DNA from: Eubacteriales bacterium
GTDB lineage: Bacteria; Bacillota; Clostridia; Oscillospirales; CAG-272
Direction of reading: 5' to 3'
Assembly (NCBI GenBank): GCA_045544195.1
Contig: JAZPYO010000034.1
Span: 82,881 to 146,880, forward strand
Length of the DNA stretch: 64,000 bases
In this document: piece after piece, positions 1 to 64,000 of the stretch
Layout: every line of letters starts with the position of its first letter
How positions within the stretch are numbered: position 1 is the first letter of the stretch
Position numbers and translations under genes: made by a program
The notes under the pieces: generated by a model
Told to the model about the DNA's origin: nothing
The model's input: only the letters and a program-made list of their open reading frames with translations
Databases searched by the model: none

Positions 1-1
1 G

Positions 2-1156
2 GAGCTTTTTGAAAAGGAAAAGATATCCTTCTATATCGGTTTTGACCCCACAGCCGATTCATTGCATGTCGGCCACTTTATGCAAATGAAGATAATGTCG
101 CATATGCAGAAGGCGGGTCATCGCCCCGTTGTCATTTTTGGCGGGGGTACGGCTATGATAGGCGACCCTTCGGGCAAAAACGATATGCGAAAAATGATGA
201 CAAAGGAAACGATACAGCACAATGTTGATTGCTTTAAGGAGCAGATGGCGAAATTTATCGACATTTCCGACGGAAAGGCGATATTCGTTGATAACGCTGA
301 TTGGCTTCTGAAGCTCAACTATGTTGAATTTATCAGAGATATCGGCAAGCACTTCAATATAAACAGAATGCTTGCGGCTGAATGCTATAAAGCAAGACTT
401 GAAAAGGGCGGTCTGACATTCCTTGAGTTCAACTACATGCTTATGCAGAGCTACGATTTTTATAAGCTGCACCAGGATTACGGAGTAAAAATGGAGCTTG
501 GCGGAGATGATCAGTGGTCAAATATCATAGGCGGCGTAGAGCTTGTAAGAAAAATGACGGGTGACGAGGTATACGGCGTTACGTTCAATCTTCTTACTAA
601 CAGCGAGGGTAAGAAGATGGGCAAGACAGAAAAGGGTGCTGTATGGCTTGATCCTGAAAAAACATCTCCCTACGATTTCTATCAGTACTGGCGTAACATC
701 GGTGATGCTGATGTTATCAAGTGTATGAAAATGCTCACATTTATGTCCTTGGAGGAGATCGCAGAATACGAAAAGCTCGAAGGCAGTGAGCTTAACAAAG
801 CAAAAGAAAAGCTCGCTTACGAGCTTACACTTCTTATCCACGGTAAAGAAGAGGCTGACAAGGCTGATGCAAGTGCAAAATCCCTTTTCGGCGGCGTAGG
901 CGATGCAGATAATATGCCTACAACACAGCTTTCTGAAAGTGATTTTATTGACGGACAGGTTTCAGTTTTGCAAATGCTCGTCGTTTCCGGCATCGCAAAA
1001 TCAAGAAACGAGGCAAGAACGCTTGTAACACAGGGAAGTATTACCGTTAATGATGAAAAGGTTACTGACCTTTCCGTAAAGCTCACAAAGGAGCAAATAG
1101 GCGACGGTATCATCGTTAAAAAAGGTAAGAAGATATACCACAAATTCACGGTTTGA
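2..1156 (+). CDS. tyrS: Tyrosine--tRNA ligase, 5' end cut by the window edge
   Basis: The frame is open from base 2 ([26 protein letters not shown]). It has a class I HIGH-type motif (HVGH), a KMSKS-type loop (KKMGKT) and a C-terminal S4-like RNA-binding tail. Confidence 0.9.
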
Positions 1157-1160
1157 TAAT

Positions 1161-1793
1161 ATGTTTGAAAAAGTAATTGAAAGCCTCGAAAAAAATAATA
1201 TCCGCGCTGCTTATGTAGAGGATACAACTCAGCTTATTGATTTTATAAAGGACTTTATTCCGAAGGGCTCAGTTGTTTCTAATGGCGGCTCTGTAACCTT
1301 GGCACAAACGGGTATAATTGACCTTTTGAGAAACGGTGATTACAGATTTTTGGACAGAGGAGCAGAAGGCCTTACCCGTGAGCAGATAGAGGAAATATTC
1401 CACAAAGCATTTAATGCAGATTATTATCTTATGAGCTCAAATGCTGTAACCGAGAACGGAATGCTATACAATGTCGACGGAAACAGCAACCGTGTCGCAG
1501 CCTTACTTTACGGACCTGCAAATGTCCTTGTAATAGTGGGAAAAAACAAGATAGTTAAGGATATTCCCGCGGCAATAGAGCGTGTGAAGACAGTTGCCGC
1601 ACCGAAAAATGCCGCTCGCTTAAGCTGCAGCACATACTGCAATTCCGCACAGAAATGCGTGAATGCTGACAGTTGCGATTTTGGCGGATGTGCTTCTGAT
1701 GCGCGGATCTGCTGTAATTATGTAATTACCTCGCACCAACGCCGCTACGGCAGAATAACCGTGGTTATAGTTGGGCAGGAGTTAGGGTATTAA
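1161..1793 (+). CDS. LUD (lactate-utilisation, YkgG/LutC-like, DUF162) domain protein with a Cys-rich C-terminus
   Basis: 210 aa. The overall pattern (NGGSVTLAQTGI..., MSSNAVTENGMLYNVDGNSNRVAALLYGP) resembles the LUD domain. The C-terminal cluster is CSTYCNSAQKC...CDFGGC...CC. It starts 5 nt after the tyrS stop. Confidence 0.6.
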   Translation: MFEKVIESLEKNNIRAAYVEDTTQLIDFIKDFIPKGSVVSNGGSVTLAQTGIIDLLRNGDYRFLDRGAEGLTREQIEEIFHKAFNADYYLMSSNAVTENGMLYNVDGNSNRVAALLYGPANVLVIVGKNKIVKDIPAAIERVKTVAAPKNAARLSCSTYCNSAQKCVNADSCDFGGCASDARICCNYVITSHQRRYGRITVVIVGQELGY

Positions 1794-1814
1794 TATAACG
1801 TTTGCGCAACAACA

Positions 1815-1858
1815 GTGCCGACTGAAGCTGGTAGCTTGAGTCGGCACTTGCTTTTTTA
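1815..1858. terminator. Hairpin terminator between convergent genes
   Basis: The GTGCCGACT...AGTCGGCAC 9-bp stem is followed by TTGCTTTTTT. It lies between the LUD gene (+) and the kinase gene (-). Confidence 0.6.
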
Positions 1859-3559
1859 TCTGTAGAATGTATTTCCGCCTATAAATTCACGGACGAGACT
1901 TGTCGGTGGTATCTCGTCATCAACATCAACGGCGGCTTGTATTGAATTGAGTATCTTTACCATACCTCTTACCTGATCGTAGCATTCATCCTCAGGTGTT
2001 ATCTCAAGAAGCAACGGATAAATGTATTTTTTCAATATTACAAGCTCATACAGCGTAGAGCTGTTGAAAATAAAATCTGCATTTTCTTGGAATGGGAATA
2101 TCCATCTTTCTTCGCCTCGTCTTACCGATTCCCACATTGACAAGGTTCTTTGAACTGATGCGCCGCGAGTTTCATAATCTCTTACAGTACGTCTTAACAG
2201 TCTTAAATAGCTCGTCGCAATACGGTTGTGATTATCGAGATTAAGCGGTATAAGTGGGCTTATATACAGCTTAAATATCGCATTTTTGTCAAGCTCGGCG
2301 GGGAGAAGAAGGGGATTTAAAGCGTGAAGCCCTTCGATTATTATGACAGAATCGTCATTAAGTCTCAGTTTATGTCCTTTCCATTCACGCTTTGCAGTCT
2401 TGAAATTGAAAATCGGAATTTCAACCTCTTCACCCTTTAAAAGCTGTGATAAATGCTCAGCAAAAAGGGAAGTGTCAATCGTGTTTATGTGCTCAAGATC
2501 GAGCTTTCCGTCAGGTCCGGGTTTAATGAGGCATCTATCCAGATAATAATCGTCAAGACTCATAAGTATAGGCTTTTTTCCGTGAACCCGAAGCTGTGTT
2601 GCCAAGCGGTTCGCAGATGTCGTTTTCCCTGAGGAGCTCGGCCCTGCAAGCATTACCGCCTTTGCATCACGCTCACATATCATGTCTGCTATGTGTGAAA
2701 AGCTCTTTTCGTGCAAAGCCTCATTAACTCTGATCAGTTCGCGTATTCTGCCGTTTTCAACAAGCTGATTCAGGTCCGCAACTGTTTCGCACTCCATAAG
2801 CTCACCCCATTGCTTGCCTTCGGTGTATACGTTCAGAAAGTTCGGCATTTCGCGGTAAGAGGAAACTCGGTCAGGGTCAAATACGTCAGGGAATATGAAA
2901 ATAAATCCGTCAGGGGCAGAGATGATGTCCCATGATCTCAAAAAAGATGTTGACGGCATCATTTCGCCGTAATAATAATCGCAAAAATCATCATATTCAT
3001 ATACATCTATCGTTGGAGATGTGCGGTATTTTAGCAGGCTTACCTTATCAAAGTCGCCGCTTTTTGTATACCGTTGAATTGCTTCGGCTGTAGTTATCCT
3101 TTTTCGTAATAAAGGTATATCCTGATCTACAATGTGTTGAACCTGCTTTTTGAGCCTATCGGAAGAAAAGTCGTCGGTGTTGCAAACTTTTATATACAAT
3201 CCTGAACCAACGGTACAATTCATTTTCCCCTGCGCTGACGGCCAAAGCTGTTTTATTGCAAGGAAGAGAATAAACTGAGCTGTCCTTTTATAAGCCTCTC
3301 TGCCTGTGGGATCCTTGTATCTGAGCAAACGGATCTTGCCATCCGATGCCGCCATTGCGCGCCGTATCGAATCACGGTCATTTGAAACGTCCTTTTGACG
3401 CAAGGGAATATAATTCAATGTAAAAATTTCGCCTGCAAGCTTTGCGGCGATAGGATCTTGTGATAACTTTCCGCTAACCAAGCCGAGCCGCTTTGCAAGA
3501 TCAAGCAGTGTTTCATCGGGCTGCGGAGAAATGCGCAGCCCATCAATGATCAATTCCAT
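1856..3559 (-). CDS. Uridine/nucleoside kinase-family P-loop protein with a long N-terminal (TGS-like) extension
   Basis: 567 aa. It has a Walker A motif (LAGPSSSGKTT) followed by the LMSLDDYY motif typical of Udk-like kinases. The N-terminal ~290 aa is an additional domain. Confidence 0.6.
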   Translation of the reverse strand: MELIIDGLRISPQPDETLLDLAKRLGLVSGKLSQDPIAAKLAGEIFTLNYIPLRQKDVSNDRDSIRRAMAASDGKIRLLRYKDPTGREAYKRTAQFILFLAIKQLWPSAQGKMNCTVGSGLYIKVCNTDDFSSDRLKKQVQHIVDQDIPLLRKRITTAEAIQRYTKSGDFDKVSLLKYRTSPTIDVYEYDDFCDYYYGEMMPSTSFLRSWDIISAPDGFIFIFPDVFDPDRVSSYREMPNFLNVYTEGKQWGELMECETVADLNQLVENGRIRELIRVNEALHEKSFSHIADMICERDAKAVMLAGPSSSGKTTSANRLATQLRVHGKKPILMSLDDYYLDRCLIKPGPDGKLDLEHINTIDTSLFAEHLSQLLKGEEVEIPIFNFKTAKREWKGHKLRLNDDSVIIIEGLHALNPLLLPAELDKNAIFKLYISPLIPLNLDNHNRIATSYLRLLRRTVRDYETRGASVQRTLSMWESVRRGEERWIFPFQENADFIFNSSTLYELVILKKYIYPLLLEITPEDECYDQVRGMVKILNSIQAAVDVDDEIPPTSLVREFIGGNTFYR

Positions 3560-3804
3560 AAATTTGACTCCGTTCTAAAAAAATAAAAGGCTGACACGCA
3601 GTAAAAACCGGTAGTCAACCATTAACGGTGGTTGGTAGAAACGCTTACCCATATTGTAAGCATATACCATCTGCGCAAAAAGCGCCTTGCTTGTTTATTT
3701 TAACATATTATTCTCACGATGTCAAGTATTAATTTTCGCAAAATGCCTAAACGTAGTGATAATTTAGAACAAAATGTAAATTCTTGATATTTTTACTGAA
3801 GGTA

Positions 3805-3833
3805 TTGACAAACCGTTAATTATATATTATAAT
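3805..3833 (+). promoter_or_regulatory. Consensus sigma-70/SigA promoter of the PqqD-giant-peptide-rSAM operon
   Basis: TTGACA (3805-3810), an exact 17-nt spacer, then TATAAT (3828-3833). Both hexamers are perfect consensus. Confidence 0.75.
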
Positions 3834-3865
3834 TAGTATGCATTATTATTTTTATAGGGAGAAGT

Positions 3866-4149
3866 GTATGATTTTAAAACAACGTGTTGTGATAAGAAAC
3901 ATAGCGGGTGAATTCATTGCCGTCCCTGTAAAAGCAGGTCAAAACAGCTTTGAGGGCGTCTTGACGACTAACGAGGTAGGGGCTTTCATTCTTGAACTTC
4001 TTAAGAATGAAATTTCATTTCCCGATCTTGTAAATGCCTTGGCATCCGAATTTGACGTTGATGCTGCAACGGCAGAAAATGATGCTTTGCATTTTGTCGA
4101 AAAGCTCCGCCAAAGCGGACTTATGGACAGCGAGGGAGGTACGTTATGA
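3866..4149 (+). CDS. PqqD-family peptide chaperone (stand-alone RiPP recognition element)
   Basis: Pattern ...IAGEFIAVPV...VLTTNEVGAFILELLKNEISFPDLVNALASEFDVDAATAENDALHFVEKLRQSGLM matches the PqqD fold signature (LNxxaxxiwxll, ...eydvd...a..Dv..fl..L...gl). I chose the ATG at 3866 because GGGAG lies 6-7 nt upstream. The track ATG at 3838 sits only 5 nt after the -10 box. Confidence 0.8.
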
Positions 4150-4209
4150 GTTAAGACCTGTTGTCACAAAGATCATGGTAAGAAAAAAATTATTTTAGGA
4201 GGCACAGAA

Positions 4210-7200
4210 TTGAAAAAAAGGATCTTATCTTTATTTCTTGTCAGCATAATGGTGTTCTCGGCTTTACCGTTGTCCGCGCTCGCCGAAATTGCTGATAACA
4301 GCGAAAAAAATGATTCTACAACGTCTCAGCTGGCAGAAACTACGAAGGATATTCTTGACGGTGCTATATATCTGCCTATAACTATCAGAGACTTCAACAA
4401 CGACGGTATCCTGTTCGAGTATAACAGCAGCGGTGTAATTTATGGTAGTAAAATGCGTATCCATGGCGATAATGCATCACAGTATGGACCTCTCACAGAT
4501 CCTTCAACTGAAAATCAGTTTGAAAAGGGTGATGCATACACAGCTTTTCCGACAACAGCAAACATATTAAGCCGTTATTACGGCGATTTTTACCGCGGCA
4601 CATCAAATAAAGCACCAAATCAAACAACTGTTGTTTATAATGCTGACGGCAGCGTGACACTCAAAAGTGATAGTGACGCAATTGACCCTCAGCTCCATAT
4701 TGATCTCAAGGGCAAAACAAAATCATATTCTTATCTTGCAATGGTGTATAAGAATGCGAAAAATATTGTGAATGACTCCAAGGTTGACTGGGAGGTATTT
4801 CCTTACGGCGTTGTTGATATGGCTGCCCGTAGAAAAAGTGGAGAGTATAATTCCGGCGATACCAAATTGGTAATTGGATCTGACGACTGGAACATCGTAT
4901 ATCTTCCGATCGACACAACGGAGGCTATGGACGGTATCCGTTTTGACTGGACGACCACACCTAATGCGGAAATCACGATAGCGGGCATTTATCTTGTCGA
5001 TTCAAAGCCTGCCAAGTCCGGATATGATGATGCAGCCGACCTTATGTATGCTGAAGGCACAACATTCAGCGGAAGCCTTCCTGCATCGAAAAACGTCACT
5101 TTTGCGTTTTTCCGTTACAGAAACGCAAATCCTTCAACATCGGTATCACTCAAAGTTAACGGAACGAATTTCGGTTCAACAAATTTAAAGAATGATTCCA
5201 TGTGGCATTGGGGCTATATGCACCCCGCTGCAGGTATCAACAACGGAACGTCATATACCTTGACGTCAACAGGCAATATCGAAATTTCAGAGCTGTATCT
5301 GCTCAACAATGATGATGCAGCGGCGTTGCAGGTATTGTTCAGAACATCGGGAAGCGGTCAGATCCCTGAAATGCATGCCCTTGAGGATTCCAACCTTGAT
5401 ATTCCTACAAGCGATGCTATCGTAGCAAAGCCCTATTACGATCCTACTATAGACTATGTTTTGTCCGAAACCGATAAAGCTGACGGTTATTACACACGCT
5501 ACTATGCGCAGAAGGATAATGCAACGCTCAATTTATATGATTACATTTCCAATGCAACGTACCGCATTAACTGCGGTAATGGAGCGATAGGACCGAAGTA
5601 TCCGCAATTTATGCAGATACGCTATAAGGCTTCCGGCTTTGGTAATAACAAAGGATTAGTTTTTAATTATAAAACAAACAGGGGTGCGGGCACTTTACAC
5701 CAGAGTGGAGCAAGCTCCGCGGTTACTGTGGATGATGACGGAAAATGGCACACGCTCGTTGTTCCGCTGAATAAAAGTCTCGACTGGTATCTTTGCGATA
5801 TTTCAACTGTTCTTCCCAAGGGCGCTACTTTGGATATTGACTATATAAACCTTTTCAATACAATCGCAGGCGCTGAGTATTATGTGAAGGACTGGGATAA
5901 ATTAAAGGCTAAGTATAACAACAATTTAGCTGCTATTTATGCAGACCACTGGGTACAGAGTGTTTTCTCGTTTAACACCAGCCCCAACGCGCACAAAACT
6001 GAGGGCGGTAACGGCCCTAACTCATCAGGCGGAGAATTCTTCTATAACTATCCCTTCAAGAGCGAGAGCGAGGCTGGAAAGATTCAGGCTTCGCTCAAGG
6101 ATTCGGAGACTGGTATTTATGATTCTACAAATCAAGTGTTCAAATTCCCGAACACAAATCGCACCTCTGTCGGCGGTACCCGCGGCACGTGGATAGAAGG
6201 TCTTGTCGATAATAAGCTCGGTCCGAACGGTAAGCCTGTTTATAAAAAGGAAATTGTTGAAGCGATCGCTAAAGCGCTTGCATTAGCTTTAACGATTCCT
6301 TACGAGTTGCCCGACGGAACACGTAACATCAGTGCTCTTGCAGGCGGTCTCGTTGATATCGACGTGCTTTTAGCAAATTGCAGTGATGATCAAAAGAATG
6401 CGATAATAAAAGATAAAATGAACGGTGATACGATGTTTGATATGGCAGAATATCTCCGTCACATGATCAAGCTGAACGGTAACTCACACGATACGTACTA
6501 TTATACAGTCGGCACATATGACGAAACAAAAGCTAAATCCGATCTCAGCTTTGCAAACGTTTCAACATGTATGGACGCAGCATACCTGTTGCTTAACGGT
6601 CTTTGGTCTTCAGCTGACGAAGGCGGTTACGCCATCGACCTGAACGATTATACAAATATCGGTCTTGTTTATGATGAGAAAAATGATTGCCACATATTCC
6701 GTTCATCTTATGCTGGCATCAATTATGACAAAGAAAACCGCCTCATTTACAACACCGTGATCGGTGATAAGGTAATTGAGCCCTGGATGGTTGCTACAAA
6801 AACAAATATGATCGCATCAACTTCTCCGGCTTCAGAATACCGCTTCCTTTCGGGCGCTATTGCACAAAGTGGCTACGGCGTAACTCATTCGCCGTATTAT
6901 TTCACAGACTGTAACTACGCAAATACCACAACTATGACTCGTTACGATTCTGCATCTAAAACAAATTTACTTGACCAGGATCTTAACGTAACAAAAACCG
7001 AAAGCGAAGCACAGTTTAACGGTCTGTTTTACGGCAATGACAACTATAACTTTACAGTTCAGGGACACGGTGTGTTTGTTTTTGACTCGACGAAGGATCT
7101 TTTCTTTGAGTTTAACGGCGATGACGACGTTTACCTTTATCTGAACAATGAACTTGTTCTTGATCTTGGCGGTGCTCACGGCAGAACAGATAAGAGAGTT

Positions 7201-10200
7201 AAAGTTACAGAGTTACTCAACACAAAGGGCATTGAAGACGGCGAGGTAGTTTCGTTCGACTTCTTCCAGGCTGAGCGTCACGGATATGGCTCTAACTTCG
7301 CTATTTTAACCAATATTCCGATCGTTACCCCTGATATTGAAGTTGATAAGACTGCTGAACAGGAAAATGAAACTCCCGATACGAAGGATGATGCGCTTGA
7401 ATACAATGCAACGGTAAATCCCGACGCGCCGATTTCTTACGCATTCAGTCTTGAGAATATCGCAGAAAATAAGGAATATCTTCACAATTTCACGTTTACA
7501 GACAACAAGGCAAGCGTTGAGCTTTCCAAGGATTTAATTAAGCTGAACGATCATACAACAATTAATGATATTACCGTGACGGTAGTATATTATGAATATG
7601 ACGAGGCTGACACCAAAAAAGAGAACTTAGAAACAAGAAAGAAAATAGAAATAACCTACGGCAAGGATACTCCGGGCTGGTCAGAGGATATGTTAAAGCA
7701 GATCCTTTCAGGTGATATTCTGCTTGAGTACGATTCGATAGATCCTGATCATCCCTATCGCGGAAAAGGTCTTTACTTTGGTGATTCGATCAAAATATCC
7801 GGTATCAATTACGTATTTACCGAAGATGATAAAAAGGAAGGCTCATTCCAGAATACTGTTGTTGTAACTACAGAAACAGTCGATTTGACGGGAATAGCTG
7901 AAACATTGGTTAAGCAGGATGATTTTGTCGTTATCCTTCCGAATGATAAGATATACCTTTGGGCTGACCATGCAAGAACGTTCAACGTATCAGAATTCTT
8001 TATTGATGAGTCAATCGGTAGAATACCGTATGAGAATATCGGAAAGACTATCGAAGATATTTCCTATGCTGCTGCTGTAACAGGTGTCTCTGAAGTAACT
8101 GACGGTCTTGCAGCTACATTTACTACCGGTGACGACATAAGAACGCAGTCATTCACCGTAAGTTCCACAAAAGTAGGTTCACTTACCTTTAAGTACAATG
8201 TTAAGCTTACTATCACAGATACAAAAGCGGAAGAAGGCACCGAGCCTACTGTGGAAAATATGACATATACCGTTGTAGTATATACTTACGATGCCAACGA
8301 TATATCATTCGCTCTCGACTACGGTCTGCCGATGGTGGTTAACACCGATGACTATCTCAAGGGTGATACAGTTAACCTCCGCACAAACACCGCTGCTTCT
8401 TCTAAAGTTACAGGCTATGCAACTTCACAGGATGTTTCATCTCCTAAGAGTGAGGCATACGGTACTATAAGCGAGCTGGGTGCTGACAGTTCTATAACCT
8501 ATACCCCCATTAAGTTTATCGAAGGCAGAGATTACGTTTATGTTAAGATAGGCGTATCTGAGGAATTTGGTTCAAATACTCCCTATGCGGTTACAAAGGG
8601 TGTTGAAATGTGGAAGAAGGTTTCCTTCGTTCCCGCATCCGTTGTTTACTACGAAGAAAAAATAGGTGTGAATTACAAATCTCCCGCGCAGACATTTGAG
8701 CTTGACAATGTTAACAGAACGCAGTCCGCTGACGGAGAGCTCCAGTACGGTTATGACAATGCGTACAATGATAACAACGCAACGCAGTCAGGCAATTCCG
8801 ACGCAGTTCCTCCGCAGTACTACATTATCTGGTACAAGGAAATAATTCAGGCAGGAACAGGAACAGGCGGCTTTGACAACCAGGGTAACACATATAACTT
8901 CAGTAACAATTCCTACGCTTATATCAATACTAAATCCGATGCTTATCAGTCATTCTGGAATAATAAGACAAATAACCAGCTCAATGCTGCTATCGAATTT
9001 ACATTCAATGGCACAGGATTTGAGATCATAAGCTATACGAATTTGAATACTGCAACCGTAGTTGTTGACGTATTCGATGCTGACGGTAATAAGGTAGATA
9101 CAAAGTACGTATTTACAAAGTACACCAACGGTCAGCTTCAGCAAGTTCCGATAATCGACTTTGAGGGTCTTACGTACGGTCGGTACAGCGTAAAGGTTTA
9201 CGCAGTTCCCGCTGTTGCGTCTACTGCAACAGACTTCTACCTTGACGGTATCAGAATCTTCGATCCTCTCGGAAAAGGCGATGACGGCGATTCTGCTCTG
9301 AGAGAAGAAACGTATCTTGAGAAGGAAAACAACGCTGATATCTTCGATATACGCGAACTCCTTCTTGCGTCCAACAAGGTTGCACTTGCCGGCACAAAGA
9401 TCGACGCTAACAAGACTGCATATTCTTTCATAGGCAACGGTACAACTCTTGTTGAAAGAAAGGGTAAGGGCCCCGGTATGATCGGCGAGGGTTATCTCAA
9501 TGAATCTATAGCTGACGCAGATGCATTATTCAACTACGCAACCGTTGGTCCTAACAACGAAATATACCTCAGTGCAGGTAATACAGTTGCAGTTCTTCTC
9601 ACCGCAAATGATGCTTCTTCCGCGAAGACATTCCAGGTTGAAGCTAAGCGTCTTGGCGAAACGAACTCATTACTTGCATACGTGGTTGTAGATGAAGAAG
9701 GCAACTACAGCTACAGACTTGCTGAGGTCAAGAGTTACACAGCAATGTATTTCGAAATTGACATTTCTGATTGTCCTAAGGACGAAAAAGGCAATTACGT
9801 TGTTATAATCGGTACAGCTCTCAATGATGCAGAACTCGATGCATTTAACGGTACGATAAGCCTTACATCATTCAAGGTTAAGGGCTACACAATGTCAGCA
9901 CCTGATATTTCCGTAAAAGCCACAACTGCAAACGCTGCATCTATGTCCGAGTTTGCAGAGATAGTTATGGAAGGTACAGAGGTAATTTCAGGTCATACAG
10001 CTAAGTATAACCCCGATCTGTATATCACGTCTGTAACATCTTCAGTATCTGCTACTGTTGGCGGCAAGGTTAAGTTTAACGTAGTCGCTTCGGCAGAAAC
10101 AACTGAAATAATAGTAAGAGACGGCAACGGTGAAATAGTTAACAGTGCAGTTCTTTCAGTAAGAACTATCGGTAATAACAAGATATTCACAGTTGAAATG

Positions 10201-10305
10201 GATGCACCTGCAAATGTAGGCACCTACAATTATGCAGTAGTTGCAGAGGATTCCGAAGGCAGACTGTCCGAAGAAGCACATTTCACTGCAACAGCAATTA
10301 ACTAA
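4210..10305 (+). CDS. Giant secreted protein (2031 aa) with a Sec signal peptide and a fibro-slime/PA14-like domain
   Basis: TTG start with AGGAGG 7 nt upstream. N-terminal signal MKKRILSLFLVSIMVFSALPLSALA. Fibro-slime hallmarks are ITIRDFNNDGILFEY near the N-terminus and FEFNGDDDVYLYLNNELVLDLGGAHG...FDFFQAERHGYGSNF near aa 960-1030. The C-terminal third is beta-rich and Ig-like. No LPXTG, dockerin or choline-binding anchor was seen. Confidence 0.75.
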   Translation: MKKRILSLFLVSIMVFSALPLSALAEIADNSEKNDSTTSQLAETTKDILDGAIYLPITIRDFNNDGILFEYNSSGVIYGSKMRIHGDNASQYGPLTDPSTENQFEKGDAYTAFPTTANILSRYYGDFYRGTSNKAPNQTTVVYNADGSVTLKSDSDAIDPQLHIDLKGKTKSYSYLAMVYKNAKNIVNDSKVDWEVFPYGVVDMAARRKSGEYNSGDTKLVIGSDDWNIVYLPIDTTEAMDGIRFDWTTTPNAEITIAGIYLVDSKPAKSGYDDAADLMYAEGTTFSGSLPASKNVTFAFFRYRNANPSTSVSLKVNGTNFGSTNLKNDSMWHWGYMHPAAGINNGTSYTLTSTGNIEISELYLLNNDDAAALQVLFRTSGSGQIPEMHALEDSNLDIPTSDAIVAKPYYDPTIDYVLSETDKADGYYTRYYAQKDNATLNLYDYISNATYRINCGNGAIGPKYPQFMQIRYKASGFGNNKGLVFNYKTNRGAGTLHQSGASSAVTVDDDGKWHTLVVPLNKSLDWYLCDISTVLPKGATLDIDYINLFNTIAGAEYYVKDWDKLKAKYNNNLAAIYADHWVQSVFSFNTSPNAHKTEGGNGPNSSGGEFFYNYPFKSESEAGKIQASLKDSETGIYDSTNQVFKFPNTNRTSVGGTRGTWIEGLVDNKLGPNGKPVYKKEIVEAIAKALALALTIPYELPDGTRNISALAGGLVDIDVLLANCSDDQKNAIIKDKMNGDTMFDMAEYLRHMIKLNGNSHDTYYYTVGTYDETKAKSDLSFANVSTCMDAAYLLLNGLWSSADEGGYAIDLNDYTNIGLVYDEKNDCHIFRSSYAGINYDKENRLIYNTVIGDKVIEPWMVATKTNMIASTSPASEYRFLSGAIAQSGYGVTHSPYYFTDCNYANTTTMTRYDSASKTNLLDQDLNVTKTESEAQFNGLFYGNDNYNFTVQGHGVFVFDSTKDLFFEFNGDDDVYLYLNNELVLDLGGAHGRTDKRVKVTELLNTKGIEDGEVVSFDFFQAERHGYGSNFAILTNIPIVTPDIEVDKTAEQENETPDTKDDALEYNATVNPDAPISYAFSLENIAENKEYLHNFTFTDNKASVELSKDLIKLNDHTTINDITVTVVYYEYDEADTKKENLETRKKIEITYGKDTPGWSEDMLKQILSGDILLEYDSIDPDHPYRGKGLYFGDSIKISGINYVFTEDDKKEGSFQNTVVVTTETVDLTGIAETLVKQDDFVVILPNDKIYLWADHARTFNVSEFFIDESIGRIPYENIGKTIEDISYAAAVTGVSEVTDGLAATFTTGDDIRTQSFTVSSTKVGSLTFKYNVKLTITDTKAEEGTEPTVENMTYTVVVYTYDANDISFALDYGLPMVVNTDDYLKGDTVNLRTNTAASSKVTGYATSQDVSSPKSEAYGTISELGADSSITYTPIKFIEGRDYVYVKIGVSEEFGSNTPYAVTKGVEMWKKVSFVPASVVYYEEKIGVNYKSPAQTFELDNVNRTQSADGELQYGYDNAYNDNNATQSGNSDAVPPQYYIIWYKEIIQAGTGTGGFDNQGNTYNFSNNSYAYINTKSDAYQSFWNNKTNNQLNAAIEFTFNGTGFEIISYTNLNTATVVVDVFDADGNKVDTKYVFTKYTNGQLQQVPIIDFEGLTYGRYSVKVYAVPAVASTATDFYLDGIRIFDPLGKGDDGDSALREETYLEKENNADIFDIRELLLASNKVALAGTKIDANKTAYSFIGNGTTLVERKGKGPGMIGEGYLNESIADADALFNYATVGPNNEIYLSAGNTVAVLLTANDASSAKTFQVEAKRLGETNSLLAYVVVDEEGNYSYRLAEVKSYTAMYFEIDISDCPKDEKGNYVVIIGTALNDAELDAFNGTISLTSFKVKGYTMSAPDISVKATTANAASMSEFAEIVMEGTEVISGHTAKYNPDLYITSVTSSVSATVGGKVKFNVVASAETTEIIVRDGNGEIVNSAVLSVRTIGNNKIFTVEMDAPANVGTYNYAVVAEDSEGRLSEEAHFTATAIN

Positions 10306-10319
10306 GGAGGTAAATAAAA

Positions 10320-10544
10320 ATGAATAACACCAAAAGATCATACACTACTCCTTATTTAAATGTGGAAAAGTTTGAGCTCAGCAGGTCGATATCTTCAACA
10401 TGTGATGCCGATCCTGTTGTGCAGGACTTCAAAACAGCAGGATATTTCGGTTCTGTTGATGGTTGCGAATATCCTATGTCTGAATATCAAGGTGTAGAAA
10501 AGCCGTGCTACCACACTGTAAACGCTGTTTTCACATCTGTTTGA
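10320..10544 (+). CDS. Small acidic Cys/aromatic-rich protein (74 aa), candidate radical-SAM-modified precursor peptide
   Basis: AGGAGG lies 8 nt upstream and overlaps the stop of the giant gene. Its stop is 4 nt before the rSAM ATG. It has 3 Cys (STCDAD, DGCEYP, KPCYHT) and 10 Tyr/Phe. No signal peptide or double-glycine motif was seen. Confidence 0.6.
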   Translation: MNNTKRSYTTPYLNVEKFELSRSISSTCDADPVVQDFKTAGYFGSVDGCEYPMSEYQGVEKPCYHTVNAVFTSV

Positions 10545-10548
10545 TATA

Positions 10549-11625
10549 ATGTTTATTAAAAAACAAATATTGTCTAAAGCGGCAAAGCTCAAAAACCCCG
10601 TTAGCGGGGTTTTTGAGTTAACGCCAAGATGTAATTTTAATTGCCGTATGTGCTATATCAAAATGCAAGAGGATGAAGTGAAGGCACTCGGCGGTGAGCT
10701 GACCATTAATGACTGGATGGCTATATGCGATGACGCTTACGAAAACGGTATGCTTTATCTTTTGCTTACAGGCGGTGAAGTGTTTCTCCTTGAGGATTTT
10801 CCCGTTCTGTACCGCCACGCATATGAAAAGGGAATTATCCTTTCGATAAATTCCAACGGTTCGCTTATTACAGATTCACACCTGCAAATGCTTAAGGAAA
10901 TGCCGCCCGAGAAGATAAATATAACTCTCTACGGCGATAGTCCCGAAATGTACGGTAAGCTCTGTAATAATCCAAATGCATATAAGACGGTCACAGAAAA
11001 CATTTTGAAGCTCAAGGATAATGGAATAAGAGTTTCTCTCAATTGCTCGCTCACACGCCTTAACGCAGGATCTCTTGACAATCTAATTGATTTTGCACTC
11101 AAAAATGAGTTACCTATCAACATTGCAACGTATATGTTCCCTCCGATGCGTAATGGTTGCTCGGAATACGAAAGCATCCGTTTATCTGCTGAGGAATGCG
11201 GTAAAATACGTGCATATCTCGATTACCGAGATGAATCATCGAGAGATAAAAAGAAGCAGTTGATCGCTGACGGAGCTAAGATAGACAGATTGAATGTAGA
11301 ATGCCCCGAAAGCGGCACAAAGTGTATGGCGGGGCGATGCAGCTTCTGGATGACCTGGCAAGGAAAAATGTCAGCTTGCGGTATGTTTGCTGATACGGTT
11401 GATTATAAGATCGGAAATTTTGACCGTGCCTGGTCGCAAATCGTTGAAAAAACTAATCTTATCACATATCCCGATGAGTGCAATGAATGTAAATACGGCA
11501 CATTATGCACTTGTTGTGCGGCAATTAACTTTGCGGAAGGTGGGGCTTTTAATGCCGTTCCGAAATTCTTCTGTGATATGACAGATGCATACATCAAGGA
11601 ATTTGAACGTCTTAGCAGTATGTAA
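10549..11625 (+). CDS. Radical SAM enzyme with a C-terminal SPASM/twitch-like auxiliary Fe-S domain (putative peptide maturase)
   Basis: CNFNCRMCY gives the CX3CX2C motif at aa 28-35, and LLTGGEVFL is a SAM-binding GGE motif. C-terminal Cys clusters are CPESGTKCMAGRC...QGKMSAC (Gx4C) and CNECKYGTLCTCC (CX2CX5CX1-2C). No N-terminal RRE and no obvious SD. Confidence 0.8.
   Translation: MFIKKQILSKAAKLKNPVSGVFELTPRCNFNCRMCYIKMQEDEVKALGGELTINDWMAICDDAYENGMLYLLLTGGEVFLLEDFPVLYRHAYEKGIILSINSNGSLITDSHLQMLKEMPPEKINITLYGDSPEMYGKLCNNPNAYKTVTENILKLKDNGIRVSLNCSLTRLNAGSLDNLIDFALKNELPINIATYMFPPMRNGCSEYESIRLSAEECGKIRAYLDYRDESSRDKKKQLIADGAKIDRLNVECPESGTKCMAGRCSFWMTWQGKMSACGMFADTVDYKIGNFDRAWSQIVEKTNLITYPDECNECKYGTLCTCCAAINFAEGGAFNAVPKFFCDMTDAYIKEFERLSSM
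10588..10617 (+). terminator. Terminator-like hairpin (putative attenuator) inside the first ~23 codons of the rSAM ORF
   Basis: CTCAAAAACCCCG-TTAG-CGGGGTTTTTGAG is a perfect 13-bp stem with a GC core followed by a T5 run. It begins about 45 nt after the peptide stop codon. Confidence 0.5.
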
Positions 11626-11640
11626 TTATTTATATAAAAA

Positions 11641-11673
11641 AACTCTTTTGCGTTATTGCAAAAGAGTTTTTTT
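11641..11673 (+). terminator. Rho-independent terminator of the rSAM operon
   Basis: AACTCTTTTGC-GTTATT-GCAAAAGAGTT (11-bp stem) is followed by a T run. It starts 16 nt after the rSAM stop. Confidence 0.8.
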
Positions 11674-11684
11674 ATGCGAAAGGG

Positions 11685-11731
11685 CGACTAAAAGTAGTAT
11701 AAGTAGGGGTAAAAACGACCAAAAGTAGTAT
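11685..11731. repeat. Two 16-nt direct repeats CGAC(T/C)AAAAGTAGTAT, 31 nt apart start-to-start
   Basis: Copies at 11685-11700 and 11716-11731 differ at 1 position. A third AAGTAG core lies in the spacer. Confidence 0.5.
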
Positions 11732-11802
11732 TATCGATATTTGGCGCAACATAAAGTTAGACTATTAATAAATTCAGGTAAGTATGTTTGATCGATTAGG
11801 CA

Positions 11803-11862
11803 CTTCACGATGCGTAGCATCCCTTCACGCACGCAGTGCGCTTCTCGTGCCGCAAGGCACAC
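11803..11862. repeat. Three tandem ~20-nt units, each CTTC(A/T)C followed by a 5-bp hairpin
   Basis: The units are CTTCAC-GATGC-GTA-GCATC, CTTCAC(GCAC)-GCA-GTGCG and CTTCTC-GTGCC-GCAA-GGCAC. A fourth CTT(AGC) follows and leads into the 21-bp terminator stem. Confidence 0.4.
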
Positions 11863-11868
11863 TTAGCT

Positions 11869-11913
11869 GAAAAGAAACACCATTTGTCTGGTAGACAAAT
11901 GGTGTTTCTTTTC
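11869..11913 (-). terminator. Long perfect hairpin directly downstream of tRNA-Arg (potentially bidirectional)
   Basis: GAAAAGAAACACCATTTGTCT-GGT-AGACAAATGGTGTTTCTTTTC is a 21-bp perfect stem with A/T-rich flanks on both sides. It abuts the tRNA 3' end. Confidence 0.7.
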
Positions 11914-11990
11914 TGGCCTACCCTAAGGGATTTGAACCCTTAACCGTCAGAATCGGAATCTGATACTCTATCCAATTGAGCTAAGGGTAG
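11914..11990 (-). tRNA. tRNA-Arg (anticodon CCG), 77 nt with encoded CCA
   Basis: Hand-folded cloverleaf. Acceptor CTACCCT/AGGGTAG, D-stem GCTC/GAGT, anticodon stem TCAGA/TCTGA with loop TTCCGAT (U33, CCG, A37). T-arm AAGGG-TTCAAAT-CCCTT, discriminator G, CCA. The C1:G72 first pair is slightly unusual. Confidence 0.85.
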
Positions 11991-12015
11991 AGAATTGATG
12001 CGTTCTTACGCATCA

Positions 12016-12846
12016 TTAATAGTTATCTAAAAAATTCGTATGCTCGCCGTTAATAGAATAACCTATTACCGTATTCAAATTAACATTGTGTGTGCTTTTA
12101 AAAATATTAGCCTCTATTTGAGGATAATCCTTTTTAATTGATTTTATAAGCTCCTTCATTTCGATACGCTTGGAGTTCATTATGGCATTTTCGTCAGCCA
12201 ACTGCTCTGTAAATCTGCAAGCGCATTGCAAAAAATCAAGCTCATTATAATTACGCCAAGCGATAATATCGTCTTCGCCAACGCAGTACATCGGGCGTAT
12301 CAATTCCATACCGGGAAAATTTGTCGAATGGAGCTTTGGCATCATTGTCTGATATTGTCCACCGTAAATAAGCCCCATAAGCACAGTTTCGATGACATCG
12401 TTATAATGATGTCCCAATGCTATTTTATTGCAGCCAAGCTCCTGAGCGAATCGATATAGATACCCCCTGCGCATTCTTGCACAAATATAGCACGGGGATT
12501 TTTCGATGTGCTCAACTGATGCGAAAATATTTGTATCATATATTCTTATCGGAACTCTGAGAAGGTCTGCATTACTTATGATCTTTTCGCGATTTTTTGC
12601 GCTGTACCCCGGATCCATAACGACGAACTCAAGCTCGAAGGGAATTGTACTATGGCGTTGAAGCTCCTGCATGAGCTTAGCCAAAAGCATTGAATCCTTA
12701 CCGCCGGACATACAAACCGCTATTTTATCACCTGCAGAAATAAGTTCATATGTACGGACACCCTCAATAAATTTGTTCCAGATGCCTTTGCGGAATTTTT
12801 TGTTTATGCTGCGCTCAACGAGAGCGCATTTGTCAAGCTCTTTCAT
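12016..12846 (-). CDS. ttcA: PP-loop ATPase, tRNA 2-thiocytidine synthase TtcA family
   Basis: It has the SGGKDS PP-loop and PCYICARMRRGYLYRFAQELGCNKIALGHHYNDVIETVLM, the TtcA-type CxxC/ALGHH block. Its start overlaps the upstream stop (TGATG). Confidence 0.75.
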   Translation of the reverse strand: MKELDKCALVERSINKKFRKGIWNKFIEGVRTYELISAGDKIAVCMSGGKDSMLLAKLMQELQRHSTIPFELEFVVMDPGYSAKNREKIISNADLLRVPIRIYDTNIFASVEHIEKSPCYICARMRRGYLYRFAQELGCNKIALGHHYNDVIETVLMGLIYGGQYQTMMPKLHSTNFPGMELIRPMYCVGEDDIIAWRNYNELDFLQCACRFTEQLADENAIMNSKRIEMKELIKSIKKDYPQIEANIFKSTHNVNLNTVIGYSINGEHTNFLDNY

Positions 12847-13712
12847 CAGAATCTGAAGCTGAATGTACCTGGAGCAATTTCAAGATCTACGTAATTCTTA
12901 TCGTTCAAATACTCGATCTCACCGTCAGCGCAGAAATAATTTATGCCGGATATCCTCGCACTTTTACATTTGTGATATATGAAGTGCTCTTCAAACTTTT
13001 TTATCGGCTTGCCGTTATGTATATGCTTGCCCTTTTTATATAAGCCGACAAGTGATAAAAATTTAAAGCGTGACAGCTTTTTTACTGCAAGCAACTCAAA
13101 TACACCGTCATCGACATTTGACTCGGGAGAAGCATTAAATCCACCGCCATAGTAAGTACCGTTTGCAGCAAGGCATAATGTAAATGAACCGTCATATGAA
13201 AACTTCTTGCCGTTTTCATCAACACATTCAATATGCATTTCCTGACCGAATTTTTCCAAAAGACGCAAAACAAGACTCAAAATGTAAGCCATGCTTCCGG
13301 AGATCAAAGGCTTCTTTTTCATTTGAGCGGTTTTAATTACAACATCGCAGTCAAAACCTATATTAAGTATATTAACGTAGTGTCTTGAATTGTTATACTT
13401 TACAGAGTCGCATCTAACGGTGACCTTTTCATCACTGTAACGCAAAAAGTCGTTACCTGTTCCAGCAGGATAAGCTGAAACGATCGCACTTGAAGCGTAT
13501 TTTGAGCCGATAATTCCATTAACGACCTCGTTTAACGTTCCGTCGCCGCCGTAAACGGTTATTTCGGCATTTTCTACTGTATCGCATATCTCGCGTGCGA
13601 TTTTTTCGGCATCCCCTATTGCAGTTGTAAAACGGTTATCGTCGGTCTCATTTGCGTATTTTCTAGCAAGACCTTGTCCTGCGGCGGGATTTATAATATT
13701 AAATCTTGGCAT
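12846..13712 (-). CDS. Diacylglycerol/lipid kinase family protein (YegS/DagK-like)
   Basis: The motif GGDGTLNEVVNG is the DAGK catalytic signature. 288 aa. Confidence 0.75.
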   Translation of the reverse strand: MPRFNIINPAAGQGLARKYANETDDNRFTTAIGDAEKIAREICDTVENAEITVYGGDGTLNEVVNGIIGSKYASSAIVSAYPAGTGNDFLRYSDEKVTVRCDSVKYNNSRHYVNILNIGFDCDVVIKTAQMKKKPLISGSMAYILSLVLRLLEKFGQEMHIECVDENGKKFSYDGSFTLCLAANGTYYGGGFNASPESNVDDGVFELLAVKKLSRFKFLSLVGLYKKGKHIHNGKPIKKFEEHFIYHKCKSARISGINYFCADGEIEYLNDKNYVDLEIAPGTFSFRF

Positions 13713-13768
13713 ATTTACACCTAAACAAAAGGGGCAATGTATCTTGCCCCCTTTGGCTCTTTAACTTC

Positions 13769-14650
13769 TTATTCGGCGGGCGTTTCGTTGTCTGCTTCTG
13801 CGGTTGTTTCATTAGAAACAGTCTTTTCCTGCAAGTCGAAAGCGATCTCGTCGCCGTTACTGAGAACTATTTCAGTCGCAGAAGTTGTTACAGTCACATC
13901 GTTTATGATGATCACCCATTGTTTATCTTCGCCGGCTTCAACATCACCGATCTTAACGATCGATGCTTTATCCTCGGAGAAAGTAACCGCCATACCGGAT
14001 ATTGCGGAACCTTGCTGTGTATCGATCTCTGTCTTTCCGTCCTTCTTTGCTGACGAGTTGAACTCGGAGATATTAAAGAGATTGTAAAGTGTAAGATCGT
14101 TCTTATCACCCATTATTGAAATGGACTGGTCGCTGATCAGCTTTTGTGCACCGTTAGTGGCGTTGAATGTAACGCTGATGGAACGATAAGTATTCTCTTC
14201 GAGCTTGAATTCAACAAGATCGTAGTTATTCAACGTGCAATTCTTGGAGTCCTCGACCTTGACGCCGTTTACATATACATACCAAAGGTACTCGACGCCT
14301 TGATCTGTGGTGCCTGCAACTTCATTTGTTATAGATTCAACAGTAACGTTGTTGCCTATATCTGTCGTAATAACACAGTCCTTCTTTCTTTCTGTGCAGA
14401 GTGTATTCAAAGCAAGGTAGGGAGTAGCCTTTTTGCCCCACTCATATTCGTGGTTCTCGTTAGGAATAACGCGTATCGCGTCAAGATATACGATACGTTT
14501 ACCGGCCTTATTGTAAACATAAGCCGATACGTATGTTGTGTTTGCAGTTTCGTCATCTGTATTTGAGCAGGATGCTAAAGCAACTGCTGAGAAAACGAGC
14601 AGTGCAGCAAATGCAAACGATAAGATTCTCTTTAATTTCATATTAAACAT
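13769..14650 (-). CDS. Lipoprotein with two DUF4430-like modules
   Basis: Signal peptide plus lipobox (AVALASC). The repeated pattern LWYVYVNGVKV...YDLVEFKL and QWVIIINDVTV...NGDEIAFDL resembles DUF4430. Confidence 0.5.
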   Translation of the reverse strand: MFNMKLKRILSFAFAALLVFSAVALASCSNTDDETANTTYVSAYVYNKAGKRIVYLDAIRVIPNENHEYEWGKKATPYLALNTLCTERKKDCVITTDIGNNVTVESITNEVAGTTDQGVEYLWYVYVNGVKVEDSKNCTLNNYDLVEFKLEENTYRSISVTFNATNGAQKLISDQSISIMGDKNDLTLYNLFNISEFNSSAKKDGKTEIDTQQGSAISGMAVTFSEDKASIVKIGDVEAGEDKQWVIIINDVTVTTSATEIVLSNGDEIAFDLQEKTVSNETTAEADNETPAE

Positions 14651-14758
14651 TTAACCTCCTTAATGTGAATACACATCATATTTAATTATACTACAAATAT
14701 TCAGAGTTGTCAAGTAAACAGTGTAATATTTATAATAATTATATTGTAATAGCAAGGC

Positions 14759-17332
14759 TTACTGGTGCTTTGTACATACAGAGTTTGCGGCTTTGCCCGC
14801 TGAAGTCTTTGTAACACCGATATACGTTCCCGGCTTTACTGTATTCTGGAAGAACGGGTATTTGTCAGAGCCCGTATATATCGCCGCTGAGCCTAATGGA
14901 CGATACATATACTGCGCATCTGTTATATAGAAATACCATGAAAAGCTTCTGTCTGTTTCAAGAACGAGGGCCTGCTTTATTTTATTCGGGCAGTTTTCCG
15001 ATGCAAAGCATTTATAGTCAGCACAGAAATCAACTAAAATATGGCGGTCACAGTATTCTGTCGGCTCTGTTCCCGGGGCATACTTCAAGGTCTGTGCCTG
15101 ATCGGCTCTCGGATCCAATCCACAGGTAGCAGGATTATATAGCTTGCCTGAGCTTCTGCAAACAGTTACCTCTGTCAAAGCTCCTTCATCAATAAGCTGC
15201 TCAGGAGTTCTTACACCCGATTCTATTTCAGCGATAATGTCTTCGTGTAACGCCATCATTACATTATCAAAAATATAAATCGGAGCAAATATTCTGTAAA
15301 GAGGAAGCGTTTTAGGTTCTTCAAAGCCGTACCATACTGCTGCAACGTAGTATGGTGTAAAACCACAGAACCATTTGTCGTATTCATCGTTTGATGTACC
15401 TGTTTTTCCTGCGGTAGGGATATGCTTGATAAGCTCCATATCCTTATCATCGGCAACAGTTTTAAGCAGGCTTGTCATTACATTGACAGTATCCTCGCTG
15501 TAAACGACCGTGCTTACCTTTTTATTGTCAAGCACAACATTTCCGTTTGAATCAGTAACAAGAGAATAGGTGCGGGGATTGTTGTATATTCCTCCGTTTG
15601 TAAACACAGTATACGCGCTTGCCATTTCCCGTACAGTAAGACCTATGGTCGTAGCACCCATTGCAAGAGGAGCTCTGTCAAGGTCAGTCATTTCAATTCC
15701 TGCGGAGTTTATATAGCTTTCCTCAAGGTTATAAAGACCGACCTTCTGAGTAAATTCGTAAGAGCGTTGCAGACCGACCATATCAAGAACTCTTACTGAT
15801 GTCGTGTTTAGTGATGCCAGAACTGCATATGAAATATTTGTAAGCCCTCGGTATATTCTATCGCTGTTTTTGGGCCAGTCGTTGCCGTCTACGTAAGAGT
15901 AGGGAATATCATCGATTATCGTTCCGGCTGTTATGAGACCGAGCTCAATTGCAGGAGCGTAAACAGAAAGGGGCTTTATAGACGATCCCGGAGAACGTCT
16001 TGTCTGGGTAGCGTAGTTGAGACCGCGGTTCATCGTCTTTTTGCCTCTTCCACCGACAAGACCGAGTATATCGCCCGTTGTCGGATGGCAAACAACTACT
16101 GATGACTGAGGCTTAATAACGTAATCCTGGTCGACTGAAGGGAATGTATTTTCATCAAGATAACATTCCTCCAATGTAGCCTGTACCTCGGGGTCCATAC
16201 AGAGATATACATTCAATCCGCCTGAGAAAAGCATATTTGATGCTATCTCACGCACGACACCCTTTTCCTTCATAAGATCGTTAATAACATCCTCAATCGC
16301 GGCATCTACGTAATATGAGCTTATTGTGGTAGAATTGTTCGTTTGCTCCTGTTGGAGATTAATAACGAGCTCTTGATCAAATGCTTCGTCAAATTCTTCC
16401 TGGGTGATAAGCCCGTACTGAAGCATTGTCTTTAAAACTGTGTTTCTTCTGTCTGTATTGTTTTCGGGATTTTGAACGGGGTCGAACTTCGTCGGAAACT
16501 TTGTGATCGAAGCAAGGGCGGCGCATTCTACAAGCGTCAGCTCTGACACTTCCTTACCGAAATATGTGTACGCAGCTGTTTTTACACCTGAGCAGCCCTG
16601 CGAAAGATATATTGTATTAAGATACATTTCGAGTATCTCATCCTTGCTGAGCTTTTCTTCAAGGTATAGTGCGCGGAATATCTCCTGCACCTTTCTTTGA
16701 ATAGTTACCTCATCCTCGCCTGTAAGGTTTTTGATCAACTGCTGGGTTATCGTAGAGCCTCCGAACGTGCTGTCAGCCGGTAAAAAGAAGTTCTTTACCG
16801 CACCTGCGGTTCTGTACCAGTCAACACCCTTGTGATCACGGAATCTGTGGTCCTCAATTGCAATGAATGCATCTGTAAGGTACTCCGGCATCTCGTTTAT
16901 TGAGACCCAGATCCTGTTTTCGGAGCCGTGTAAACGTTCTTTCTCGAGTTCAATAGGCTCGTTATCAGGGGAATAGTAATAGAATTTCGATGTAGCGTTC
17001 TGTTCTGTTTTAAGATCGTAAACATCTAATTCAGGGTCGATATTTGCGTTAAGATACAGAACAAAAACGATTCCGCATATAGCACCTGTGATAATACCTA
17101 CGATGAGTATAGTTGCCAAAATATTGAACAGATAGGAAATAACACGCAGAATAATATGAAGCGTTATGGACAAGCTCCTGGTGACAGCTTTTTTCCAGTT
17201 TATCTCCTCACCCATCTGCCGATGATGTTCTTCGTATTCGTGCTTTTTTGATTTTAAAAAGCCGTAGACCTTACGGAAAAAGGCCGTTACAGCATCTTTT
17301 GCTTTTATTAAAAAATTCTTTATTTGTAACAC
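14759..17332 (-). CDS. Class A penicillin-binding protein (bifunctional glycosyltransferase/transpeptidase, PBP1A-type)
   Basis: N-terminal TM helix. GT51 motifs EDHRFRDHKGVDW, GGSTITQQL and RKVQE. The transpeptidase module carries SPGSSIKP (SxxK) and KTGTS. Confidence 0.9.
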   Translation of the reverse strand: MLQIKNFLIKAKDAVTAFFRKVYGFLKSKKHEYEEHHRQMGEEINWKKAVTRSLSITLHIILRVISYLFNILATILIVGIITGAICGIVFVLYLNANIDPELDVYDLKTEQNATSKFYYYSPDNEPIELEKERLHGSENRIWVSINEMPEYLTDAFIAIEDHRFRDHKGVDWYRTAGAVKNFFLPADSTFGGSTITQQLIKNLTGEDEVTIQRKVQEIFRALYLEEKLSKDEILEMYLNTIYLSQGCSGVKTAAYTYFGKEVSELTLVECAALASITKFPTKFDPVQNPENNTDRRNTVLKTMLQYGLITQEEFDEAFDQELVINLQQEQTNNSTTISSYYVDAAIEDVINDLMKEKGVVREIASNMLFSGGLNVYLCMDPEVQATLEECYLDENTFPSVDQDYVIKPQSSVVVCHPTTGDILGLVGGRGKKTMNRGLNYATQTRRSPGSSIKPLSVYAPAIELGLITAGTIIDDIPYSYVDGNDWPKNSDRIYRGLTNISYAVLASLNTTSVRVLDMVGLQRSYEFTQKVGLYNLEESYINSAGIEMTDLDRAPLAMGATTIGLTVREMASAYTVFTNGGIYNNPRTYSLVTDSNGNVVLDNKKVSTVVYSEDTVNVMTSLLKTVADDKDMELIKHIPTAGKTGTSNDEYDKWFCGFTPYYVAAVWYGFEEPKTLPLYRIFAPIYIFDNVMMALHEDIIAEIESGVRTPEQLIDEGALTEVTVCRSSGKLYNPATCGLDPRADQAQTLKYAPGTEPTEYCDRHILVDFCADYKCFASENCPNKIKQALVLETDRSFSWYFYITDAQYMYRPLGSAAIYTGSDKYPFFQNTVKPGTYIGVTKTSAGKAANSVCTKHQ

Positions 17333-17459
17333 CTCTTAAATATACCTTTAAAATAAATATTTACACAGTATATTTTTATCATTATAGGTTCGAAATTTCA
17401 AGAGATGAATTTAAATTTATTGTTAATACATCCGTTCAAAGCAGAAAAACACCGTAAAA

Positions 17460-17747
17460 TCACTTTTTTCGCTTAGCTTTCTCGCATCTTTGATACATAT
17501 CGGAAACCTTTACGAGTATTATATCATCACCTATACGTTCAATGCAGCTCCACGGGATAATTATGTTATCGCCTTTACTTATTCCGAGAAAATTGCACTC
17601 ACCGGGAACTATTATCGAGATCAATCTTCCCTGTGAAATATCAAGCTGACCGTCGATAACAAACCCAAGTCGTCTGCCGTCGCATATATTTATAACTTCC
17701 TTGTTTTTAAGAGCATCCAAAGTGGTTATACACAGATCCATAAGCAA
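17460..17747 (-). CDS. YlmC/YmxH-family sporulation protein (PRC-barrel)
   Basis: 95 aa with KEVINICDGRRLGFVIDGQLDISQGRLISIIVPG, typical of YlmC/YmxH. Confidence 0.75.
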   Translation of the reverse strand: MLMDLCITTLDALKNKEVINICDGRRLGFVIDGQLDISQGRLISIIVPGECNFLGISKGDNIIIPWSCIERIGDDIILVKVSDMYQRCEKAKRKK

Positions 17748-17863
17748 TCTCCTTTTAATAATATCTATGTCTTTTGCAAAGAGAATATTATGTTGATAGA
17801 AAATTTAACAAATGTATGGTATACTGCATAGGAGCGAGTTTACAAGGAGTTTTTTAGTTTTAT

Positions 17864-19297
17864 ATGAAAAAGAAGGCCATGTGCTGCATCGCAGTTTTAA
17901 TATTGATAATTGCATCATCGTGCTATACTGCAGTACCGCAAGATACTGACGGGGATCATTTAACAGAAGACGATATATTTACTCTTGCTACCGATATTGC
18001 GGATACCTCTTTGTCCGAAAACAGTAAATTTGAGGAAACACAACGGCATAGCGCAACGGAAGAGTCTGCTTTTCAGGATATTACCGCGCCTATGGAAATT
18101 ACTGAAATACCGGTAATACGTATTACGACCGATGACGGCAAGGACATCGTATCTAAAAGTGAATATAAAAGCGCAACGATGGATATTCAGGCATCAGAAG
18201 ACAGCGGTCTTTCCGATTTTCAATGCAATCAGATACGCCTTTCGATAAAGGGCAGGGGAAATGCGTCATGGAATCAGTTTCCGAAAAAGGGATACAGAAT
18301 AAAGCTTTCGGAAAGCTCCTCCCTTTTGGGAATGAAAAAGGACAAGGACTGGGTACTCGTTTCCTCATATGGCGATAAAACGCTGTTGCGTAATATAATA
18401 GCGCATGAAATGGCGAAATCCCTCTCAAATCTGGAATTTACGCCGACCCATATCCCGGCGGAGCTTTATATAAATGATGAATATCTCGGTGTTTATACTC
18501 TTGCTGAAAAAATTGAATTTGGCGGAGGAAAGCTTGAGTATACGGCTGATGAAAATTCCTTGAATACGTCGTTTTTACTTGAGGTTGGCTGGGATTATAA
18601 CGATGAGATGGTCTACGGAAAGAACTTTTTTGATATTGACTACATCGACAGGATCGTTTTCAAGGAACCTGAGTTTACATCAAAATACACCCCGTGCGCT
18701 AAGAGTATTATCAAGTATATGGAGCAGACGGAAAAAGCGATAGTTGATCTTGATGGATATGAGGAGTACATAGATGTTGACAGTCTTATTGACTATCTTA
18801 TAATTACCGAATTTACGAATAATACAGAATCTGTTTTTTACAGAAGTGTTTATATGTATAAGCCGCAGGAGGAAAAACTGAAGTTTGGACCCGTATGGGA
18901 TTTCGATATGGCATTCGGTAATCACAAAAATGACATTTCTGATTATGACGGTTGGTGCAGCATTGACAATGATTTTGATTATCTCGGTCACAACAGCGTG
19001 AGCTGGTATAGCTTTTTGTTCAAGGATGAGGCGTTTGTTGAAAAATTCAAGCAAAGGTGGAATGAAGTGTCCGAATCTCTTTTACAGATCGCTTTGCAAA
19101 CGCTTGATACGCAGTATACTGCCGTATATAATGCTCAAAAGCGCAATTTCGAGCTATGGGATATAATGAATAAAAAAGTAGGCGTGGGGAATGTCGATCA
19201 CCACACCTACAATACGTATGAGCTTCAGGTTGACTATCTGAGAAATTTTATCAAGGACAGATACGCCTGGATAAATGAGCATATATCAGAACTCTGA
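17864..19297 (+). CDS. CotH kinase-family protein, probable lipoprotein
   Basis: Signal/lipobox LIIASSC. CotH-like blocks are KGYRIKL, KDWVLVSSYGDKTLLRN and GPVWDFDMAFGN. Confidence 0.7.
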   Translation: MKKKAMCCIAVLILIIASSCYTAVPQDTDGDHLTEDDIFTLATDIADTSLSENSKFEETQRHSATEESAFQDITAPMEITEIPVIRITTDDGKDIVSKSEYKSATMDIQASEDSGLSDFQCNQIRLSIKGRGNASWNQFPKKGYRIKLSESSSLLGMKKDKDWVLVSSYGDKTLLRNIIAHEMAKSLSNLEFTPTHIPAELYINDEYLGVYTLAEKIEFGGGKLEYTADENSLNTSFLLEVGWDYNDEMVYGKNFFDIDYIDRIVFKEPEFTSKYTPCAKSIIKYMEQTEKAIVDLDGYEEYIDVDSLIDYLIITEFTNNTESVFYRSVYMYKPQEEKLKFGPVWDFDMAFGNHKNDISDYDGWCSIDNDFDYLGHNSVSWYSFLFKDEAFVEKFKQRWNEVSESLLQIALQTLDTQYTAVYNAQKRNFELWDIMNKKVGVGNVDHHTYNTYELQVDYLRNFIKDRYAWINEHISEL

Positions 19298-20245
19298 TTT
19301 CAAGGAGCGTAAAAACAGGTTACCAAGCGTCGCTCTCGGATCAGCATTATTGAATAATACATCGTACAGAGCAGAAGTGATAGGCATTTCTGCGTTGTAT
19401 TCTTTTGCAAGAACAGTGAGAGCCTTAGTGGTAGAAAATCCCTCTGCAAGATAACTATAGCTTTCTCCTCTTGCGACTGCCTCGCCAAAGCCTCTGTTGT
19501 GCGAGTGTGGAGAAAACAGGGTGGCTTCGTAATCACCTATATGCGACAGACCGTATACGGACATTTTATCACCGCCCATAAGCTCTACTAAGCGTGATAC
19601 CTCGTGAGGTCCTCTTGCCATAAGGGGACCTTTTAGTGTTGAAAGTGAAAAGCCGTCAAGAATACCTGCGCATATTCCCATTACGTTCTTCGCCGCAGCG
19701 CCTATCTCAGTTCCTATAAGATCCTTTGAATGATAAAATCTTATTATATCGGAGGAAAAGTCCTTGCATAATCCCTCTGCGAGCTCACTGTCTGTTGACG
19801 ATATGACCATACAGCTCGGGATCCTTTTTGTGAAATTCTCAACGTGCCCCGGTCCTACCCACACAGCAACTCTTGATGTGTAATCAAGACGTTCTGACGC
19901 GACCTGTGACAATCGCATACCGTTGCTTTCTATAAGCCCCTTCATGCATAAAACATATATTTTATTTTTAATACCCGTAGATGCGATCTCATCAAAAAGG
20001 GAAGGAGTGTGCTGAGCAGCAATAGATACGATAACAGCATCGCTGAAAGACAAAGCCGTAGATAGATCGCTCGTAAAATTGACTTCATTCGGCAATGTAA
20101 GATATTCATTTTTATGAGTTTGTGAAAGCGTCTGATATGCAGGAGAGCTTGCTCTTCCGTACATCAGAACATTGAAGCCCTTCGTTGTAAAATACCAGGC
20201 AAGGCAAGAACCCCAACGGCCGCAGCCTATAACGGTTATATTCAT
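19286..20245 (-). CDS. gpsA: NAD(P)H-dependent glycerol-3-phosphate dehydrogenase
   Basis: N-terminal Rossmann motif MNITVIGCGRWGS. Conserved GpsA blocks are GPGHVENF, GAAAKNVMGICAGILDG and EGFSTTKAL. Confidence 0.85.
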   Translation of the reverse strand: MNITVIGCGRWGSCLAWYFTTKGFNVLMYGRASSPAYQTLSQTHKNEYLTLPNEVNFTSDLSTALSFSDAVIVSIAAQHTPSLFDEIASTGIKNKIYVLCMKGLIESNGMRLSQVASERLDYTSRVAVWVGPGHVENFTKRIPSCMVISSTDSELAEGLCKDFSSDIIRFYHSKDLIGTEIGAAAKNVMGICAGILDGFSLSTLKGPLMARGPHEVSRLVELMGGDKMSVYGLSHIGDYEATLFSPHSHNRGFGEAVARGESYSYLAEGFSTTKALTVLAKEYNAEMPITSALYDVLFNNADPRATLGNLFLRSLKSEF

Positions 20246-20258
20246 AAATCCACCTCTT

Positions 20259-20948
20259 TTATTGGTGCAGGGAATTTACCTGCATTTCTTTGAGCCTTTC
20301 CATATGCTCTTTCACCTCGGAGCTTCTGCGTTTGTATGTATCGATTATCTTTTGCACTGTGAACATTTCCATTATTGTCAGCGCATTTTCGTGATTCATC
20401 TGCTTTATCATCTGCGTAAATTCATTGAGGACAAATACATTATTTCTGTCAGACAAAAGCTCCGTTTGCTTATCTGTGAATACTACAACACTGTATAAAG
20501 GAATGTTTTTAATATTGTTTTCGCGAAGGATGCTTGCAATTATACGCTTGTTGTTTTCGTTTCTTATTTCAGGATTTTCAAATTCCAGAACTCTGTTGTC
20601 AATGCATTGCACCCATACTGCTTGCTTTGTATTGTCTATCCTTCCGGAGCGATCGCACAGTGATACAACTGCAATTCCGCCGCGCGTAAGTATAACCGAA
20701 TCTATCTTTGAATATTTTCTGATTATGCCGTTTTTATCCTTTGCACTGGGAAAAAAGAAGCCTGTAAAAACATTATTTCTGAAATATTCCGAGCACACGG
20801 TTTCATGAAAAAGTGCGGTGGAAGACAGCTTCTTGGTGATAACCTTATTATATCTGCTTTTTCTCCAAAGCACATAGAGAATATAAGATGCAACGAGCAA
20901 TAAAACGATTATTAAAAGCATTACAAGAATTATTTTAAGTATTAACAT
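20259..20948 (-). CDS. Membrane-anchored NERD-like domain protein
   Basis: I moved the start to the ATG at 20948 (GGAG 7 nt upstream). It has an N-terminal TM helix. The central block IDSVILTRGGIAVVSLCDRSGRI resembles the NERD nuclease-related domain. Confidence 0.45.
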   Translation of the reverse strand: MLILKIILVMLLIIVLLLVASYILYVLWRKSRYNKVITKKLSSTALFHETVCSEYFRNNVFTGFFFPSAKDKNGIIRKYSKIDSVILTRGGIAVVSLCDRSGRIDNTKQAVWVQCIDNRVLEFENPEIRNENNKRIIASILRENNIKNIPLYSVVVFTDKQTELLSDRNNVFVLNEFTQMIKQMNHENALTIMEMFTVQKIIDTYKRRSSEVKEHMERLKEMQVNSLHQ

Positions 20949-21148
20949 GACTTGCTCCAGACTAAAACTTAGTAATTTTTGCGGTTTAAATGCACACCTT
21001 TGCAAATTATACCACACACAAAGGCTTTTTACAAGTACAAAATAACGAAAAAATAAAGTTTAAAAATAGTTTATAAATAGTTGTTGCAAATACATAGTGA
21101 AAGTATTAAAATAACTTATTATTATATTAAGGTTAGGATATTTTGACT

Positions 21149-22153
21149 ATGAAAATTAAAAGAATTTTGTCGGCAATCGTTTTGGTTGTATTGATAGGCA
21201 GTGCTGTGATGATGGCTTCGTGCGCATCGTGCTTTTCCGATAAATCATCTTCAGGAACGCTTTATAATGTAATGCTTATAGGCGCTATTGAAAAGGCTGA
21301 TGAGCAGACACTCAACGGTGCTTCGTGGCGAGCTATAAAGAAATATGCAGAGGGGACAGAGCTTTTGTATAAATACTATGAGCCTTCCTCCGCAGAGGTA
21401 AATAACTATATCCATACAGATAATATGCAATCAAGCGAAGCAGTTCGCGCCTCGATTCAGACACAGATAAACATTGCATCGAATCAACGCGCAAAGGATA
21501 AATCTGTTATTGTTATTACAGGACAGGACGGAATTGAAACATATCTTTCCGACATAATCGGAAACGAAAAGCTCGATTATGCAAAAGCATTTTCTTCGAC
21601 TTGGTTTTTGCTTGTCGGCGGATCCACCGTATCCGATGCTTCAAATGCCGATAAGCTCGGTGTACGTACAATGTCTCTTATATTGAACGAAAAGGATTAC
21701 GGCGCATTGTGCGGATATACGGCTGTCAAATCCGGATATAATAATATCGGCTATCTCGGCTCTGATTCTGCATATTCCGCGAGTTTTAAAGCAGGTATTC
21801 AGGAGGGAATAGAAAAAGCAAAGACAGAGCTTTCGTCAACTGATGCAAGGTTAATAAGTAACGATTCTTACACAGACAGTGCAGATTTGCGAGCAGAAAG
21901 CCTTTATGCTGAGTGTGACATTGTAATACCTGAAAACACGGTTTTTGAGGATGCATTGAAAAGATCCTGCGGTGAAAAGAAATTTGTAAGTCTTACTGAA
22001 AACAGCGAAAAATCTGCATTTGCATGCGTTATAGATTATGATGCATTGCAGACTGTTATTCAGAATACTTTAAGAGCAACATTCAATTTGGGAGAAAATA
22101 AAGAAGCGCGTACAGTTGGCGCTGCCGAAAGCATTTTTAAGATAGCGGAATAA
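21149..22153 (+). CDS. Lipoprotein, possibly of the BMP/PnrA-like substrate-binding fold
   Basis: Signal/lipobox MMASC. There is weak resemblance to BMP-family binding proteins (LNGASWRAIKKYAEG...). The function is uncertain. Confidence 0.35.
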   Translation: MKIKRILSAIVLVVLIGSAVMMASCASCFSDKSSSGTLYNVMLIGAIEKADEQTLNGASWRAIKKYAEGTELLYKYYEPSSAEVNNYIHTDNMQSSEAVRASIQTQINIASNQRAKDKSVIVITGQDGIETYLSDIIGNEKLDYAKAFSSTWFLLVGGSTVSDASNADKLGVRTMSLILNEKDYGALCGYTAVKSGYNNIGYLGSDSAYSASFKAGIQEGIEKAKTELSSTDARLISNDSYTDSADLRAESLYAECDIVIPENTVFEDALKRSCGEKKFVSLTENSEKSAFACVIDYDALQTVIQNTLRATFNLGENKEARTVGAAESIFKIAE

Positions 22154-22164
22154 ACTTATACAAA

Positions 22165-22202
22165 GACAGGTAAGGAAGAAAATCGTTCCTACCTGTCTTT
22201 TT
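22165..22202 (+). terminator. Rho-independent terminator after the lipoprotein gene
   Basis: GACAGGTA(A)GGA...TCCTACCTGTC stem followed by TTTTT. Confidence 0.7.
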
Positions 22203-22212
22203 AGGGAATTAT

Positions 22213-22250
22213 CAATTATTACACAAAATACAAATTTTGTGTAATAATTG
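22213..22250. repeat. Perfect 17-bp inverted repeat (AT-rich) between convergent genes
   Basis: CAATTATTACACAAAAT-ACAA-ATTTTGTGTAATAATTG. Confidence 0.6.
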
Positions 22251-22261
22251 AGGGGTATTTA

Positions 22262-22301
22262 ATGAAAAATAACGGATATGAGGCTTTTGACCTTATATCC
22301 G
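22262..22301 (-). terminator. polC terminator
   Basis: CGGATATGAGG...CCTTATATCCG stem with 1 mismatch. On the minus strand it is followed by TTATTTTTC. It lies 9 nt after the polC stop. Confidence 0.6.
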
Positions 22302-22309
22302 CCATTTTT

Positions 22310-25300
22310 TTAATCAAACATACTGAACATCGATATTTGGTTAGTTTCTGACAATCCGTCAAGAACGCCATTCTGTTGCAGTATCTCAATAACAGCCTTT
22401 GATATTTTTGCTTTCTGTGAAAGCTCTTCAATGGAAAATATTTTTTTACCGTTACACGCTTCAGCAATTTTTTCCGCTGCCGTGTCACCAAGTCCCGGCA
22501 GACTCGAAAACGGCAATCTGATTTTTCCGTTCTCAGGTAAAAACGCGCTTGCGTGTGAATGCTCAAGACTTACGGGTAAAAACTTTATGCCTCTGCTTAC
22601 AGCCTCAAGCGCTAATTGACAAGCTGAATACTGTTCCTCGTCTTTTTGGCTTCTATCCTGCTTTTTGTCGATTTCGCTTATAAGCTCCTTAAGTGCCGAT
22701 TTTCCTTTGAGCGTTGCCTGGCTGTCAAATCCGCCCGGTGCTACTGTAAAATACGCTGCATAAAATTCCAGCGGATAATACACCTTATACCAGCCAAGAC
22801 GCAAAGCTGAAATAATGTATGCTGCGGCGTGAGCCTTTGGAAACATATATTTGATCTTAAGACACGATTCAATGTACCATTCAGGCACTCCGTGCTCGCG
22901 CATTGCCGTAAAATGCTCCTCTTTAAGCACTTTCGGCGGTTTGTTACCTTTACGGACAATTTCCATTATATTGAAGGCCATAGAAGGCTCAAGTCCTTTG
23001 TGTAACAAATAAACCATTATATCGTCACGCGTTCCAATAACGTCTGAAATCGTGCATGTTCCGTTTTTGATAAGCTCCTGGGCGTTTCCGAGCCAAACAT
23101 TTGTTCCGTGTGACAGACCCGAAATCTGCAATAAATCAGAAAAATTCTTCGGTTGTGTATCAACAAGCATCTGGCGCACGAATTTTGTTCCCAATTCAGG
23201 CAGGCCAAATGTTCCTACGGGTGATCCGATATCCTCCTCAGTAACCCCCAAAGGCTCTGTTGAAAGCAACAATCCAAGGACGTTTTTGTCGTTCATAGGA
23301 ACGTCAAGTACGCTTGTATTGGTGTATTTTTCGAGCATTTTGTACTTTGTTGGTACATCATGACCGAGAATATCGAGCTTGAGTATCGTATCGTGCAGAT
23401 ATTCAAACGCAAAGTGCGTTGTGACTATTGTTGATTTGGGATCATCAGCCGGGTGCTGAACGGGTGTAAAATCATAAACATCGTACTCTCTCGGCACAAC
23501 TATTATTCCGCCGGGGTGCTGACCGGTAGTACGCTTTACACCGACACATTTACTTACTAAATGCTGTATTTCTGCCTTTGTAACATCTAAATTCAGTTCT
23601 TCGATGTATTTCATAACGTACAAGCCGTAAGCGGTTTTTGACGCGAGAGTACCTATTGTTCCTGCTCTGAAGACATTTTCTTCACCAAAAAGCACCTCTG
23701 TATATTTGTGTGCATCAGCTTGTACGTCTCCCGAAAAATTAAGGTCTATATCAGGAGATTTATCGCCGTAAAATCCCAGAAATGTTTCAAAAGGAATGTC
23801 GTGACCGTCGCCCTTCATTTTTGTTCCGCATACGGGACAGTTTTTGTCGGGCAAGTCAAATCCAGAGCTGACAGAGCCGTCCTCAATAAACTCGCTGTGC
23901 TTGCAATTTTCACAAAGATAGTGAGGAGGTAAAGGATTTACCTCGGTAATATTTGCCATTGTGGCAACGAATGAAGAACCGACAGAGCCTCTTGAACCAA
24001 CGAGATAACCTTTTTCCTCGCTGTTTTTAACGAGCTTTTGAGCGATGATATACAAAACTCCGAAGCCGTTTGAAATGATAGAGGTTAATTCCCTGTCAAG
24101 TCGCTTTTTAACGATCTCCGGCGGAGGATCACCGTACATGCTTACCATTTTATTGTGGCACATTTCGGTGAGCTCCTCGTCAGCACCCTCGATCTTTGGC
24201 GGATAGTTGCCCTTCGGTATAGGTCTGACGTAACCGACCATATCAGCTATCTTATTCGGATTTGTGATAACTATCTCACGCCGTTCCTCATCACTCAGAT
24301 AATAAAACTCTTCAAGCATTTCTTCGGTGGTACGGAAATATACGCCTATATCAGCATCGCCGTCCTTCATCTTTTTGCCTGCGAATATTATTTTTCTGGC
24401 GATCTCGTCCTCTTTATTCAATACGTGTGCATCGCACGTCGCACAAACAGGTATATTCAGCTCATGACCGAGCTGTACTATCCTCTTGTTTATCTGTATG
24501 ATAGCATCTTCGTTCTTCAGCTTTTCACTTCTTATAAGATAACCGTTATTACAGAGAGGCTGGATCTCAAGATAGTCATAATATGAAGCCGTTTTTCGTA
24601 TGTCCTCATCGCTTCTTCCGTCAAGTATCTGCGAATACAACTCGCCTGATGAGCAGGCGGAGCCGACTATCAAGCCCTCTCTCAATTCATCAAGAAGCGT
24701 TTTGGGAACAAGCGGCTTTCTGTAAAAGTACTTAAGATTGGATTGCGAAACTATCTTATAAAGGTTCTTAAGTCCGGTTTCGTTTTTGACAAGCAGTACT
24801 ATGTGGTGCGGACGTCCTTTTAACTGAACTGAAGAAGATGAAATAGCCTCATCAAGCTCAGATAGGGTATTAATTCCCTCTTTATGCAGCTTTTCAGCCA
24901 TTTTTATGAATATCACAGCAAGCATTTCAGCATCATCGCAAGCTCTGTGGTGGTTGAAATCGCCAAGCCCCATAAATGTGGCTATTCTGTCAAGGGTATG
25001 ACGCTTAAGCTCCGGATTGACGTATCTTGAAAGAGCTACTGTGTCAATATACTTATTATTGAATGCAAGCTCGTGTACCTTTGCAGCACGCGAAATAAAG
25101 CCTACGTCAAATGTTGCATTATGAGCTATAAGTATTTTGTCTTCGCAAAACTCCAAAAAGCTGCTGACGGCCGTTTTTACATCAGGAGCATCAGCGATCA
25201 TAGAATCGTCTATGCCTGTAAGCTCGGTGATATTAGGCGGGATCTTCATATCCGGGTTTACAAACGTATTGAATTTATCCGTGACCTGTCCTTTTGATAT

Positions 25301-26776
25301 TTTTACAGCACCGATTTCTATTATTCCGCAGTCAATAGAGCTAAGACCTGTTGTTTCTATATCAAATACAACGAAATCTCCGAGCAGCTCACCGCTTGCC
25401 TCGCCGTAAATTACCGATGAGGAATCGTCAACAAAATACCCCTCCATTCCGTAAATGACCTTGAACGGCTCTTCTCCCTCCGCTTTTCCTTTGTTCAGCT
25501 TTTCAGCCGCAAGCATTGCTTCGGGAAAGCCCTGGACATTTCCGTGGTCGGTAATTGCAACTGCCTTATGTCCCCATGCCGCTGCAGTTTTTACTGCGAC
25601 ATCAGGCGGAATTGTTGCATCAAGAGAAGACATCTGTGTATGCAAATGAAGCTCAACACGCTTTTCCGGAGAGTTGTCCTTTCTGCCTATACTCTTTATC
25701 TTCATTATATTTTTAGGAGTCAACGCCAATTCGCCGTCAAACTTGTCTATTTTGACAGAGCCCATCATAGCAACAACTGTACCGGGCTTTGAAGAGCATA
25801 TTGGGCAGTCTGCTTGCTCAGCGGGCAAAACCAGCTTGCACGTTAAGGCTGAATCATTGTCGGTTATGTAGAACGAAACGATTATCTTGGTTTTGTTGCG
25901 TGTTTCGCGCGATTCGATTTCAAAAATTTCGCCCAGCACACAGATATTTCTGTACTCTGATTTGATGTCGCGAAGCGGAACGGGATCGGCAACTGTAAAT
26001 TCTTCACCGTATATTACCTCGCCGCCGGAAGCCTTAAACGACATTTTTCCAATTGTGAAGATGTCATCGTTTTGAATATACAACGCTTCATCTTCGTAAA
26101 GAGTTGTCTTCTTGTTTTTGTAATCTGTCAGTATCTCATCCTTGCTTTTTTGCGGTACATATGTATTTGTACTTGTGTTTGTGATCGCGGCAGCTGCCTC
26201 GGCTGCGATCATAGATTCACGAACGATAGCCTGCTGCTCTGAAAGCCATTTTTTCTGATTTTCCTCATAAAAGGCATCGCTGTCATAGCTTTCGTCACGC
26301 TTTATAATAACAGTATATTTCAAGCCATACTGCTCGTATATAATACTACTGATAATTTCAGGCGCATCGCTGGTGTATATAAGATCAATGCCGCCGTTTC
26401 CCGTTGAAATAGTTACAACTATCGTGTCACTTGTTATTTCGGTTTTGTACTCATTGAAAAAGCCGCGTGTGATAGCACCTTTAAAGCTCGCTTCGAGAAA
26501 TACGCTGTCCATTACCTCTTCAGAAAAAAACTGTGAAGGGTAAACGGGCTTTATATGTACGTAATTTACCGAATAAGCCTGCATTATGTCAGAAGATAGC
26601 TCAAGCAATATTTTTGTGCTTGCAAATTCTACAAGCTCAGCAGTTACCTCTATACATCTTTTTTCTTTGTTGACCAGTGTTTTTAAAGCTTTGGATGATG
26701 ATAAAATACGCCGTTGAGTATCATTCTTCGGCGTATATTTTGAAAAAACATCCTGCAGTGTTTTTGCATTAGTCAT
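22310..26776 (-). CDS. polC: DNA polymerase III, PolC-type (Gram-positive replicative polymerase with an intrinsic 3'-5' exonuclease)
   Basis: 1488 aa. PHP domain (VELHLHTQMS), inserted DEDD exonuclease (FVVFDIETTGL ... HNATFDVGF ... HRACDDA), and polymerase core and C-terminal HhH region typical of PolC. Confidence 0.95.
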   Translation of the reverse strand: MTNAKTLQDVFSKYTPKNDTQRRILSSSKALKTLVNKEKRCIEVTAELVEFASTKILLELSSDIMQAYSVNYVHIKPVYPSQFFSEEVMDSVFLEASFKGAITRGFFNEYKTEITSDTIVVTISTGNGGIDLIYTSDAPEIISSIIYEQYGLKYTVIIKRDESYDSDAFYEENQKKWLSEQQAIVRESMIAAEAAAAITNTSTNTYVPQKSKDEILTDYKNKKTTLYEDEALYIQNDDIFTIGKMSFKASGGEVIYGEEFTVADPVPLRDIKSEYRNICVLGEIFEIESRETRNKTKIIVSFYITDNDSALTCKLVLPAEQADCPICSSKPGTVVAMMGSVKIDKFDGELALTPKNIMKIKSIGRKDNSPEKRVELHLHTQMSSLDATIPPDVAVKTAAAWGHKAVAITDHGNVQGFPEAMLAAEKLNKGKAEGEEPFKVIYGMEGYFVDDSSSVIYGEASGELLGDFVVFDIETTGLSSIDCGIIEIGAVKISKGQVTDKFNTFVNPDMKIPPNITELTGIDDSMIADAPDVKTAVSSFLEFCEDKILIAHNATFDVGFISRAAKVHELAFNNKYIDTVALSRYVNPELKRHTLDRIATFMGLGDFNHHRACDDAEMLAVIFIKMAEKLHKEGINTLSELDEAISSSSVQLKGRPHHIVLLVKNETGLKNLYKIVSQSNLKYFYRKPLVPKTLLDELREGLIVGSACSSGELYSQILDGRSDEDIRKTASYYDYLEIQPLCNNGYLIRSEKLKNEDAIIQINKRIVQLGHELNIPVCATCDAHVLNKEDEIARKIIFAGKKMKDGDADIGVYFRTTEEMLEEFYYLSDEERREIVITNPNKIADMVGYVRPIPKGNYPPKIEGADEELTEMCHNKMVSMYGDPPPEIVKKRLDRELTSIISNGFGVLYIIAQKLVKNSEEKGYLVGSRGSVGSSFVATMANITEVNPLPPHYLCENCKHSEFIEDGSVSSGFDLPDKNCPVCGTKMKGDGHDIPFETFLGFYGDKSPDIDLNFSGDVQADAHKYTEVLFGEENVFRAGTIGTLASKTAYGLYVMKYIEELNLDVTKAEIQHLVSKCVGVKRTTGQHPGGIIVVPREYDVYDFTPVQHPADDPKSTIVTTHFAFEYLHDTILKLDILGHDVPTKYKMLEKYTNTSVLDVPMNDKNVLGLLLSTEPLGVTEEDIGSPVGTFGLPELGTKFVRQMLVDTQPKNFSDLLQISGLSHGTNVWLGNAQELIKNGTCTISDVIGTRDDIMVYLLHKGLEPSMAFNIMEIVRKGNKPPKVLKEEHFTAMREHGVPEWYIESCLKIKYMFPKAHAAAYIISALRLGWYKVYYPLEFYAAYFTVAPGGFDSQATLKGKSALKELISEIDKKQDRSQKDEEQYSACQLALEAVSRGIKFLPVSLEHSHASAFLPENGKIRLPFSSLPGLGDTAAEKIAEACNGKKIFSIEELSQKAKISKAVIEILQQNGVLDGLSETNQISMFSMFD

Positions 26777-27828
26777 ATTTTATTTATCTCATCACATAAT
26801 ACATCAAGTATTACGTCCTCTTTGTATTTACTTATAACAGTTCCTTTTTTGAACAGGATAGCCTCACCGTTGCCTCCTGCAATACCTATATCCGCTTCCT
26901 TAGCTTCCCCGGGGCCGTTAACAACACAACCCATAATGGCAACATCAATGCTTCTGGACGGAGAAAGAGCAGGTATACGTTCTTCAAATTTTTCGCAGAT
27001 AGAAATAAGGTCTATCTTTGTTCTTCCGCATGTGGGACAAGAAATAAGATTGATCTTCTTTTCATACAGACCGAGTGAAGACAATATCTCCCGACCTGCA
27101 GCTATTTCTTCAACAGGGTCAGCGGTGAGCGATACACGTATTGTGTCGCCTATACCATTGCTTAAAAGTGAGCCTATACCGACAGAGTTTTTGACCAATC
27201 CGGAAAACCTTGTTCCTGCCTCAGTAACACCGAGATGCAAGGGATAATTGCATTTTTCAGCTATCAGCTTGACAGCATTTATCATATTCTGGGTATTTGA
27301 AGATTTGACGGAAATAATTATATCATCAAAATCAAACTTTTCAAGTAATGAAGCGTGGTACATAGCGGATTCAGCAAGAGCCTCTGGAACCGGGGCGGAA
27401 TACTTGTTGAGTATTTCCCTTTCCAATGATCCGCCGTTTACACCGATACGTATCGGCACACCTGCAGATCTTGCCGCGCGTGCGACTTGTTTTACTCGGT
27501 CATCATCGCCTATGTTACCGGGATTTATTCTGATCTTATCAACTCCTGCGGCAATGCATTCAAGAGCGATCCTGTAATCAAAATGTATGTCTGCGACCAA
27601 CGGAAGATCGGGAAATTCTTCTTTTAGTCTTCCAATATTTTTGGCTTCATTCATATCGGGCGCTGAAACGCGTAAAATATCGCAGCCTGCATTAACAAGA
27701 CGAGATGTCTGAGCCTTTAAAAGCTCATAATTTCCCGCGGGTGTATTCGTCATTGACTGTATTGCGATCTTTTCGTTTCCGCCGATATATAAACTTCCTA
27801 TCTTAATTCTTTTTGATTCTCTTCTCAT
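26773..27828 (-). CDS. ispG: 4-hydroxy-3-methylbut-2-en-1-yl diphosphate synthase (flavodoxin)
   Basis: 351 aa with GcpE-type blocks IQSMTNT, RVSAPD, DKIRINPGNIG and CPTCGRT...GCVVNGPGEA. It overlaps polC by 4 nt. Confidence 0.9.
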   Translation of the reverse strand: MRRESKRIKIGSLYIGGNEKIAIQSMTNTPAGNYELLKAQTSRLVNAGCDILRVSAPDMNEAKNIGRLKEEFPDLPLVADIHFDYRIALECIAAGVDKIRINPGNIGDDDRVKQVARAARSAGVPIRIGVNGGSLEREILNKYSAPVPEALAESAMYHASLLEKFDFDDIIISVKSSNTQNMINAVKLIAEKCNYPLHLGVTEAGTRFSGLVKNSVGIGSLLSNGIGDTIRVSLTADPVEEIAAGREILSSLGLYEKKINLISCPTCGRTKIDLISICEKFEERIPALSPSRSIDVAIMGCVVNGPGEAKEADIGIAGGNGEAILFKKGTVISKYKEDVILDVLCDEINKI

Positions 27829-28886
27829 ATTATTAACGATACTACATCCTTAAAAGTAATAACGATCATAAACAGCATCAAAATAACAATACCGATAAAA
27901 TGAACGTAATTTTCATATTTTGCAGGCACAGGACGCCTGAAAATGATCTCAAAGAGTATGAAAACGAGTCTTCCACCGTCAAGCGCGGGAAACGGCAACA
28001 GATTGAACACTCCTAAGTTCATACTAAGGAATATACACATATATATAAGACTCGGCAGACCGTCCTTTGCGGTCTGTGCAACAGCGCTCGTTGCGCCGAC
28101 AGGCCCCGAAAGCTGAGAAAAGCCGTACTTTCCGCTTACCAGGTTAACAAGTGAATCCCAAATTATACTTATCGTATTGAAGGCAGATGAAATTCCGTAT
28201 GACAAAACGCTTGTAAAGGTCTTTTCAAGCGGTGCTACCTTGAAAAATATTTCTCCGTAAACTATGCCGTCCTGCTCAACGGTCGGAAAAACAACGTCGT
28301 GAAGAACGATCTTTTCGCCGTTTCTTTCAACGGTAACATCCACAGCATTTACGCATTTATCCAAAACGGTATACAATAGATCCTGCGAATACTTTACCTT
28401 TTCATCGTCTATACTGACGATCGTATCACCGATGAGAAGACCTGATGATTCAACGTATGTTTTATATGAATCATCAAATTTTGAGATCGTTGTTCCACCT
28501 ATATTGAATGATGTAGCAACGAGAATTATCATCAGTATCATACCGAATACAATATTCGTTACTGCACCTGCGGCAATAATTATAAGGCGTTGCCATGCGG
28601 GCTTTTTGGAAAAGGCGTTTTCATCATCAGATTCCTCATCCTCGCCAACCATTTTTACAAAGCCGCCAACGGGTACTGCGCGTAAAGAATACTGAATATC
28701 CGTCTTTTTGCTTTTAAAACCAAACAGCTTTGGTCCCATACCGATAGCAAATTCCTCTATCGTGACCTTAAAAATGCGAGCAAAGGTATAATGACCGCAT
28801 TCGTGGATAAATATCAGCACACCGAACGCAAGCAACGCTATCAGAATGTAAAGCAAATTAGTCAAAAAATTAATTATCAGTACCAC
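27825..28886 (-). CDS. rseP: RIP site-2 metalloprotease RseP/RasP family
   Basis: HECGHY (HExxH) in the first TM segment, a central PDZ-like region, and the C-terminal NLLPFPALDGG motif. Confidence 0.85.
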   Translation of the reverse strand: MVLIINFLTNLLYILIALLAFGVLIFIHECGHYTFARIFKVTIEEFAIGMGPKLFGFKSKKTDIQYSLRAVPVGGFVKMVGEDEESDDENAFSKKPAWQRLIIIAAGAVTNIVFGMILMIILVATSFNIGGTTISKFDDSYKTYVESSGLLIGDTIVSIDDEKVKYSQDLLYTVLDKCVNAVDVTVERNGEKIVLHDVVFPTVEQDGIVYGEIFFKVAPLEKTFTSVLSYGISSAFNTISIIWDSLVNLVSGKYGFSQLSGPVGATSAVAQTAKDGLPSLIYMCIFLSMNLGVFNLLPFPALDGGRLVFILFEIIFRRPVPAKYENYVHFIGIVILMLFMIVITFKDVVSLII

Positions 28887-30043
28887 GCCTTTCTGTTGTA
28901 AAGATCCAACGCCAAAGCTCTGACGTGTGAATCTGTTTGCAATATATCATCAAGCGTAGGAGCTTGAATGTTTTTATGTTCGCTGATCACCGAATCGACG
29001 ATGCGGTATATATCAGTAAATCCAATCTTTTCCTCAAGGAAAAGTCCGACCGCTATCTCATTTGCGGCGTTATAAGCACAGGGCATAACGCCTCCCTGCT
29101 TCGCCACATGCTTTGCCAGAGGAAGCATTTTGAATACATCTTCATTTGGGGCATCAAATGTAAGAGAACCGAGCGCACAGAAATCAATGGGCTTTACGAC
29201 ACCCGACACTCTTTGCGGATACATAAGAGCATATTTTGCAGGATAACGCATATCGGGAACACCGAGCTGAGCGATAACGCTGTTATCTTTATATTCAACC
29301 ATTGAATGAATTATGCTCTGACGGTGAATTACGACATCAATTTGATCGCATTCAACATCAAAAAGCTTCATTGCTTCAATTATTTCAAGACCTTTATTTG
29401 CAAGTGATGCGGAATCAATAGTTATTTTTGAGCCCATATTCCATGTAGGATGTGCCAATGCATCACTCAACTTAACGCTGTCGAGCATTTCTGCGGTATA
29501 ACCGAAAAACGGCCCGCCCGATGCGGTAAGTAAAATGCGCTTAACTTCGTCCTTTTTGCCGTTACACAAACACTGGTGTATAGCACAGTGCTCACTGTCC
29601 ACAGGTAAAAGACTGCCGCCGAATTTGCGTGCGATATCGTTTACTATATCGCCTGCGCATACCATACTTTCTTTGTTAGCCAGAGCAACAGTTCGCCCCG
29701 CCTTTAAAGCAGAAACGGTCGGTAAAAGTCCGTTTTTTCCCGATACTGAGTTGAATACTATGTCGCACTCAACGCTGCCGGCTATCTGGCAAACGCTTTC
29801 ATAACCGTCGAGTATTTTGCAATTCGTATCTGCGACTGCGATTTTTAAGCTCTTTGCTGCGTTGTGATCTGTAACTGCGCAGTATTCAGGAGAAAACTTT
29901 CTGATCTGTTCTTCCAGAACCTTTATATTTCTGCCTGCAGCGATGGCTTTTACATTTACACCGAAATACTCGGCAACATCGGCGGTTTGCTTTCCAACAG
30001 AGCCGGTAGAGCCGAGTATTACAATACTTTTGTTAATATTCAT
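28877..30043 (-). CDS. dxr: 1-deoxy-D-xylulose-5-phosphate reductoisomerase
   Basis: ILGSTGSVG NADPH-binding motif plus LANKES, DSEH and NKGLE blocks. I placed the start at the internal Met (MNINKSIVILG), 15 codons downstream of the track start; the track start would overlap cdsA. Confidence 0.9.
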   Translation of the reverse strand: MNINKSIVILGSTGSVGKQTADVAEYFGVNVKAIAAGRNIKVLEEQIRKFSPEYCAVTDHNAAKSLKIAVADTNCKILDGYESVCQIAGSVECDIVFNSVSGKNGLLPTVSALKAGRTVALANKESMVCAGDIVNDIARKFGGSLLPVDSEHCAIHQCLCNGKKDEVKRILLTASGGPFFGYTAEMLDSVKLSDALAHPTWNMGSKITIDSASLANKGLEIIEAMKLFDVECDQIDVVIHRQSIIHSMVEYKDNSVIAQLGVPDMRYPAKYALMYPQRVSGVVKPIDFCALGSLTFDAPNEDVFKMLPLAKHVAKQGGVMPCAYNAANEIAVGLFLEEKIGFTDIYRIVDSVISEHKNIQAPTLDDILQTDSHVRALALDLYNRKAWY

Positions 30044-30051
30044 ATGATCCT

Positions 30052-30882
30052 TTATACCAAAAGATTTATTGTACCGCAGGTTATGCACAAAAACAGCGAT
30101 ACTGCAATTATACTATCGAAGCGATCCAAAACACCGCCGTGTCCCGGCAATAGCTTTCCGTAGTCCTTTATTCCGTAATTACGCTTGATAAGCGACATAA
30201 GAAGATCACCGACCTGAGCGATGACCGAAACAAAGGGGGCAAATGCGATCAAGACTATGTACTGTATCGTTTCTAAATGCAAAAACAGTATACCGTATAC
30301 GGCAAACAGAGCTGTTGTGCCAAGTATACCGCCGACGGCACCTTCAACGGTCTTTTTAGGTGAAACATCGGGAATGAGCTTATGCTTGCCGAAAAGCATT
30401 CCGATAAAATAAGCAAATATATCAGTCCCCCACGCTGCAACAAAAACCAAGGGATAAAAAACATTACCCTGCGGCATATCGCGTATAAGTATTATAGCTG
30501 ATAATCCGCCTACAATATACATAAGTATAAGCGTCACAAAAGATGAATTAACAATGTCGCACTTCCCTTTTGAAAATACCGTATAAGTAAATACAACAAA
30601 GATAAACACCATTATGACAGCCAAACAAACATTACTGTTGACAACGGTCTTTTCTTCAAATAAATACGAAAAACGTGTTGCGAAAGGAACGATAGCTGCC
30701 GCTAAGAAGGCGGGAACAGCAACGCCTTTGTTTTTCAGAAAACCTGTGCATCGAAGCATTTCAAACACGGAAATTAAACAAAGTAGTGCAACAAGAATGT
30801 TGATCAGCACGGTATTGGAGAAAATCAAACACGGCAAAATGGCAATAAGCCACAATACAGACGTTATAATTCTAACTAGCAA
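30052..30882 (-). CDS. cdsA: Phosphatidate cytidylyltransferase
   Basis: Polytopic membrane protein with the C-terminal CDS signature SLIKRNYGIKDYGKLLPGHGGVLDRFDS. Confidence 0.9.
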   Translation of the reverse strand: MLVRIITSVLWLIAILPCLIFSNTVLINILVALLCLISVFEMLRCTGFLKNKGVAVPAFLAAAIVPFATRFSYLFEEKTVVNSNVCLAVIMVFIFVVFTYTVFSKGKCDIVNSSFVTLILMYIVGGLSAIILIRDMPQGNVFYPLVFVAAWGTDIFAYFIGMLFGKHKLIPDVSPKKTVEGAVGGILGTTALFAVYGILFLHLETIQYIVLIAFAPFVSVIAQVGDLLMSLIKRNYGIKDYGKLLPGHGGVLDRFDSIIAVSLFLCITCGTINLLV

Positions 30883-30903
30883 AACTTTATTCTCCCAATT
30901 TTA

Positions 30904-31593
30904 TCAAACTCCACCGTATCGGCGGTTTCTGGAATTAAATACCTCGATAGCCCGATCGACGTCTTCACTTGAAAAGTCGGGCCACAGTACATCAGTAAAA
31001 TATAATTCAGAATAAGCACTCTGCCACATCAAAAAATTGGATATTCTGTATTCGCCGCCTGTTCTTACGATGAGGTCAGGCATGGGAGAGGCATTTGTAT
31101 ACAGTCTTTCTGTAATATCATCCTCTGTGATGCTTGTTTTCCCCTCTTTGATGCACAGATTAACAGCGTGTACTATTTCATCTCTGCCGCCATAATTGAT
31201 ACCTACGTTAAGAATATATTTATTGTTTTTTGAGTCGGCTTCAGTCTGCTCCATTTTAATTCTTAATTCGTCAGGAAAAACAGATTTGTCTCCAAGAAAG
31301 ACTATACGCACGTTTTCTTTCATCATATCCTTGATAGCAACATCAAGGTAATCTGAAAACAGAGACATTATCGCGTTTACTTCTTTCTCCGGACGTTTCC
31401 AATTTTCAGTTGAAAACGCATATACGGTAACAGCTTCAATATCAAGATTGCGACAGTACTTAACAATATTCTTAAACGTTTCAGCTCCGACCTTGTGCCC
31501 GTATTCTCTGGGCATAAGGCGTTTTTTTGCCCATCTGCCGTTACCGTCCATTATAAACGCAATATGTCGCAATGCTTTTGTTTTATCAGCCAT
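30904..31593 (-). CDS. uppS: Isoprenyl transferase (undecaprenyl-diphosphate synthase)
   Basis: HIAFIMDGNGRWA, FSTENWKRP and the RTGGEYRISNFLMWQSAYSELYF motif. Confidence 0.92.
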   Translation of the reverse strand: MADKTKALRHIAFIMDGNGRWAKKRLMPREYGHKVGAETFKNIVKYCRNLDIEAVTVYAFSTENWKRPEKEVNAIMSLFSDYLDVAIKDMMKENVRIVFLGDKSVFPDELRIKMEQTEADSKNNKYILNVGINYGGRDEIVHAVNLCIKEGKTSITEDDITERLYTNASPMPDLIVRTGGEYRISNFLMWQSAYSELYFTDVLWPDFSSEDVDRAIEVFNSRNRRYGGV

Positions 31594-32147
31594 TAAATTT
31601 CCATTATTTCCTTTGTTTTAGTGCTGGTTATCGTGTCGATCTCCCTGATGTACTTGTCTGTGAGATCCTGTATAGACTTATCAGACTGCTTTTGCTCGTC
31701 CTCGGTCATCTCGTTGTTTTTCTTCATAGCCTTGCTCTTGTCATTGGCATCACGACGGATGTTGCGAACAGCAACCTTTGCATCCTCGCCCATTTTAGCT
31801 ATCTGTTTAGTTGTTGATTTACGTGTTTCCTCTGTCATTGCGGGAAAAACAAGACGAATGCATTTACCGTCATTCTGGGGATTGATGCCTATATCGGAAA
31901 CCTGGATAGCCTTTTCGATATTCTTGAGCGTAGAAGCATCCCAAGGAGAAATAACGATAGTGCGGGCGTCAGTGCATTTCACCTCTGCCATTGCGGAGAT
32001 CTGTGTAGGTGTGCCGTAATACTCAACGGTAACCTTATCAAGAACGGCAGGTGTTGCTCTGCCTGCTCTTATTGTTGAAAGCTCATAGTTGTAGTTAGCT
32101 ATGGACTTTTTCATTTTTTCTTCGTATTCTTTTACATCAAGCTTCAT
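31593..32147 (-). CDS. frr: Ribosome recycling factor
   Basis: 184 aa with the LSTIRAGRATPAVLDKV... and IRRDANDK motifs typical of Frr. Confidence 0.92.
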   Translation of the reverse strand: MKLDVKEYEEKMKKSIANYNYELSTIRAGRATPAVLDKVTVEYYGTPTQISAMAEVKCTDARTIVISPWDASTLKNIEKAIQVSDIGINPQNDGKCIRLVFPAMTEETRKSTTKQIAKMGEDAKVAVRNIRRDANDKSKAMKKNNEMTEDEQKQSDKSIQDLTDKYIREIDTITSTKTKEIMEI

Positions 32148-32171
32148 TTTAAATATCTCCTATAAATAAAT

Positions 32172-32888
32172 TTATTTTACAATAGTGCCTATGGATTCGC
32201 CACGGGCAGCTTTAACAATGTTATCGGGATCGTCAAGCGCAAACAGCAATATCGGAAGACCGTTTTCCATTGCAAGACAAGTGGAAGCGGGGTCTGTAGC
32301 CTTGAGATTTTTTTCAAGGATCTCAGCATATGTCAAGGTGTCGTATTTGACTGCGGTGGGATCTACACGGGGATCTGCTGTGTAAATTCCGTCGATATTC
32401 TTTGCAAGAAAAGCAATATCCGCCTTGATCTCCAATGCGCGAAGAATTGCACCTGTGTCAGTCGTAAAGAAGGGATTGCCTGTTCCTCCGCCAAGAATTA
32501 CTACCTTGCCGCCATCAAGAGCGTTGATAGCATCTCTTGCTGTAAATAATTGAGCGACCTTGTTCATTTCACACGCAGACATCGCCAGAGCGTCAACGCC
32601 TGCGTTTTTTAACGACTGCTCCAACGCCAGACAGTTTATCATCGTTGCGAGCATTCCCATGTCGTCAGCACGCGCTCTATCCAGAGAGACACCGTTTCGT
32701 GCACCTCTCCAGATATTTCCGCCGCCAACAAGAAGAGCGACCTGAGTGCCCATATCGACCACTTCTTTTATTACGGAGCAGATCTGATCGAGAGCGTCAA
32801 AATTGAGAATTTCTCCGTCCGCAGCACCGTTTCCAAGCGCTTCACCGGAAAGCTTAACAAGAATTCGTTTGTAAACAGAATCAGACAT
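32172..32888 (-). CDS. pyrH: UMP kinase
   Basis: KRILVKLSGEAL, GGGNIWRG and ILGGGTGNPFFTTDT motifs. I chose the start at MSDSVYK, with a GGAAGG SD 7 nt upstream. The track ORF extends 9 codons further, to 32915. Confidence 0.9.
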   Translation of the reverse strand: MSDSVYKRILVKLSGEALGNGAADGEILNFDALDQICSVIKEVVDMGTQVALLVGGGNIWRGARNGVSLDRARADDMGMLATMINCLALEQSLKNAGVDALAMSACEMNKVAQLFTARDAINALDGGKVVILGGGTGNPFFTTDTGAILRALEIKADIAFLAKNIDGIYTADPRVDPTAVKYDTLTYAEILEKNLKATDPASTCLAMENGLPILLFALDDPDNIVKAARGESIGTIVK

Positions 32889-32993
32889 AAGCATACCTTC
32901 CCTTATATATTTCATTATATTTTACTTTATACATTTTAACCTGTATTGATAAAATTGTAAACAGAATTTGCAAATAATATTTTTTTACTGAAA

Positions 32994-33029
32994 TGAGAAA
33001 AAACACCTCAAGAAATCTCTTGAGGTGTT
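32994..33029 (-). terminator. tsf terminator
   Basis: AACACCTCAAGA-AATC-TCTTGAGGTGTT is a 12-bp stem. On the minus strand it is followed by a T run. Confidence 0.75.
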
Positions 33030-33047
33030 TTAAAATCCTGGAAACTA

Positions 33048-33980
33048 TTAGCCGTTAACAAGCTTTTCAATTTCAGCTGCGAAGTTGTCTTCTCTCTTTT
33101 CGATGCCTTCGCCTTTTTCGTACTTAACGAATGCAGCAACAGAAAGCTCTGCGCCGAGCTCCTTTGCAACGGATTCAACGTACTTACCAACCGTCATAGA
33201 GTCATCCTTAACGTAAGCCTGGAACAACAGGCAGTTGTTGTCATAGAACTTAGCAAGCTTACCTGAAGCCATTTTTTCAAGAATTGCTTCGGGCTTTGTA
33301 GCGTTCTTGGGATCGTTCTTGATCTGGTTGAGGATGATGTCCTTTTCGTTAGCTATAACAGCCTCGGGAACATCCTCCTTAGCGAGATATGAAGGAGACA
33401 TAGCTGCGATCTGGAGTGCTACATTCTTAGCACATTCTGCAAACAATTCTGTTTTAGCAGTTTCTTCAGAGCAGTTCATCTTAACGATAACACCTGTTGT
33501 ACCCTTGCCGTGTACGTAAGTAACGAGGTTACCCTCGAAAATAACGAAGCGGCGGATATTCATGTTTTCACCGATAGTGAATATCTTATCCTTAAGGGAT
33601 GCTTCAACAGTATATTCAGAGCCGAGCATAGGGAGCTTGAGAAGCTCTTCAACGTCAGCGGGCTTGTTTGCAAGAACTGTCTTTTCGATATCCTTTACGA
33701 AGTTAACAAATGTTTCGTTCTTTGCAACGAAGTCTGTTTCGGCATTAACCTCGATCATAACAGCAGTCTTACCGTCTTCGCTTGTCATGATATCAACAAG
33801 ACCCTCAGCGGCTATACGGTCAGCCTTCTTAGCTGCAACTGCAAGACCTTTTTCGCGGAGATACTTGATTGCGCCTTCAACATCGCCGTCAGCAGCGTCA
33901 AGTGCCTTTTTACATTCCATCATGCCGCAGTTCGTCTTTGCTCTGAGATCTGCAACATCCTTAGCTGTAAACTTTGCCAT
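33048..33980 (-). CDS. tsf: Translation elongation factor Ts
   Basis: N-terminal UBA-like block VADLRAKTNCGMMECKKALDAADGDVEGAIKYLREKG and the EF-Ts dimerisation core. Confidence 0.93.
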   Translation of the reverse strand: MAKFTAKDVADLRAKTNCGMMECKKALDAADGDVEGAIKYLREKGLAVAAKKADRIAAEGLVDIMTSEDGKTAVMIEVNAETDFVAKNETFVNFVKDIEKTVLANKPADVEELLKLPMLGSEYTVEASLKDKIFTIGENMNIRRFVIFEGNLVTYVHGKGTTGVIVKMNCSEETAKTELFAECAKNVALQIAAMSPSYLAKEDVPEAVIANEKDIILNQIKNDPKNATKPEAILEKMASGKLAKFYDNNCLLFQAYVKDDSMTVGKYVESVAKELGAELSVAAFVKYEKGEGIEKREDNFAAEIEKLVNG

Positions 33981-34000
33981 TTTGTTTTCCTCCTAAGAAA

Positions 34001-34744
34001 TTATTCGTTGTCTGCATTTTCAGCGTCAGCAGCTTCTTCAGCAACTTCTGCCTCAAATGCTTCGCCCTGCTTACCTTCGATAACAGCATCAGCAAGAACA
34101 GAGCTTATGAGCTTGATTGCGCGGATAGCGTCATCATTACCGGGAATAACGTAATCAGCGTCGTCAGGATCGCAGTTTGTATCAACGATAGCAACAACGG
34201 GAATACCCAGATTCTTCGCTTCGGCAACAGCGTTCTTCTCTTTCTTAGGGTCAACTATGAAAATAGCGTCAGGAAGCTCAGCCATTTCCTTGATACCGCC
34301 GTAGTTGCGCTCAAGGTCAGCGATCTCCTTATTAAGAGCAGCAGCCTCCTTCTTGGGAAGAAGATCGAATGTGCCGTCAGCTCTCATCTTTTCAAGGCTT
34401 ACAAGACGAGCAATGCTCTTCTTTATCGTTTTGAAGTTTGTGAGCATACCGCCGGGCCAACGCTCGTTAACAAAGAACATGCCGCATCTGGATGCTTCTT
34501 CCTTGATAGCGTCAGCAGCCTGCTTCTTTGTACCTACGAAAAGAATTGTCTTTCCTTCCTCAGACAAGGAGCGAACGTACATGTAAGCTTCCTCAAACTT
34601 CTTAACGGTCTTCTGCAAATCAATGATGTAGATACCGTTTCTTTCGGTGAAGATGTACTCAGCCATTTTAGGATTCCATCTTCTTGTGTGGTGTCCGAAA
34701 TGAACACCTGCTTCAAGCAGCTGCTTGATTGTGATAACAGACAT
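34001..34744 (-). CDS. rpsB: 30S ribosomal protein S2
   Basis: [28 protein letters not shown] chose the ATG at 34744, with AAGGAGG 7 nt upstream. The track start at 34813 adds 23 implausible codons. Confidence 0.93.
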
Positions 34745-34866
34745 AATTGTCCTCCTTTGGTTTTTCCTCCACCGCAAAACCATTACGCAAGTAAATACTA
34801 CCACCGGGCGCAACTTATGCGATGTGCGGATTTAAAATTTAGTCACGTTTTTCAACGTGCCGAAAT

Positions 34867-34895
34867 ATAATAGCATAAAATAAAGAGCTTGTCAA
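34867..34895 (-). promoter_or_regulatory. Probable SigA promoter of the rpsB-tsf operon
   Basis: On the minus strand: TTGACA (34895-34890), a 17-nt spacer, then TATTAT (34872-34867). This leaves a ~115-nt leader. Confidence 0.6.
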
Positions 34896-34922
34896 CACTT
34901 TAAAGAAATTTTTACATTTTAT

Positions 34923-37900
34923 TCATCTGATGACTACTGCGGATTCGCCCAAAATTTCCTTAAGCCTGCTTATAAGAAGTGCGCTTGGAATGATCTTTCC
35001 CGGAAAAGCAACGTAATTCTTTTCCTTTTCAGAATAAATGCTGACTGAATAATTTCCCTTTTCATCTTTGTATATCGAAAGAAGAGCCGCTGCCCTTTTA
35101 TATAACTCGCATTCGAGATCCGGCACCTTTACGTAAATTATCTGCTTTTTTGCTTTTGGCTCAGAAGAATCGTCCGAGCTTGTCTTACGGGATGAATAAT
35201 TACCATTCTGTATCAGCGGCTGAATAGATTTTGCAAGAATTTTCACCCCCTCGTCCTCAGAGGCACTTATATCACCGCAAAGGACAATGGCAGCATCAGG
35301 GGTAAGATACTGACCGTTGGTATTCAATACCTTTGGAAATATCACAGCTTCTATTTCGGAAAAGCGATCTTCAACTGTTACAAACGCCATCATATCGCCT
35401 TTTTTGGTCGTTTTGTTAACTCGTGCGGTCACTGTGCCGCAAATACATACGCTTTGCTTTTCTGTGTATCTGCCGTCATTTTCCTCAAACGAAGCTACTA
35501 TATCGGTGATTTTGTCATGGTTTATATCTTTGATATTATCGGTATAGTCGTCAAGCAGATGACCGGAAAAATACATCCCCGAGGCTTCCTTTTCAAGAGC
35601 CAGCTTTTCTCTTAACGGCATATCGGGAAGCTGAGGGTATGTGTATTCGCTTTCATCATTTAAGCCATTATCAGAAACCGCATCGAACATATCAAGCTGA
35701 CCTGTAAGGTTTTTACGTTTGATCTGCAGCTCGCTTTCAAGTATTTCTTCAAAGCACGCAAGAAGCCTGCTTCTGTATATACCGAATGAATCGAAAGCAC
35801 CGCATTTTATGAGAGAATCGAGCTGCTTTTTGTTGCTGTCGTACTTCGCCATCCTGCGAATGAAATCCTCCGCAGATGCAAACGGACGCTTTTGTCGCTC
35901 TGATATGATATTGTCAACGAAGCTGCCGCCGACATTTTTTATGGCAAACAAGCCAAAGCGTATTTCAGATACGCCGTTTTTCTTTATTACATTGAAATAC
36001 TTTCCGCTTTCGTTAACATCAGGGGGAAGGACCTGTATTCCCTTTCTTTGACAAGCTGAAATATATCTTGATATTTTCGTTTGGTTTCCAAGCTCGCTTG
36101 TGAGAAGCGATGCCATATACTCAGGGAAATACTTGCATTTGAGATATGCTGTGCGGTAAGTCAGAAATGCGTATGAAGCTGCATGCGATTTATTGAATGC
36201 ATACTTTGCAAAGCCTGCAAGATTATCAAAAAGCACATTGGCATCGTGCTGAGTCATTCCCCGCTCTGTTGCTCCTGTCACAAATGTCAGCCGATGCTCT
36301 TCCATTTCCGTTTCCTTTTTTTTGGACATAAGACGGCGGACGATGTCAGCCTTTCCGTACGAATACCCCGCGATCGTCCTGAATATTTCCATGACCTGCT
36401 CTTGATAAACAACAACGCCGTTTGTAACGTCGAGTATATCCTTTAAAAGCTCTGACGGATACACGATATTCTCGGGCGATGAACGGTTTTCAAGGTATTT
36501 CGGTATGGAATCCATAGGTCCCGGGCGGTATAAAGCGATAGCCGCAATTATATCCTCTATATCAGAGGGCTTCATTTGTGATAATAGCTTACGCATTCCC
36601 GCGCTTTCAAGCTGAAATATTCCGTCGCAGTCACCCGCGGTAAGCATTTCGTACACGGCAGTGCAATCAATGGGTATCTTGTAAATATCAAATTCTGGAT
36701 CATATCTGCGTATCTGCTCGACGGTATTGTCGATTATAGTGAGGTATTTTATTCCAAGAAGGTCGAATTTCACAAGTCCGAGTTTTGATACAGCATCCAT
36801 ATCGTACTGCGTCAGAACAGAATCGCCGTTTACTGCAAGCGGCACATATGTGTCAACGGGGTCCTTCGTTATAACAACACCCGCTGCGTGTGTTGAAATA
36901 TTGCGGGGCATACCTTCTATGCTCATCGCTGTGTCCAAAAGACGTCTGACCTTATCATCGCTTTTATAAAGTGCTTTCAGCTCCTGCGATTCGGGATCGT
37001 CAAGTGCCTCTTTAAGAGTTATCTTAAGCCTGTGCGGTATAAGTCTTACTATTGAATCTACCTCGGAATATGACATCCCGAGCGCTCTGCCGCAGTCTCT
37101 GACAGATGCCTTTGCTGCAAGGGTGTTGTATGTGACTATCTGGCAAACGTGATCTCTGCCGTATTTTTCCGTCAGATAATTGATGACTAAATGTCGTCTG
37201 TCGTCGGCAAAATCGACGTCGATATCCGGCATACTCACTCTTTCGGGATTAAGAAATCTTTCGAACATCAAATTATACTTTAACGGGTCTATATCCGTTA
37301 TTCCGGAAAGATATGCAACGAGCGAGCCGGCTCCGGAGCCTCTGCCCGGACCTGTTGATATACCGTTGGCTTTGGCATAGCCTACGTAATCGGAAACTAT
37401 GAGAAAATACTCTGAAAATCCCATTTTTGAAATTACGGACAGCTCATATTCAATGCGTTCGGTATATTCATTTCCTAACGGTACTATGATCTTGTCCTTA
37501 CATTTCTTTTCATACCCGTTGTAAACGATGCGTTTAAGATATTCGCAAGGATCTGTACTGTCATCGGGGGTAAAGGCAGGCAGATATAAATTTGAAAAAT
37601 CAAAATCAAAGCAGCATTTTTCTGCGATCAGTACCGTATTTTCCAAAGCCTCGGGAATGCGGAAAAATATACGGTGCATTTCATCTTCCGATTTTATATA
37701 AAATTCGTCGGTTTCAAAGCCGATCGGTCTGCCGTTCGTTATAACAGAGTTCGTCTGTATGCACATAAGGACTGCCTGAGTATCTGCATCCGCACGTCTT
37801 ACATAATGTGCATCATTTGTCGCAACGGTTTTTATATTAAGCTCTTTTGCAAGGTCATAAAGCAAATACATGACTTCTTCCTCGTCGGATGTATTATGAT

Positions 37901-38426
37901 TCTGAAGCTCTATATAAAAATCGTCGCCAAATGCATCCTTCAACGCTTTAGCATAGCTTCTTGCATTATCGTTCAGTCCTTTTAAAAGCATCGTTGGAAT
38001 ATATCCTGCTATGCACCCCGACAGGCAGACGAGTCCCTCCTTATGCTCAAGTAAGAGCTGTGTGTCAATTCTCGGGCGTGTGTAAAATCCTTCTGTGAAG
38101 CCGCGTGAAACGAGCTTTATGAGATTTTTATAGCCGATCTCGTTTTTACATAGCAAAACAAGATGATAATATGCACCGTCTACGCCGCGTGTCTTTTCAA
38201 AGCGCGAGGACGGCGCTACATATACCTCGCACCCTATTATAGGCTTAACGCCGTGGCTCTTACAAGCGTTGTAAAATGCCACCGCGCCGTACATTGTTCC
38301 GTGGTCAGTTATCGCAATTGCAGTCTGTCCGAGTGCCTTTGCACGTTTTGCCATATCATCGACACGGCAAGCACCGTCAAGAAGACTGTATTCGCTATGG
38401 TTGTGAAGATGAACAAAACCGCTCAA
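34923..38426 (-). CDS. dnaE: DNA polymerase III alpha subunit, DnaE-type
   Basis: 1167 aa with an N-terminal PHP domain (FVHLHNHSEYSLLDG), a polymerase core (MPDIDVDF) and an OB-fold C-terminus. Confidence 0.93.
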   Translation of the reverse strand: MSGFVHLHNHSEYSLLDGACRVDDMAKRAKALGQTAIAITDHGTMYGAVAFYNACKSHGVKPIIGCEVYVAPSSRFEKTRGVDGAYYHLVLLCKNEIGYKNLIKLVSRGFTEGFYTRPRIDTQLLLEHKEGLVCLSGCIAGYIPTMLLKGLNDNARSYAKALKDAFGDDFYIELQNHNTSDEEEVMYLLYDLAKELNIKTVATNDAHYVRRADADTQAVLMCIQTNSVITNGRPIGFETDEFYIKSEDEMHRIFFRIPEALENTVLIAEKCCFDFDFSNLYLPAFTPDDSTDPCEYLKRIVYNGYEKKCKDKIIVPLGNEYTERIEYELSVISKMGFSEYFLIVSDYVGYAKANGISTGPGRGSGAGSLVAYLSGITDIDPLKYNLMFERFLNPERVSMPDIDVDFADDRRHLVINYLTEKYGRDHVCQIVTYNTLAAKASVRDCGRALGMSYSEVDSIVRLIPHRLKITLKEALDDPESQELKALYKSDDKVRRLLDTAMSIEGMPRNISTHAAGVVITKDPVDTYVPLAVNGDSVLTQYDMDAVSKLGLVKFDLLGIKYLTIIDNTVEQIRRYDPEFDIYKIPIDCTAVYEMLTAGDCDGIFQLESAGMRKLLSQMKPSDIEDIIAAIALYRPGPMDSIPKYLENRSSPENIVYPSELLKDILDVTNGVVVYQEQVMEIFRTIAGYSYGKADIVRRLMSKKKETEMEEHRLTFVTGATERGMTQHDANVLFDNLAGFAKYAFNKSHAASYAFLTYRTAYLKCKYFPEYMASLLTSELGNQTKISRYISACQRKGIQVLPPDVNESGKYFNVIKKNGVSEIRFGLFAIKNVGGSFVDNIISERQKRPFASAEDFIRRMAKYDSNKKQLDSLIKCGAFDSFGIYRSRLLACFEEILESELQIKRKNLTGQLDMFDAVSDNGLNDESEYTYPQLPDMPLREKLALEKEASGMYFSGHLLDDYTDNIKDINHDKITDIVASFEENDGRYTEKQSVCICGTVTARVNKTTKKGDMMAFVTVEDRFSEIEAVIFPKVLNTNGQYLTPDAAIVLCGDISASEDEGVKILAKSIQPLIQNGNYSSRKTSSDDSSEPKAKKQIIYVKVPDLECELYKRAAALLSIYKDEKGNYSVSIYSEKEKNYVAFPGKIIPSALLISRLKEILGESAVVIR

Positions 38427-38431
38427 CGCAT

Positions 38432-39358
38432 TTACCCTTTCTTTTCCTTTGCGATATTAATCAGCTTTTTCAATCTGTGTGAAAGCCCCGATTTTGACAC
38501 GGGGGGATTGAGTGTTTTAGAAAGCTCGGCAAGGCTCAGCTCGGGAAACTCTACTCTTGCCTTTGCCGTCCTTTGAAGATCATCGTCGAGATCACGAAGA
38601 ATTCCCATCTGTTCAAGGTATTCTATCGCCTCTATCGCTTCCTTGCTTGCTGCAACTGCTTTTCCGATATTAGCAGTTTCAAAATTTACGACCCTGTTGA
38701 CTTTATTACGGTATTCCTTGAATATTTTCCTGTCCATCATCTTGAATGCTGCATTGTTTGCTCCGATAGTATTCAAAAAGTCAATTATCATTTCGCTGTC
38801 CTTGTAGTATAACACAACTGCAGATCCACGCACAGTCTGACGTGCGGGCAGCTTTATATGCTCAAGCACGGATAAAACATCTTTAGAAAGATTGATGTAC
38901 GGAGTGTATATTTCAAGATGATAAGATGAAGCAGGATCAGAAACAGTACCGGATGCGAGAAAAGCGCCCCTGATAAATGACTTTCTGCAATTTTCACATT
39001 CAAATATATCATGGTTTACGCGGTAACAAGACGGAACTCCCGGTGGATTAAGCTCTTTTAACGGTTTTAACTGACGAGCTGAAACAGCGGTTATCTTATA
39101 GCTTTTATATGGCCTTTTTTCATCATCCGGACTTGTATGCTTTTCTGTTATATACTCGTTTGTTGTTATGCTGTAAAGCTCAGATAAGAGTGATTTATAA
39201 AGCTCTGCTACATTTTCGTTTTCTGTTATCAGCTTCAGCTTATCAGCTTGAAAAATATTAGAAAACATAAGCATTCCCGCAAGCAAAGAACGCTTGCAGC
39301 ATTTTTTTGAAACCTCGAGCGTGGCAAGCTGTGTTTTAGTATCCGAAGAAAATGACAT
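38432..39358 (-). CDS. whiA: DNA-binding sporulation/cell-division regulator WhiA
   Basis: MSFSSDTKTQL... with CCKRSLLAGM, LAGLIDADG-like central repeats and a C-terminal HTH (LSLAELSKTLNPPVSKSGLSHRLKKL). The start could be 4 codons upstream, at 39370. Confidence 0.85.
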   Translation of the reverse strand: MSFSSDTKTQLATLEVSKKCCKRSLLAGMLMFSNIFQADKLKLITENENVAELYKSLLSELYSITTNEYITEKHTSPDDEKRPYKSYKITAVSARQLKPLKELNPPGVPSCYRVNHDIFECENCRKSFIRGAFLASGTVSDPASSYHLEIYTPYINLSKDVLSVLEHIKLPARQTVRGSAVVLYYKDSEMIIDFLNTIGANNAAFKMMDRKIFKEYRNKVNRVVNFETANIGKAVAASKEAIEAIEYLEQMGILRDLDDDLQRTAKARVEFPELSLAELSKTLNPPVSKSGLSHRLKKLINIAKEKKG

Positions 39359-39366
39359 TTGCCACC

Positions 39367-40263
39367 TCATTGAACAAATCGAATTTCACATTCGATCTGT
39401 ATTCCTTCTCTATCCTTTATCGTTTCCTTTATAATACTGATAAGCTTCTGCACATCACTGCAAGTGGCATTGCCTGTGTTAACGATAAATCCTGCGTGTT
39501 TAACGGACACCTGTGCGCCACCGCAGGCAAAGCCCTTAAGACCTGCCTCGTCGATCATTTTTGCGGTATATTTGCCAGGATAACGCTTGAAAGCGGAGCC
39601 TGCGCTCGGATAATTCAAAGGCTGTTTGTCCTTTCTTTTCAGAATTATACCGTTCATTTCACTTTTTATATCTTCCTTTATTCCCTGATGTAAGACAAAT
39701 TCAGCACCGAGTATAACAAGGCCGTTGCTTTGAAAATCTGAATATCTGTAAGAAAAGCCGCATTTGACATTTGAAAGCATGAGTATCTCATCAGTGTTCA
39801 TATCATAGCATTTTACAAATGAGACGACATCCTTTATCTCTCCGTCGTAAGCGCCCGCGTTCATAAAAACAGCGCCGCCTACTGTGCCCGGAATGCCGTA
39901 AGCAAACTGTAGTCCCGCTAAGGAATTGTCGGCGGCTGTATGACAAAGAACGTGCAGAGGGACACCGCATGATGCGTATATTCTGTTATCGTCGGCAGAT
40001 ATATGCTTTACATCCGTGGTGACGATAACGATCCCGTCATAGCCCTCGTCGGAAAAAACAACGTTTGATCCGTTGCCCAATATATAAAATTTAATATTAC
40101 GCTCCTTCAAAACGCGGATCAGCATAACGAGGCTTGATTCGCTATCGGGGAAAACCGCTGTACATTCCCCGCCGATTTTAAAGGTTGTAAGCTGCTTGCA
40201 TGATGTGCCTGTGCAAACTCTTACACCCGGCAGTGATTTTAAAAACTCAATAATATTCTTCAT
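39367..40263 (-). CDS. murB: UDP-N-acetylenolpyruvoylglucosamine reductase
   Basis: FAD-binding block TTFKIGG...ILGNGSNVVF, then GIPGTVGGAVFMNAGAYG-like and SAGSAFK motifs. Confidence 0.9.
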   Translation of the reverse strand: MKNIIEFLKSLPGVRVCTGTSCKQLTTFKIGGECTAVFPDSESSLVMLIRVLKERNIKFYILGNGSNVVFSDEGYDGIVIVTTDVKHISADDNRIYASCGVPLHVLCHTAADNSLAGLQFAYGIPGTVGGAVFMNAGAYDGEIKDVVSFVKCYDMNTDEILMLSNVKCGFSYRYSDFQSNGLVILGAEFVLHQGIKEDIKSEMNGIILKRKDKQPLNYPSAGSAFKRYPGKYTAKMIDEAGLKGFACGGAQVSVKHAGFIVNTGNATCSDVQKLISIIKETIKDREGIQIECEIRFVQ

Positions 40264-40374
40264 AATATCAGTATATTAAAAAAAATCGATTTTGTAAAGT
40301 GTTTTTATAAATTTGTGCAATTTGAACAATGTATATTTATGCAGTGAATAAATATACACCCTATGAATGCAATT

Positions 40375-40426
40375 AAGGGCGTACGCCGTACACGAGTTGC
40401 GTGATAAGGACAGCGTACGCCCTTTT
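40375..40426 (-). terminator. Hairpin downstream of PFOR (weak U-tract)
   Basis: AAGGGCGTACGC...GCGTACGCCCTT is a 12-bp stem with a 26-nt loop, 20 nt after the PFOR stop. Confidence 0.4.
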
Positions 40427-40445
40427 CAAAATCTAAGCTATACTA

Positions 40446-43400
40446 TTATTCGTAAAGCTTTGCCATATTGAGAAGCTTTCTGTACTTCTCCTTAGCCTGT
40501 TTTTCAGCAATTGCGAAGAGTTCCTCTGCTCTTTCGGGGAATGCTCTTACCAAAGAGTTGTAACGAACCTCGGACATAATAAAGTCGCGGTAGGAGAGTG
40601 TAGGCTCCTTGGAGTCAAGCGTGAAGGGCTGTTCCTTTTCGGGATTGAAGCGGAATGTATGCCAGTAGCCTGACTGAACAGCATTCTTCGTTTCCTGCAT
40701 GCTCGTTGCAAGACCCTTCTTAATACCGTGGTTGATACAAGGAGCGTATGCAATAACGAGCGAAGGACCGTTATAAGCCTCAGCCTCAAGTATAGCCTTC
40801 AAGCACTGATTGTAATCAGCGCCCATAGCAACCTGAGCTGTATAAACGTAGCCATACGACATAGCGATCTGAGCAAGATCCTTCTTCTTTGTGTTCTTAC
40901 CGGAAGCGGCAAACTGTGCTACTGAGCCCGTAGGTGTAGACTTCGAAGCCTGACCGCCTGTATTGGAGTAAACCTCTGTATCGAATACGAAGATGTTGAT
41001 ATCCTCGCCCGATGCAATAGCGTGGTCAAGACCGCCAAAGCCGATATCGTAAGCCCAACCGTCACCACCGAATATCCAGATGGATTTCTTAACAAAGAGA
41101 TCCTTCATCGCCAGTGCCTGCTTGCAAAGGTCGCAATCAGGGCAAGCCTTCAATGCTTTTTCAAGCTCAACGGCAGCTATCTTGGAAGCTGTTCCGTCAT
41201 CCTTAGCAACAAGCCAAGCCTTAGAAGCTTCTGCAAGCTCTGCGCAGTCTGAAGAAGCGAGCTTCTCTACTATTTCAGTAAGGAGAGCGCGGCGCTGTCT
41301 TGTAGCGGTTGCCATACCAAGACCGTATTCAGCGTTATCCTCAAACAAGGAGTTAGCCCAAGCGGGACCCTTGCCTTCTTTATTTGTTGTGTAAGGTGTA
41401 GAAGGAGCTGAACCACCCCAGATAGATGAGCATCCTGTTGCGTTAGCAATAAACATTCTGTCACCGAACAGCTGTGTTATGAGCTTTGCGTAAGGTGTTT
41501 CGCCGCAACCGGGGCATGCACCTGAGAACTCAAGCAAAGGCTGCTTGAACTGTGAGCCCTTAACTGTTTCGGGCTTGAATTTTGCAAGAACATCTGCATC
41601 ATCTGTGTACTGATATGCAAGATCGAAATACTTCTGTTTGTCAACCTGTGTGTCAAGGGGCTTCATCGTGAGAGCCTTTGCGCCCTTCTTACCGGGGCAA
41701 ACCTGAGCACAAGAGCCGCAGCCTGTACAGTCAAGTGCCGAAACAACGATCGAGAACTTGTAGCCTGCAAGACCTGTCATAGGAACTGTTGCCATATCGC
41801 CTGTATCAACGCTGTCGGGAATAGCTACAGGACGGATTACAGCATGAGGACAAACATAAGAGCAGAAGTTACACTGAATGCAGTTTTCGAAATTCCATTC
41901 GGGAACATCTACTGCAATACCTCTCTTTTCGAATGCGGCAAGACCCTGAGGGAATGTACCGTCAGCCTCTGAAACGAATGTTGAAACGGGGAGCTCGTCA
42001 CCCTTCTGAGCATTAACGGGTGTAAGGATGTTCTTTTCAAATCTTCCGAGCATATCGCCGTCGTCTGCTGCACATGCACAGCCGTTTGCTTCATCCGCTG
42101 CGTTAGCCCATTCAGCAGGAACATCGATCTTAACGAGATTTGCAATACCGAGATCGATAGCGCTCTGGTTCATCTTAACGATGTCCTCGCCCTTTTTGGA
42201 GAATGACTTTACAACAGCATCCTTCATATAAGTTACAGCTTCTTCTATCGGAATGATATTAGCGAGTTTGAAGAAAGCAGCCTGGAGAACCATACTGAAG
42301 CGGTTGCCAAGACCGAGCTCTCTTGCTATCTTAACACCGTCAACGGTGTAGAAATTAACGTTTTTGTTTGCAAGATCACGCTTAACATTTGCAGGAAGTC
42401 TTTCATTGAGCTCCTCTGCAGTCCAGCCTGTGTTAAGCAGGAACGTACCGCCGTTCTTTACGTCCTTTGTCATATCGTACTTTGTAAGATATGCTACGTT
42501 GTGGCAAGCGACAAAGTCTGCCATTGAAACGTAGTAAGGGCTCTTTATCTGCTTATCACCGAAACGAAGGTGGGATATTGTTACGCCACCGCTCTTTTTG
42601 GAGTCGTATGCGAAATATGCCTGAACCTTCTTATCAGTGTGGTCGCCGATGATCTTGATGGAGTTCTTGTTTGCGCCGACTGTACCGTCAGCACCGATAC
42701 CCCAGAATTTGCAGCAGATCGTGCCTTCGGGAACTGTATCGGGGTTTTCGCAATCCTCGAGAGAAAGACCTGTTACATCGTCCTTAATGCTGATCGTGAA
42801 GTGATTCTTGGGCTGAGAAGCATCAAGGTTTCTGTAAACGGAAATAATGTTCGCGGGAGTTGTATCCTTGGAACCGAGACCGTAGCGTCCGCCGATGAGA
42901 ACATCAACCTTAACGCCCTCCTGCTCTAAAGCTGAGCAAACATCAAGATACAAGGGCTCACCGATAGCACCGGGTTCCTTTGTTCTGTCCATAACTGCGA
43001 TCTTCTTTGCAGTAGCGGGGATAGCTGCAACAAAATGCTTTGTTGAGAAGGGTCTGTAAAGACGAACCTTTATCAAACCGACCTTCTCGCCCTTAGCTGT
43101 GAGGTAATCGATAGTTTCTTCGATCGTGTCACAAGCAGAGCCCATAGCAACGATGACCTTTTCAGCATCGGGAGCACCGTAGTAATTGAACAGCTTATAA
43201 TCTGTACCGATCTTAGCGTTTACCTTATTCATATACTCCTCAACGATCGCGGGAGTGTTGTTGTAATATGGGTTAGATGCTTCTCTTGCCTGGAAGAAGA
43301 TATCAGGGTTCTGTGCAGTACCTCTCAAAACGGGGTGATCGGGGTTAAGGGAGCGTGCCTTATATTCAGCAACTGCGTCCATATCGACCATTTCCTTGAG

Positions 43401-43970
43401 ATCCTCATAATCCCACTGCTCAACCTTCTGAATTTCGTGGCTCGTTCTGAAGCCGTCGAAGAAATGAAGGAAAGGAACGCGAGATTTGATAGTAGAAAGG
43501 TGTGCAACTGCACCGAGGTCCATAACCTCCTGTACGTTGTTAGCGCAAAGCATTGCAAAGCCTGTCTGTCTGCACGCCATAACGTCTGAATGGTCGCCGA
43601 AGATAGAAAGTGCATGTGATGCAACCGCACGCGCGGAAACGTGGATAACGCAAGGCAAAAGCTCGCCTGCGATCTTATACATGTTAGGGATCATGAGAAG
43701 AAGTCCCTGAGAAGCTGTGTAGGTAGTCGTAAGTGCGCCTGCCTGCAAGGAACCGTGAACAGCACCTGCTGCACCCGCCTCACTCTGCATTTCAACCACT
43801 TTTACCTGCTGACCGAAAATGTTCTTTTGACCTTTGGCACTCCACTGGTCTGTAACCTCAGCCATAACGGAAGAAGGTGTGATAGGATAAATACACGCTA
43901 CTTCTGTGAAGGCATAAGAAACATGAGCCGCAGCATTGTTACCGTCCATGGTCTTCATTTTTCTTGCCAT
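40446..43970 (-). CDS. nifJ: Pyruvate:ferredoxin (flavodoxin) oxidoreductase, single-polypeptide NifJ/PFOR type
   Basis: ~1174 aa with N-terminal MDGNNAAAHVSYAFTEV, two ferredoxin-type motifs (CIQCNFCSYVCPH, CTGCGSCAQVCP) and a TPP-binding GGDGWAYDIGFGGLDH block. I chose the start at MARKMKTMDG. Confidence 0.93.
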   Translation of the reverse strand: MARKMKTMDGNNAAAHVSYAFTEVACIYPITPSSVMAEVTDQWSAKGQKNIFGQQVKVVEMQSEAGAAGAVHGSLQAGALTTTYTASQGLLLMIPNMYKIAGELLPCVIHVSARAVASHALSIFGDHSDVMACRQTGFAMLCANNVQEVMDLGAVAHLSTIKSRVPFLHFFDGFRTSHEIQKVEQWDYEDLKEMVDMDAVAEYKARSLNPDHPVLRGTAQNPDIFFQAREASNPYYNNTPAIVEEYMNKVNAKIGTDYKLFNYYGAPDAEKVIVAMGSACDTIEETIDYLTAKGEKVGLIKVRLYRPFSTKHFVAAIPATAKKIAVMDRTKEPGAIGEPLYLDVCSALEQEGVKVDVLIGGRYGLGSKDTTPANIISVYRNLDASQPKNHFTISIKDDVTGLSLEDCENPDTVPEGTICCKFWGIGADGTVGANKNSIKIIGDHTDKKVQAYFAYDSKKSGGVTISHLRFGDKQIKSPYYVSMADFVACHNVAYLTKYDMTKDVKNGGTFLLNTGWTAEELNERLPANVKRDLANKNVNFYTVDGVKIARELGLGNRFSMVLQAAFFKLANIIPIEEAVTYMKDAVVKSFSKKGEDIVKMNQSAIDLGIANLVKIDVPAEWANAADEANGCACAADDGDMLGRFEKNILTPVNAQKGDELPVSTFVSEADGTFPQGLAAFEKRGIAVDVPEWNFENCIQCNFCSYVCPHAVIRPVAIPDSVDTGDMATVPMTGLAGYKFSIVVSALDCTGCGSCAQVCPGKKGAKALTMKPLDTQVDKQKYFDLAYQYTDDADVLAKFKPETVKGSQFKQPLLEFSGACPGCGETPYAKLITQLFGDRMFIANATGCSSIWGGSAPSTPYTTNKEGKGPAWANSLFEDNAEYGLGMATATRQRRALLTEIVEKLASSDCAELAEASKAWLVAKDDGTASKIAAVELEKALKACPDCDLCKQALAMKDLFVKKSIWIFGGDGWAYDIGFGGLDHAIASGEDINIFVFDTEVYSNTGGQASKSTPTGSVAQFAASGKNTKKKDLAQIAMSYGYVYTAQVAMGADYNQCLKAILEAEAYNGPSLVIAYAPCINHGIKKGLATSMQETKNAVQSGYWHTFRFNPEKEQPFTLDSKEPTLSYRDFIMSEVRYNSLVRAFPERAEELFAIAEKQAKEKYRKLLNMAKLYE

Positions 43971-44089
43971 AACTTTGTCCTCCAAAATTTATATTTACAT
44001 TAACAATCAATATATCACATAATATTGCCCAATTATTAAAATTAAGTGTTATATTTTCGTTAATTTTTATATTTAAACCGATTTTTCGG

Positions 44090-44743
44090 TTATTTTGCCG
44101 CTTGCGATATTTTATCCATATTTTCTTTAGGGCCGATAACAATGATTTTATCATCAGGCTTAAAGGGGATATTGGGGTCAATACTTACCGTAAGGTCGCC
44201 CTTCCCGCTTCGCAGTGCGACGATGCTTACGCCGTAGCGCTGACGTACATTAAGCTCTATTGCGGATTTTCCTATCCAGGATTTAGGCATTTCAAATTCT
44301 GTTATAGAGTGCTTACTGTCAAGCTCGATAAACTCAAGCACATTGTTCTTTGCCAATCTGTACGCAACCTTTTCGCCCATATCGTTTTCGGGCAGTATCA
44401 CAACGTCGGCGCCGATCTTTTCAAGTACCTTTTTGTGAAGCTCATTAGAAGCTCTTACAACTATTTTCGGTACTCCCTTCTCTTTAAGAAGAAGCGTTGT
44501 CAGCACGCTTGCATTGATGTTGTTTGAAAAGCATACAACAACACAGTCATAGTTTGAAATTCCGATACCGTTGAGGAATTCTTCTTTTGTTGCATCGCCG
44601 ACAAGACCGTCTATATATTCGTCTACCTCATCGATTCGGTCTGCCGAGGTATCTACTGCCAAAACATTCTTTCCGTATTCATTTAATTTTAAGGCGAGCG
44701 TTTTGCCAAATCTTCCGAGACCTATAATACAGTAATGATTCAT
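44090..44743 (-). CDS. ktrA: K+ uptake system NAD-binding peripheral subunit (TrkA/KtrA, RCK domain)
   Basis: 217 aa with a Rossmann GLGRFG motif and a C-terminal RCK_C-type domain. It lies directly downstream of the TrkH/KtrB gene. Confidence 0.8.
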   Translation of the reverse strand: MNHYCIIGLGRFGKTLALKLNEYGKNVLAVDTSADRIDEVDEYIDGLVGDATKEEFLNGIGISNYDCVVVCFSNNINASVLTTLLLKEKGVPKIVVRASNELHKKVLEKIGADVVILPENDMGEKVAYRLAKNNVLEFIELDSKHSITEFEMPKSWIGKSAIELNVRQRYGVSIVALRSGKGDLTVSIDPNIPFKPDDKIIVIGPKENMDKISQAAK

Positions 44744-44770
44744 TTTATTATTCCTTTCATATATTTGAGA

Positions 44771-46162
44771 TCAACCGATCAGCATCTGTGCTTCCGTATA
44801 TCCTACGATGTGCTTTTCTGAATTAAGCCGTGCGGACAGTGCGTAGGTTATTGTAAGAACACCTACTCTGCCGAAGAACATAAGCACCATAAGCATCAGC
44901 TTGAGGGCAGGTGCAAGAGAATACGTTCCAATATTCGAAAGACCGACCGTAGCAATAGCAGAAACCGTTTCGTACAAGCAGTCGATAAAATCTAATCCCG
45001 TTGTTAATTCGACTGCGATAGCAGCGGAAAACGCAAAAAATGATGCAATAGCTGTTATAGTCAATGCTCTGAAAACATTCGCATGGGATATTTTACGTCT
45101 GAAAAGTATCAGATCTGTCTTACCTATGGCAGTACTGTATACCGTATACAAAAGAATGCCGAATGTCGAAACCTTGATGCCGCCCGCGGTCGAGCCTGAT
45201 GCCCCGCCGACAAACATAAGCATAATGCATACGATCTTTGTAAAATCACGCATATTTCCGTTACCCAACGCATCAAAACCTGCAGTACGCGTGGTAAATG
45301 ATTGAAATATTGAGTTGACCGCCTTATCGATGATCGACATATTACCGATCGTATCGGGATTTGAATATTCCCCAACAAAGATCAAAAATGATCCGGCGCA
45401 CAACAACACTGCTGTTGTTATCAGCACAAATCTTGTGTAAACCGAAAGACGCGTGCGTTTATTGATCGCAAAATCTATCAATTCATCCCATACGATAAAT
45501 CCGATACCGCCGATAAAAATAAGTGTTGCAAAAATTAAAAGAACATATGGGTCGCCGTTGAACATTGCAACGCTAGAATATTCGCCGCCGTGATTGCCGA
45601 GCAGGTCAAATCCCGCATTGCAGAATGCCGAGATCGAGTGGAAAAAGCTGAACCAAATTCCCTCTGAAACGCCGAATTCGGGTATAAATCTTATCATAAG
45701 CAGACAAGCTCCAAGCGTTTCCGTTATCAGCGTTCCGAACAACAGGCGTTTGACGAGCCTTCCGATTCCCGTCATTGATGACAGATTGAGCGACTGTGCT
45801 ATAAGAGTATTTTGCGACGGAGACATTCGCTTACGCACGACAAGTGAGAATATAACGGTCATAGTCATAAAGCCAAGACCGCCTATCTGTATCATTACGA
45901 GTATTACAGCACAGCCGAAGGTACTCCAGGTCGTTGCAGTATCGCATGCGACAAGTCCTGTAACGCACGTTGCGCTGACTGCGGTAAAATATGAATTGAT
46001 CACCTCGTCAAACGAAAATGAATAAGTGTCATTTCGTGATACGGGCAAAAGCAACAACGTTCCGCCTATTAAAATGATCGTCAAAAAGCCCACTATCAGT
46101 ATTTTTGCAGGACTTAATCTTTTTTTGCTGTGTGGAAGATTTTTATTTCTGATTTTTATCAT
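44771..46162 (-). CDS. ktrB: K+ transporter membrane subunit (TrkH/KtrB family)
   Basis: 463-aa polytopic membrane protein. Repeated pore-loop-like motifs (TATCVTGL, FCNAGFDL, TRTAGF, IATVGLS) are characteristic of the Trk/Ktr/HKT family. Confidence 0.8.
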   Translation of the reverse strand: MIKIRNKNLPHSKKRLSPAKILIVGFLTIILIGGTLLLLPVSRNDTYSFSFDEVINSYFTAVSATCVTGLVACDTATTWSTFGCAVILVMIQIGGLGFMTMTVIFSLVVRKRMSPSQNTLIAQSLNLSSMTGIGRLVKRLLFGTLITETLGACLLMIRFIPEFGVSEGIWFSFFHSISAFCNAGFDLLGNHGGEYSSVAMFNGDPYVLLIFATLIFIGGIGFIVWDELIDFAINKRTRLSVYTRFVLITTAVLLCAGSFLIFVGEYSNPDTIGNMSIIDKAVNSIFQSFTTRTAGFDALGNGNMRDFTKIVCIMLMFVGGASGSTAGGIKVSTFGILLYTVYSTAIGKTDLILFRRKISHANVFRALTITAIASFFAFSAAIAVELTTGLDFIDCLYETVSAIATVGLSNIGTYSLAPALKLMLMVLMFFGRVGVLTITYALSARLNSEKHIVGYTEAQMLIG

Positions 46163-46187
46163 CTGCCTTTGCTAAAATATTACAAAT

Positions 46188-46216
46188 AGTATAACACTGA
46201 AATATGAAAAAGTCAA
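46188..46216 (-). promoter_or_regulatory. Probable SigA promoter of ktrB-ktrA
   Basis: On the minus strand: TTGACT (46216-46211), a 17-nt spacer, then TATACT (46193-46188). Confidence 0.55.
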
Positions 46217-46225
46217 CATAGGTAT

Positions 46226-49200
46226 TTACAGATCAACACTTATTTCTCTGCCAAGACTGAAAGAGTACAAGGATGCATTTCTTACAGTCCTTTTTGTTAT
46301 ACGCTCAAGCGCTATCTTATAATACTCAAGCTGTGTTCTGTGCCTGTTGATAAAAGATCTGATCGATGCTTGATCGTTTGATATACGGTCAGTTTTGTAA
46401 TCAACGAGTGTCAGCGTTCCGTCATCATTTTCAAAAAACAGATCAACAACACCTTGAACGAGCAATCTTTCGTCGGCATACGCACTTGAATCCGTATTGC
46501 TTGTAAACAGCGATGCATCAAGATATATATTGAAGCGGTATTCTCTGTAAAAGAACTTACCGTTTGCCTTACAGAACGATGCTTTTTTGAAAAGCTCCGA
46601 GGAAAAGAATTCGTCAAGAGCGGAAAAATCAATATCGTTATAAGCGCTTTGCGGAATGAAGCTGTGTTCCACAAGCCTTGATGCTTCCTGCATTACTCCG
46701 TTTTTAATGACAAGATCAAAATCACAGAATTGCATAAACAGATGCGTTGCAATTCCCTTTTGAGCGGCATCGTTTGCGCGCTTTATTTCGTAAGGATCCT
46801 CAAATACGATCGGTATTTCTCTATCCGCTGATGCCTCGCATTCACGGTCGAGCATATCAGGATATAAGCGTGAAACGGAAACCTTTTTGGGCAATGTCGT
46901 GTGAAGTGCATAAGGATATTCAAACGAAAGATTTTCTTTTATTCTTTCGTAAAATCCGTTAATGTTGCTTACATTTGACTCTTCAACAACGGCTTCTGTA
47001 TCTGTCTGAATGCCTGCACTCTGACCGTTTATCACCTGCATAATATAGCTTTTCCCCTCTGACTCTCCGTATAATGACCTTAAGATCATCTGGATATAAG
47101 AGCTTGAGGAATACAGATCGTACGGCGTCATTTTATTGGGAGCAAACGAGCCGTCAAGCAGCTTTTCTGCTGATTTTGTATTGCACGTTATATACAGTCT
47201 GTGCCTTGCTCTCGTCATTGCAACGTAGAGCAGCCGCCCCTCTTCTTCTACCGTTTTTCTGTGTTGCTGCTGTGCTACGCATTCATACATCGGCGTTTTA
47301 TACATTGCAAAGCCTGATTCATCTCTTATCTTAACGCAAAAGCCGTATTTCTTATCATACTTATAGAAATCCCCCCTGCCTGATTCGAGTTTTCCCGACG
47401 CGTTGCAAACAAAGCACACGGGAAATTCAAGTCCCTTTGACTTGTGTATCGTCATTATTTTGACGCTCGTGTCATAATCGTTTTCTGCCTTTACTGTTTC
47501 GAGCTTTGTTTTCTTTTCTATCAATTCGTTGATGTAATTGATAAAGTTGTAAAGACCCTTGAATGCACCCGCTTCGAATTTTCTTGCAAATTCGTAAAAG
47601 GTCATAAGATTTGCCCTTCGTGCATTTACTTCCGACCTTTCTCCGAGATCATATACAGATGCAAAAATACCGGTATCATTAAATAAGTACCATACCAGCT
47701 TGTCAGTCTGCATACTTTGTGCTTTTCTCCTGTACAGCTCGAGCTTTTCAATAAATCTTTTTACTTTTGGGCATTGTGTCTGTTCTGCGTACAAAAGAAG
47801 CGAATCGTAAAGCGGCATATCGCCGCAGTTTTTACGGATATTTATCATTTCATCAAGCGTAAATTTGTAAAGGGGGCTTTGCATAAGGCCTGCAAGCTGA
47901 ATATCCCTCATAGGATTGTCTATCGCTGATAAAAGACAAACAGCCAAAAGGACCTCGCTCGATTCAAAGAAGCTCTTTTCAGCTCCGTTGTAAACGGGTA
48001 TTCCTCGCTTTTTCAATTCGTTTTCGTAAATAGAAGCATTCTTCTTTACGCTGCGGAAAAGTATTGCAAAATCACCCGGAGTATAATTTTCACCGTTTTC
48101 GTTTTTTTCATTGTCTATAAGATGCTTTATAGTATCTGCAACATATTTTGCTTCTTCCTCATCGCCTGACTGATCTTCGCTGTATTCTATCAACGACAGA
48201 TTTACCTTTTCCGCTTTGCAAGGTGCTTTTGAAAACACGAGCGCGTCCGCTTCTGTGTATGGAACAGATGGACTTTGAGCAAAAACTGACGAAAATATCA
48301 GATTTGAAAAGTCAATTATATTTTCCGAGCATCTGAAATTGTTTGACAGAAATATCGCTTTGCCGCATTGTCCGTCAGAGCCGAATTTCGTTCTGTATTC
48401 AGAAAACAGATCGGGCTCTGCCCCTCTGAAGCTGTATATCGACTGCTTTATGTCGCCCACCATAAATCTGTTACCGTCAGCCAAGGCTGCGAATATCATA
48501 TCCTGAAGGCTGTTGCAATCCTGATACTCATCGACGTATATCTCACTGTACTTATTCTTTAATGACATTGCAAGCTCTGACGGAGCGTTTTTGTTATACA
48601 AAAGCCTGTATGTATATCTTTCAAGGTCATTATAATCCATTATCTTACGCTTGATCTTTTCACGCTCGAATTCGTGATCAAAGTATTCGATCAGATTATA
48701 CAGGCAGTAGAACATGTCGCCGCCTTTTTTAGCAACGTCCGAAAGCGTACTGTCTGTAAAATCGTCAAATATTTTCAGCTTTTCGATGTCCTTTTTAAGC
48801 CTTGTACGCAGCTTTTTTGTCGGTTCCTTCCAATCGTATTCGCCCGTTGCTCTGCCCAAAGAAGCAAAGCTGTGCTTACAAAGTATTTTAAGGGCGTTTT
48901 CGTACTCGCAAGATCTGATCGAGGACTGAACGCTTTCAAGCATCGAAAGGTCGTCGCAAAGCGCAGGATAGTATTTTTTGAAAAACATCTCATCGCTTGA
49001 ATTTTCAGCAATGAATGACGAGAACCTCAAGGCGTAGTGGTCGGAAAGCTCGGTGATCATTTCAGAAAACACCTCACTGTACGGACTTGCGAAAAATCCG
49101 TTTTCAGCAACATTATAAAAGTTTTCTGCAGTCTTACGTATGATCTCAGCACCTTGTGCAGAGCTGCAGATCTTATTAAAAACGGATATAAGTATGTCAT

Positions 49201-49732
49201 TAAGACCGTCGGTGCTCTTATTCTTTATAAGACAGTCGACCATATCCTCAAATCCGTTACAGGCAAATTTTTCGGGTACGTCATTTTCGTAGAAGCTGTC
49301 TATTACTCTGTCCATAACCCGCTTTTTTAACAGAAGTGCTTCAGAATCCTCCGCAATACGCATACCGCCGGGTAGACCTAATGAGGCGTAATTTTCCTTT
49401 ATCAAAGCGGAACAAAAGCCGTGTATTGTACTTATCTGTGCTGAATTGAGTGCCATCAGCTTCAGCTTGAGCGACTGATCGTTGGGATCATCCGCAGACT
49501 TTCTCGTAAGCTCCTGACGTATCCTTACCCGAAGCTCCTCAGCGGCAGCCTTTGTAAAGGTAACAATGAGCATTTTATCAATGTCACATTCACCGTTTAC
49601 AATACGGCGTATAACACGCTCTGTCAGAGTTGCAGTCTTTCCCGAGCCTGCTGCCGCTGCAACGATAAGATCGCATCCTGTGTGAGTTATTGCGTTTAAT
49701 TGTCCGTCAGTCCATTTTTTTTCGTTACTCAT
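46226..49732 (-). CDS. addA: ATP-dependent helicase/nuclease subunit A (AddA, UvrD-like helicase plus C-terminal PD-(D/E)xK nuclease)
   Basis: WTDGQLNAI...VAAAAGSGKTATLTERV (Walker A), DEYQDCN, and a C-terminal nuclease block (GVVDLFFENDDGTLTLVDYKTD). I chose the start at MSNEKKW, which gives an 8-nt overlap with the addB stop. Confidence 0.9.
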   Translation of the reverse strand: MSNEKKWTDGQLNAITHTGCDLIVAAAAGSGKTATLTERVIRRIVNGECDIDKMLIVTFTKAAAEELRVRIRQELTRKSADDPNDQSLKLKLMALNSAQISTIHGFCSALIKENYASLGLPGGMRIAEDSEALLLKKRVMDRVIDSFYENDVPEKFACNGFEDMVDCLIKNKSTDGLNDILISVFNKICSSAQGAEIIRKTAENFYNVAENGFFASPYSEVFSEMITELSDHYALRFSSFIAENSSDEMFFKKYYPALCDDLSMLESVQSSIRSCEYENALKILCKHSFASLGRATGEYDWKEPTKKLRTRLKKDIEKLKIFDDFTDSTLSDVAKKGGDMFYCLYNLIEYFDHEFEREKIKRKIMDYNDLERYTYRLLYNKNAPSELAMSLKNKYSEIYVDEYQDCNSLQDMIFAALADGNRFMVGDIKQSIYSFRGAEPDLFSEYRTKFGSDGQCGKAIFLSNNFRCSENIIDFSNLIFSSVFAQSPSVPYTEADALVFSKAPCKAEKVNLSLIEYSEDQSGDEEEAKYVADTIKHLIDNEKNENGENYTPGDFAILFRSVKKNASIYENELKKRGIPVYNGAEKSFFESSEVLLAVCLLSAIDNPMRDIQLAGLMQSPLYKFTLDEMINIRKNCGDMPLYDSLLLYAEQTQCPKVKRFIEKLELYRRKAQSMQTDKLVWYLFNDTGIFASVYDLGERSEVNARRANLMTFYEFARKFEAGAFKGLYNFINYINELIEKKTKLETVKAENDYDTSVKIMTIHKSKGLEFPVCFVCNASGKLESGRGDFYKYDKKYGFCVKIRDESGFAMYKTPMYECVAQQQHRKTVEEEGRLLYVAMTRARHRLYITCNTKSAEKLLDGSFAPNKMTPYDLYSSSSYIQMILRSLYGESEGKSYIMQVINGQSAGIQTDTEAVVEESNVSNINGFYERIKENLSFEYPYALHTTLPKKVSVSRLYPDMLDRECEASADREIPIVFEDPYEIKRANDAAQKGIATHLFMQFCDFDLVIKNGVMQEASRLVEHSFIPQSAYNDIDFSALDEFFSSELFKKASFCKANGKFFYREYRFNIYLDASLFTSNTDSSAYADERLLVQGVVDLFFENDDGTLTLVDYKTDRISNDQASIRSFINRHRTQLEYYKIALERITKRTVRNASLYSFSLGREISVDL

Positions 49733-52700
49733 CGTCTTCCACCGTTTTGCTTTCATATCTGCATATTGCTTTATACTCGCAGTATTCACAAGCGATCTTA
49801 TTGTTTGGCATTATCTTCGGACAAGCGTCCGCCTTTCCGCTTTTCATTATGTCTGCAAGCTCACCGAGCGAAGCTTTAAGGCTGTCAAATGCCTCTGAAA
49901 ATTCTTCATCCGTTATAAAAGATACCTGCTTTCCGACAGCAGCCTTGAATACTGTGCCATCACCGAGAACGGCATTTTTTATCTTTTCATCGGATATGAC
50001 CGCTCCGCTTCTTGTTATGCTTGCTTTAGCATCATCATCAGCTCTCTGAGCTGTAACGCTTTTGCTGTGATCGGCAATAGTCGGCATAGTATTAATATAA
50101 AAAACTGCCGCAGGCTTTACATTTTTACCGAATGCACCGTTATCACTCTGACAAATGCTTATCATATAAACGAATAGCTGTATATTCTCGCATTGCTGCA
50201 GATCTTCGAGAGAAAACGCGACCTTTGATGTCTTATAATCAACTATTTTGATATACGTATTTCCATCCTCATCAAACGTGTCAATTCGGTCGGCAATTCC
50301 GCCGAGAACAGCGTTTGTTCCGTCGGATAACGGAATATGCAACGCTTTTGTCTCGCTGTTATCGGAAATATGATATTCGAGCTTTACGGGCTTGAATTGA
50401 GTTGCTGAAAGCTCGCACAAGAGATTTTGCGCAGATTTTACTGTACGCTTTTCAATTCTTGTAAAGAGTGAACGTATTCGCTGATATCCGCTTTTTGTAA
50501 GATCGGCATTGAGATACGCCTTTGTGAATTCTTCTGTAAATGTATGAATGTGATCGCACAAAAGTCCGTATTCGATGTCCTCGGTAATATCACCGCTGAT
50601 ATACATCTGCATAAGCCTTTGCAGAATATAGTGCACATATGTACCAAGATCGTTTGATTCGATATCAATTTCCTTATCATTTTTAAGCCCTAATACATAA
50701 TTACAGTAATATTTGAATTTACAACGCTTGAATTCTCCTATCTTTGATTGCGACAGCTTAAGATCGCCCGAATAAAGCTCCCTTGCGGCATTTTCAGAAA
50801 GTCGGTGTACCCTGTCATATTTTACAGTCATATGCTCTGTATTCGGATCCTCTGCCAGATGATGCTTTATCGCCTCTGACTGATCTGTTGGCAGAATTCT
50901 GCCGTAAAGGTCAACAGCGCAGGCAAGCGTGTAAATATCATCCGCTTTCATACCGTCATATATTTCTCTTCCTTTCGGAAACAGCTTTTCGATTTTTGTA
51001 AAGAACGGCGATGGGCTTTTCTGTGTATTGTCGGTGTCTCTTCTGCAACGGGTAATATATACGTTTTCTCTCGAGCAGGTTGCGGTCTTGTAAAATTCAA
51101 AGCTGTTGCGCATATACATTTCACCGTCATTTTCAAGTGAGATGCCGTGGCAAACAAGCTCCTTTATATCTGAAAACGAAAATACGGTCGGCGATGAGAC
51201 CTTTGAAGGAATATCGCCTTCATTGACACCGAGGATGAAGATGCAATCAGGGTTTTCTGTTCTGAGTCTTCCTATATCTCCGATAACTACCTGGTCCTGC
51301 GATGTCGGTATTTTTCCTATATCTATCTCCGATAAAACCATCGAAAGAAGAGCTATATATTCAGTAACACTTACCGTATTATCTCCGCAGACGGATGAAA
51401 GGTCATCGCAGGCCTTGAAAAACAGGTGCCATATCTGATACAGCTCAGATCTTTCGCCGTCGTCATCGCACGATAAAATCTCGTTTTCAAGTTGTTTTTT
51501 TACATTTATCTTTAAAAGAAGATCATATATGAGCTCTGATATTTTTTTACACGTAAGACCGTCCGAAGTGAGTGCAGAGGAAAGATCGTACAACGGCGTA
51601 ATAACATAATCCCTTATGCGATTGATGTGATCAAGCATCTGCCTTTCATTATCAGTGAAGCGCGCGGAATATCCGTACGGATTCATTTCCCAGCCTTCAG
51701 CATAAAAGCGTTTTCCGGTTATTCCCCAACGTTTAACATATGCTGAAAACAGATCGGTATCCTTATATGACAAGCCCGCAAGACCTGTTTTTATGTATGA
51801 TATAACATCCTCGCGGTAAAATCCCGAGTTATGCACGTTTAAGGCTGAAAAGACCAGCTTTATAAAGGGCTTTTGCATAATGTCGGTTCGGGAAGAAATG
51901 AAAAACGGTATGTTGAACTTTTCAAATACTGCGTCGATAATTCCCTTCCATTCATCAGTATTTGCGACAGCAACGGCGAAATTTCTGTATCTTTTATTTT
52001 CAGCTCGTATTTTTTTGCATATCTGAACCGCTGCATATTCTGCTTCGTCAAACGGTGTATTGCAAACTACTGTTTTCACTTCATTTTCAACGCATTCCTG
52101 CTCTGAGCTGTCAGATCTTAAGCTATATTCAAGATGCTTTAAAGCATTGTTTTTGAAGCGTGCGGGAAAATCAAGATCGGTCAATACAAGCCTTTTTCCC
52201 TTGTCGTCTGCAATTGCTGTCAGCTTGTTTTTCGTGTATTCGCAGATACTGAGCGAAAAGCCGATATCAGCCTTTTGCGACGATGTGCAAAGAGAAATTA
52301 CAACATTGCCGCATTGCTTAAAAATATGCCCTATCACTTTATACTGCATTGATGTAAAAAAATAGAACGAGTCAATATATACACTGTCATATTCACCGAA
52401 CATATCGTGCTGTTCCAGCAGCGAAATGAGCTTTGTCATATCATCAGACGGATCGCTTAATGCAGAGCCAAGATTAGAATTATACGCATCGAATATGAGT
52501 GCTATATCCGATAGCTTGTCCTTGAGCCTTGAATTATCATCGGTAACAGTCTCAGACGCCTTATATAACTCATCAGCACTTATTCCGTTACGCTTAAGCT
52601 CGCTGACAGTGGAAAAGATACTTGATATTATCGAGCTGTCAGCGGCGGCAAGTCCTGAATACACCTTCAAATATTCGGAAATAGAGCGTGAAGCAGTATA

Positions 52701-52976
52701 AAGAAGCAGGCGGCCTGTCGTTTTGTCCGTGTAATTATATGCTATACCGCCATATTTTCTGAATGCATCGTTACAAAGACGGGAAAAGCTGCAAACGTAT
52801 AATTCAGTTGACGGAATATCGCTTGTTATATCAGCACACGATGCTTCTGCGCTTACAGCTTCCTGATCGGGAACTATGAGCATAACTTTTTTACCGTCTG
52901 AAATATCACGCCTTATTGAGTTGTAGATGAATGTCGTCTTGCCCCAGCCTGACGGCGATAACAAAAGCTGAACCAT
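49725..52976 (-). CDS. addB: ATP-dependent helicase/deoxyribonuclease subunit B (AddB)
   Basis: N-terminal P-loop SGWGKTT. C-terminal RecB-like nuclease (IADRIDTF...VDYKTSK) with Fe-S cysteines (C...CPKIM...CEYCEYKAIC). It lies upstream of addA. Confidence 0.88.
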   Translation of the reverse strand: MVQLLLSPSGWGKTTFIYNSIRRDISDGKKVMLIVPDQEAVSAEASCADITSDIPSTELYVCSFSRLCNDAFRKYGGIAYNYTDKTTGRLLLYTASRSISEYLKVYSGLAAADSSIISSIFSTVSELKRNGISADELYKASETVTDDNSRLKDKLSDIALIFDAYNSNLGSALSDPSDDMTKLISLLEQHDMFGEYDSVYIDSFYFFTSMQYKVIGHIFKQCGNVVISLCTSSQKADIGFSLSICEYTKNKLTAIADDKGKRLVLTDLDFPARFKNNALKHLEYSLRSDSSEQECVENEVKTVVCNTPFDEAEYAAVQICKKIRAENKRYRNFAVAVANTDEWKGIIDAVFEKFNIPFFISSRTDIMQKPFIKLVFSALNVHNSGFYREDVISYIKTGLAGLSYKDTDLFSAYVKRWGITGKRFYAEGWEMNPYGYSARFTDNERQMLDHINRIRDYVITPLYDLSSALTSDGLTCKKISELIYDLLLKINVKKQLENEILSCDDDGERSELYQIWHLFFKACDDLSSVCGDNTVSVTEYIALLSMVLSEIDIGKIPTSQDQVVIGDIGRLRTENPDCIFILGVNEGDIPSKVSSPTVFSFSDIKELVCHGISLENDGEMYMRNSFEFYKTATCSRENVYITRCRRDTDNTQKSPSPFFTKIEKLFPKGREIYDGMKADDIYTLACAVDLYGRILPTDQSEAIKHHLAEDPNTEHMTVKYDRVHRLSENAARELYSGDLKLSQSKIGEFKRCKFKYYCNYVLGLKNDKEIDIESNDLGTYVHYILQRLMQMYISGDITEDIEYGLLCDHIHTFTEEFTKAYLNADLTKSGYQRIRSLFTRIEKRTVKSAQNLLCELSATQFKPVKLEYHISDNSETKALHIPLSDGTNAVLGGIADRIDTFDEDGNTYIKIVDYKTSKVAFSLEDLQQCENIQLFVYMISICQSDNGAFGKNVKPAAVFYINTMPTIADHSKSVTAQRADDDAKASITRSGAVISDEKIKNAVLGDGTVFKAAVGKQVSFITDEEFSEAFDSLKASLGELADIMKSGKADACPKIMPNNKIACEYCEYKAICRYESKTVEDDE

Positions 52977-52996
52977 ATAGGTTTATTCCTTTCTTG

Positions 52997-53731
52997 TCAA
53001 ATCAGTATCGTCCCTGCCACACGCGAACGCTTGCAGCGGCGTTTATAAAAATTGATAAATCCCTTTGAGCATAGATAAATACCGTCATCGAGCCGCTTTG
53101 CGCTGAAAAAGCGCTCCTTGAGCGAACGAAATGTAACAAGACAAACGCTGTGTTTTGACATATCCTTAATAAATGTGTATGCGTATGAATCCTCAAGCTG
53201 CCGCTGTGTTACACCGTCGGCAACAAAAATATACACCGGAGCGCCGTTTTTTTCGATAAGATTGAAATATCTCCTGTTTCTCAGGTACAGCGGTACTGCG
53301 AAAAGTAAAGAAAATAACAAGACTATCGGCGCACTCGCTATCAGAAACGCGGACGAAAAAACAAACGCCGTTCCTGTCTGAAACGCGGCAAATACAACGG
53401 ATGCATATGAAATAACATTCGCAAAAATGCGGTATTTTCTCGTAAATGAAAAAAAGGTGCGCGAAAGCCTTACAGCAGAGCTATGCTCAAAGCGATTATA
53501 TGCATAGTTTATTTTTTCCTGTGTTGAATTGCGGTCATATTCGTCATACGATAGCATACGGAGCTTCGCTTCCGACAGCCTGATGTCAGTATCGTTTTTA
53601 TCATTTGCAAGCCTGTCCGCCTTCAGCCGCATTTGTAAGCATTTTTTCTTTGCGTATGCGATCTGATACTCTTTTCTGCGAATGCGGAACAGCAGCCAGG
53701 CTTCATATAAATTTTTCAGTCCTTTTTGCAT
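52997..53731 (-). CDS. Hypothetical membrane protein (N-terminal coiled/charged segment, 2-3 TM helices, C-terminal soluble domain)
   Basis: I recognise no family. Hydrophobic stretches are IFANVISYASVVFAAF and FVFSSAFLIASAPIVLLFSLLFAV. It overlaps the upstream gene by 16 nt. Confidence 0.4.
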   Translation of the reverse strand: MQKGLKNLYEAWLLFRIRRKEYQIAYAKKKCLQMRLKADRLANDKNDTDIRLSEAKLRMLSYDEYDRNSTQEKINYAYNRFEHSSAVRLSRTFFSFTRKYRIFANVISYASVVFAAFQTGTAFVFSSAFLIASAPIVLLFSLLFAVPLYLRNRRYFNLIEKNGAPVYIFVADGVTQRQLEDSYAYTFIKDMSKHSVCLVTFRSLKERFFSAKRLDDGIYLCSKGFINFYKRRCKRSRVAGTILI

Positions 53732-54525
53732 AGTTCAATGTTTCTTTGCAGAATTTTTCTGCCTCTCCAGGAAAAAGCTCTTTGCTTGAAGCGTTCGCCT
53801 TCTAGATCCGCCAGAACATCTGTACTGAGATACTCTATCCTGTCCTCTTTAAAAAAATCAATTTCTGTTGTTATTCCCGATCTCAGCATCTTTTCTGTAT
53901 GCGGGCAGACGAGCTGGCAAATATCGCATCCCCATACGCTGCCGTATTTTTTCATAAGCTCTGCCTTCTGTATCGGTAAAACGCCCTTACACTGAGTTAT
54001 TTCCGATAAGCATTCACCCTCTAAAGAAAACGGACACGCATTTTTACACAGGTCACAGCCTTCACACATTTTTATACGGTAGTCGCTTTTTGAAGTGAGC
54101 AAATTTATATCACAATCGGTGAATATTCCGCCGAGAAAAACGAATGATGAGTATTTTTCGGTTATAAGCAGTCCGTTTTTTCCAAGCACGCCCAATCCGC
54201 AAAGGCATGCAGCCTCTGTTTCACAGATCGGTGAGCTGTCGGCAAAAAGCATTGCTTTGCACGAAAACAATTGTTCTATCTTCGGAATTATCCTTTCGGC
54301 GAGCAGTGAAAAATATAAATGGTAATCCTTGCTTCTTGCGTAAAGTGAAATATTCCCATCGGTAATTCCGTTAAAATACGGCACAGCCACCATTATTACA
54401 GACTGAACGGTAAAATCGGCGCTTTTTTTGCAGTGTTGATTTCGCTTAAGCAAAGCGTATGGAATTGCCTCTGCATATTCAATTTTTTCTTCAAGAAATA
54501 TCCTTTTCAGATCATCGTTCATCAT
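53716..54525 (-). CDS. 4Fe-4S dicluster protein resembling epoxyqueuosine reductase (QueG-like, short form)
   Basis: Two ferredoxin-type motifs (CEGCDLCKNACP, CDICQLVCP) follow a DUF1730-like N-terminal half. 269 aa is shorter than canonical QueG. Confidence 0.5.
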   Translation of the reverse strand: MMNDDLKRIFLEEKIEYAEAIPYALLKRNQHCKKSADFTVQSVIMVAVPYFNGITDGNISLYARSKDYHLYFSLLAERIIPKIEQLFSCKAMLFADSSPICETEAACLCGLGVLGKNGLLITEKYSSFVFLGGIFTDCDINLLTSKSDYRIKMCEGCDLCKNACPFSLEGECLSEITQCKGVLPIQKAELMKKYGSVWGCDICQLVCPHTEKMLRSGITTEIDFFKEDRIEYLSTDVLADLEGERFKQRAFSWRGRKILQRNIELCKKD

Positions 54526-55757
54526 TTTATACCCATATCATTGTTGATAAGACTTGCGGGCCTGATTGCATTTTTTCCGAATTTGTCTGTAATTTTATCT
54601 ACTGCACTGTCGAGCCGTTGATCCCTTTCGTCATCGGCAATCTCGTCAAAAAAGGAAAGCTGGTCCTGATATTCGGTTTCATAAACAAGATTAAGTGCGG
54701 TTACTGTCATTGCCCTTATCGGCTTTTTCAGACTCCAGCATTTTTCAAATATATCAAGCGCGCACGTGTATATCTTTTTTGTTGAATTAGTTGCCATATC
54801 GAGCGGCGAGCGGCGTTGAAGCGTTTTGAAATTTACGTCCTTAATGGAAAGCTGAACTGTTTTGCATTTAATGCCCTGGTGTCTCATTCTTGCGCAAACA
54901 TCACTTGCAAGGGCGGAAATACCGGCCTGTACAGATTGAATATCACCGATGTCATGCGAAAATGTTATACCTCTGCCAACGGATTTTACTTTGTGAGAGG
55001 AATAGTAGCAGGCGACAGGCTCGTCATCTGCGCCGATGGCATATTTATACAGAATGTCTCCGGCTGCTCCAAGCCGTTTTCGCAGTATATCAGCAGGCAT
55101 CTCCGCAAGCTGACCGATAGTTGAAATGTGCATCTGATTCAGCTTTTCACCAACAGATCTTCCGACGAACAAAAGCGCACTTACATCCAACGGATACACT
55201 ATCTGCTTGAAATTATCCTGTGTTATTACGGTAGTCGCATCGGGCTTTTTGTAATCTGAGCCCAATTTTGCAAACGCCTTATTGAACGATACACCGACCG
55301 ACGCGGTAAGTCCTGTTTCCCTTTTTATCGTGTCACGGATCTCGTCGGCAATTCTTTTTGCCGTACTGAAATTAACTTCACCGTACAAATGCAGAGTTCC
55401 TGTTATATCAAGCCATGACTCATCTATACCGAACGGTTCGACAAGATCGGTATAACGCAGGTATATTGTATTTACGTACTTGCTGTACTTTTCATATTTA
55501 TCGTAATGAGGCGGAACGATAACAAGCTCGGGACATTTTTTTCGTGCCGATGCAAGTGTTTCCGCAGTCTGAATACCGTATTTTTTTGCAAGCTCGTTTT
55601 TAGCCAGAATTATGCCGTGGCGGCTTTTTTCATTTCCGCCGACAGCCATAGGTACGTTTTTTAAGTGCGGAGCGAGCGCACATTCAACTGAAGCAAAAAA
55701 ACCGTTCAGATCACAATGCAAAATATATCTGTTTTTCATAGTAATATTATAACTCAA
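54522..55757 (-). CDS. dinB: Y-family DNA polymerase IV
   Basis: ILHCDLNGFFASVE, SIDESWLD-type catalytic motif (GIDESWLDIT) and a little-finger domain. 411 aa. Confidence 0.88.
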   Translation of the reverse strand: MSYNITMKNRYILHCDLNGFFASVECALAPHLKNVPMAVGGNEKSRHGIILAKNELAKKYGIQTAETLASARKKCPELVIVPPHYDKYEKYSKYVNTIYLRYTDLVEPFGIDESWLDITGTLHLYGEVNFSTAKRIADEIRDTIKRETGLTASVGVSFNKAFAKLGSDYKKPDATTVITQDNFKQIVYPLDVSALLFVGRSVGEKLNQMHISTIGQLAEMPADILRKRLGAAGDILYKYAIGADDEPVACYYSSHKVKSVGRGITFSHDIGDIQSVQAGISALASDVCARMRHQGIKCKTVQLSIKDVNFKTLQRRSPLDMATNSTKKIYTCALDIFEKCWSLKKPIRAMTVTALNLVYETEYQDQLSFFDEIADDERDQRLDSAVDKITDKFGKNAIRPASLINNDMGIK

Positions 55758-55899
55758 TTTATTTACCGTGTCAATACCGTGTTAATGCTATATAAGCACA
55801 TTTAATTATTAATAAAATAATAAATATTTACATAAATTTAATTGTTGCGTGTTCAAAATATGTTATGATAATTCTATCTATGATAAGGAGTATCAACAG

Positions 55900-57897
55900 A
55901 TGGCAAATAAGTCAAATAACGCAACTGTTGCGGAACAAGATATTAAAATGCTCAAAGGACCTGACAAGGTACGTTTGCGCCCCGGTGTTATTTTCGGCTC
56001 TGACGGACTGTCAGGCTGTGAGCATTCTGTTTTTGAAATACTGTCAAACTCGGTAGACGAGGCAAGAGAGGGATTCGGAGATCTGATCTATGTTACCGCC
56101 TTCAATGACAGATCTATTGAAATTGAAGACTTCGGCAGAGGTGTGCCGCTTGGATACAATGAGCGTGAGATGCGCTACAATTGGGAGCTTGTTTTCTGTG
56201 AGCTTTATGCAGGCGGCAAGTACGATAACAACAGCGAGGATGCCGCATATGAGTTTTCACTTGGTCTGAACGGTCTCGGTGCGTGCGCAACGCAGTTTTC
56301 ATCGCAGTATATGACAGTAAAGTCATACTCGAAGGGGACTGTAAGCTCTATTTCGTTTGAAAAGGGATTTCCTGTGACAGAGCTTGAGGTACGCCCTATT
56401 GAACGCAAGGAAAAGAAAACGGGTACGATCATACGCTGGAAACCCGATCTTGCGGTATTTACTGATATCAACATTCCATTTGAATACTACGATAATGTGC
56501 TTAAAAAGCAGGCTATCGTAAATTCAGGGTTAAAATTCATTCTCAAATTCCAGAACGATGACGGACAATTTCAGATTCACGAATATTATTACGAGAAAGG
56601 CATTTCAGATTACGTTGAAACTCTTGCAGGGACTACCGCGTTTACCCAGACCGTTAATCTTTCCGGCAGCGGTGTCGGCAGAGACAGAGAGGATAAGCCT
56701 GATTATAAGCTGAAATTCGATATCTCATTTACTTTTTCTAACACGGTAAATGTGATCGAATATTACCATAATTCGAGCTATCTTGAACACGGCGGCTCTC
56801 CTGACAGGGCTGTAAAAAACGGATTTGTATACGCTATTGATAAGTATATCAAAAATGCGGGAAAATACACTAAAAACGAATCGAAGATACAATTCGGTGA
56901 TATTGAGGATTCGCTTATAATAGTAACTAACAGCTTTTCTACGTATACATCGTATGAAAACCAGACTAAAAAGGCTATCAACAATGCTTTTATTCAAGAA
57001 TTTATGACATCGTTCATAAAGCAAAATCTTGAGATCTTTTTTGCCGAAAACCCAATAGATGCTGAAAAGATCGCATCCCAGGTCCTTGTCAACAAAAGAA
57101 GCCGTGAATCAGCCGAGGCAACACGGCTGAACTTGAAAAAAAAGCTGACTACGAGCAACGATATAACGAATAAAATAGATAAATTTGTCGATTGCAGATC
57201 AAAGGATAAAAACATAAAAGAGCTGTTTATCGTTGAGGGCGACTCCGCTCTTTCATCCTGTAAGCTCGCCCGTATACCCGAATTTCAGGCTATTATTCCC
57301 GTAAGAGGTAAAACGCTTAACTGCCTTAAAAGCTCTTACGAAAAGATATTTGAAAGCCAGATCATCGTAGATCTGCTCAAAATACTCGGCTGCGGTGTAG
57401 AGATAAAAACAAAGCATAAGGCTGATTCGGCAGAATTCAATATCGATAACCTCAAATGGTCAAAAATTATTATATGCACCGATGCCGATGTTGACGGATT
57501 TCAGATAAGAACGCTTATTCTTACGATATTTTACCGTCTGCTTCCCTCTTTGATACGTGAGGGTAAGGTGTATATTGTTGAATCTCCGCTTTATGAGATC
57601 ACTTATAAGGACCAGCAATATTTTGCCTATGACGATAACGAAAAGAACGATATTTTAAAAAGTCTCGGTGATGTAAAATGCACTATTCAGCGTTCAAAGG
57701 GTCTTGGCGAAAACGATCCTGATATGATGCACGTTTCAACAATGTCACCTAAAACACGCCGTCTTATACGTGTGTGCCCTGCAGATGAAGCTGAAACATA
57801 CAGAATATTTGATACACTGCTCGGTGACAACATCGAAGCAAGAAAGGAATTTATATCTGAATTCGGTGCTCTTTACATCAAAGACGCAGATATATAA
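55900..57897 (+). CDS. Type IIA DNA topoisomerase ATPase (B) subunit, divergent ParE/GyrB-like
   Basis: AAGGAG lies 8 nt upstream of the ATG at 55900. GHKL ATPase region (EILSNSVDEA ... GLNGLGA). Toprim with EGDSA and the DxD motif (CTDADVDG), and C-terminal QRSKGLGE. The N-terminal signature differs from canonical GyrB. Confidence 0.8.
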   Translation: MANKSNNATVAEQDIKMLKGPDKVRLRPGVIFGSDGLSGCEHSVFEILSNSVDEAREGFGDLIYVTAFNDRSIEIEDFGRGVPLGYNEREMRYNWELVFCELYAGGKYDNNSEDAAYEFSLGLNGLGACATQFSSQYMTVKSYSKGTVSSISFEKGFPVTELEVRPIERKEKKTGTIIRWKPDLAVFTDINIPFEYYDNVLKKQAIVNSGLKFILKFQNDDGQFQIHEYYYEKGISDYVETLAGTTAFTQTVNLSGSGVGRDREDKPDYKLKFDISFTFSNTVNVIEYYHNSSYLEHGGSPDRAVKNGFVYAIDKYIKNAGKYTKNESKIQFGDIEDSLIIVTNSFSTYTSYENQTKKAINNAFIQEFMTSFIKQNLEIFFAENPIDAEKIASQVLVNKRSRESAEATRLNLKKKLTTSNDITNKIDKFVDCRSKDKNIKELFIVEGDSALSSCKLARIPEFQAIIPVRGKTLNCLKSSYEKIFESQIIVDLLKILGCGVEIKTKHKADSAEFNIDNLKWSKIIICTDADVDGFQIRTLILTIFYRLLPSLIREGKVYIVESPLYEITYKDQQYFAYDDNEKNDILKSLGDVKCTIQRSKGLGENDPDMMHVSTMSPKTRRLIRVCPADEAETYRIFDTLLGDNIEARKEFISEFGALYIKDADI

Positions 57898-57906
57898 GGA
57901 TGTACA

Positions 57907-60135
57907 ATGGCAAAGAAAAAGAAAATACAGATCCCTGAGGATAATGCACCCTTGGCTGAAATATCCGATCAGCCCATTACAGCGACGATAGAAAAAAACT
58001 ATATGCCGTATGTAATGAGCGTCATCATTTCCAGAGCGATACCCGAGATCGATGGATTCAAGCCTGCACACCGCAAGCTCCTTTATATGATGTATAAGAT
58101 GAATCTTCTGAACGGACCGAGAACGAAAAGTACGAATGTTGTCGGCGCTACGATGACACTCAATCCGCACGGTGATGCTTCGATATACGAGACTATGGTG
58201 AGAATGACGACCGGTAACGGCGCTTTACTGCACCCGTTTATCGACTCCAAGGGAACGTTTGGTATGCACTCGACAAATATGGAGGTCGCCGCATCCCGTT
58301 ATACCGAAGTAAAGCTCGCAAAGATCTGCAACGAGATCTTCGGCGGCATAAACAAAGACTCCGTTGATATGATAGACAACTATGATGCAACACAAAAGGA
58401 GCCTGTTTTACTTCCTGTTTCATTTCCCAATATACTTGTTTCTTCAAACCTCGGTATTGCTGTGGGAATGGCATCTAATATATGCTCGTTCAACCTCGGT
58501 GAAATATGCGACGGTACGATAGAAATACTGAAAAACAGCCATGTTTCGGTTGACAGAATACTTGATATAATCAAAGCTCCCGATTTTCCGGGCGGCGGTC
58601 TTATCCTTTACAACAGAGATAAGATGCGTGAATTATACACAACCGGTAAAGGTGCTGTGCGTATACGCTCAACTTATGAGTATGACAAGGAAAACAACTG
58701 CATTAACATTCTGCAGATCCCCTATTCGACAACGATAGAATTATGTATCAAGAAGATATCTGATCTTGTGAAGGAAGGAAAGATCAAGGAGCTGACTGAT
58801 TTCCGTGACGAAATTGGTATAGACGGCTTCAGATTTACATTAGATCTGAGAAAAGGCACAGATCCCGATAAATTGATGCTAAAGCTGTTTAAGCTGACAC
58901 CTCTTGAGGACAGTATGGGCTGTAATTTCAATGTTCTTGTAAACGGAACTCCTAAGGTTATGGGCGTAATTGAAATACTCAGTGAGTGGATAGCCTTCAG
59001 GATGAACTGCTTAAGACGTGAGCTTTCGCACGAGCTTGAAGCAAAGCGCGAAAAATTACATTTGCTGCTTGGACTTGGTAAAATACTGCTTGATATCGAC
59101 AAGGCGATAGCAATAGTAAGAGGCACTGAAAAGGATGCGGATGTTGTTCCGAATCTTGCAAAGGCATTCGATCTGACAATGCCGCAGGCGGAATATGTGG
59201 CGGAGATCAAGCTCCGTTATCTTAACCGTGAGTATATTCTCAACCGAGTTTCAGATATTGATACTCTGCAAAAGGAAATAGCGGATCTTGAGGAAACGAT
59301 CGCATCCGACAAAAAGGTCAAGGAGCTTATTATAAAGCAGCTTAGGGAAATAAAGAGCAAATACGGTATTCCGAGAAGATCGCTTATTCTCGCGCAAGAG
59401 GATGCTCAGGTATATAACGAGGTTCAAAGCGTTGAGAATTTCAACATCAAGGCGATATTTACCAAAGAGGGATATTTTAAAAAATGCACTTTGACGTCTC
59501 TGCGCGCCGCAGACGAGCAAATGCTCAAGGACGGTGACAGTATACGCACCGTTGAGGACGGCGAAAACCGCAACAACGTTGTATTTTTCTCAGACAGAGC
59601 GCAGGCGTATAAAGCAAAGCTTTCCGACTTTGACAGCACAAAAGCATCTGCTCTCGGTGATTACATTCCGTCAAAGCTGTCATTCGATCAGGGCGAAAAA
59701 GCTATATTCATGAAGCTCATCCCCGAGAATTTCGTTCCTAAAAACCTTGTGTTTATCTTTGAAAACGGCAAGGGCGTAAAAATTCCAATGGAAAAATACG
59801 AAACGAAAAGCAATCGAAGAAAGCTGACAGGTGCATATAGCTCCGCATCGCCGATCGTTGCGATATTTTACGAGGACGAGCCGTTTAATCTCGTCATGAT
59901 ATCTGATACAAACCGTGCTATTAATATCTCAACGAAGCTCATCCCCGAAAAAACGACGAGAACTGCAGGCGGTGTTACACTGTTCAATCTGAAAAAGGGT
60001 CAGAAGATAGTTTCTGCATACAAGGACAGCGAATGTCCCTTTGATGCAAGTAAGTACAGAAAGATCAAGATACCCGCAACACCGACCCTGCTTGAAGCAT
60101 TCGATATTGATGCAAGGCAGATAAGCATCGAATAA
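57907..60135 (+). CDS. Type IIA DNA topoisomerase cleavage-religation (A) subunit, divergent ParC/GyrA-like
   Basis: YVMSVIISRAIPEIDGFKPAHRKLLY, NPHGDASIYETMVRM and the catalytic Tyr context AASRYTEVKL. At 742 aa it is shorter than GyrA, with a reduced C-terminal beta-pinwheel. Confidence 0.8.
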   Translation: MAKKKKIQIPEDNAPLAEISDQPITATIEKNYMPYVMSVIISRAIPEIDGFKPAHRKLLYMMYKMNLLNGPRTKSTNVVGATMTLNPHGDASIYETMVRMTTGNGALLHPFIDSKGTFGMHSTNMEVAASRYTEVKLAKICNEIFGGINKDSVDMIDNYDATQKEPVLLPVSFPNILVSSNLGIAVGMASNICSFNLGEICDGTIEILKNSHVSVDRILDIIKAPDFPGGGLILYNRDKMRELYTTGKGAVRIRSTYEYDKENNCINILQIPYSTTIELCIKKISDLVKEGKIKELTDFRDEIGIDGFRFTLDLRKGTDPDKLMLKLFKLTPLEDSMGCNFNVLVNGTPKVMGVIEILSEWIAFRMNCLRRELSHELEAKREKLHLLLGLGKILLDIDKAIAIVRGTEKDADVVPNLAKAFDLTMPQAEYVAEIKLRYLNREYILNRVSDIDTLQKEIADLEETIASDKKVKELIIKQLREIKSKYGIPRRSLILAQEDAQVYNEVQSVENFNIKAIFTKEGYFKKCTLTSLRAADEQMLKDGDSIRTVEDGENRNNVVFFSDRAQAYKAKLSDFDSTKASALGDYIPSKLSFDQGEKAIFMKLIPENFVPKNLVFIFENGKGVKIPMEKYETKSNRRKLTGAYSSASPIVAIFYEDEPFNLVMISDTNRAINISTKLIPEKTTRTAGGVTLFNLKKGQKIVSAYKDSECPFDASKYRKIKIPATPTLLEAFDIDARQISIE

Positions 60136-60148
60136 GGAGGATAAACAA

Positions 60149-60688
60149 ATGAAGAAAAGAATTATTTCAATTCTCGGATTTTTTGTAAGAAACATATCAA
60201 CAGTTGTGCTTTTATGCATTATTTTTACTGCATTTGCCTCGGCAGAGGGTAACAGCTATACAACATCAGAGGATCCATTGATCTCTCTTTCATATCTCGA
60301 TTCAGAGCTTATAAGAATTAAGGAAGAGCTGAAAACAGAGATGAAAGCCGAAATTGAAGAAACGGTTCGCGAGGAAATTGCCAAAAATTCAACAGGCGGA
60401 GGCGTTTCAACTGAGGTCGTATTCACAACAGAATCTTTAAAGGCAGGTCAAAAGGTGATCGCCCTGGGAAATTGTGAGTTTATTTTACTTACAGGCTCTT
60501 TGAAGGCAGTTTGCCCCACCGCTGTACAAAATCTTACCGACAAAACAACGGAATCTTCAATTTTAAATGACGGAAGCATAATCAAAAATCACTATATAAT
60601 AATACCGAAAGCTGACGGCAGAGGCTTCTGCTGTACCTCAAGCGGTACTGAGGTTATGATAAAAGGCGAATACAAGGTGATCGGATAA
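60149..60688 (+). CDS. Hypothetical membrane-anchored or secreted protein, co-oriented with the topoisomerase pair
   Basis: AAGGAGG lies 8 nt upstream, 14 nt after the subunit A stop. It has an N-terminal hydrophobic segment, a charged helical stretch, then a beta-rich C-terminus. I recognise no family. Confidence 0.45.
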   Translation: MKKRIISILGFFVRNISTVVLLCIIFTAFASAEGNSYTTSEDPLISLSYLDSELIRIKEELKTEMKAEIEETVREEIAKNSTGGGVSTEVVFTTESLKAGQKVIALGNCEFILLTGSLKAVCPTAVQNLTDKTTESSILNDGSIIKNHYIIIPKADGRGFCCTSSGTEVMIKGEYKVIG

Positions 60689-60861
60689 GGAAGCCCTGCG
60701 TGAATACTCATTTTAATTATAAGTTAAGGCGCATATTCACGCAATGAAATTCAAGTTTAAATGTACACACAGTATTATTGCTTGTGTACAAGCTCATTTG
60801 AATTTTACAGAGTATTTGTGATGCCGCAATATGCGGCAGATTGGAGTTTTAGAAAATTTAT

Positions 60862-62949
60862 ATGAAAAAGATCCTTTTACGCACCTTATGTATAGTTTTT
60901 GCAGCAATGTTTATTCTGACGTTTGTTTTGGCTGCTGTGATCAGCTCAAACGCAGAAGAAAATGCTTCACAGCGAGCAGAAATCGATGAGCTTGATACGG
61001 CAAATGCCTATTTCAAGGATGCGGAGCTGTTTTTACGCGTCGGCATTACATACTCCGACTTATGTGCAGAGGGGTACAGAATAAGACCGTCGCACGCGCA
61101 GCTTGGCTTTGATCTTTACAAAACCGAGTTTAAGGGCGCATTCGATTTTATTTATACTCTGAATGATTATGATGTGTTTTTCGCAAAGGGCGGAAACCTT
61201 TATAAGCATACAGTTTCATCATCAAGCTCTGAATACAGAACCGCCTCATCTGTAAGCGATGCGACGGTCGGCGGATTTCACATTCTTTTGCCGATGTACT
61301 ATCAGGATTTCAGATCAATGGACGAAGATATCGCTATTTTGAGTGAGCTGTACGCTGAAAATGTTTTTATCCCTTCCTATATTCATGGAGAATACAGAAT
61401 ACTGTTCGGCTCGTATTTTACTGAAGAAGAAGCCGCAGAAGCACTTGACGGCGATATATTCAAGGCTCCCGTGATTGATGAAACCACCGCCACGGAAACG
61501 GAAACAAGTACAGGATCTGAAAGTGCTTTGGAAACCGAATTCGATACCGATACAGCAACTGATACTACCGAAGAGGCAGGAACCTTCACAGATACATCAT
61601 CCGATACAATATCGCAAGAGCAAACGGAAACTGATACGCAAATTCCTATCGAAGATATACCGGGTGTTGAATTTGATCTGTCAGACTCAAGTCTTTTGAT
61701 TCCGGGTGATACAGAGATCGTTCTATTGGATTATTTAACGGGTGATTTTCTGTTTTACTTTGATACTGACGGCGAATACGGCTTCGGATGCTATCCGAAC
61801 AAAATTGACGGCGAGTACAACTATCTTAAAACAGCAGATGGATACTACCGCCCGGGTGTATTCGAATTCAAGCGTTATAACGGCGATGGCGTTGACGGTA
61901 TATCAATGGTAACGGTATCTGAAATCGAAGAATATGTCGAAAGTGTCGTTCCGTGGGAAATATATACCACATGGCCGCTTGAAACAATAAAGGCGTTTGC
62001 CATTACCGTTCGCACATTTGCAGTTTCGAATATCGTTGATTCCAAGCACGCCAAATACGGAATTGACGTATGCTCAACATCAAACTGTCAGGTATCAAAA
62101 GGACATTCGCGTGTTGATGATATCGTTCGCAGAGCAGTCGCAGAAACAAAGGGGATGATACTTACCTGCGACGGTAAAACTGCAGGAATTTCTTATTCTG
62201 CGGTAACAGGCGGAAGCATTGCAGCATCGCATCAGGTATGGAATCAGCCTGCACAAAAATATCTTATCGGTCAGTTTACACCGTGGGAAAGATATGAAAC
62301 CCATAAATACGGTAATTGGCAGTTTGAAGCAACTCCTGAAAAGCTGTGCCGAACATTACGCAACGACGGATTTACGCAGTTCAAGGACGCGATCGCCGAC
62401 GTTGAGATATTGGAACTGTGCGAAAACTCCTCTTATGTATATAAGATCCGTGTTACAGATATTCACGGTACCTCTGCTGTGATCGTTCGTTCGAGAAACG
62501 TATATCACGCTCTTGAGGATTATTTATACGCTGCCAATTTCGTAATAATGCGTGACGGTGTTATTGATGACGGCACAGGAGATAAAACGGGTATATACGT
62601 AATGACTGAAAACGGCTTGCAAATGATACCCAAAAATGAACAGATCAATGTAATAACATCCACGGGAATAAAAACCTCTTCCCTACCCAATATTCTGTCT
62701 GTACAGACATCTTCAGGTCCGATAGAGCTGGATGTATTAAACGAGGCAAAGAAATTCGTTGAAAACGCGGTCAATCCTTCAAACTCCGAAAGCAATTTTA
62801 TATTCATAGGTAAAGGAAACGGACACGGTGCCGGAATGTCACAGCTCGGAATACGTGACCTTGCTGATCTTGGGTATAAGTGCGATGAAATACTTTATAA
62901 ATATTTTCCTTATACCGAGGTTACACATTACCGTGAATATCTTGATTAA
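60862..62949 (+). CDS. SpoIID/LytB-domain protein with a long N-terminal extension (signal anchor, SPOR-like segment, T/E/D-rich linker)
   Basis: SpoIID blocks EEYVESVVPWEIYTTWPLETIKAFAITVRTFA, CSTSNCQV, GISYSAVTGGS and GHGAGMSQLG. The upstream YRILFGSYFTEEEAAEAL segment is SPOR-like. Confidence 0.8.
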   Translation: MKKILLRTLCIVFAAMFILTFVLAAVISSNAEENASQRAEIDELDTANAYFKDAELFLRVGITYSDLCAEGYRIRPSHAQLGFDLYKTEFKGAFDFIYTLNDYDVFFAKGGNLYKHTVSSSSSEYRTASSVSDATVGGFHILLPMYYQDFRSMDEDIAILSELYAENVFIPSYIHGEYRILFGSYFTEEEAAEALDGDIFKAPVIDETTATETETSTGSESALETEFDTDTATDTTEEAGTFTDTSSDTISQEQTETDTQIPIEDIPGVEFDLSDSSLLIPGDTEIVLLDYLTGDFLFYFDTDGEYGFGCYPNKIDGEYNYLKTADGYYRPGVFEFKRYNGDGVDGISMVTVSEIEEYVESVVPWEIYTTWPLETIKAFAITVRTFAVSNIVDSKHAKYGIDVCSTSNCQVSKGHSRVDDIVRRAVAETKGMILTCDGKTAGISYSAVTGGSIAASHQVWNQPAQKYLIGQFTPWERYETHKYGNWQFEATPEKLCRTLRNDGFTQFKDAIADVEILELCENSSYVYKIRVTDIHGTSAVIVRSRNVYHALEDYLYAANFVIMRDGVIDDGTGDKTGIYVMTENGLQMIPKNEQINVITSTGIKTSSLPNILSVQTSSGPIELDVLNEAKKFVENAVNPSNSESNFIFIGKGNGHGAGMSQLGIRDLADLGYKCDEILYKYFPYTEVTHYREYLD

Positions 62950-62966
62950 ACCGATACAATAAAAGA

Positions 62967-63003
62967 TACCCGTGTACGTTACGTACACGGGTATGTCTTT
63001 TTT
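62967..63003. terminator. Bidirectional terminator between convergent genes
   Basis: ATACCCGTGTACG-TTAC-GTACACGGGTAT stem, with an A-rich left flank and a T run on the right. Confidence 0.75.
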
Positions 63004-63245
63004 TATTCGATAACTTCGTATAGCTCAGATGCATCAGACTTCAATACATGCTCTTTTACGTCCTTGACCTTGATCTTTAAGACCTTGTCGCCAAACGTTA
63101 TTTCGATAATATCTCCCTCTTTAACATCATAAGATGCCTTCGCCTGACGTCCATTTACAGAAACATGTTCAGTGTCGCAGGCATTGTTTGCTACTGTACG
63201 ACGTTTAATAATGCGGGAAACCTTTAAAAACTTATCAAGGCGCAT
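63003..63245 (-). CDS. S4-domain RNA-binding protein (YabO/Hsp15-like)
   Basis: 80 aa with MRLDKFLKVSRIIKRRTVA, the S4 motif. Confidence 0.75.
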   Translation of the reverse strand: MRLDKFLKVSRIIKRRTVANNACDTEHVSVNGRQAKASYDVKEGDIIEITFGDKVLKIKVKDVKEHVLKSDASELYEVIE

Positions 63246-63247
63246 TA

Positions 63248-63523
63248 TTATTTGTTAACGGAATCCTTGAGCTTTTTGCCTGCAGAGAAAACGATTCTCT
63301 TGGAAGCGGGGATCTTAATCTGCTCCTTTGTTCTGGGGTTAATACCGGTTCTTGCCTTTATGGTCTTAACCTCAAAGGAACCGAAACCAAAGAGCTGAAC
63401 CTTGTCATCATTTGCAAGAGCAGCAGAAACCGAGTCGATAACAGCGTTAACAGCTGCTTCTGCCTGAGCCTTAGTTAAATCATTTTTTTTAGCAACCTCT
63501 GCTATAAGATCTGTCTTGTTCAT
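63248..63523 (-). CDS. hup: Nucleoid-associated DNA-binding protein HU
   Basis: 91 aa with MNKTDLIAEVAKK..., GFGSFEV and RTGINPRTKEQIKIPASK, the HU arm. Confidence 0.92.
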   Translation of the reverse strand: MNKTDLIAEVAKKNDLTKAQAEAAVNAVIDSVSAALANDDKVQLFGFGSFEVKTIKARTGINPRTKEQIKIPASKRIVFSAGKKLKDSVNK

Positions 63524-63558
63524 TGGTAAAATCTCCTAAAAATTATTTTTGTGTGCTA

Positions 63559-63587
63559 ATTATAGCACCTTTATTGTTAATATGCAA
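63559..63587 (-). promoter_or_regulatory. Probable SigA promoter of hup
   Basis: On the minus strand: TTGCAT (63587-63582), a 17-nt spacer, then TATAAT (63564-63559). Confidence 0.55.
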
Positions 63588-63673
63588 TAGGAAATTATCA
63601 AAAAATACATTTTTTTATGATTTTTTTGAAATTTTTAACTATAACATACTAATAAATCAATTAAAATTGGGGC

Positions 63674-64000
63674 TTAACCTACACAAGTCTGTGCAATAGC
63701 TGCGATATCTTCAGCAGAAACTACACCGTCACGGTCAAGGTCGGCAGCCTTGCTGTAGCAAACAACGGAGCTGTCAGCCATGAATTTCTTTGCACGGATA
63801 ATATCCTTAGTGGAAGCTATGCCGTTACCGTCAAGGTCGCAGTCAACTATAATAACCGCTGTGTCGTAGAATGCGCCCTCGTAGCTGAGCTTGATTATGC
63901 ATCCGCTTGCGATCTTGCCTTCAAGAGCATCACCCTTAGCATCTGTAATAGCGTATTCGCCGTCAAACAGTGCTGTGAGCTGCTCTGCAGTCATTCCAAG
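63674..64000 (-). CDS. C-terminal fragment of a dockerin-containing protein (N-terminus lies beyond the window)
   Basis: Two Ca-binding dockerin-type repeats, DCDLDGNGIASTKDIIRAKKF and AADLDRDGVVSAEDIAAIAQ. The frame stays open to base 64000. Confidence 0.7.
   Translation of the reverse strand, partial: LGMTAEQLTALFDGEYAITDAKGDALEGKIASGCIIKLSYEGAFYDTAVIIVDCDLDGNGIASTKDIIRAKKFMADSSVVCYSKAADLDRDGVVSAEDIAAIAQTCVG

Follow-up and report, generated by a model that had tools for sequence, protein, structure and literature searches.

The window, by which we mean the whole 64-kb stretch of DNA analysed here, contains at positions 3805–11676 four co-oriented open reading frames (ORFs), with a promoter at the 5' end and a terminator at the 3' end (Table 1). 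A sequence-only reading of this DNA had described four such genes between a perfect promoter and a strong intrinsic terminator, and each of these elements was recovered: all ORFs are present, every position of the promoter agrees with the consensus, and the terminator hairpin is indeed strong. Perfect TTGACA-17-TATAAT sites occur three times in the window against 0.02 expected by chance, and a 64%-identical cassette (L001) carries an identical perfect promoter 5' of its PqqD gene and an analogous hairpin 3' of its radical-SAM gene. The start of the first gene, on the other hand, had to be moved. The frame is open from an ATG at position 3838, but this ATG lies only 4 nt past the -10 box, whereas a GGGAG ribosome-binding site precedes the ATG at 3868 and the L001 homologue aligns from there, so that the latter is almost certainly the true start.

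Table 1 Genes and features of the four-gene locus (window coordinates).
Feature	Position	Strand	Evidence
Sigma-70 promoter TTGACA-17-TATAAT	3805..3833	+	12/12 positions match
Stand-alone PqqD-family RRE (peptide-recognition) protein, 93 aa	3868..4149	+	PF05402; ribosome-binding site
Giant secreted protein, 2031 aa	4210..10305	+	TTG start, AGGAGG ribosome-binding site, N-terminal Sec signal peptide
Fibro-slime / PA14 domain (giant aa 944-1036)	7039..7317	+	TIGR02148, PF07691
Conserved C-terminal module of the giant (aa ~1350-1900)	8257..9909	+	Alignments of family giants
Putative precursor peptide, 74 aa	10320..10544	+	AAGGAGG ribosome-binding site; distant-relative profile; alignments
Radical-SAM enzyme, SPASM-type C-terminal Cys motif, 358 aa	10549..11625	+	PF04055
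Strong hairpin and U-run inside the 5' end of the radical-SAM ORF	10586..10619	+	dG -23.8 kcal/mol, z -6.7
Intrinsic terminator of the operon	11633..11676	+	dG -22.7 kcal/mol, z -8.1

The internal hairpin previously placed after the small ORF also exists, but it sits within the coding region of the radical-SAM gene and not between genes. Its nucleotides are nearly invariant in L001 and in a further cassette (L002), while the synonymous sites around it have diverged, and L005 forms a hairpin at the same radical-SAM codons out of different complementary bases. The element possibly attenuates or partly terminates transcription past the peptide gene. The radical-SAM gene, which starts 4 nt past the peptide stop codon, lacks its own ribosome-binding site; together with the hairpin, this absence probably keeps the enzyme far below the levels of the giant and the peptide.

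The assignment of the PqqD protein is clear at the level of the Pfam family (PF05402, E=1.3e-14, 54.7 bits against a cutoff of 23.4), and no NCBIfam equivalog model was reached. The enzyme scores 76 bits against PF04055 (Radical_SAM), and its CX3CX2C motif (C28/C32/C35) lies so close to the start that there is no room for an N-terminal RRE; accordingly, no RRE is fused to it. Its designation as a SPASM enzyme stands on a seven-cysteine pattern (C259-X12-G-X4-C277, C311-X2-C314-X5-C320-X2-C323, C342) that is invariant in the family, although the Pfam SPASM model stays below threshold (11.2 bits against 21.5). No NCBIfam equivalog comes near, the best score being 78.7 bits where 400 are required, and GeoRSP, NirJ2, AhbC/D, MoaA and MftC all fall at ~72–79 bits. 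By these scores the enzyme is roughly as far from SPASM/twitch enzymes that modify peptides as from those that do not, which counts against its reading as a RiPP maturase.

The small ORF, whose ribosome-binding site stands 14 nt past the stop codon of the giant, is a real gene under strong purifying selection, since its dN/dS relative to L002 is 0.10 and a profile of distant relatives finds it with E=2.5e-12. In family alignments the peptide combines a leader-like N-terminus (consensus K-x-Y-x-K/T-P-x-L-x-V-E-x-F) with a middle that varies in length and sequence and a conserved C-terminus. Residues Y8, P11, C28, C49, C63 and S73 are invariant, as is Y64, which follows C63, and F71 is nearly so; Ser is the last or penultimate residue in 259/259 database members, with one extra residue beyond Ser73 in the window peptide. 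The family is unnamed and has no Pfam or NCBIfam model. AF2 predicts a mostly disordered chain, as expected of an unmodified precursor, and the odd number of cysteines, all three of them invariant, speaks against disulfides as the sole support of a fold.

The giant matches TIGR02148 (Fibro_Slime) with 71.9 bits (cutoff 45) and PF07691 (PA14) with 27.7 bits (cutoff 24); no other domain was detected with Pfam or NCBIfam, and a search by sequence found no relative in the PDB. More than 50 giants of other loci align to it solely over the C-terminal module and are otherwise unrelated, so this module is the constant part of family giants and the N-terminus the variable one. It is marked by the motifs PAxxVYYED, FxFxGTGF, LYQVP, YLDGIRIYxP and GPNNE. 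Pfam gives it nothing above threshold, the weak matches being to Ig-like beta-sandwich models, and its structure prediction was of too low confidence (pLDDT 48.8) to point to a binding site. Across the family, the giants carry adhesin-like domains (PA14, VWA, Ig-like repeats).

Relatives of the radical-SAM enzyme were found in at least 549 genome stretches of gut Clostridia. Among the 46 enzyme-anchored loci with enough flank, the giant module is present in 41, the peptide in 40 and PqqD in 33, which places a peptide homologue and a module-bearing giant in 87–89% of the loci with enough context. The association holds in the opposite direction as well: in 35 loci anchored on the module, the peptide accompanies it in 30 (86%), the enzyme in 27 (77%) and PqqD in 27. 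The core of the earlier proposal, that stand-alone PqqD, a small Cys-containing peptide and a radical-SAM/SPASM enzyme make up a RiPP-like unit produced together with a giant secreted protein, is supported and strengthened by a combination that recurs in hundreds of Clostridia species. Gene order varies among the loci, whereas strand and contiguity are maintained, and giant and peptide genes mostly lie -4 to +21 nt apart. Sequence distances of module, enzyme and peptide correlate (Mantel r 0.41–0.64, p=0.001), a relationship that may reflect shared species history. PqqD is the less constant partner, with a same-strand homologue in 56/82 related loci and none in about a quarter of the well-sampled ones. 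Its separation from the enzyme had been regarded as unusual, and this is true of the present clade and one neighbour clade only; in most relatives PqqD lies immediately after the radical-SAM gene or one gene beyond.

In most relatives the cassette is larger by a membrane protein (c3) and an HPr-kinase-like protein, ScmC, and in many also by an ABC exporter or the nucleotidyltransferase NTP_transf_5. ScmC, the membrane protein, an ABC exporter and a leader peptidase are all missing from the window cassette; the absence of accessory genes that had been remarked on before reflects a reduced cassette. The operon is a pared-down member of a large, unnamed cassette family of gut Clostridia. The cassette is also accessory, because in the closest relative the corresponding site is empty and the cassette lies elsewhere; this agrees with the accessory status proposed before, except that the adjoining tRNA-Arg belongs to the conserved backbone and not to the insert. 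The same parts list of radical-SAM/SPASM enzyme, PqqD-like protein and HPr-kinase-like ScmC is found in SynChlorMet (SCM) and GeoRSP, the uncharacterised radical-SAM/PqqD cassettes of Haft. GeoRSP_rSAM is the best NCBIfam match of the window enzyme, and a neighbour gene in L003 has a precomputed Pfam match to PF27840 (ScmC). However, the scores fall far under the cutoffs (ScmC 17–27 bits against 125, ScmD 18 against 100, ScmE 59 against 400, GeoRSP 79 against 400), and those cassettes occur in other taxa, with another peptide family and no giant protein.

Taken with moderate confidence, the four genes probably form one transcription unit that encodes a RiPP-type maturation system tied functionally to the giant exoprotein. 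The stand-alone PqqD would bind the conserved N-terminal leader of the peptide and hand it to the RRE-less radical-SAM/SPASM enzyme, which would then crosslink the chain internally in the cytoplasm, with the three invariant cysteines most likely forming thioethers. Once exported, the mature peptide may work at the cell surface with the Sec-secreted giant, whose conserved C-terminal beta-sandwich module it would meet, through a physical link that we infer, as docking partner, cap or anchor. A cytoplasmic peptide must here meet a secreted giant, yet the window cassette has neither an exporter nor a leader peptidase, which counts against this explanation, as do the loci without PqqD and the sister loci L003 and L005, in which peptide and module went undetected.

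An alternative that we regard as unlikely is that PqqD and the enzyme produce a free-standing RiPP, a bacteriocin or signalling peptide, and that the giant gene is merely a frequent neighbour. RiPP pathways typically have such an enzyme set, and the middle of the peptide is variable. Moreover, the fuller cassettes share their accessory set (ABC exporter, HPr-kinase-like P-loop protein, sometimes the PF14907 nucleotidyltransferase NTP_transf_5) and a peptide ending in Ser with the lasso peptides paeninodin and pseudomycoidin, whose C-terminal Ser is phosphorylated and then glycosylated (PMC6993621). Those pathways differ in possessing a lasso cyclase and leader peptidase, in place of which a radical-SAM enzyme is found here, and the window cassette, having lost the kinase, encodes a peptide that runs one residue past the Ser. 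Sactipeptide and ranthipeptide maturases (AlbA, SkfB, PapB, CteB/SCIFF) share the SPASM enzyme, the Cys-containing ribosomal peptide and RRE recognition, and SkfB is the best PDB match of the enzyme by sequence, over the radical-SAM core only (E=2e-8). Their models nevertheless score low (AlbA 48 bits against 850, SkfB 44.5 against 300, PapB 46.6 against 340), and the present system has a separate rather than fused RRE, a much longer precursor, a coupled giant and, in the window, no exporter or peptidase. A free-standing product is difficult to reconcile with a link to the giant module that is bidirectional and outlasts rearrangements of gene order, with giants that differ throughout save for this one module, with the nearly constant gap to the peptide gene, with selection on the peptide that is purifying instead of diversifying, and with the lack of a conserved immunity gene or leader peptidase across family loci.

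Some SPASM enzymes, such as the anaerobic sulfatase-maturating enzymes (anSME), act on whole proteins, and the giant itself could be modified in this manner before export, with peptide and PqqD as helpers. Consistent with such a role, the sister loci L003 and L005 have the enzyme, ScmC and a secreted GH20 protein while peptide and module went undetected, and the enzyme co-diverges with the module (Mantel r=0.64), though this may again reflect shared species history. We consider this quite unlikely: the invariant cysteines are in the peptide, the PqqD-type RRE and the leader-like N-terminus point to a peptide substrate, and module alignments revealed neither an invariant Cys nor a Ser-type target motif, the whole window giant having only seven scattered cysteines. 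Because the conserved module lacks an invariant Cys, action of the enzyme on the giant in addition to the peptide also appears less likely.

The peptide might instead follow the logic of PQQ or mycofactocin, as the precursor of a small cofactor or prosthetic group cut from its C-Y...F-x-S end to serve the giant or the GH20 enzymes of neighbouring clades. The strong purifying selection and the conserved C-terminal residues would fit, and the stand-alone PqqD, the SPASM enzyme without fused RRE and the small precursor gene in one operon reproduce the PqqD/PqqE/PqqA arrangement; the leader, with its aromatic-x-K-P-x-hydrophobic...E pattern, presumably recalls the PqqA N-terminus. Even so, this reading strikes us as very unlikely. 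The PqqE, PqqD and MftC models all lie far under their cutoffs (PqqE 60 bits against 381, PqqD 26 against 46), the cassette lacks pqqB, pqqC and pqqF, and its 74-residue peptide has three invariant cysteines and not the Glu/Tyr pair of PQQ. In addition, the unit includes a giant exoprotein, no peptidase or other tailoring enzyme for release is conserved, and the family giants are adhesin-like, with no recognisable redox or catalytic domain.

Finally, a giant secreted protein followed by a small ORF is the typical order of a toxin/immunity pair, and the small ORF might serve a polymorphic giant toxin as immunity protein or chaperone, or not be expressed, with the enzyme and PqqD as unrelated neighbours. 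This is extremely improbable, given that the conserved C-terminal module and variable N-terminus are the reverse of polymorphic toxins and that the small protein has conserved termini, is clearly under selection and co-occurs with the enzyme and PqqD in most loci.

A crosslinked peptide acting with the giant thus remains the reading we prefer, and QhpD/QhpC offers an analogy for it. In that system a SPASM enzyme crosslinks cysteines of a ~80–110-aa protein in the cytoplasm, and the crosslinked product, the thioether gamma subunit of quinohemoprotein amine dehydrogenase, becomes a subunit of a larger exported protein of the same operon. The likeness would be one of organization: QhpD is absent from the best 25 NCBIfam families for the window enzyme, the window lacks a QhpE-type peptidase and a QhpF exporter, and the large partner is an adhesin-like giant rather than a redox enzyme, in Gram-positive gut anaerobes. 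What the make-up of the cassette suggests for these bacteria is a modified peptide that would work together with a giant protein at the cell surface.

Four genes of one orientation, encoding a PqqD-family protein, a 2031-residue protein (the giant), a 74-residue peptide and a 358-residue radical-SAM protein (rSAM), were recovered by ORF calling in the window, with intergenic gaps of 60, 14 and 4 nt in gene order. The arrangement put forward in the sequence-only reading, a co-oriented unit enclosed by a perfect promoter and a terminator, was borne out at both ends (see the table). Three perfect TTGACA-17-TATAAT sites are present in the 64-kb window, where shuffled sequence would give 0.02; the other two lie at 14685-14713 (-), directly upstream of a DUF4430 gene (13769-14650, - strand), and at 55746-55774 (-). 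Both promoter and terminator are kept in L001 (related loci from other genomes carry L-numbers), and the cassette of the window is a self-contained transcription unit.

Features of the cassette and its signals, in coordinates of the window
Feature	Position	Strand	Remarks
Promoter TTGACA-17-TATAAT	3805-3833	+	12/12 positions match
PqqD	3868-4149	+	ORF open from 3838, likely start ATG 3868; GGGAG ribosome-binding site; start aligns with the L001 homologue
Giant, 2031 aa	4210-10305	+	TTG start behind AGGAGG; Sec-type signal peptide
Peptide ORF, 74 aa	10320-10544	+	
Radical-SAM protein, 358 aa	10549-11625	+	
Hairpin with U-run in the rSAM ORF	10586-10619	+	first 70 nt of the ORF; dG -23.8 kcal/mol
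Terminal hairpin of the unit	11633-11676	+	dG -22.7 kcal/mol, z -8.1

The hairpin within the rSAM gene covers the codons for K-N-P-V-S-G-V-F-E. Its nucleotides are nearly invariant in L002 and L001, while L005 forms a hairpin at the same codons from different yet complementary bases. It may act as an attenuator or as an mRNA-stabilising 3' end and, together with the missing ribosome-binding site of the rSAM gene, probably holds expression of the enzyme below that of the giant and the peptide. On the opposite strand, RF00167 identifies a purine riboswitch aptamer at 3592-3689 (-) with 53.3 bits (gathering score 37). The aptamer is upstream of a 567-aa uridine-kinase-family gene (1856-3559, - strand) that diverges from the cassette, and the leader sequence is kept in L084. 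Downstream, about 240 bp of non-coding sequence (11677-11913), containing a GC-rich imperfect palindrome around 11800-11870, separate the operon terminator from a tRNA-Arg gene. This stretch is absent from L002, where only 55 nt lie between the rSAM stop codon and the tRNA.

The enzyme belongs to the radical SAM superfamily: PF04055 matches residues 23-181 with 76 bits (cutoff 29.5), and the three cysteines of the CX3CX2C [4Fe-4S] motif (C28, C32 and C35) are invariant in 34 homologues. The PqqD protein in turn scores 54.7 bits with PF05402 (cutoff 23.4), and these two of the profile searches proposed earlier gave matches above the cutoff. For the further claim that the enzyme is a SPASM protein, the signs were mixed. 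Seven C-terminal cysteines, invariant in the homologues, take up the arrangement that defines this group (CX9-15GX4C ... CX2CX5CX3C ... C, with two auxiliary Fe-S clusters), as C259-X12-G272-X4-C277, C311-X2-C314-X5-C320-X2-C323 and C342, with X2 between C320 and C323 where X3 is canonical; the Pfam SPASM model (PF13186), however, although aligned in full over residues 259-323, reached 11.2 bits against a cutoff of 21.5. The best matches of the enzyme in a PDB sequence search covered the radical-SAM core only. Because the CX3CX2C motif begins at residue 28, the enzyme carries no fused RRE, as had been noticed at the outset, which fits the need for a separate PqqD; such a gene is found on the same strand in 56 of 82 related loci. 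As in RiPP systems with a discrete RRE, PqqD is encoded in the operon of the enzyme, and a co-conserved putative precursor gene with a conserved leader accompanies them.

That putative precursor, the 74-residue ORF, has no match in Pfam or NCBIfam. A profile built from peptides of other clades only nevertheless finds it with E=2.5e-12 (the family profile gives E=7.7e-10 on the window), and dN/dS between the window and L002 is 0.10 for its gene and 0.11 for that of the enzyme; the peptide gene is real and constrained. When 1.84 billion cluster representatives were searched in full with HMMER, 1603 matched at E<=1e-3, 321 of them at E<=1e-10. The matches include a few spurious repeat proteins, among them the large multi-hit proteins first considered, and rejected, as fusions of giant and peptide. 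None of the database peptides bears a name beyond 'hypothetical protein' or a Pfam domain. Two peptide alignments (A2 and A5) share invariant Y8, P11, C28, C49, C63, Y64 and S73 in window numbering, so that the three widely spaced cysteines noted as unusual in the sequence-only reading proved to be fixed features of the family. The conserved N-terminus (M-K-K-x-Y-x-K-P-x-L-x-V-E-x-F-x-L-x-x-x-I-A) is followed by a middle part variable in length and sequence and by a conserved C-terminus (C-Y-H/N ... F-x-S), which in the window reads F-T-S-V. Four cysteines are present in 232 of the 259 peptide-sized matches, against three in the window type; 245 of the 259 end in serine and 14 in serine plus exactly one residue. 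Outside the window clade, such an additional residue is seen in 11 database peptides (P0268, P0282, P0288, P0300, P0303, P0311, P0326, P0341, P0359, P0374 and P0387). An AlphaFold2 model of the peptide from 54 sequences is mostly disordered (pLDDT 56.7), as would be expected of an unmodified precursor, and this prediction argues against an autonomous folded domain; the model gives no crosslink geometry.

The enzyme has 494 database relatives, annotated at most as 'radical SAM protein'. A genome scan with its single sequence gave no match and an alignment-based scan was needed, which recovered at least 549 relatives in species-representative genomes, in Oscillospiraceae, Lachnospiraceae, Faecousia, Dorea, Mediterraneibacter and other gut Clostridia. 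ORF calling and clustering in 83 loci defined a recurrent cassette of a giant (1000-2500 aa), a peptide (70-100 aa), rSAM, PqqD and a P-loop protein of about 290 aa related to ScmC and HPr kinase (ScmC-like), to which a membrane-anchored protein of about 270-320 aa (c3) is often added. The ScmC-like profile finds HPr kinase in the PDB, weakly; a PDB search with a single ScmC-like sequence found no match. Among the 46 rSAM loci with at least 8 kb upstream and at least 1.5 kb downstream, 41 hold the conserved part of the giant described below (the module), 40 the peptide, 40 the ScmC-like gene, 33 PqqD and 26 c3. The suggested comparison of neighbourhoods thus came out in favour of the earlier reading, with PqqD, giant and small ORF all recurring beside homologues of the enzyme. 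Conversely, a reverse scan of genomes with the module alone yielded 425 relatives, and the 35 module loci of at least 18 kb carried, within 10 kb, the peptide in 30 cases and rSAM, PqqD and ScmC in 27 each. Gene order varies, PqqD standing before the giant or after rSAM and the giant before or after the enzyme genes, yet strand and contiguity are kept, and the distance from the giant stop to the peptide start is mostly -4 to +21 nt. Pairwise distances over 51 loci are correlated in Mantel tests (module-rSAM r=0.64, peptide-module 0.55, peptide-rSAM 0.41; each p=0.001), which, computed without a housekeeping control, show co-inheritance and not necessarily co-adaptation. The peptide system is in tight two-way association with giants that share one module, and this association survives rearrangement.

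The giants themselves are heterogeneous, with PA14/fibro-slime, VWA, Flg_new (Listeria-Bacteroides repeats), pullulanase X25 or DUF7601 domains. The fibro-slime/PA14 character ascribed to the window giant is real (TIGR02148, Fibro_Slime, 71.9 bits against 45; PF07691, PA14, 27.7 against 24; residues ~941-1036) and is one domain among many. More than 50 family giants align to a single region of it, residues ~1350-1900, marked by the motifs PAxxVYYED, FxFxGTGF, LYQVP, YLDGIRIYxP and GPNNE. This module has no Pfam match above threshold and matches weakly to Ig-like beta-sandwich models only; a PDB sequence search with the giant found no relative, and the module alignments contain no invariant cysteine. 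A word-indexed protein search retrieved only 8 module homologues, and an AlphaFold2 model from a 9-sequence alignment (pLDDT 48.8) was too poor for a fold search. Of the module alignments, A3 was too divergent for the locus scan and A7 was therefore used. A domain of c3 was considered as a relative of the module and rejected, the two being unrelated in comparison.

Around the cassettes, ABC exporters without a peptidase domain are neighbours in 18 loci and PF14907 nucleotidyltransferases in 6. Other frequent neighbours are Wzz/CpsD-type tyrosine kinases (often in two copies), CpsB phosphatases and a 272-aa Ig-like surface protein, which adjoin many full cassettes; capsule/exopolysaccharide regulators of this kind are found at L010, L023, L028, L030, L049, L051, L058, L060, L064, L069, L070, L079, L083 and others, and hint at a connection with the cell envelope or matrix. 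Five loci (L035, L038, L049, L066 and L079) have a gene for a tyrosine recombinase (Phage_integrase family) beside the cassette, an indication that some copies travel on mobile elements; the window has no such gene. Two rSAM genes lie within 20 kb of each other in L019, L039, L049, L205 and L221, and all of these except L221 also have two peptide genes and two ScmC-like genes, which indicates local duplication of the cassette.

The window cassette is a member of this family, since its rSAM groups with the others (457.8 bits with the family profile), its peptide matches the family profile and its giant has the module. In a neighbour-joining tree it groups with L002 (77% identity) and L001 (64%); both are reduced to the same four genes, for PqqD, giant, peptide and rSAM, L002 being truncated upstream. 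The sister clade (L003 and L005) holds ScmC, GH20 and rSAM, with no peptide or giant module detected; in the next clade PqqD, giant and peptide are present besides these three. The GH20 protein is a secreted hexosaminidase of ~800-1080 aa that carries FIVAR, MucBP or dockerin domains. It forms an insertion in the cassettes of those clades that are nearest to the window, and lies between ScmC and rSAM in L014, L024, L029, L033, L044, L046 and L067. Neither an ScmC-like nor a c3 gene occurs within the 64-kb window and, given the reduced content of its clade, its cassette can be regarded as derived from the family by reduction to a minimum. In this clade one residue follows the terminal serine (SV, SA or SY). 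Loss of ScmC as the cause of this extra residue finds only partial support: the window clade agrees with it, but the peptides of L016, L020, L032 and L062, loci in which no ScmC was detected, still end in serine.

For the flanking genes, the closest relative is the metagenome-assembled genome (MAG) in which L001 is also found. Its genes run PBP, DUF4430, DAGK, PP-loop, tRNA-Arg(ccg), uridine-kinase-like, LUD and tyrS, with the tRNA and the kinase-like gene adjacent and no cassette between them; the L001 cassette sits on a different contig, flanked by genes for a HAD hydrolase and a sigma factor. In L002 the cassette occupies the same site as in the window, beside the same tRNA. The tRNA-Arg therefore belongs to the backbone and the cassette was inserted or relocated, so that of the accessory, tRNA-adjacent unit proposed earlier the accessory status holds and the tRNA is no part of it. 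There is no sign of an integrase-type insertion in the window: the cassette borders share no direct or inverted repeats of at least 9 nt, the cassette has no integrase and its GC content shows no anomaly.

What the peptide does can be read in several ways. It might be a free-standing RiPP. The enzymology, a discrete PqqD RRE with an rSAM/SPASM-type enzyme, is familiar, and what is new is its coupling to the giant; no rival explains the two-way link of peptide and module as well as a modified peptide that acts together with the module. Nor is the maturase of a characterised family, as sactipeptides and ranthipeptides have (thioethers from Cys sulfur to C-alpha, C-beta or C-gamma): the AlbA, SkfB and PapB maturase models among the best 25 NCBIfam matches reached 44-48 bits against 300-850, SCIFF/CteB models were not among the best 25 families, and no curated equivalog was approached (best GeoRSP, 78.7 bits against a cutoff of 400). 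An anSME-like enzyme might instead modify the giant itself. Enzymes of that family are equivalogs encoded next to a sulfatase with a C/S-x-P-x-R motif; no anSME model is among the best 25 NCBIfam matches, which places the enzyme outside that family, and the cassette contains no sulfatase domain. A cofactor precursor would resemble PQQ or mycofactocin biosynthesis, whose models stay far below their cutoffs (PqqE TIGR02109, 60.2 bits against 381; PqqD TIGR03859, 26 against 46; MftC TIGR03962, 72.4 against 265); PqqA has a Glu/Tyr pair and is unrelated to the window peptide in length and motif, and MftA ends in Val-Tyr. The models of the SynChlorMet cassette, which combines ScmC, ScmD and ScmE/F equivalogs, are likewise far off (ScmD 17.9 bits against 100, ScmE 59.3 against 400), and in relatives the ScmC-like proteins reach 17-27 bits where the ScmC cutoff is 125. 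A toxin/immunity pair is very unlikely and was rejected, as the conservation pattern is the reverse of its prediction. No description of the cassette came up in the literature searched, partly by keyword within papers, and peptide, module and c3 have no family model.

For a peptide that partners the module, we envisage that PqqD would bind the conserved leader and deliver the peptide to rSAM, which would crosslink it, most plausibly through the three invariant cysteines, because their odd, invariant count argues against a disulfide-only fold; the product would work with the module extracellularly. Where the cassette is fuller, its HPr-kinase-like protein would probably phosphorylate the terminal serine, the PF14907 enzyme may decorate the phosphate, and the ABC exporters would carry the peptide out. 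Lasso peptides provide the precedent: paeninodin and pseudomycoidin have been shown to undergo HPr-kinase-like phosphorylation of a terminal serine and PF14907-type decoration (PMC6993621). With rather low confidence, we propose that the crosslinked peptide is dedicated to giant adhesin-like exoproteins as their structural partner, docked on or attached to their module (and phosphorylated at its terminal serine in fuller cassettes), where it might serve as a surface anchor, cap or assembly factor, and not a free natural product. The closest functional analogy would be QhpD/QhpC, in which a crosslinked small subunit serves a larger exported protein. If the proposal is true, a RiPP would act as a protein subunit, extending the logic of QhpC outside redox enzymology and widely across gut Oscillospiraceae and Lachnospiraceae.

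Cultured carriers of the cassette include Clostridium celatum DSM 1785 and Dorea acetigenes, both with a full cassette (at L178 in the former, at L025 and L165 in the latter), Fusibacillus kribbianus and Bariatricus sp.; for reconstitution, the minimal four-gene version of the window is the simplest starting point. Three unannotated families are now available for curators to model, namely the peptide, the module and the membrane protein c3. Peptide systems of the radical-SAM/RRE type are usually taken to produce antibiotics, signals or cofactors; in hundreds of species of gut Clostridia this enzymology is tied to giant adhesin-type secreted proteins (PA14/fibro-slime, VWA, Ig-like repeats) whose sole common part is one unannotated C-terminal module, and in some relatives the cassette adjoins capsule/exopolysaccharide regulators and GH20 hexosaminidases. 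If the peptide is the partner of that module, the cassette would represent a new way to build or anchor surface proteins in dominant gut anaerobes, and a new role for RiPP chemistry.

Follow-up and report, generated by a model that had tools for sequence, protein, structure and literature searches.

Radical-SAM (rSAM) peptide systems are usually mined for antibiotics, and PqqD-type RREs bind short leader peptides. In lasso systems, the leaders carry a known Y-x-x-P-x-L motif (PMC10368454), and the C-terminal Ser of lasso precursors is a phosphorylation target of HprK-family kinases (PMC6993621). A different outcome is represented by QhpC, a leader-bearing small polypeptide encoded in an operon with large secreted proteins. 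QhpC is Cys-crosslinked in the cytoplasm by the rSAM/SPASM enzyme QhpD and ends as a subunit of the extracytoplasmic quinohemoprotein amine dehydrogenase (PMC7876137).

Here, we analyze a 74-aa peptide encoded between a giant secreted protein and an rSAM/SPASM enzyme, in a window (the whole stretch of DNA that was analyzed) of 64 kb. We find that this peptide belongs to a very large, unnamed family. It is very probably the substrate, that is, the precursor, of the enzyme encoded 4 nt downstream, because it is strongly conserved and co-occurs with both the rSAM and the giant secreted protein. A literature search for gut Lachnospiraceae rSAM/SPASM RiPPs, for SynChlorMet, and for ScmC with radical SAM found no description of the system, and the combination of peptide, rSAM, and giant protein has not been previously described.

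The four-gene operon and its small gene

The operon consists of four genes, encoding a PqqD protein, the 2031-aa secreted protein, the peptide, and the rSAM/SPASM enzyme, with a consensus promoter at the 5′ end and a strong terminator at the 3′ end. Its features in the window are:

3805..3833, + strand: sigma-70-type promoter, TTGACA-17-TATAAT, with 12/12 consensus matches
3868..4149, + strand: stand-alone PqqD-family protein (RRE), 93 aa, Pfam PqqD E=1.3e-14
4210..10305, + strand: giant secreted protein of 2031 aa; signal peptide at the N-terminus, fibro-slime/PA14 domain at aa 941-1036
8257..9909, + strand: C-terminal module (aa ~1350-1900) of the giant protein, conserved among the otherwise unrelated giants of the family
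10305..10310, + strand: Shine-Dalgarno sequence AGGAGG of the peptide gene, sharing one base with the TAA of the giant gene (10303-10305)
10320..10544, + strand: 74-aa precursor-like peptide with an ATG start, recognized from coding selection, homologues, and operon context
10341..10358, + strand: leader motif Y8-T-T-P11-Y-L13 (Y-x-x-P-x-L), with N-V-E-K-F-E-L after it; its Tyr and Pro do not vary in family alignments
10401..10403, + strand: codon of Cys28, the family Cys1, 20 residues past the leader Tyr and (near-)invariant in alignments
10464..10466, + strand: codon of Cys49, the family Cys3, (near-)invariant in alignments
10506..10541, + strand: conserved tail C63-Y-H-T-V-N-A-V-F-T-S73-V74, the family form plus one residue past Ser
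10549..11625, + strand: rSAM/SPASM enzyme, 358 aa, Pfam Radical_SAM E=5e-21
11633..11676, + strand: intrinsic terminator, a 20-bp hairpin followed by a U run

The promoter places the predicted transcription start at ~3840. The PqqD start at ATG 3868 has a GGGAGAAG Shine-Dalgarno sequence, and an alternative ATG at 3838, the program-called ORF start, overlaps the promoter. At the other end of the operon, the terminator hairpin has a fold energy of -22.7 kcal/mol (z=-8.3), and none of 200 shuffled sequences was equally stable.

A first-pass annotation had singled out the small ORF, with its 74-aa translation, its Cys positions, and its ten aromatic residues, all of which we reproduced exactly. 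The Cys are at positions 28, 49, and 63, the aromatic residues are 6 Tyr and 4 Phe, and there are 9 acidic and 6 basic residues. The placement of the ORF end 4 nt before the maturase ATG also agrees with the coordinates (last base of the TGA at 10544, rSAM ATG at 10549). The ribosome-binding site had been described as the strongest in the operon, overlapping the giant stop, with 8-nt spacing. We recovered the AGGAGG and the overlap, whereas 9 nt separate the site from the ATG, and it is not uniquely strongest, as the giant gene also has an AGGAGG (4197-4202, 7 nt before its TTG at 4210). The rSAM gene has no Shine-Dalgarno sequence of its own. The gap from the giant stop to the peptide start is 14 nt, and both the AGGAGG and the start of the peptide gene are conserved in two relatives (L002 and L001).

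Sequence comparison indicates that 10320-10544 is a genuine gene under purifying selection. Between the window and L002 (84% nucleotide identity), pN/pS of the ORF is 0.157 in frame, and the two other frames of the same stretch give 2.8 and 1.9 and contain 4-5 stops. The same comparison gives 0.235 for the rSAM gene. All three Cys are retained in five close homologues. Read-through or fusion of the giant protein and the peptide was considered and rejected: the two genes lie in different frames (4210 vs 10320), and no fusion occurs among the 150 family representatives listed. The peptide has no signal peptide. Its AF2 model, built from a 30-sequence alignment, has a mean pLDDT of 49 and no secondary structure; the low pLDDT lends weak support to a disordered peptide, as a precursor would show.

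The peptide family and its signature

In a profile search for the peptide (E<=1e-3), matches clustered at 50% identity gave at least 1,541 representatives; each of the 150 listed is a stand-alone protein of 68-109 aa. At genome level, an HMM search detected 66 different peptides encoded on the same strand as the rSAM, at ~60 of 80 independent loci whose rSAMs are just 36-64% identical. The reverse look-up, starting from the peptide, recovered ScmC, rSAM, and PqqD in all three peptide-seeded loci. This co-occurrence supports the initial suggestion that the small ORF is a candidate rSAM substrate. Neither the window copy nor two distant members matched Pfam or NCBIfam (the latter searched to E<=1), and by these profile comparisons the family is new and uncurated, present in neither database.

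Family members share a recognizable signature. The N-terminus reads M-K-K-x-Y-x-K-P-x-[LIV]-x-V-E-x-F...I-A-x-x-Cys, the middle is variable with conserved Cys, and the C-terminus reads C-Y-[H/N]-x(6-9)-F-x-Ser-COOH. Mean pairwise identity is 44% in the leader, 22% in the middle, and 40% in the tail. Among 190 family peptides, 187 contain Y-x-x-P-x-[LIVMFA], 185 have CY within the final 22 residues, and 182 have a C-terminal Ser; Cys1 lies at +19 or +20 from the leader Tyr in 178 of 187. Alignment of the homologous small ORFs near related rSAM genes, the check suggested at first pass, shows that the Cys and the leader Tyr are conserved. Two generic features of a RiPP precursor are present: a small gene co-conserved with its enzyme, and a conserved leader with a more variable Cys-bearing core.

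The window peptide carries this signature at both ends, with Y8, P11, L13, and C28 near the N-terminus and C63-Y-H...F71-T-S73 in the tail, where CY is 12 residues from the end. Its Cys28, Cys49, and Cys63 are the conserved Cys of the family. It departs from the combination of a C-terminal Ser with an adjacent ScmC, since it ends S73-V74 and has no ScmC. The canonical cassette adds an HPr-kinase-like ScmC protein, and its peptide has Ser as the last residue. Pfam ScmC is annotated on neighbor genes at related loci, and the ScmC profile matches HPr kinase at the P-loop, although weakly (E 0.007). By tblastn, neither ScmC, nor GH20, nor a ~283-aa membrane protein was found in the 64-kb window. 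Peptides of the window clade end SV, SA, or SY. The window peptide belongs to a divergent subclade, which has lost ScmC and whose Ser is no longer terminal; the link between these two losses comes from a single clade and so from a single evolutionary event.

Across the family, the Cys are ~15-20 residues apart and spread over 35-60 variable residues. A disulfide-only role is unlikely, because Cys counts are odd (3 or 5) in 36 of the 190 sequences and the signal peptide is absent. The Cys-x-x-Asp context of Cys28 had earlier been taken to recall ranthipeptide-type thioethers, a reading that we reject: the residue after Cys1 varies among A, G, S, and D, the following positions are also variable, and C-D-A-D is restricted to the window clade. 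There is no conserved acceptor residue next to any Cys in the family alignments.

The enzyme, the leader, and the giant protein

The enzyme begins directly at the rSAM core, with no fused RRE. It contains C28-x3-C32-x2-C35 and, in the family alignment, seven invariant C-terminal Cys (259, 277, 311, 314, 320, 323, and 342), which is a full SPASM set. Its AF2 model (pLDDT 89.7) is nearest in fold to SuiB and anSME (TM 0.67-0.68), then SkfB and PqqE; a PDB profile search ranks SkfB first (4e-23), followed by PqqE, SuiB, and anSME. These closest folds are all peptide- or protein-modifying enzymes. SuiB, the best structural match, joins Lys to Trp through a C-C bond, and the reaction of anSME is an oxidation of Cys or Ser. 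Both observations count against the thioether chemistry proposed below. Among NCBIfam models, none reaches its cut-off, the best score being 79 bits against 400. Scores against the sactipeptide maturase models are 48 bits for AlbA (cut-off 850) and 44.5 for SkfB (cut-off 300), and the PapB model gives 46.6 bits (cut-off 340).

The PqqD protein resembles lasso components. Its best NCBIfam matches are lasso PqqD chaperones, below cut-offs, and its top PDB sequence matches are the lasso B1 proteins TbiB1 and TfuB1, which are weak (E=0.04-0.07). The first-pass annotation had suggested that the N-terminal residues could be a leader read by the PqqD RRE, a suggestion that gains support from the higher identity of the N-terminus than the middle, the near-universal leader motif, and the fixed distance to Cys1.

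We consider the following mechanism reasonably probable as a whole. The stand-alone PqqD would bind the Y-x-x-P-x-L leader as an added strand, by analogy with lasso B1 proteins, and would present the disordered peptide to the rSAM. The enzyme, predicted to hold three [4Fe-4S] clusters, would then install intramolecular crosslinks at Cys28, Cys49, and Cys63. From the analogy with known maturases, the chemistry is probably Cys crosslinking, and the crosslinks would most likely be Cys-S-to-carbon thioethers of the kind known from sactipeptides, ranthipeptides, and QhpC. Precedent alone suggests a thioether, which is thus a guess, because no acceptor residue is conserved beside the Cys. In the canonical cassette, ScmC probably also modifies the invariant C-terminal Ser, as related kinases do. 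Finally, the crosslinked peptide may work with the giant protein translated from the same mRNA, as a tight small partner or ligand of its C-terminal module. The window operon has no leader protease gene and no exporter gene, and the peptide has no signal peptide, so a cytoplasmic product has no evident route to a Sec-exported giant protein, which counts against the proposal.

The giant proteins are unrelated from locus to locus in their N-terminal parts and share the C-terminal module. In a BLAST coverage profile, aa 1600-1800 of the window giant are covered by 50 of 54 giants. Aligned modules have the motifs F-x-F-x-G-T-G-F, Y-I-D-G-I-R-I-Y-x-P, G-P-N-N-E-x-Y-L, and L-S-L-T-N-L-K; there is no conserved Cys in (near-)invariant columns. 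The module has no PDB sequence match and no consistent Pfam match.

Module and peptide are closely linked, a coupling that the first-pass annotation overlooked, as it did the conserved tail and the HPr-kinase-like ScmC partner lost from the window clade. Among 40 full-context loci, both are present in 35 and both are absent in 5, and in 39 of 42 cases the peptide starts -13 to +33 nt from the giant stop. This linkage argues against the view that the peptide is a free-standing RiPP, either a bacteriocin or a signal, made by PqqD and rSAM, with the giant protein linked by operon organization alone. Such a product would fit the layout of leader, variable core, and rSAM/RRE found in antimicrobial sactipeptides and ranthipeptides. 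It would also fit the ABC exporter found in 10 of 77 loci, the S24-like peptidase found in a minority, and the few cassettes of peptide, ScmC, and rSAM with no giant directly upstream. However, no exporter, immunity gene, or protease occurs in the window or in most loci, and the tail is conserved family-wide, unlike in diversifying bacteriocins. We regard a free-standing RiPP as unlikely.

The enzyme might instead mature the giant protein before export, in the style of anSME and sulfatases, with the small protein as an accessory (a chaperone, adaptor, or metal-binding partner). Over the full length, anSME is one of the closest structures (TM 0.67), the giant gene sits between PqqD and the peptide in the operon, and some relatives have ScmC, a GH20 exoprotein, and rSAM with no peptide. 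Five full-context rSAM loci (for example L003 and L044) lack the peptide, four of them retaining ScmC, and thus the enzyme can occur without an adjacent peptide, a point against the substrate reading. Against maturation of the giant, the small ORF has just the kind of leader that an RRE would bind, conserved and with the first Cys following at a set interval. The module lacks conserved Cys in (near-)invariant columns, and the N-termini of the giants are unrelated. In addition, locus L028 has a second cassette (PqqD, peptide, rSAM, and ScmC) with no adjoining giant of its own. Maturation of the giant protein therefore seems distinctly improbable.

Still harder to sustain is the idea that the peptide is consumed to yield a small cofactor or metabolite from its C-Y-[H/N]...F-x-Ser tail, in the manner of PqqA for PQQ or MftA for mycofactocin. 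The joint presence of a PqqD and an rSAM/SPASM enzyme, with conservation in a C-terminal segment of the peptide, does follow PQQ/mycofactocin logic, and tail and leader are conserved to a similar degree. With the model of the mycofactocin maturase MftC the rSAM reaches 72 bits, and with PqqE 60, but these scores are far under the cut-offs of 265 and 381. Furthermore, no peptidase, oxidase, or glycosyltransferase is a conserved neighbor, and three or four conserved Cys over 35-60 variable residues would be needless for a tail-only product. We consider this origin very unlikely. The idea that the ORF arose by chance in an intergenic spacer, for which nothing speaks beyond the small size and the lack of database annotation, is already refuted by a pN/pS of 0.157 against ~2 in the other frames, by 1,541 homologous representatives, and by the conserved Shine-Dalgarno sequence and start.

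The preferred reading, a crosslinked partner of the giant protein, would have broader implications. The precursor family is very large and unnamed, its members pair one-to-one with giant proteins of a surface or adhesin-like kind, and its carriers are abundant gut and rumen Clostridia (Lachnospiraceae, Oscillospiraceae, Faecousia, and Dorea). One cultured carrier, Dorea acetigenes Sanger_03 (locus L033), possesses the complete cassette. If correct, the crosslinked-partner reading would reveal the way in which some of the microbiota's largest exoproteins are put together or kept at the cell surface. More tentatively, a radical-SAM-crosslinked and usually Ser-modified peptide might be an obligatory partner of giant surface proteins, serving as a small subunit, anchor, or ligand of their uncurated C-terminal module; large exoproteins would then be matured or attached by a new route, and the system would be of a kind not recognized before, widespread in gut and rumen Clostridia, rather than another antimicrobial RiPP. 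We view this generalization as possible, although doubtful. Read conservatively, the locus presents a RiPP-like precursor family that is new and has a distinct signature, in a minimal four-gene operon that could be easily reconstituted.

Comparison with known systems

The system has partial likenesses to several described systems. It resembles lasso systems in its Y-x-x-P-x-L leader and in a stand-alone PqqD nearest to B1, although the similarity to B1 is weak. Unlike lasso systems, neither the operon nor the conserved neighbors include a B2 transglutaminase-like protease or an asparagine-synthetase-like cyclase; and unlike lasso precursors, the peptides are 70-100 aa with Cys, and an rSAM is present. 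The canonical cassette, like the paeninodin and pseudomycoidin lasso systems, pairs an HPr-kinase-like P-loop protein with a Ser-ending peptide, whereas the window clade is without any kinase-like gene.

In the SynChlorMet (Scm) cassette of NCBIfam/TIGRFAMs, for which our literature search found no paper, a ScmC-like protein, a PqqD relative, and an rSAM/SPASM enzyme also co-occur. Unlike that cassette, the proteins here score far under the equivalog cut-offs (ScmC 26 bits against 125, ScmE 59 against 400, and ScmD 18 against 100), and the window has no ScmC. The precursors of PQQ and mycofactocin have E-x3-Y or a C-terminal V-Y; in contrast, the tail here is C-Y-H...F-T-S-V.

With the sactipeptide and ranthipeptide systems (SCIFF and PapA/PapB), the locus appears, from its sequences, to share a Cys-containing precursor, an rSAM/SPASM enzyme with two auxiliary clusters, and RRE-dependent leader recognition. 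It differs in that no curated precursor or maturase model was matched, the RRE is separate, and there is no exporter or protease. The Cys spacing, which is not hairpin-like, and the Ser-terminated tail fit neither class. This agrees with the earlier remark that the spacing lies outside sactipeptide, ranthipeptide, and SCIFF patterns, as intervals of ~15-20 residues suit neither.

QhpC and QhpD are the nearest precedent, combining a small peptide, a dedicated rSAM/SPASM enzyme, and a large secreted protein in one operon. There is no sequence relationship between the two systems, and QhpC links Cys to Asp or Glu, whereas the present family conserves no acidic residue as an acceptor. Three further qhp products, the leader protease QhpE, the ABC exporter QhpF, and the flavoprotein QhpG, have no counterpart here. 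QhpD binds the leader itself, whereas the window system has a separate PqqD. The partner of QhpC is a dehydrogenase, and here it would be a giant adhesin-like protein. If the proposed partnership is correct, this would be the second case, after QhpC, of an rSAM-crosslinked peptide that serves as a protein subunit.

The peptide gene and its operon

The 74-codon ORF at 10320-10544 (+), which the first-pass annotation put forward as the substrate of the radical-SAM/SPASM enzyme (rSAM) encoded downstream, is a real gene. It starts with ATG and encodes the peptide quoted there, with Cys at positions 28, 49 and 63 and ten Tyr/Phe residues; 9 residues are acidic and 6 are basic. The 4-nt gap between its stop and the rSAM ATG at 10549 is likewise borne out. 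Two details of the Shine-Dalgarno (SD) sequence need correction. AGGAGG (10305-10310) lies 9 nt, rather than 8 nt, from the peptide ATG, and it cannot be singled out as the strongest SD in the operon, since the gene for the upstream giant secreted protein also has AGGAGG (4197-4202). The peptide's AGGAGG overlaps the giant's TAA stop (10303-10305) by one base, while the rSAM gene has no SD of its own. In a comparison with a relative, locus L002 (84% identical in nucleotides), the peptide frame gives a pN/pS of 0.157 and the rSAM gene 0.235, against 2.8 and 1.9 for the remaining two peptide-region frames, which carry 4-5 stops. A chance ORF, to which we assign almost no probability, is refuted.

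Features of the operon and its surroundings (window positions)
3592-3689, minus: purine riboswitch aptamer (Rfam RF00167, 53 bits), the operon's left boundary
3805-3833: perfect promoter, TTGACA-17-TATAAT, overlapping the first ATG of the PqqD ORF
Gene 1, probable start 3868: PqqD, a stand-alone RRE-type protein (Pfam E=1.3e-14)
Gene 2, 4210-10305, plus: giant, 2031 aa, with signal peptide and fibro-slime/PA14 domain
Gene 3, 10320-10544, plus: peptide, 74 aa
Gene 4, ATG 10549: rSAM, 358 aa, Radical_SAM protein
11633-11676: operon-ending hairpin, 20 bp plus U run (-22.7 kcal/mol, z=-8.3)
11914-11990, minus: tRNA-Arg(CCG), ~240 nt past the operon terminator
22310-26776 and 34923-38426, both minus: PolC and DnaE, both present

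The mechanical start of the PqqD ORF, ATG 3838, falls within the promoter -10 region. Because the promoter covers this first ATG, translation probably begins instead at ATG 3868, downstream of a GGGAGAAG SD, for a product of 93 aa. The riboswitch lies upstream of a minus-strand PRK/uridine-kinase-family gene (567 aa, 1856-3559). Elsewhere the window carries core Firmicute chromosome genes (PolC, DnaE, AddAB, PFOR, topoisomerase IV, and SpoIID); it belongs to the core chromosome of a spore-forming Firmicute rather than to a mobile element. In L002, the rSAM gene is followed by the same downstream protein genes as in the window (PP-loop, DAGK, DUF4430, and PBP), whereas L001 (rSAM 64% identical) has the same gene order, PqqD-giant-peptide-rSAM, in a different neighbourhood. 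The four genes thus travel together as one unit.

A peptide family with conserved ends

A direct search with the peptide returned only five close homologues (85-96% identity), all of which keep the three Cys. The wider family was reached via rSAM, which gave 492 homologues and 80 loci in genomes of gut and rumen Clostridia. An HMM seeded with three peptides (window, L001, and L007) and taken through one iteration detected 66 distinct peptides, every one on the rSAM strand, spread over about 60 of these 80 loci. The search proposed in the first-pass annotation recovers homologous small ORFs beside rSAM genes, and the Cys are conserved: C28, C49, and C63 are family Cys1, Cys3, and Cys4.

Family members share a leader, M-K-K-x-Y-x-K-P-x-[LIV]-x-[VF]-E-x-F-x-L-x-x-x-[IV]-A-x-x-Cys1; a middle of 34-63 variable residues with Cys2 (missing from the window's subgroup), an aromatic residue, and Cys3; and a tail of Cys4-Tyr-[His/Asn], 6-9 residues, and a C-terminal Phe-x-Ser. 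Among 190 unique members, 187 have Y..P.[LIVMFA] within the first 25 residues (19-20 residues from Tyr to Cys1 in 178 of these), 185 have CY inside the last 22 residues, and 182 end in Ser. Four Cys is the mode, with three or five in 36/190. Mean pairwise identity is 44% in the leader, 22% in the middle, and 40% in the tail.

Searched with the family profile, a set of 1.84 billion representatives yielded 1,541 matches at E<=1e-3, of which 206 reach E<=1e-10. The 150 matches listed are all stand-alone proteins of 68-109 aa, nearly all spanning the whole profile, with no fusions to other proteins among them. Where named at source, members are called 'hypothetical protein', and neither Pfam nor NCBIfam has a model for the family. 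Two peptide genes each occur in L050 and L060. L028 has a second cassette (11522-14440) of PqqD, a 132-aa long peptide variant, rSAM, and ScmC (an HPr-kinase-like protein), without an adjoining giant gene of its own.

Cassette composition and coupling to giant proteins

Composition of the canonical cassette, defined by gene maps and neighbour clustering across 77 non-redundant loci
PqqD: 37/77 loci
Giant secreted protein, 700-2600 aa: canonical member
Peptide: 60/77 loci
ScmC-like protein, ~290 aa: 55/77 loci
GH20 exoprotein: one subclade
rSAM: 77/77 loci
Single-pass membrane protein, ~283 aa: 42/77 loci

The window represents a minimal four-gene version, from which ScmC and the membrane protein have been lost. 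In L007 (rSAM 38% identical) the order is giant, 81-aa peptide, ScmC, rSAM. Reverse look-up from peptides found ScmC, rSAM, and PqqD adjoining in 3/3 and a giant immediately upstream in 2/3. Exporters are uncommon (10 loci). Just one candidate for a leader protease turned up in the family, a ~136-aa S24-like peptidase encoded directly 3' of the peptide in L069, L085, L087, and L089, a subgroup whose peptides finish '...CYHRPLD..FFSS'.

Several loci depart from this arrangement. The nearest rSAM relatives beyond the window clade (46% identity; L003 6593-11086, L004 1290-5735) are arranged as ScmC, GH20 exoprotein, rSAM, and neither peptide nor giant module was found within 10 kb. Another subclade has peptide-containing cassettes with GH20 between ScmC and rSAM. 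In the abundant, Faecousia-type '...CYNNPSEGNYIFRS' subfamily (L070 12178-16388; L036 12288-16670; L088 and L090, 12.3-16.6 kb), the cassette runs straight into capsule/EPS genes for a Wzz-like protein with a Tyr-rich tail, a CpsB phosphatase, an Ig-like surface protein, and a CpsD-like kinase. L089 carries a second, different system on the opposite strand (6069-9760, minus), with a ScmC-PqqD fusion (367 aa), an NTP_transf_5 nucleotidyltransferase (408 aa), a 57-aa ORF, and another rSAM; it recalls the kinase and nucleotidyltransferase pair of pseudomycoidin-type lasso clusters.

The N-terminal parts of the giants are unrelated (fibro-slime/PA14 in the window; in other loci DUF5979, Flg_new, or VWA). 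A C-terminal module of about 500 aa (window aa ~1350-1900, 8257-9909) is common to more than 50 giants that are otherwise unrelated. Neither a Pfam model nor a PDB sequence relative was found for this module, seemingly a domain not yet described. In the 40 loci that extend at least 9 kb upstream and at least 3 kb downstream of rSAM, the peptide occurs in 35 and the module in the identical 35; the other five lack both, and four of these keep ScmC. In 39/42 cases the peptide start falls between -13 and +33 nt relative to the giant stop. The tightest coupling is therefore that of giant and peptide, rather than that of peptide and enzyme alone, and at the level of gene content and order this link is strong. 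The peptide family itself has a fixed architecture and is genomically locked to rSAM, PqqD, and the giant module.

A putative crosslinked partner, and known systems

The rSAM combines C28-x3-C32-x2-C35 with seven Cys that are invariant in its C-terminal part and make up a full SPASM set; it starts at the rSAM core without a fused RRE. No NCBIfam model comes near its cut-off (best 79 bits vs 400). Its profile matches SkfB best in the PDB (4e-23), then BlsE, PqqE, and SuiB, with anSME lower. The confident AF2 model (pLDDT 89.7) comes closest to SuiB and anSME (TM 0.67-0.68), followed by SkfB and PqqE. All of these act on peptides or proteins, BlsE being the exception. Among solved proteins, the lasso leader-binding TbiB1 and TfuB1 are nearest to PqqD in sequence (weak, E 0.04-0.07), and Y-x-x-P-x-L is a conserved lasso leader motif (PMC10368454).

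By established RiPP logic, PqqD would dock the Y-x-x-P-x-L leader, and the fixed 20-residue spacing to Cys1 would position the first target at the active site of rSAM. The SPASM enzyme might then crosslink the conserved Cys, as in sactipeptides, ranthipeptides, and QhpC. A purely disulfide role is disfavoured because odd Cys counts occur. The peptide is predicted to be disordered (pLDDT 49).

The ScmC profile matches HPr kinase/phosphorylase at the P-loop (1ko7, E=0.007) and, weakly, NCBIfam ScmC and HprK-related kinase models. In lasso precursors, the C-terminal Ser is a phosphorylation target of kinases from the HprK family (PMC6993621; PMC10368454). A terminal Ser occurs in 56/57 peptides of ScmC-positive loci. 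A putative action of ScmC on this Ser fits, because peptides of the window clade, for which no ScmC was found anywhere in 64 kb, end in S-V, S-A, or S-Y. This pattern, however, reflects a single evolutionary event, and Ser-ending peptides also occur in some loci without detectable ScmC.

On the reading that we prefer, the peptide would be crosslinked as QhpC is and would serve the giant's C-terminal module as a partner or ligand (precedent in PMC7876137). The chief difficulty is topology: the giant is Sec-exported, while the peptide has no signal peptide, and the window holds neither exporter nor leader protease. A stand-alone secreted RiPP is an unlikely alternative, given that peptide and module are jointly present in 35 loci and jointly absent in 5, and that export and immunity genes are lacking. 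Slightly less probable still is an anSME-like maturase that works on the giant, with the peptide as an accessory; the leader/RRE logic speaks otherwise, and the giant module has no conserved Cys. A peptide-derived cofactor made from the tail is improbable, since the Cys are conserved and dispersed and tailoring enzymes are missing.

Membership of the sactipeptide, ranthipeptide/SCIFF, lasso, PQQ, mycofactocin, and SynChlorMet families fails on curated models or defining genes, and we found no literature description of a peptide/rSAM/giant system. We regard the precursor family as new, and its obligatory pairing with giant surface proteins is unusual. The system operates like an RRE-dependent rSAM/SPASM RiPP pathway, following lasso peptides in its leader logic and QHNDH in its 'small crosslinked subunit' logic.
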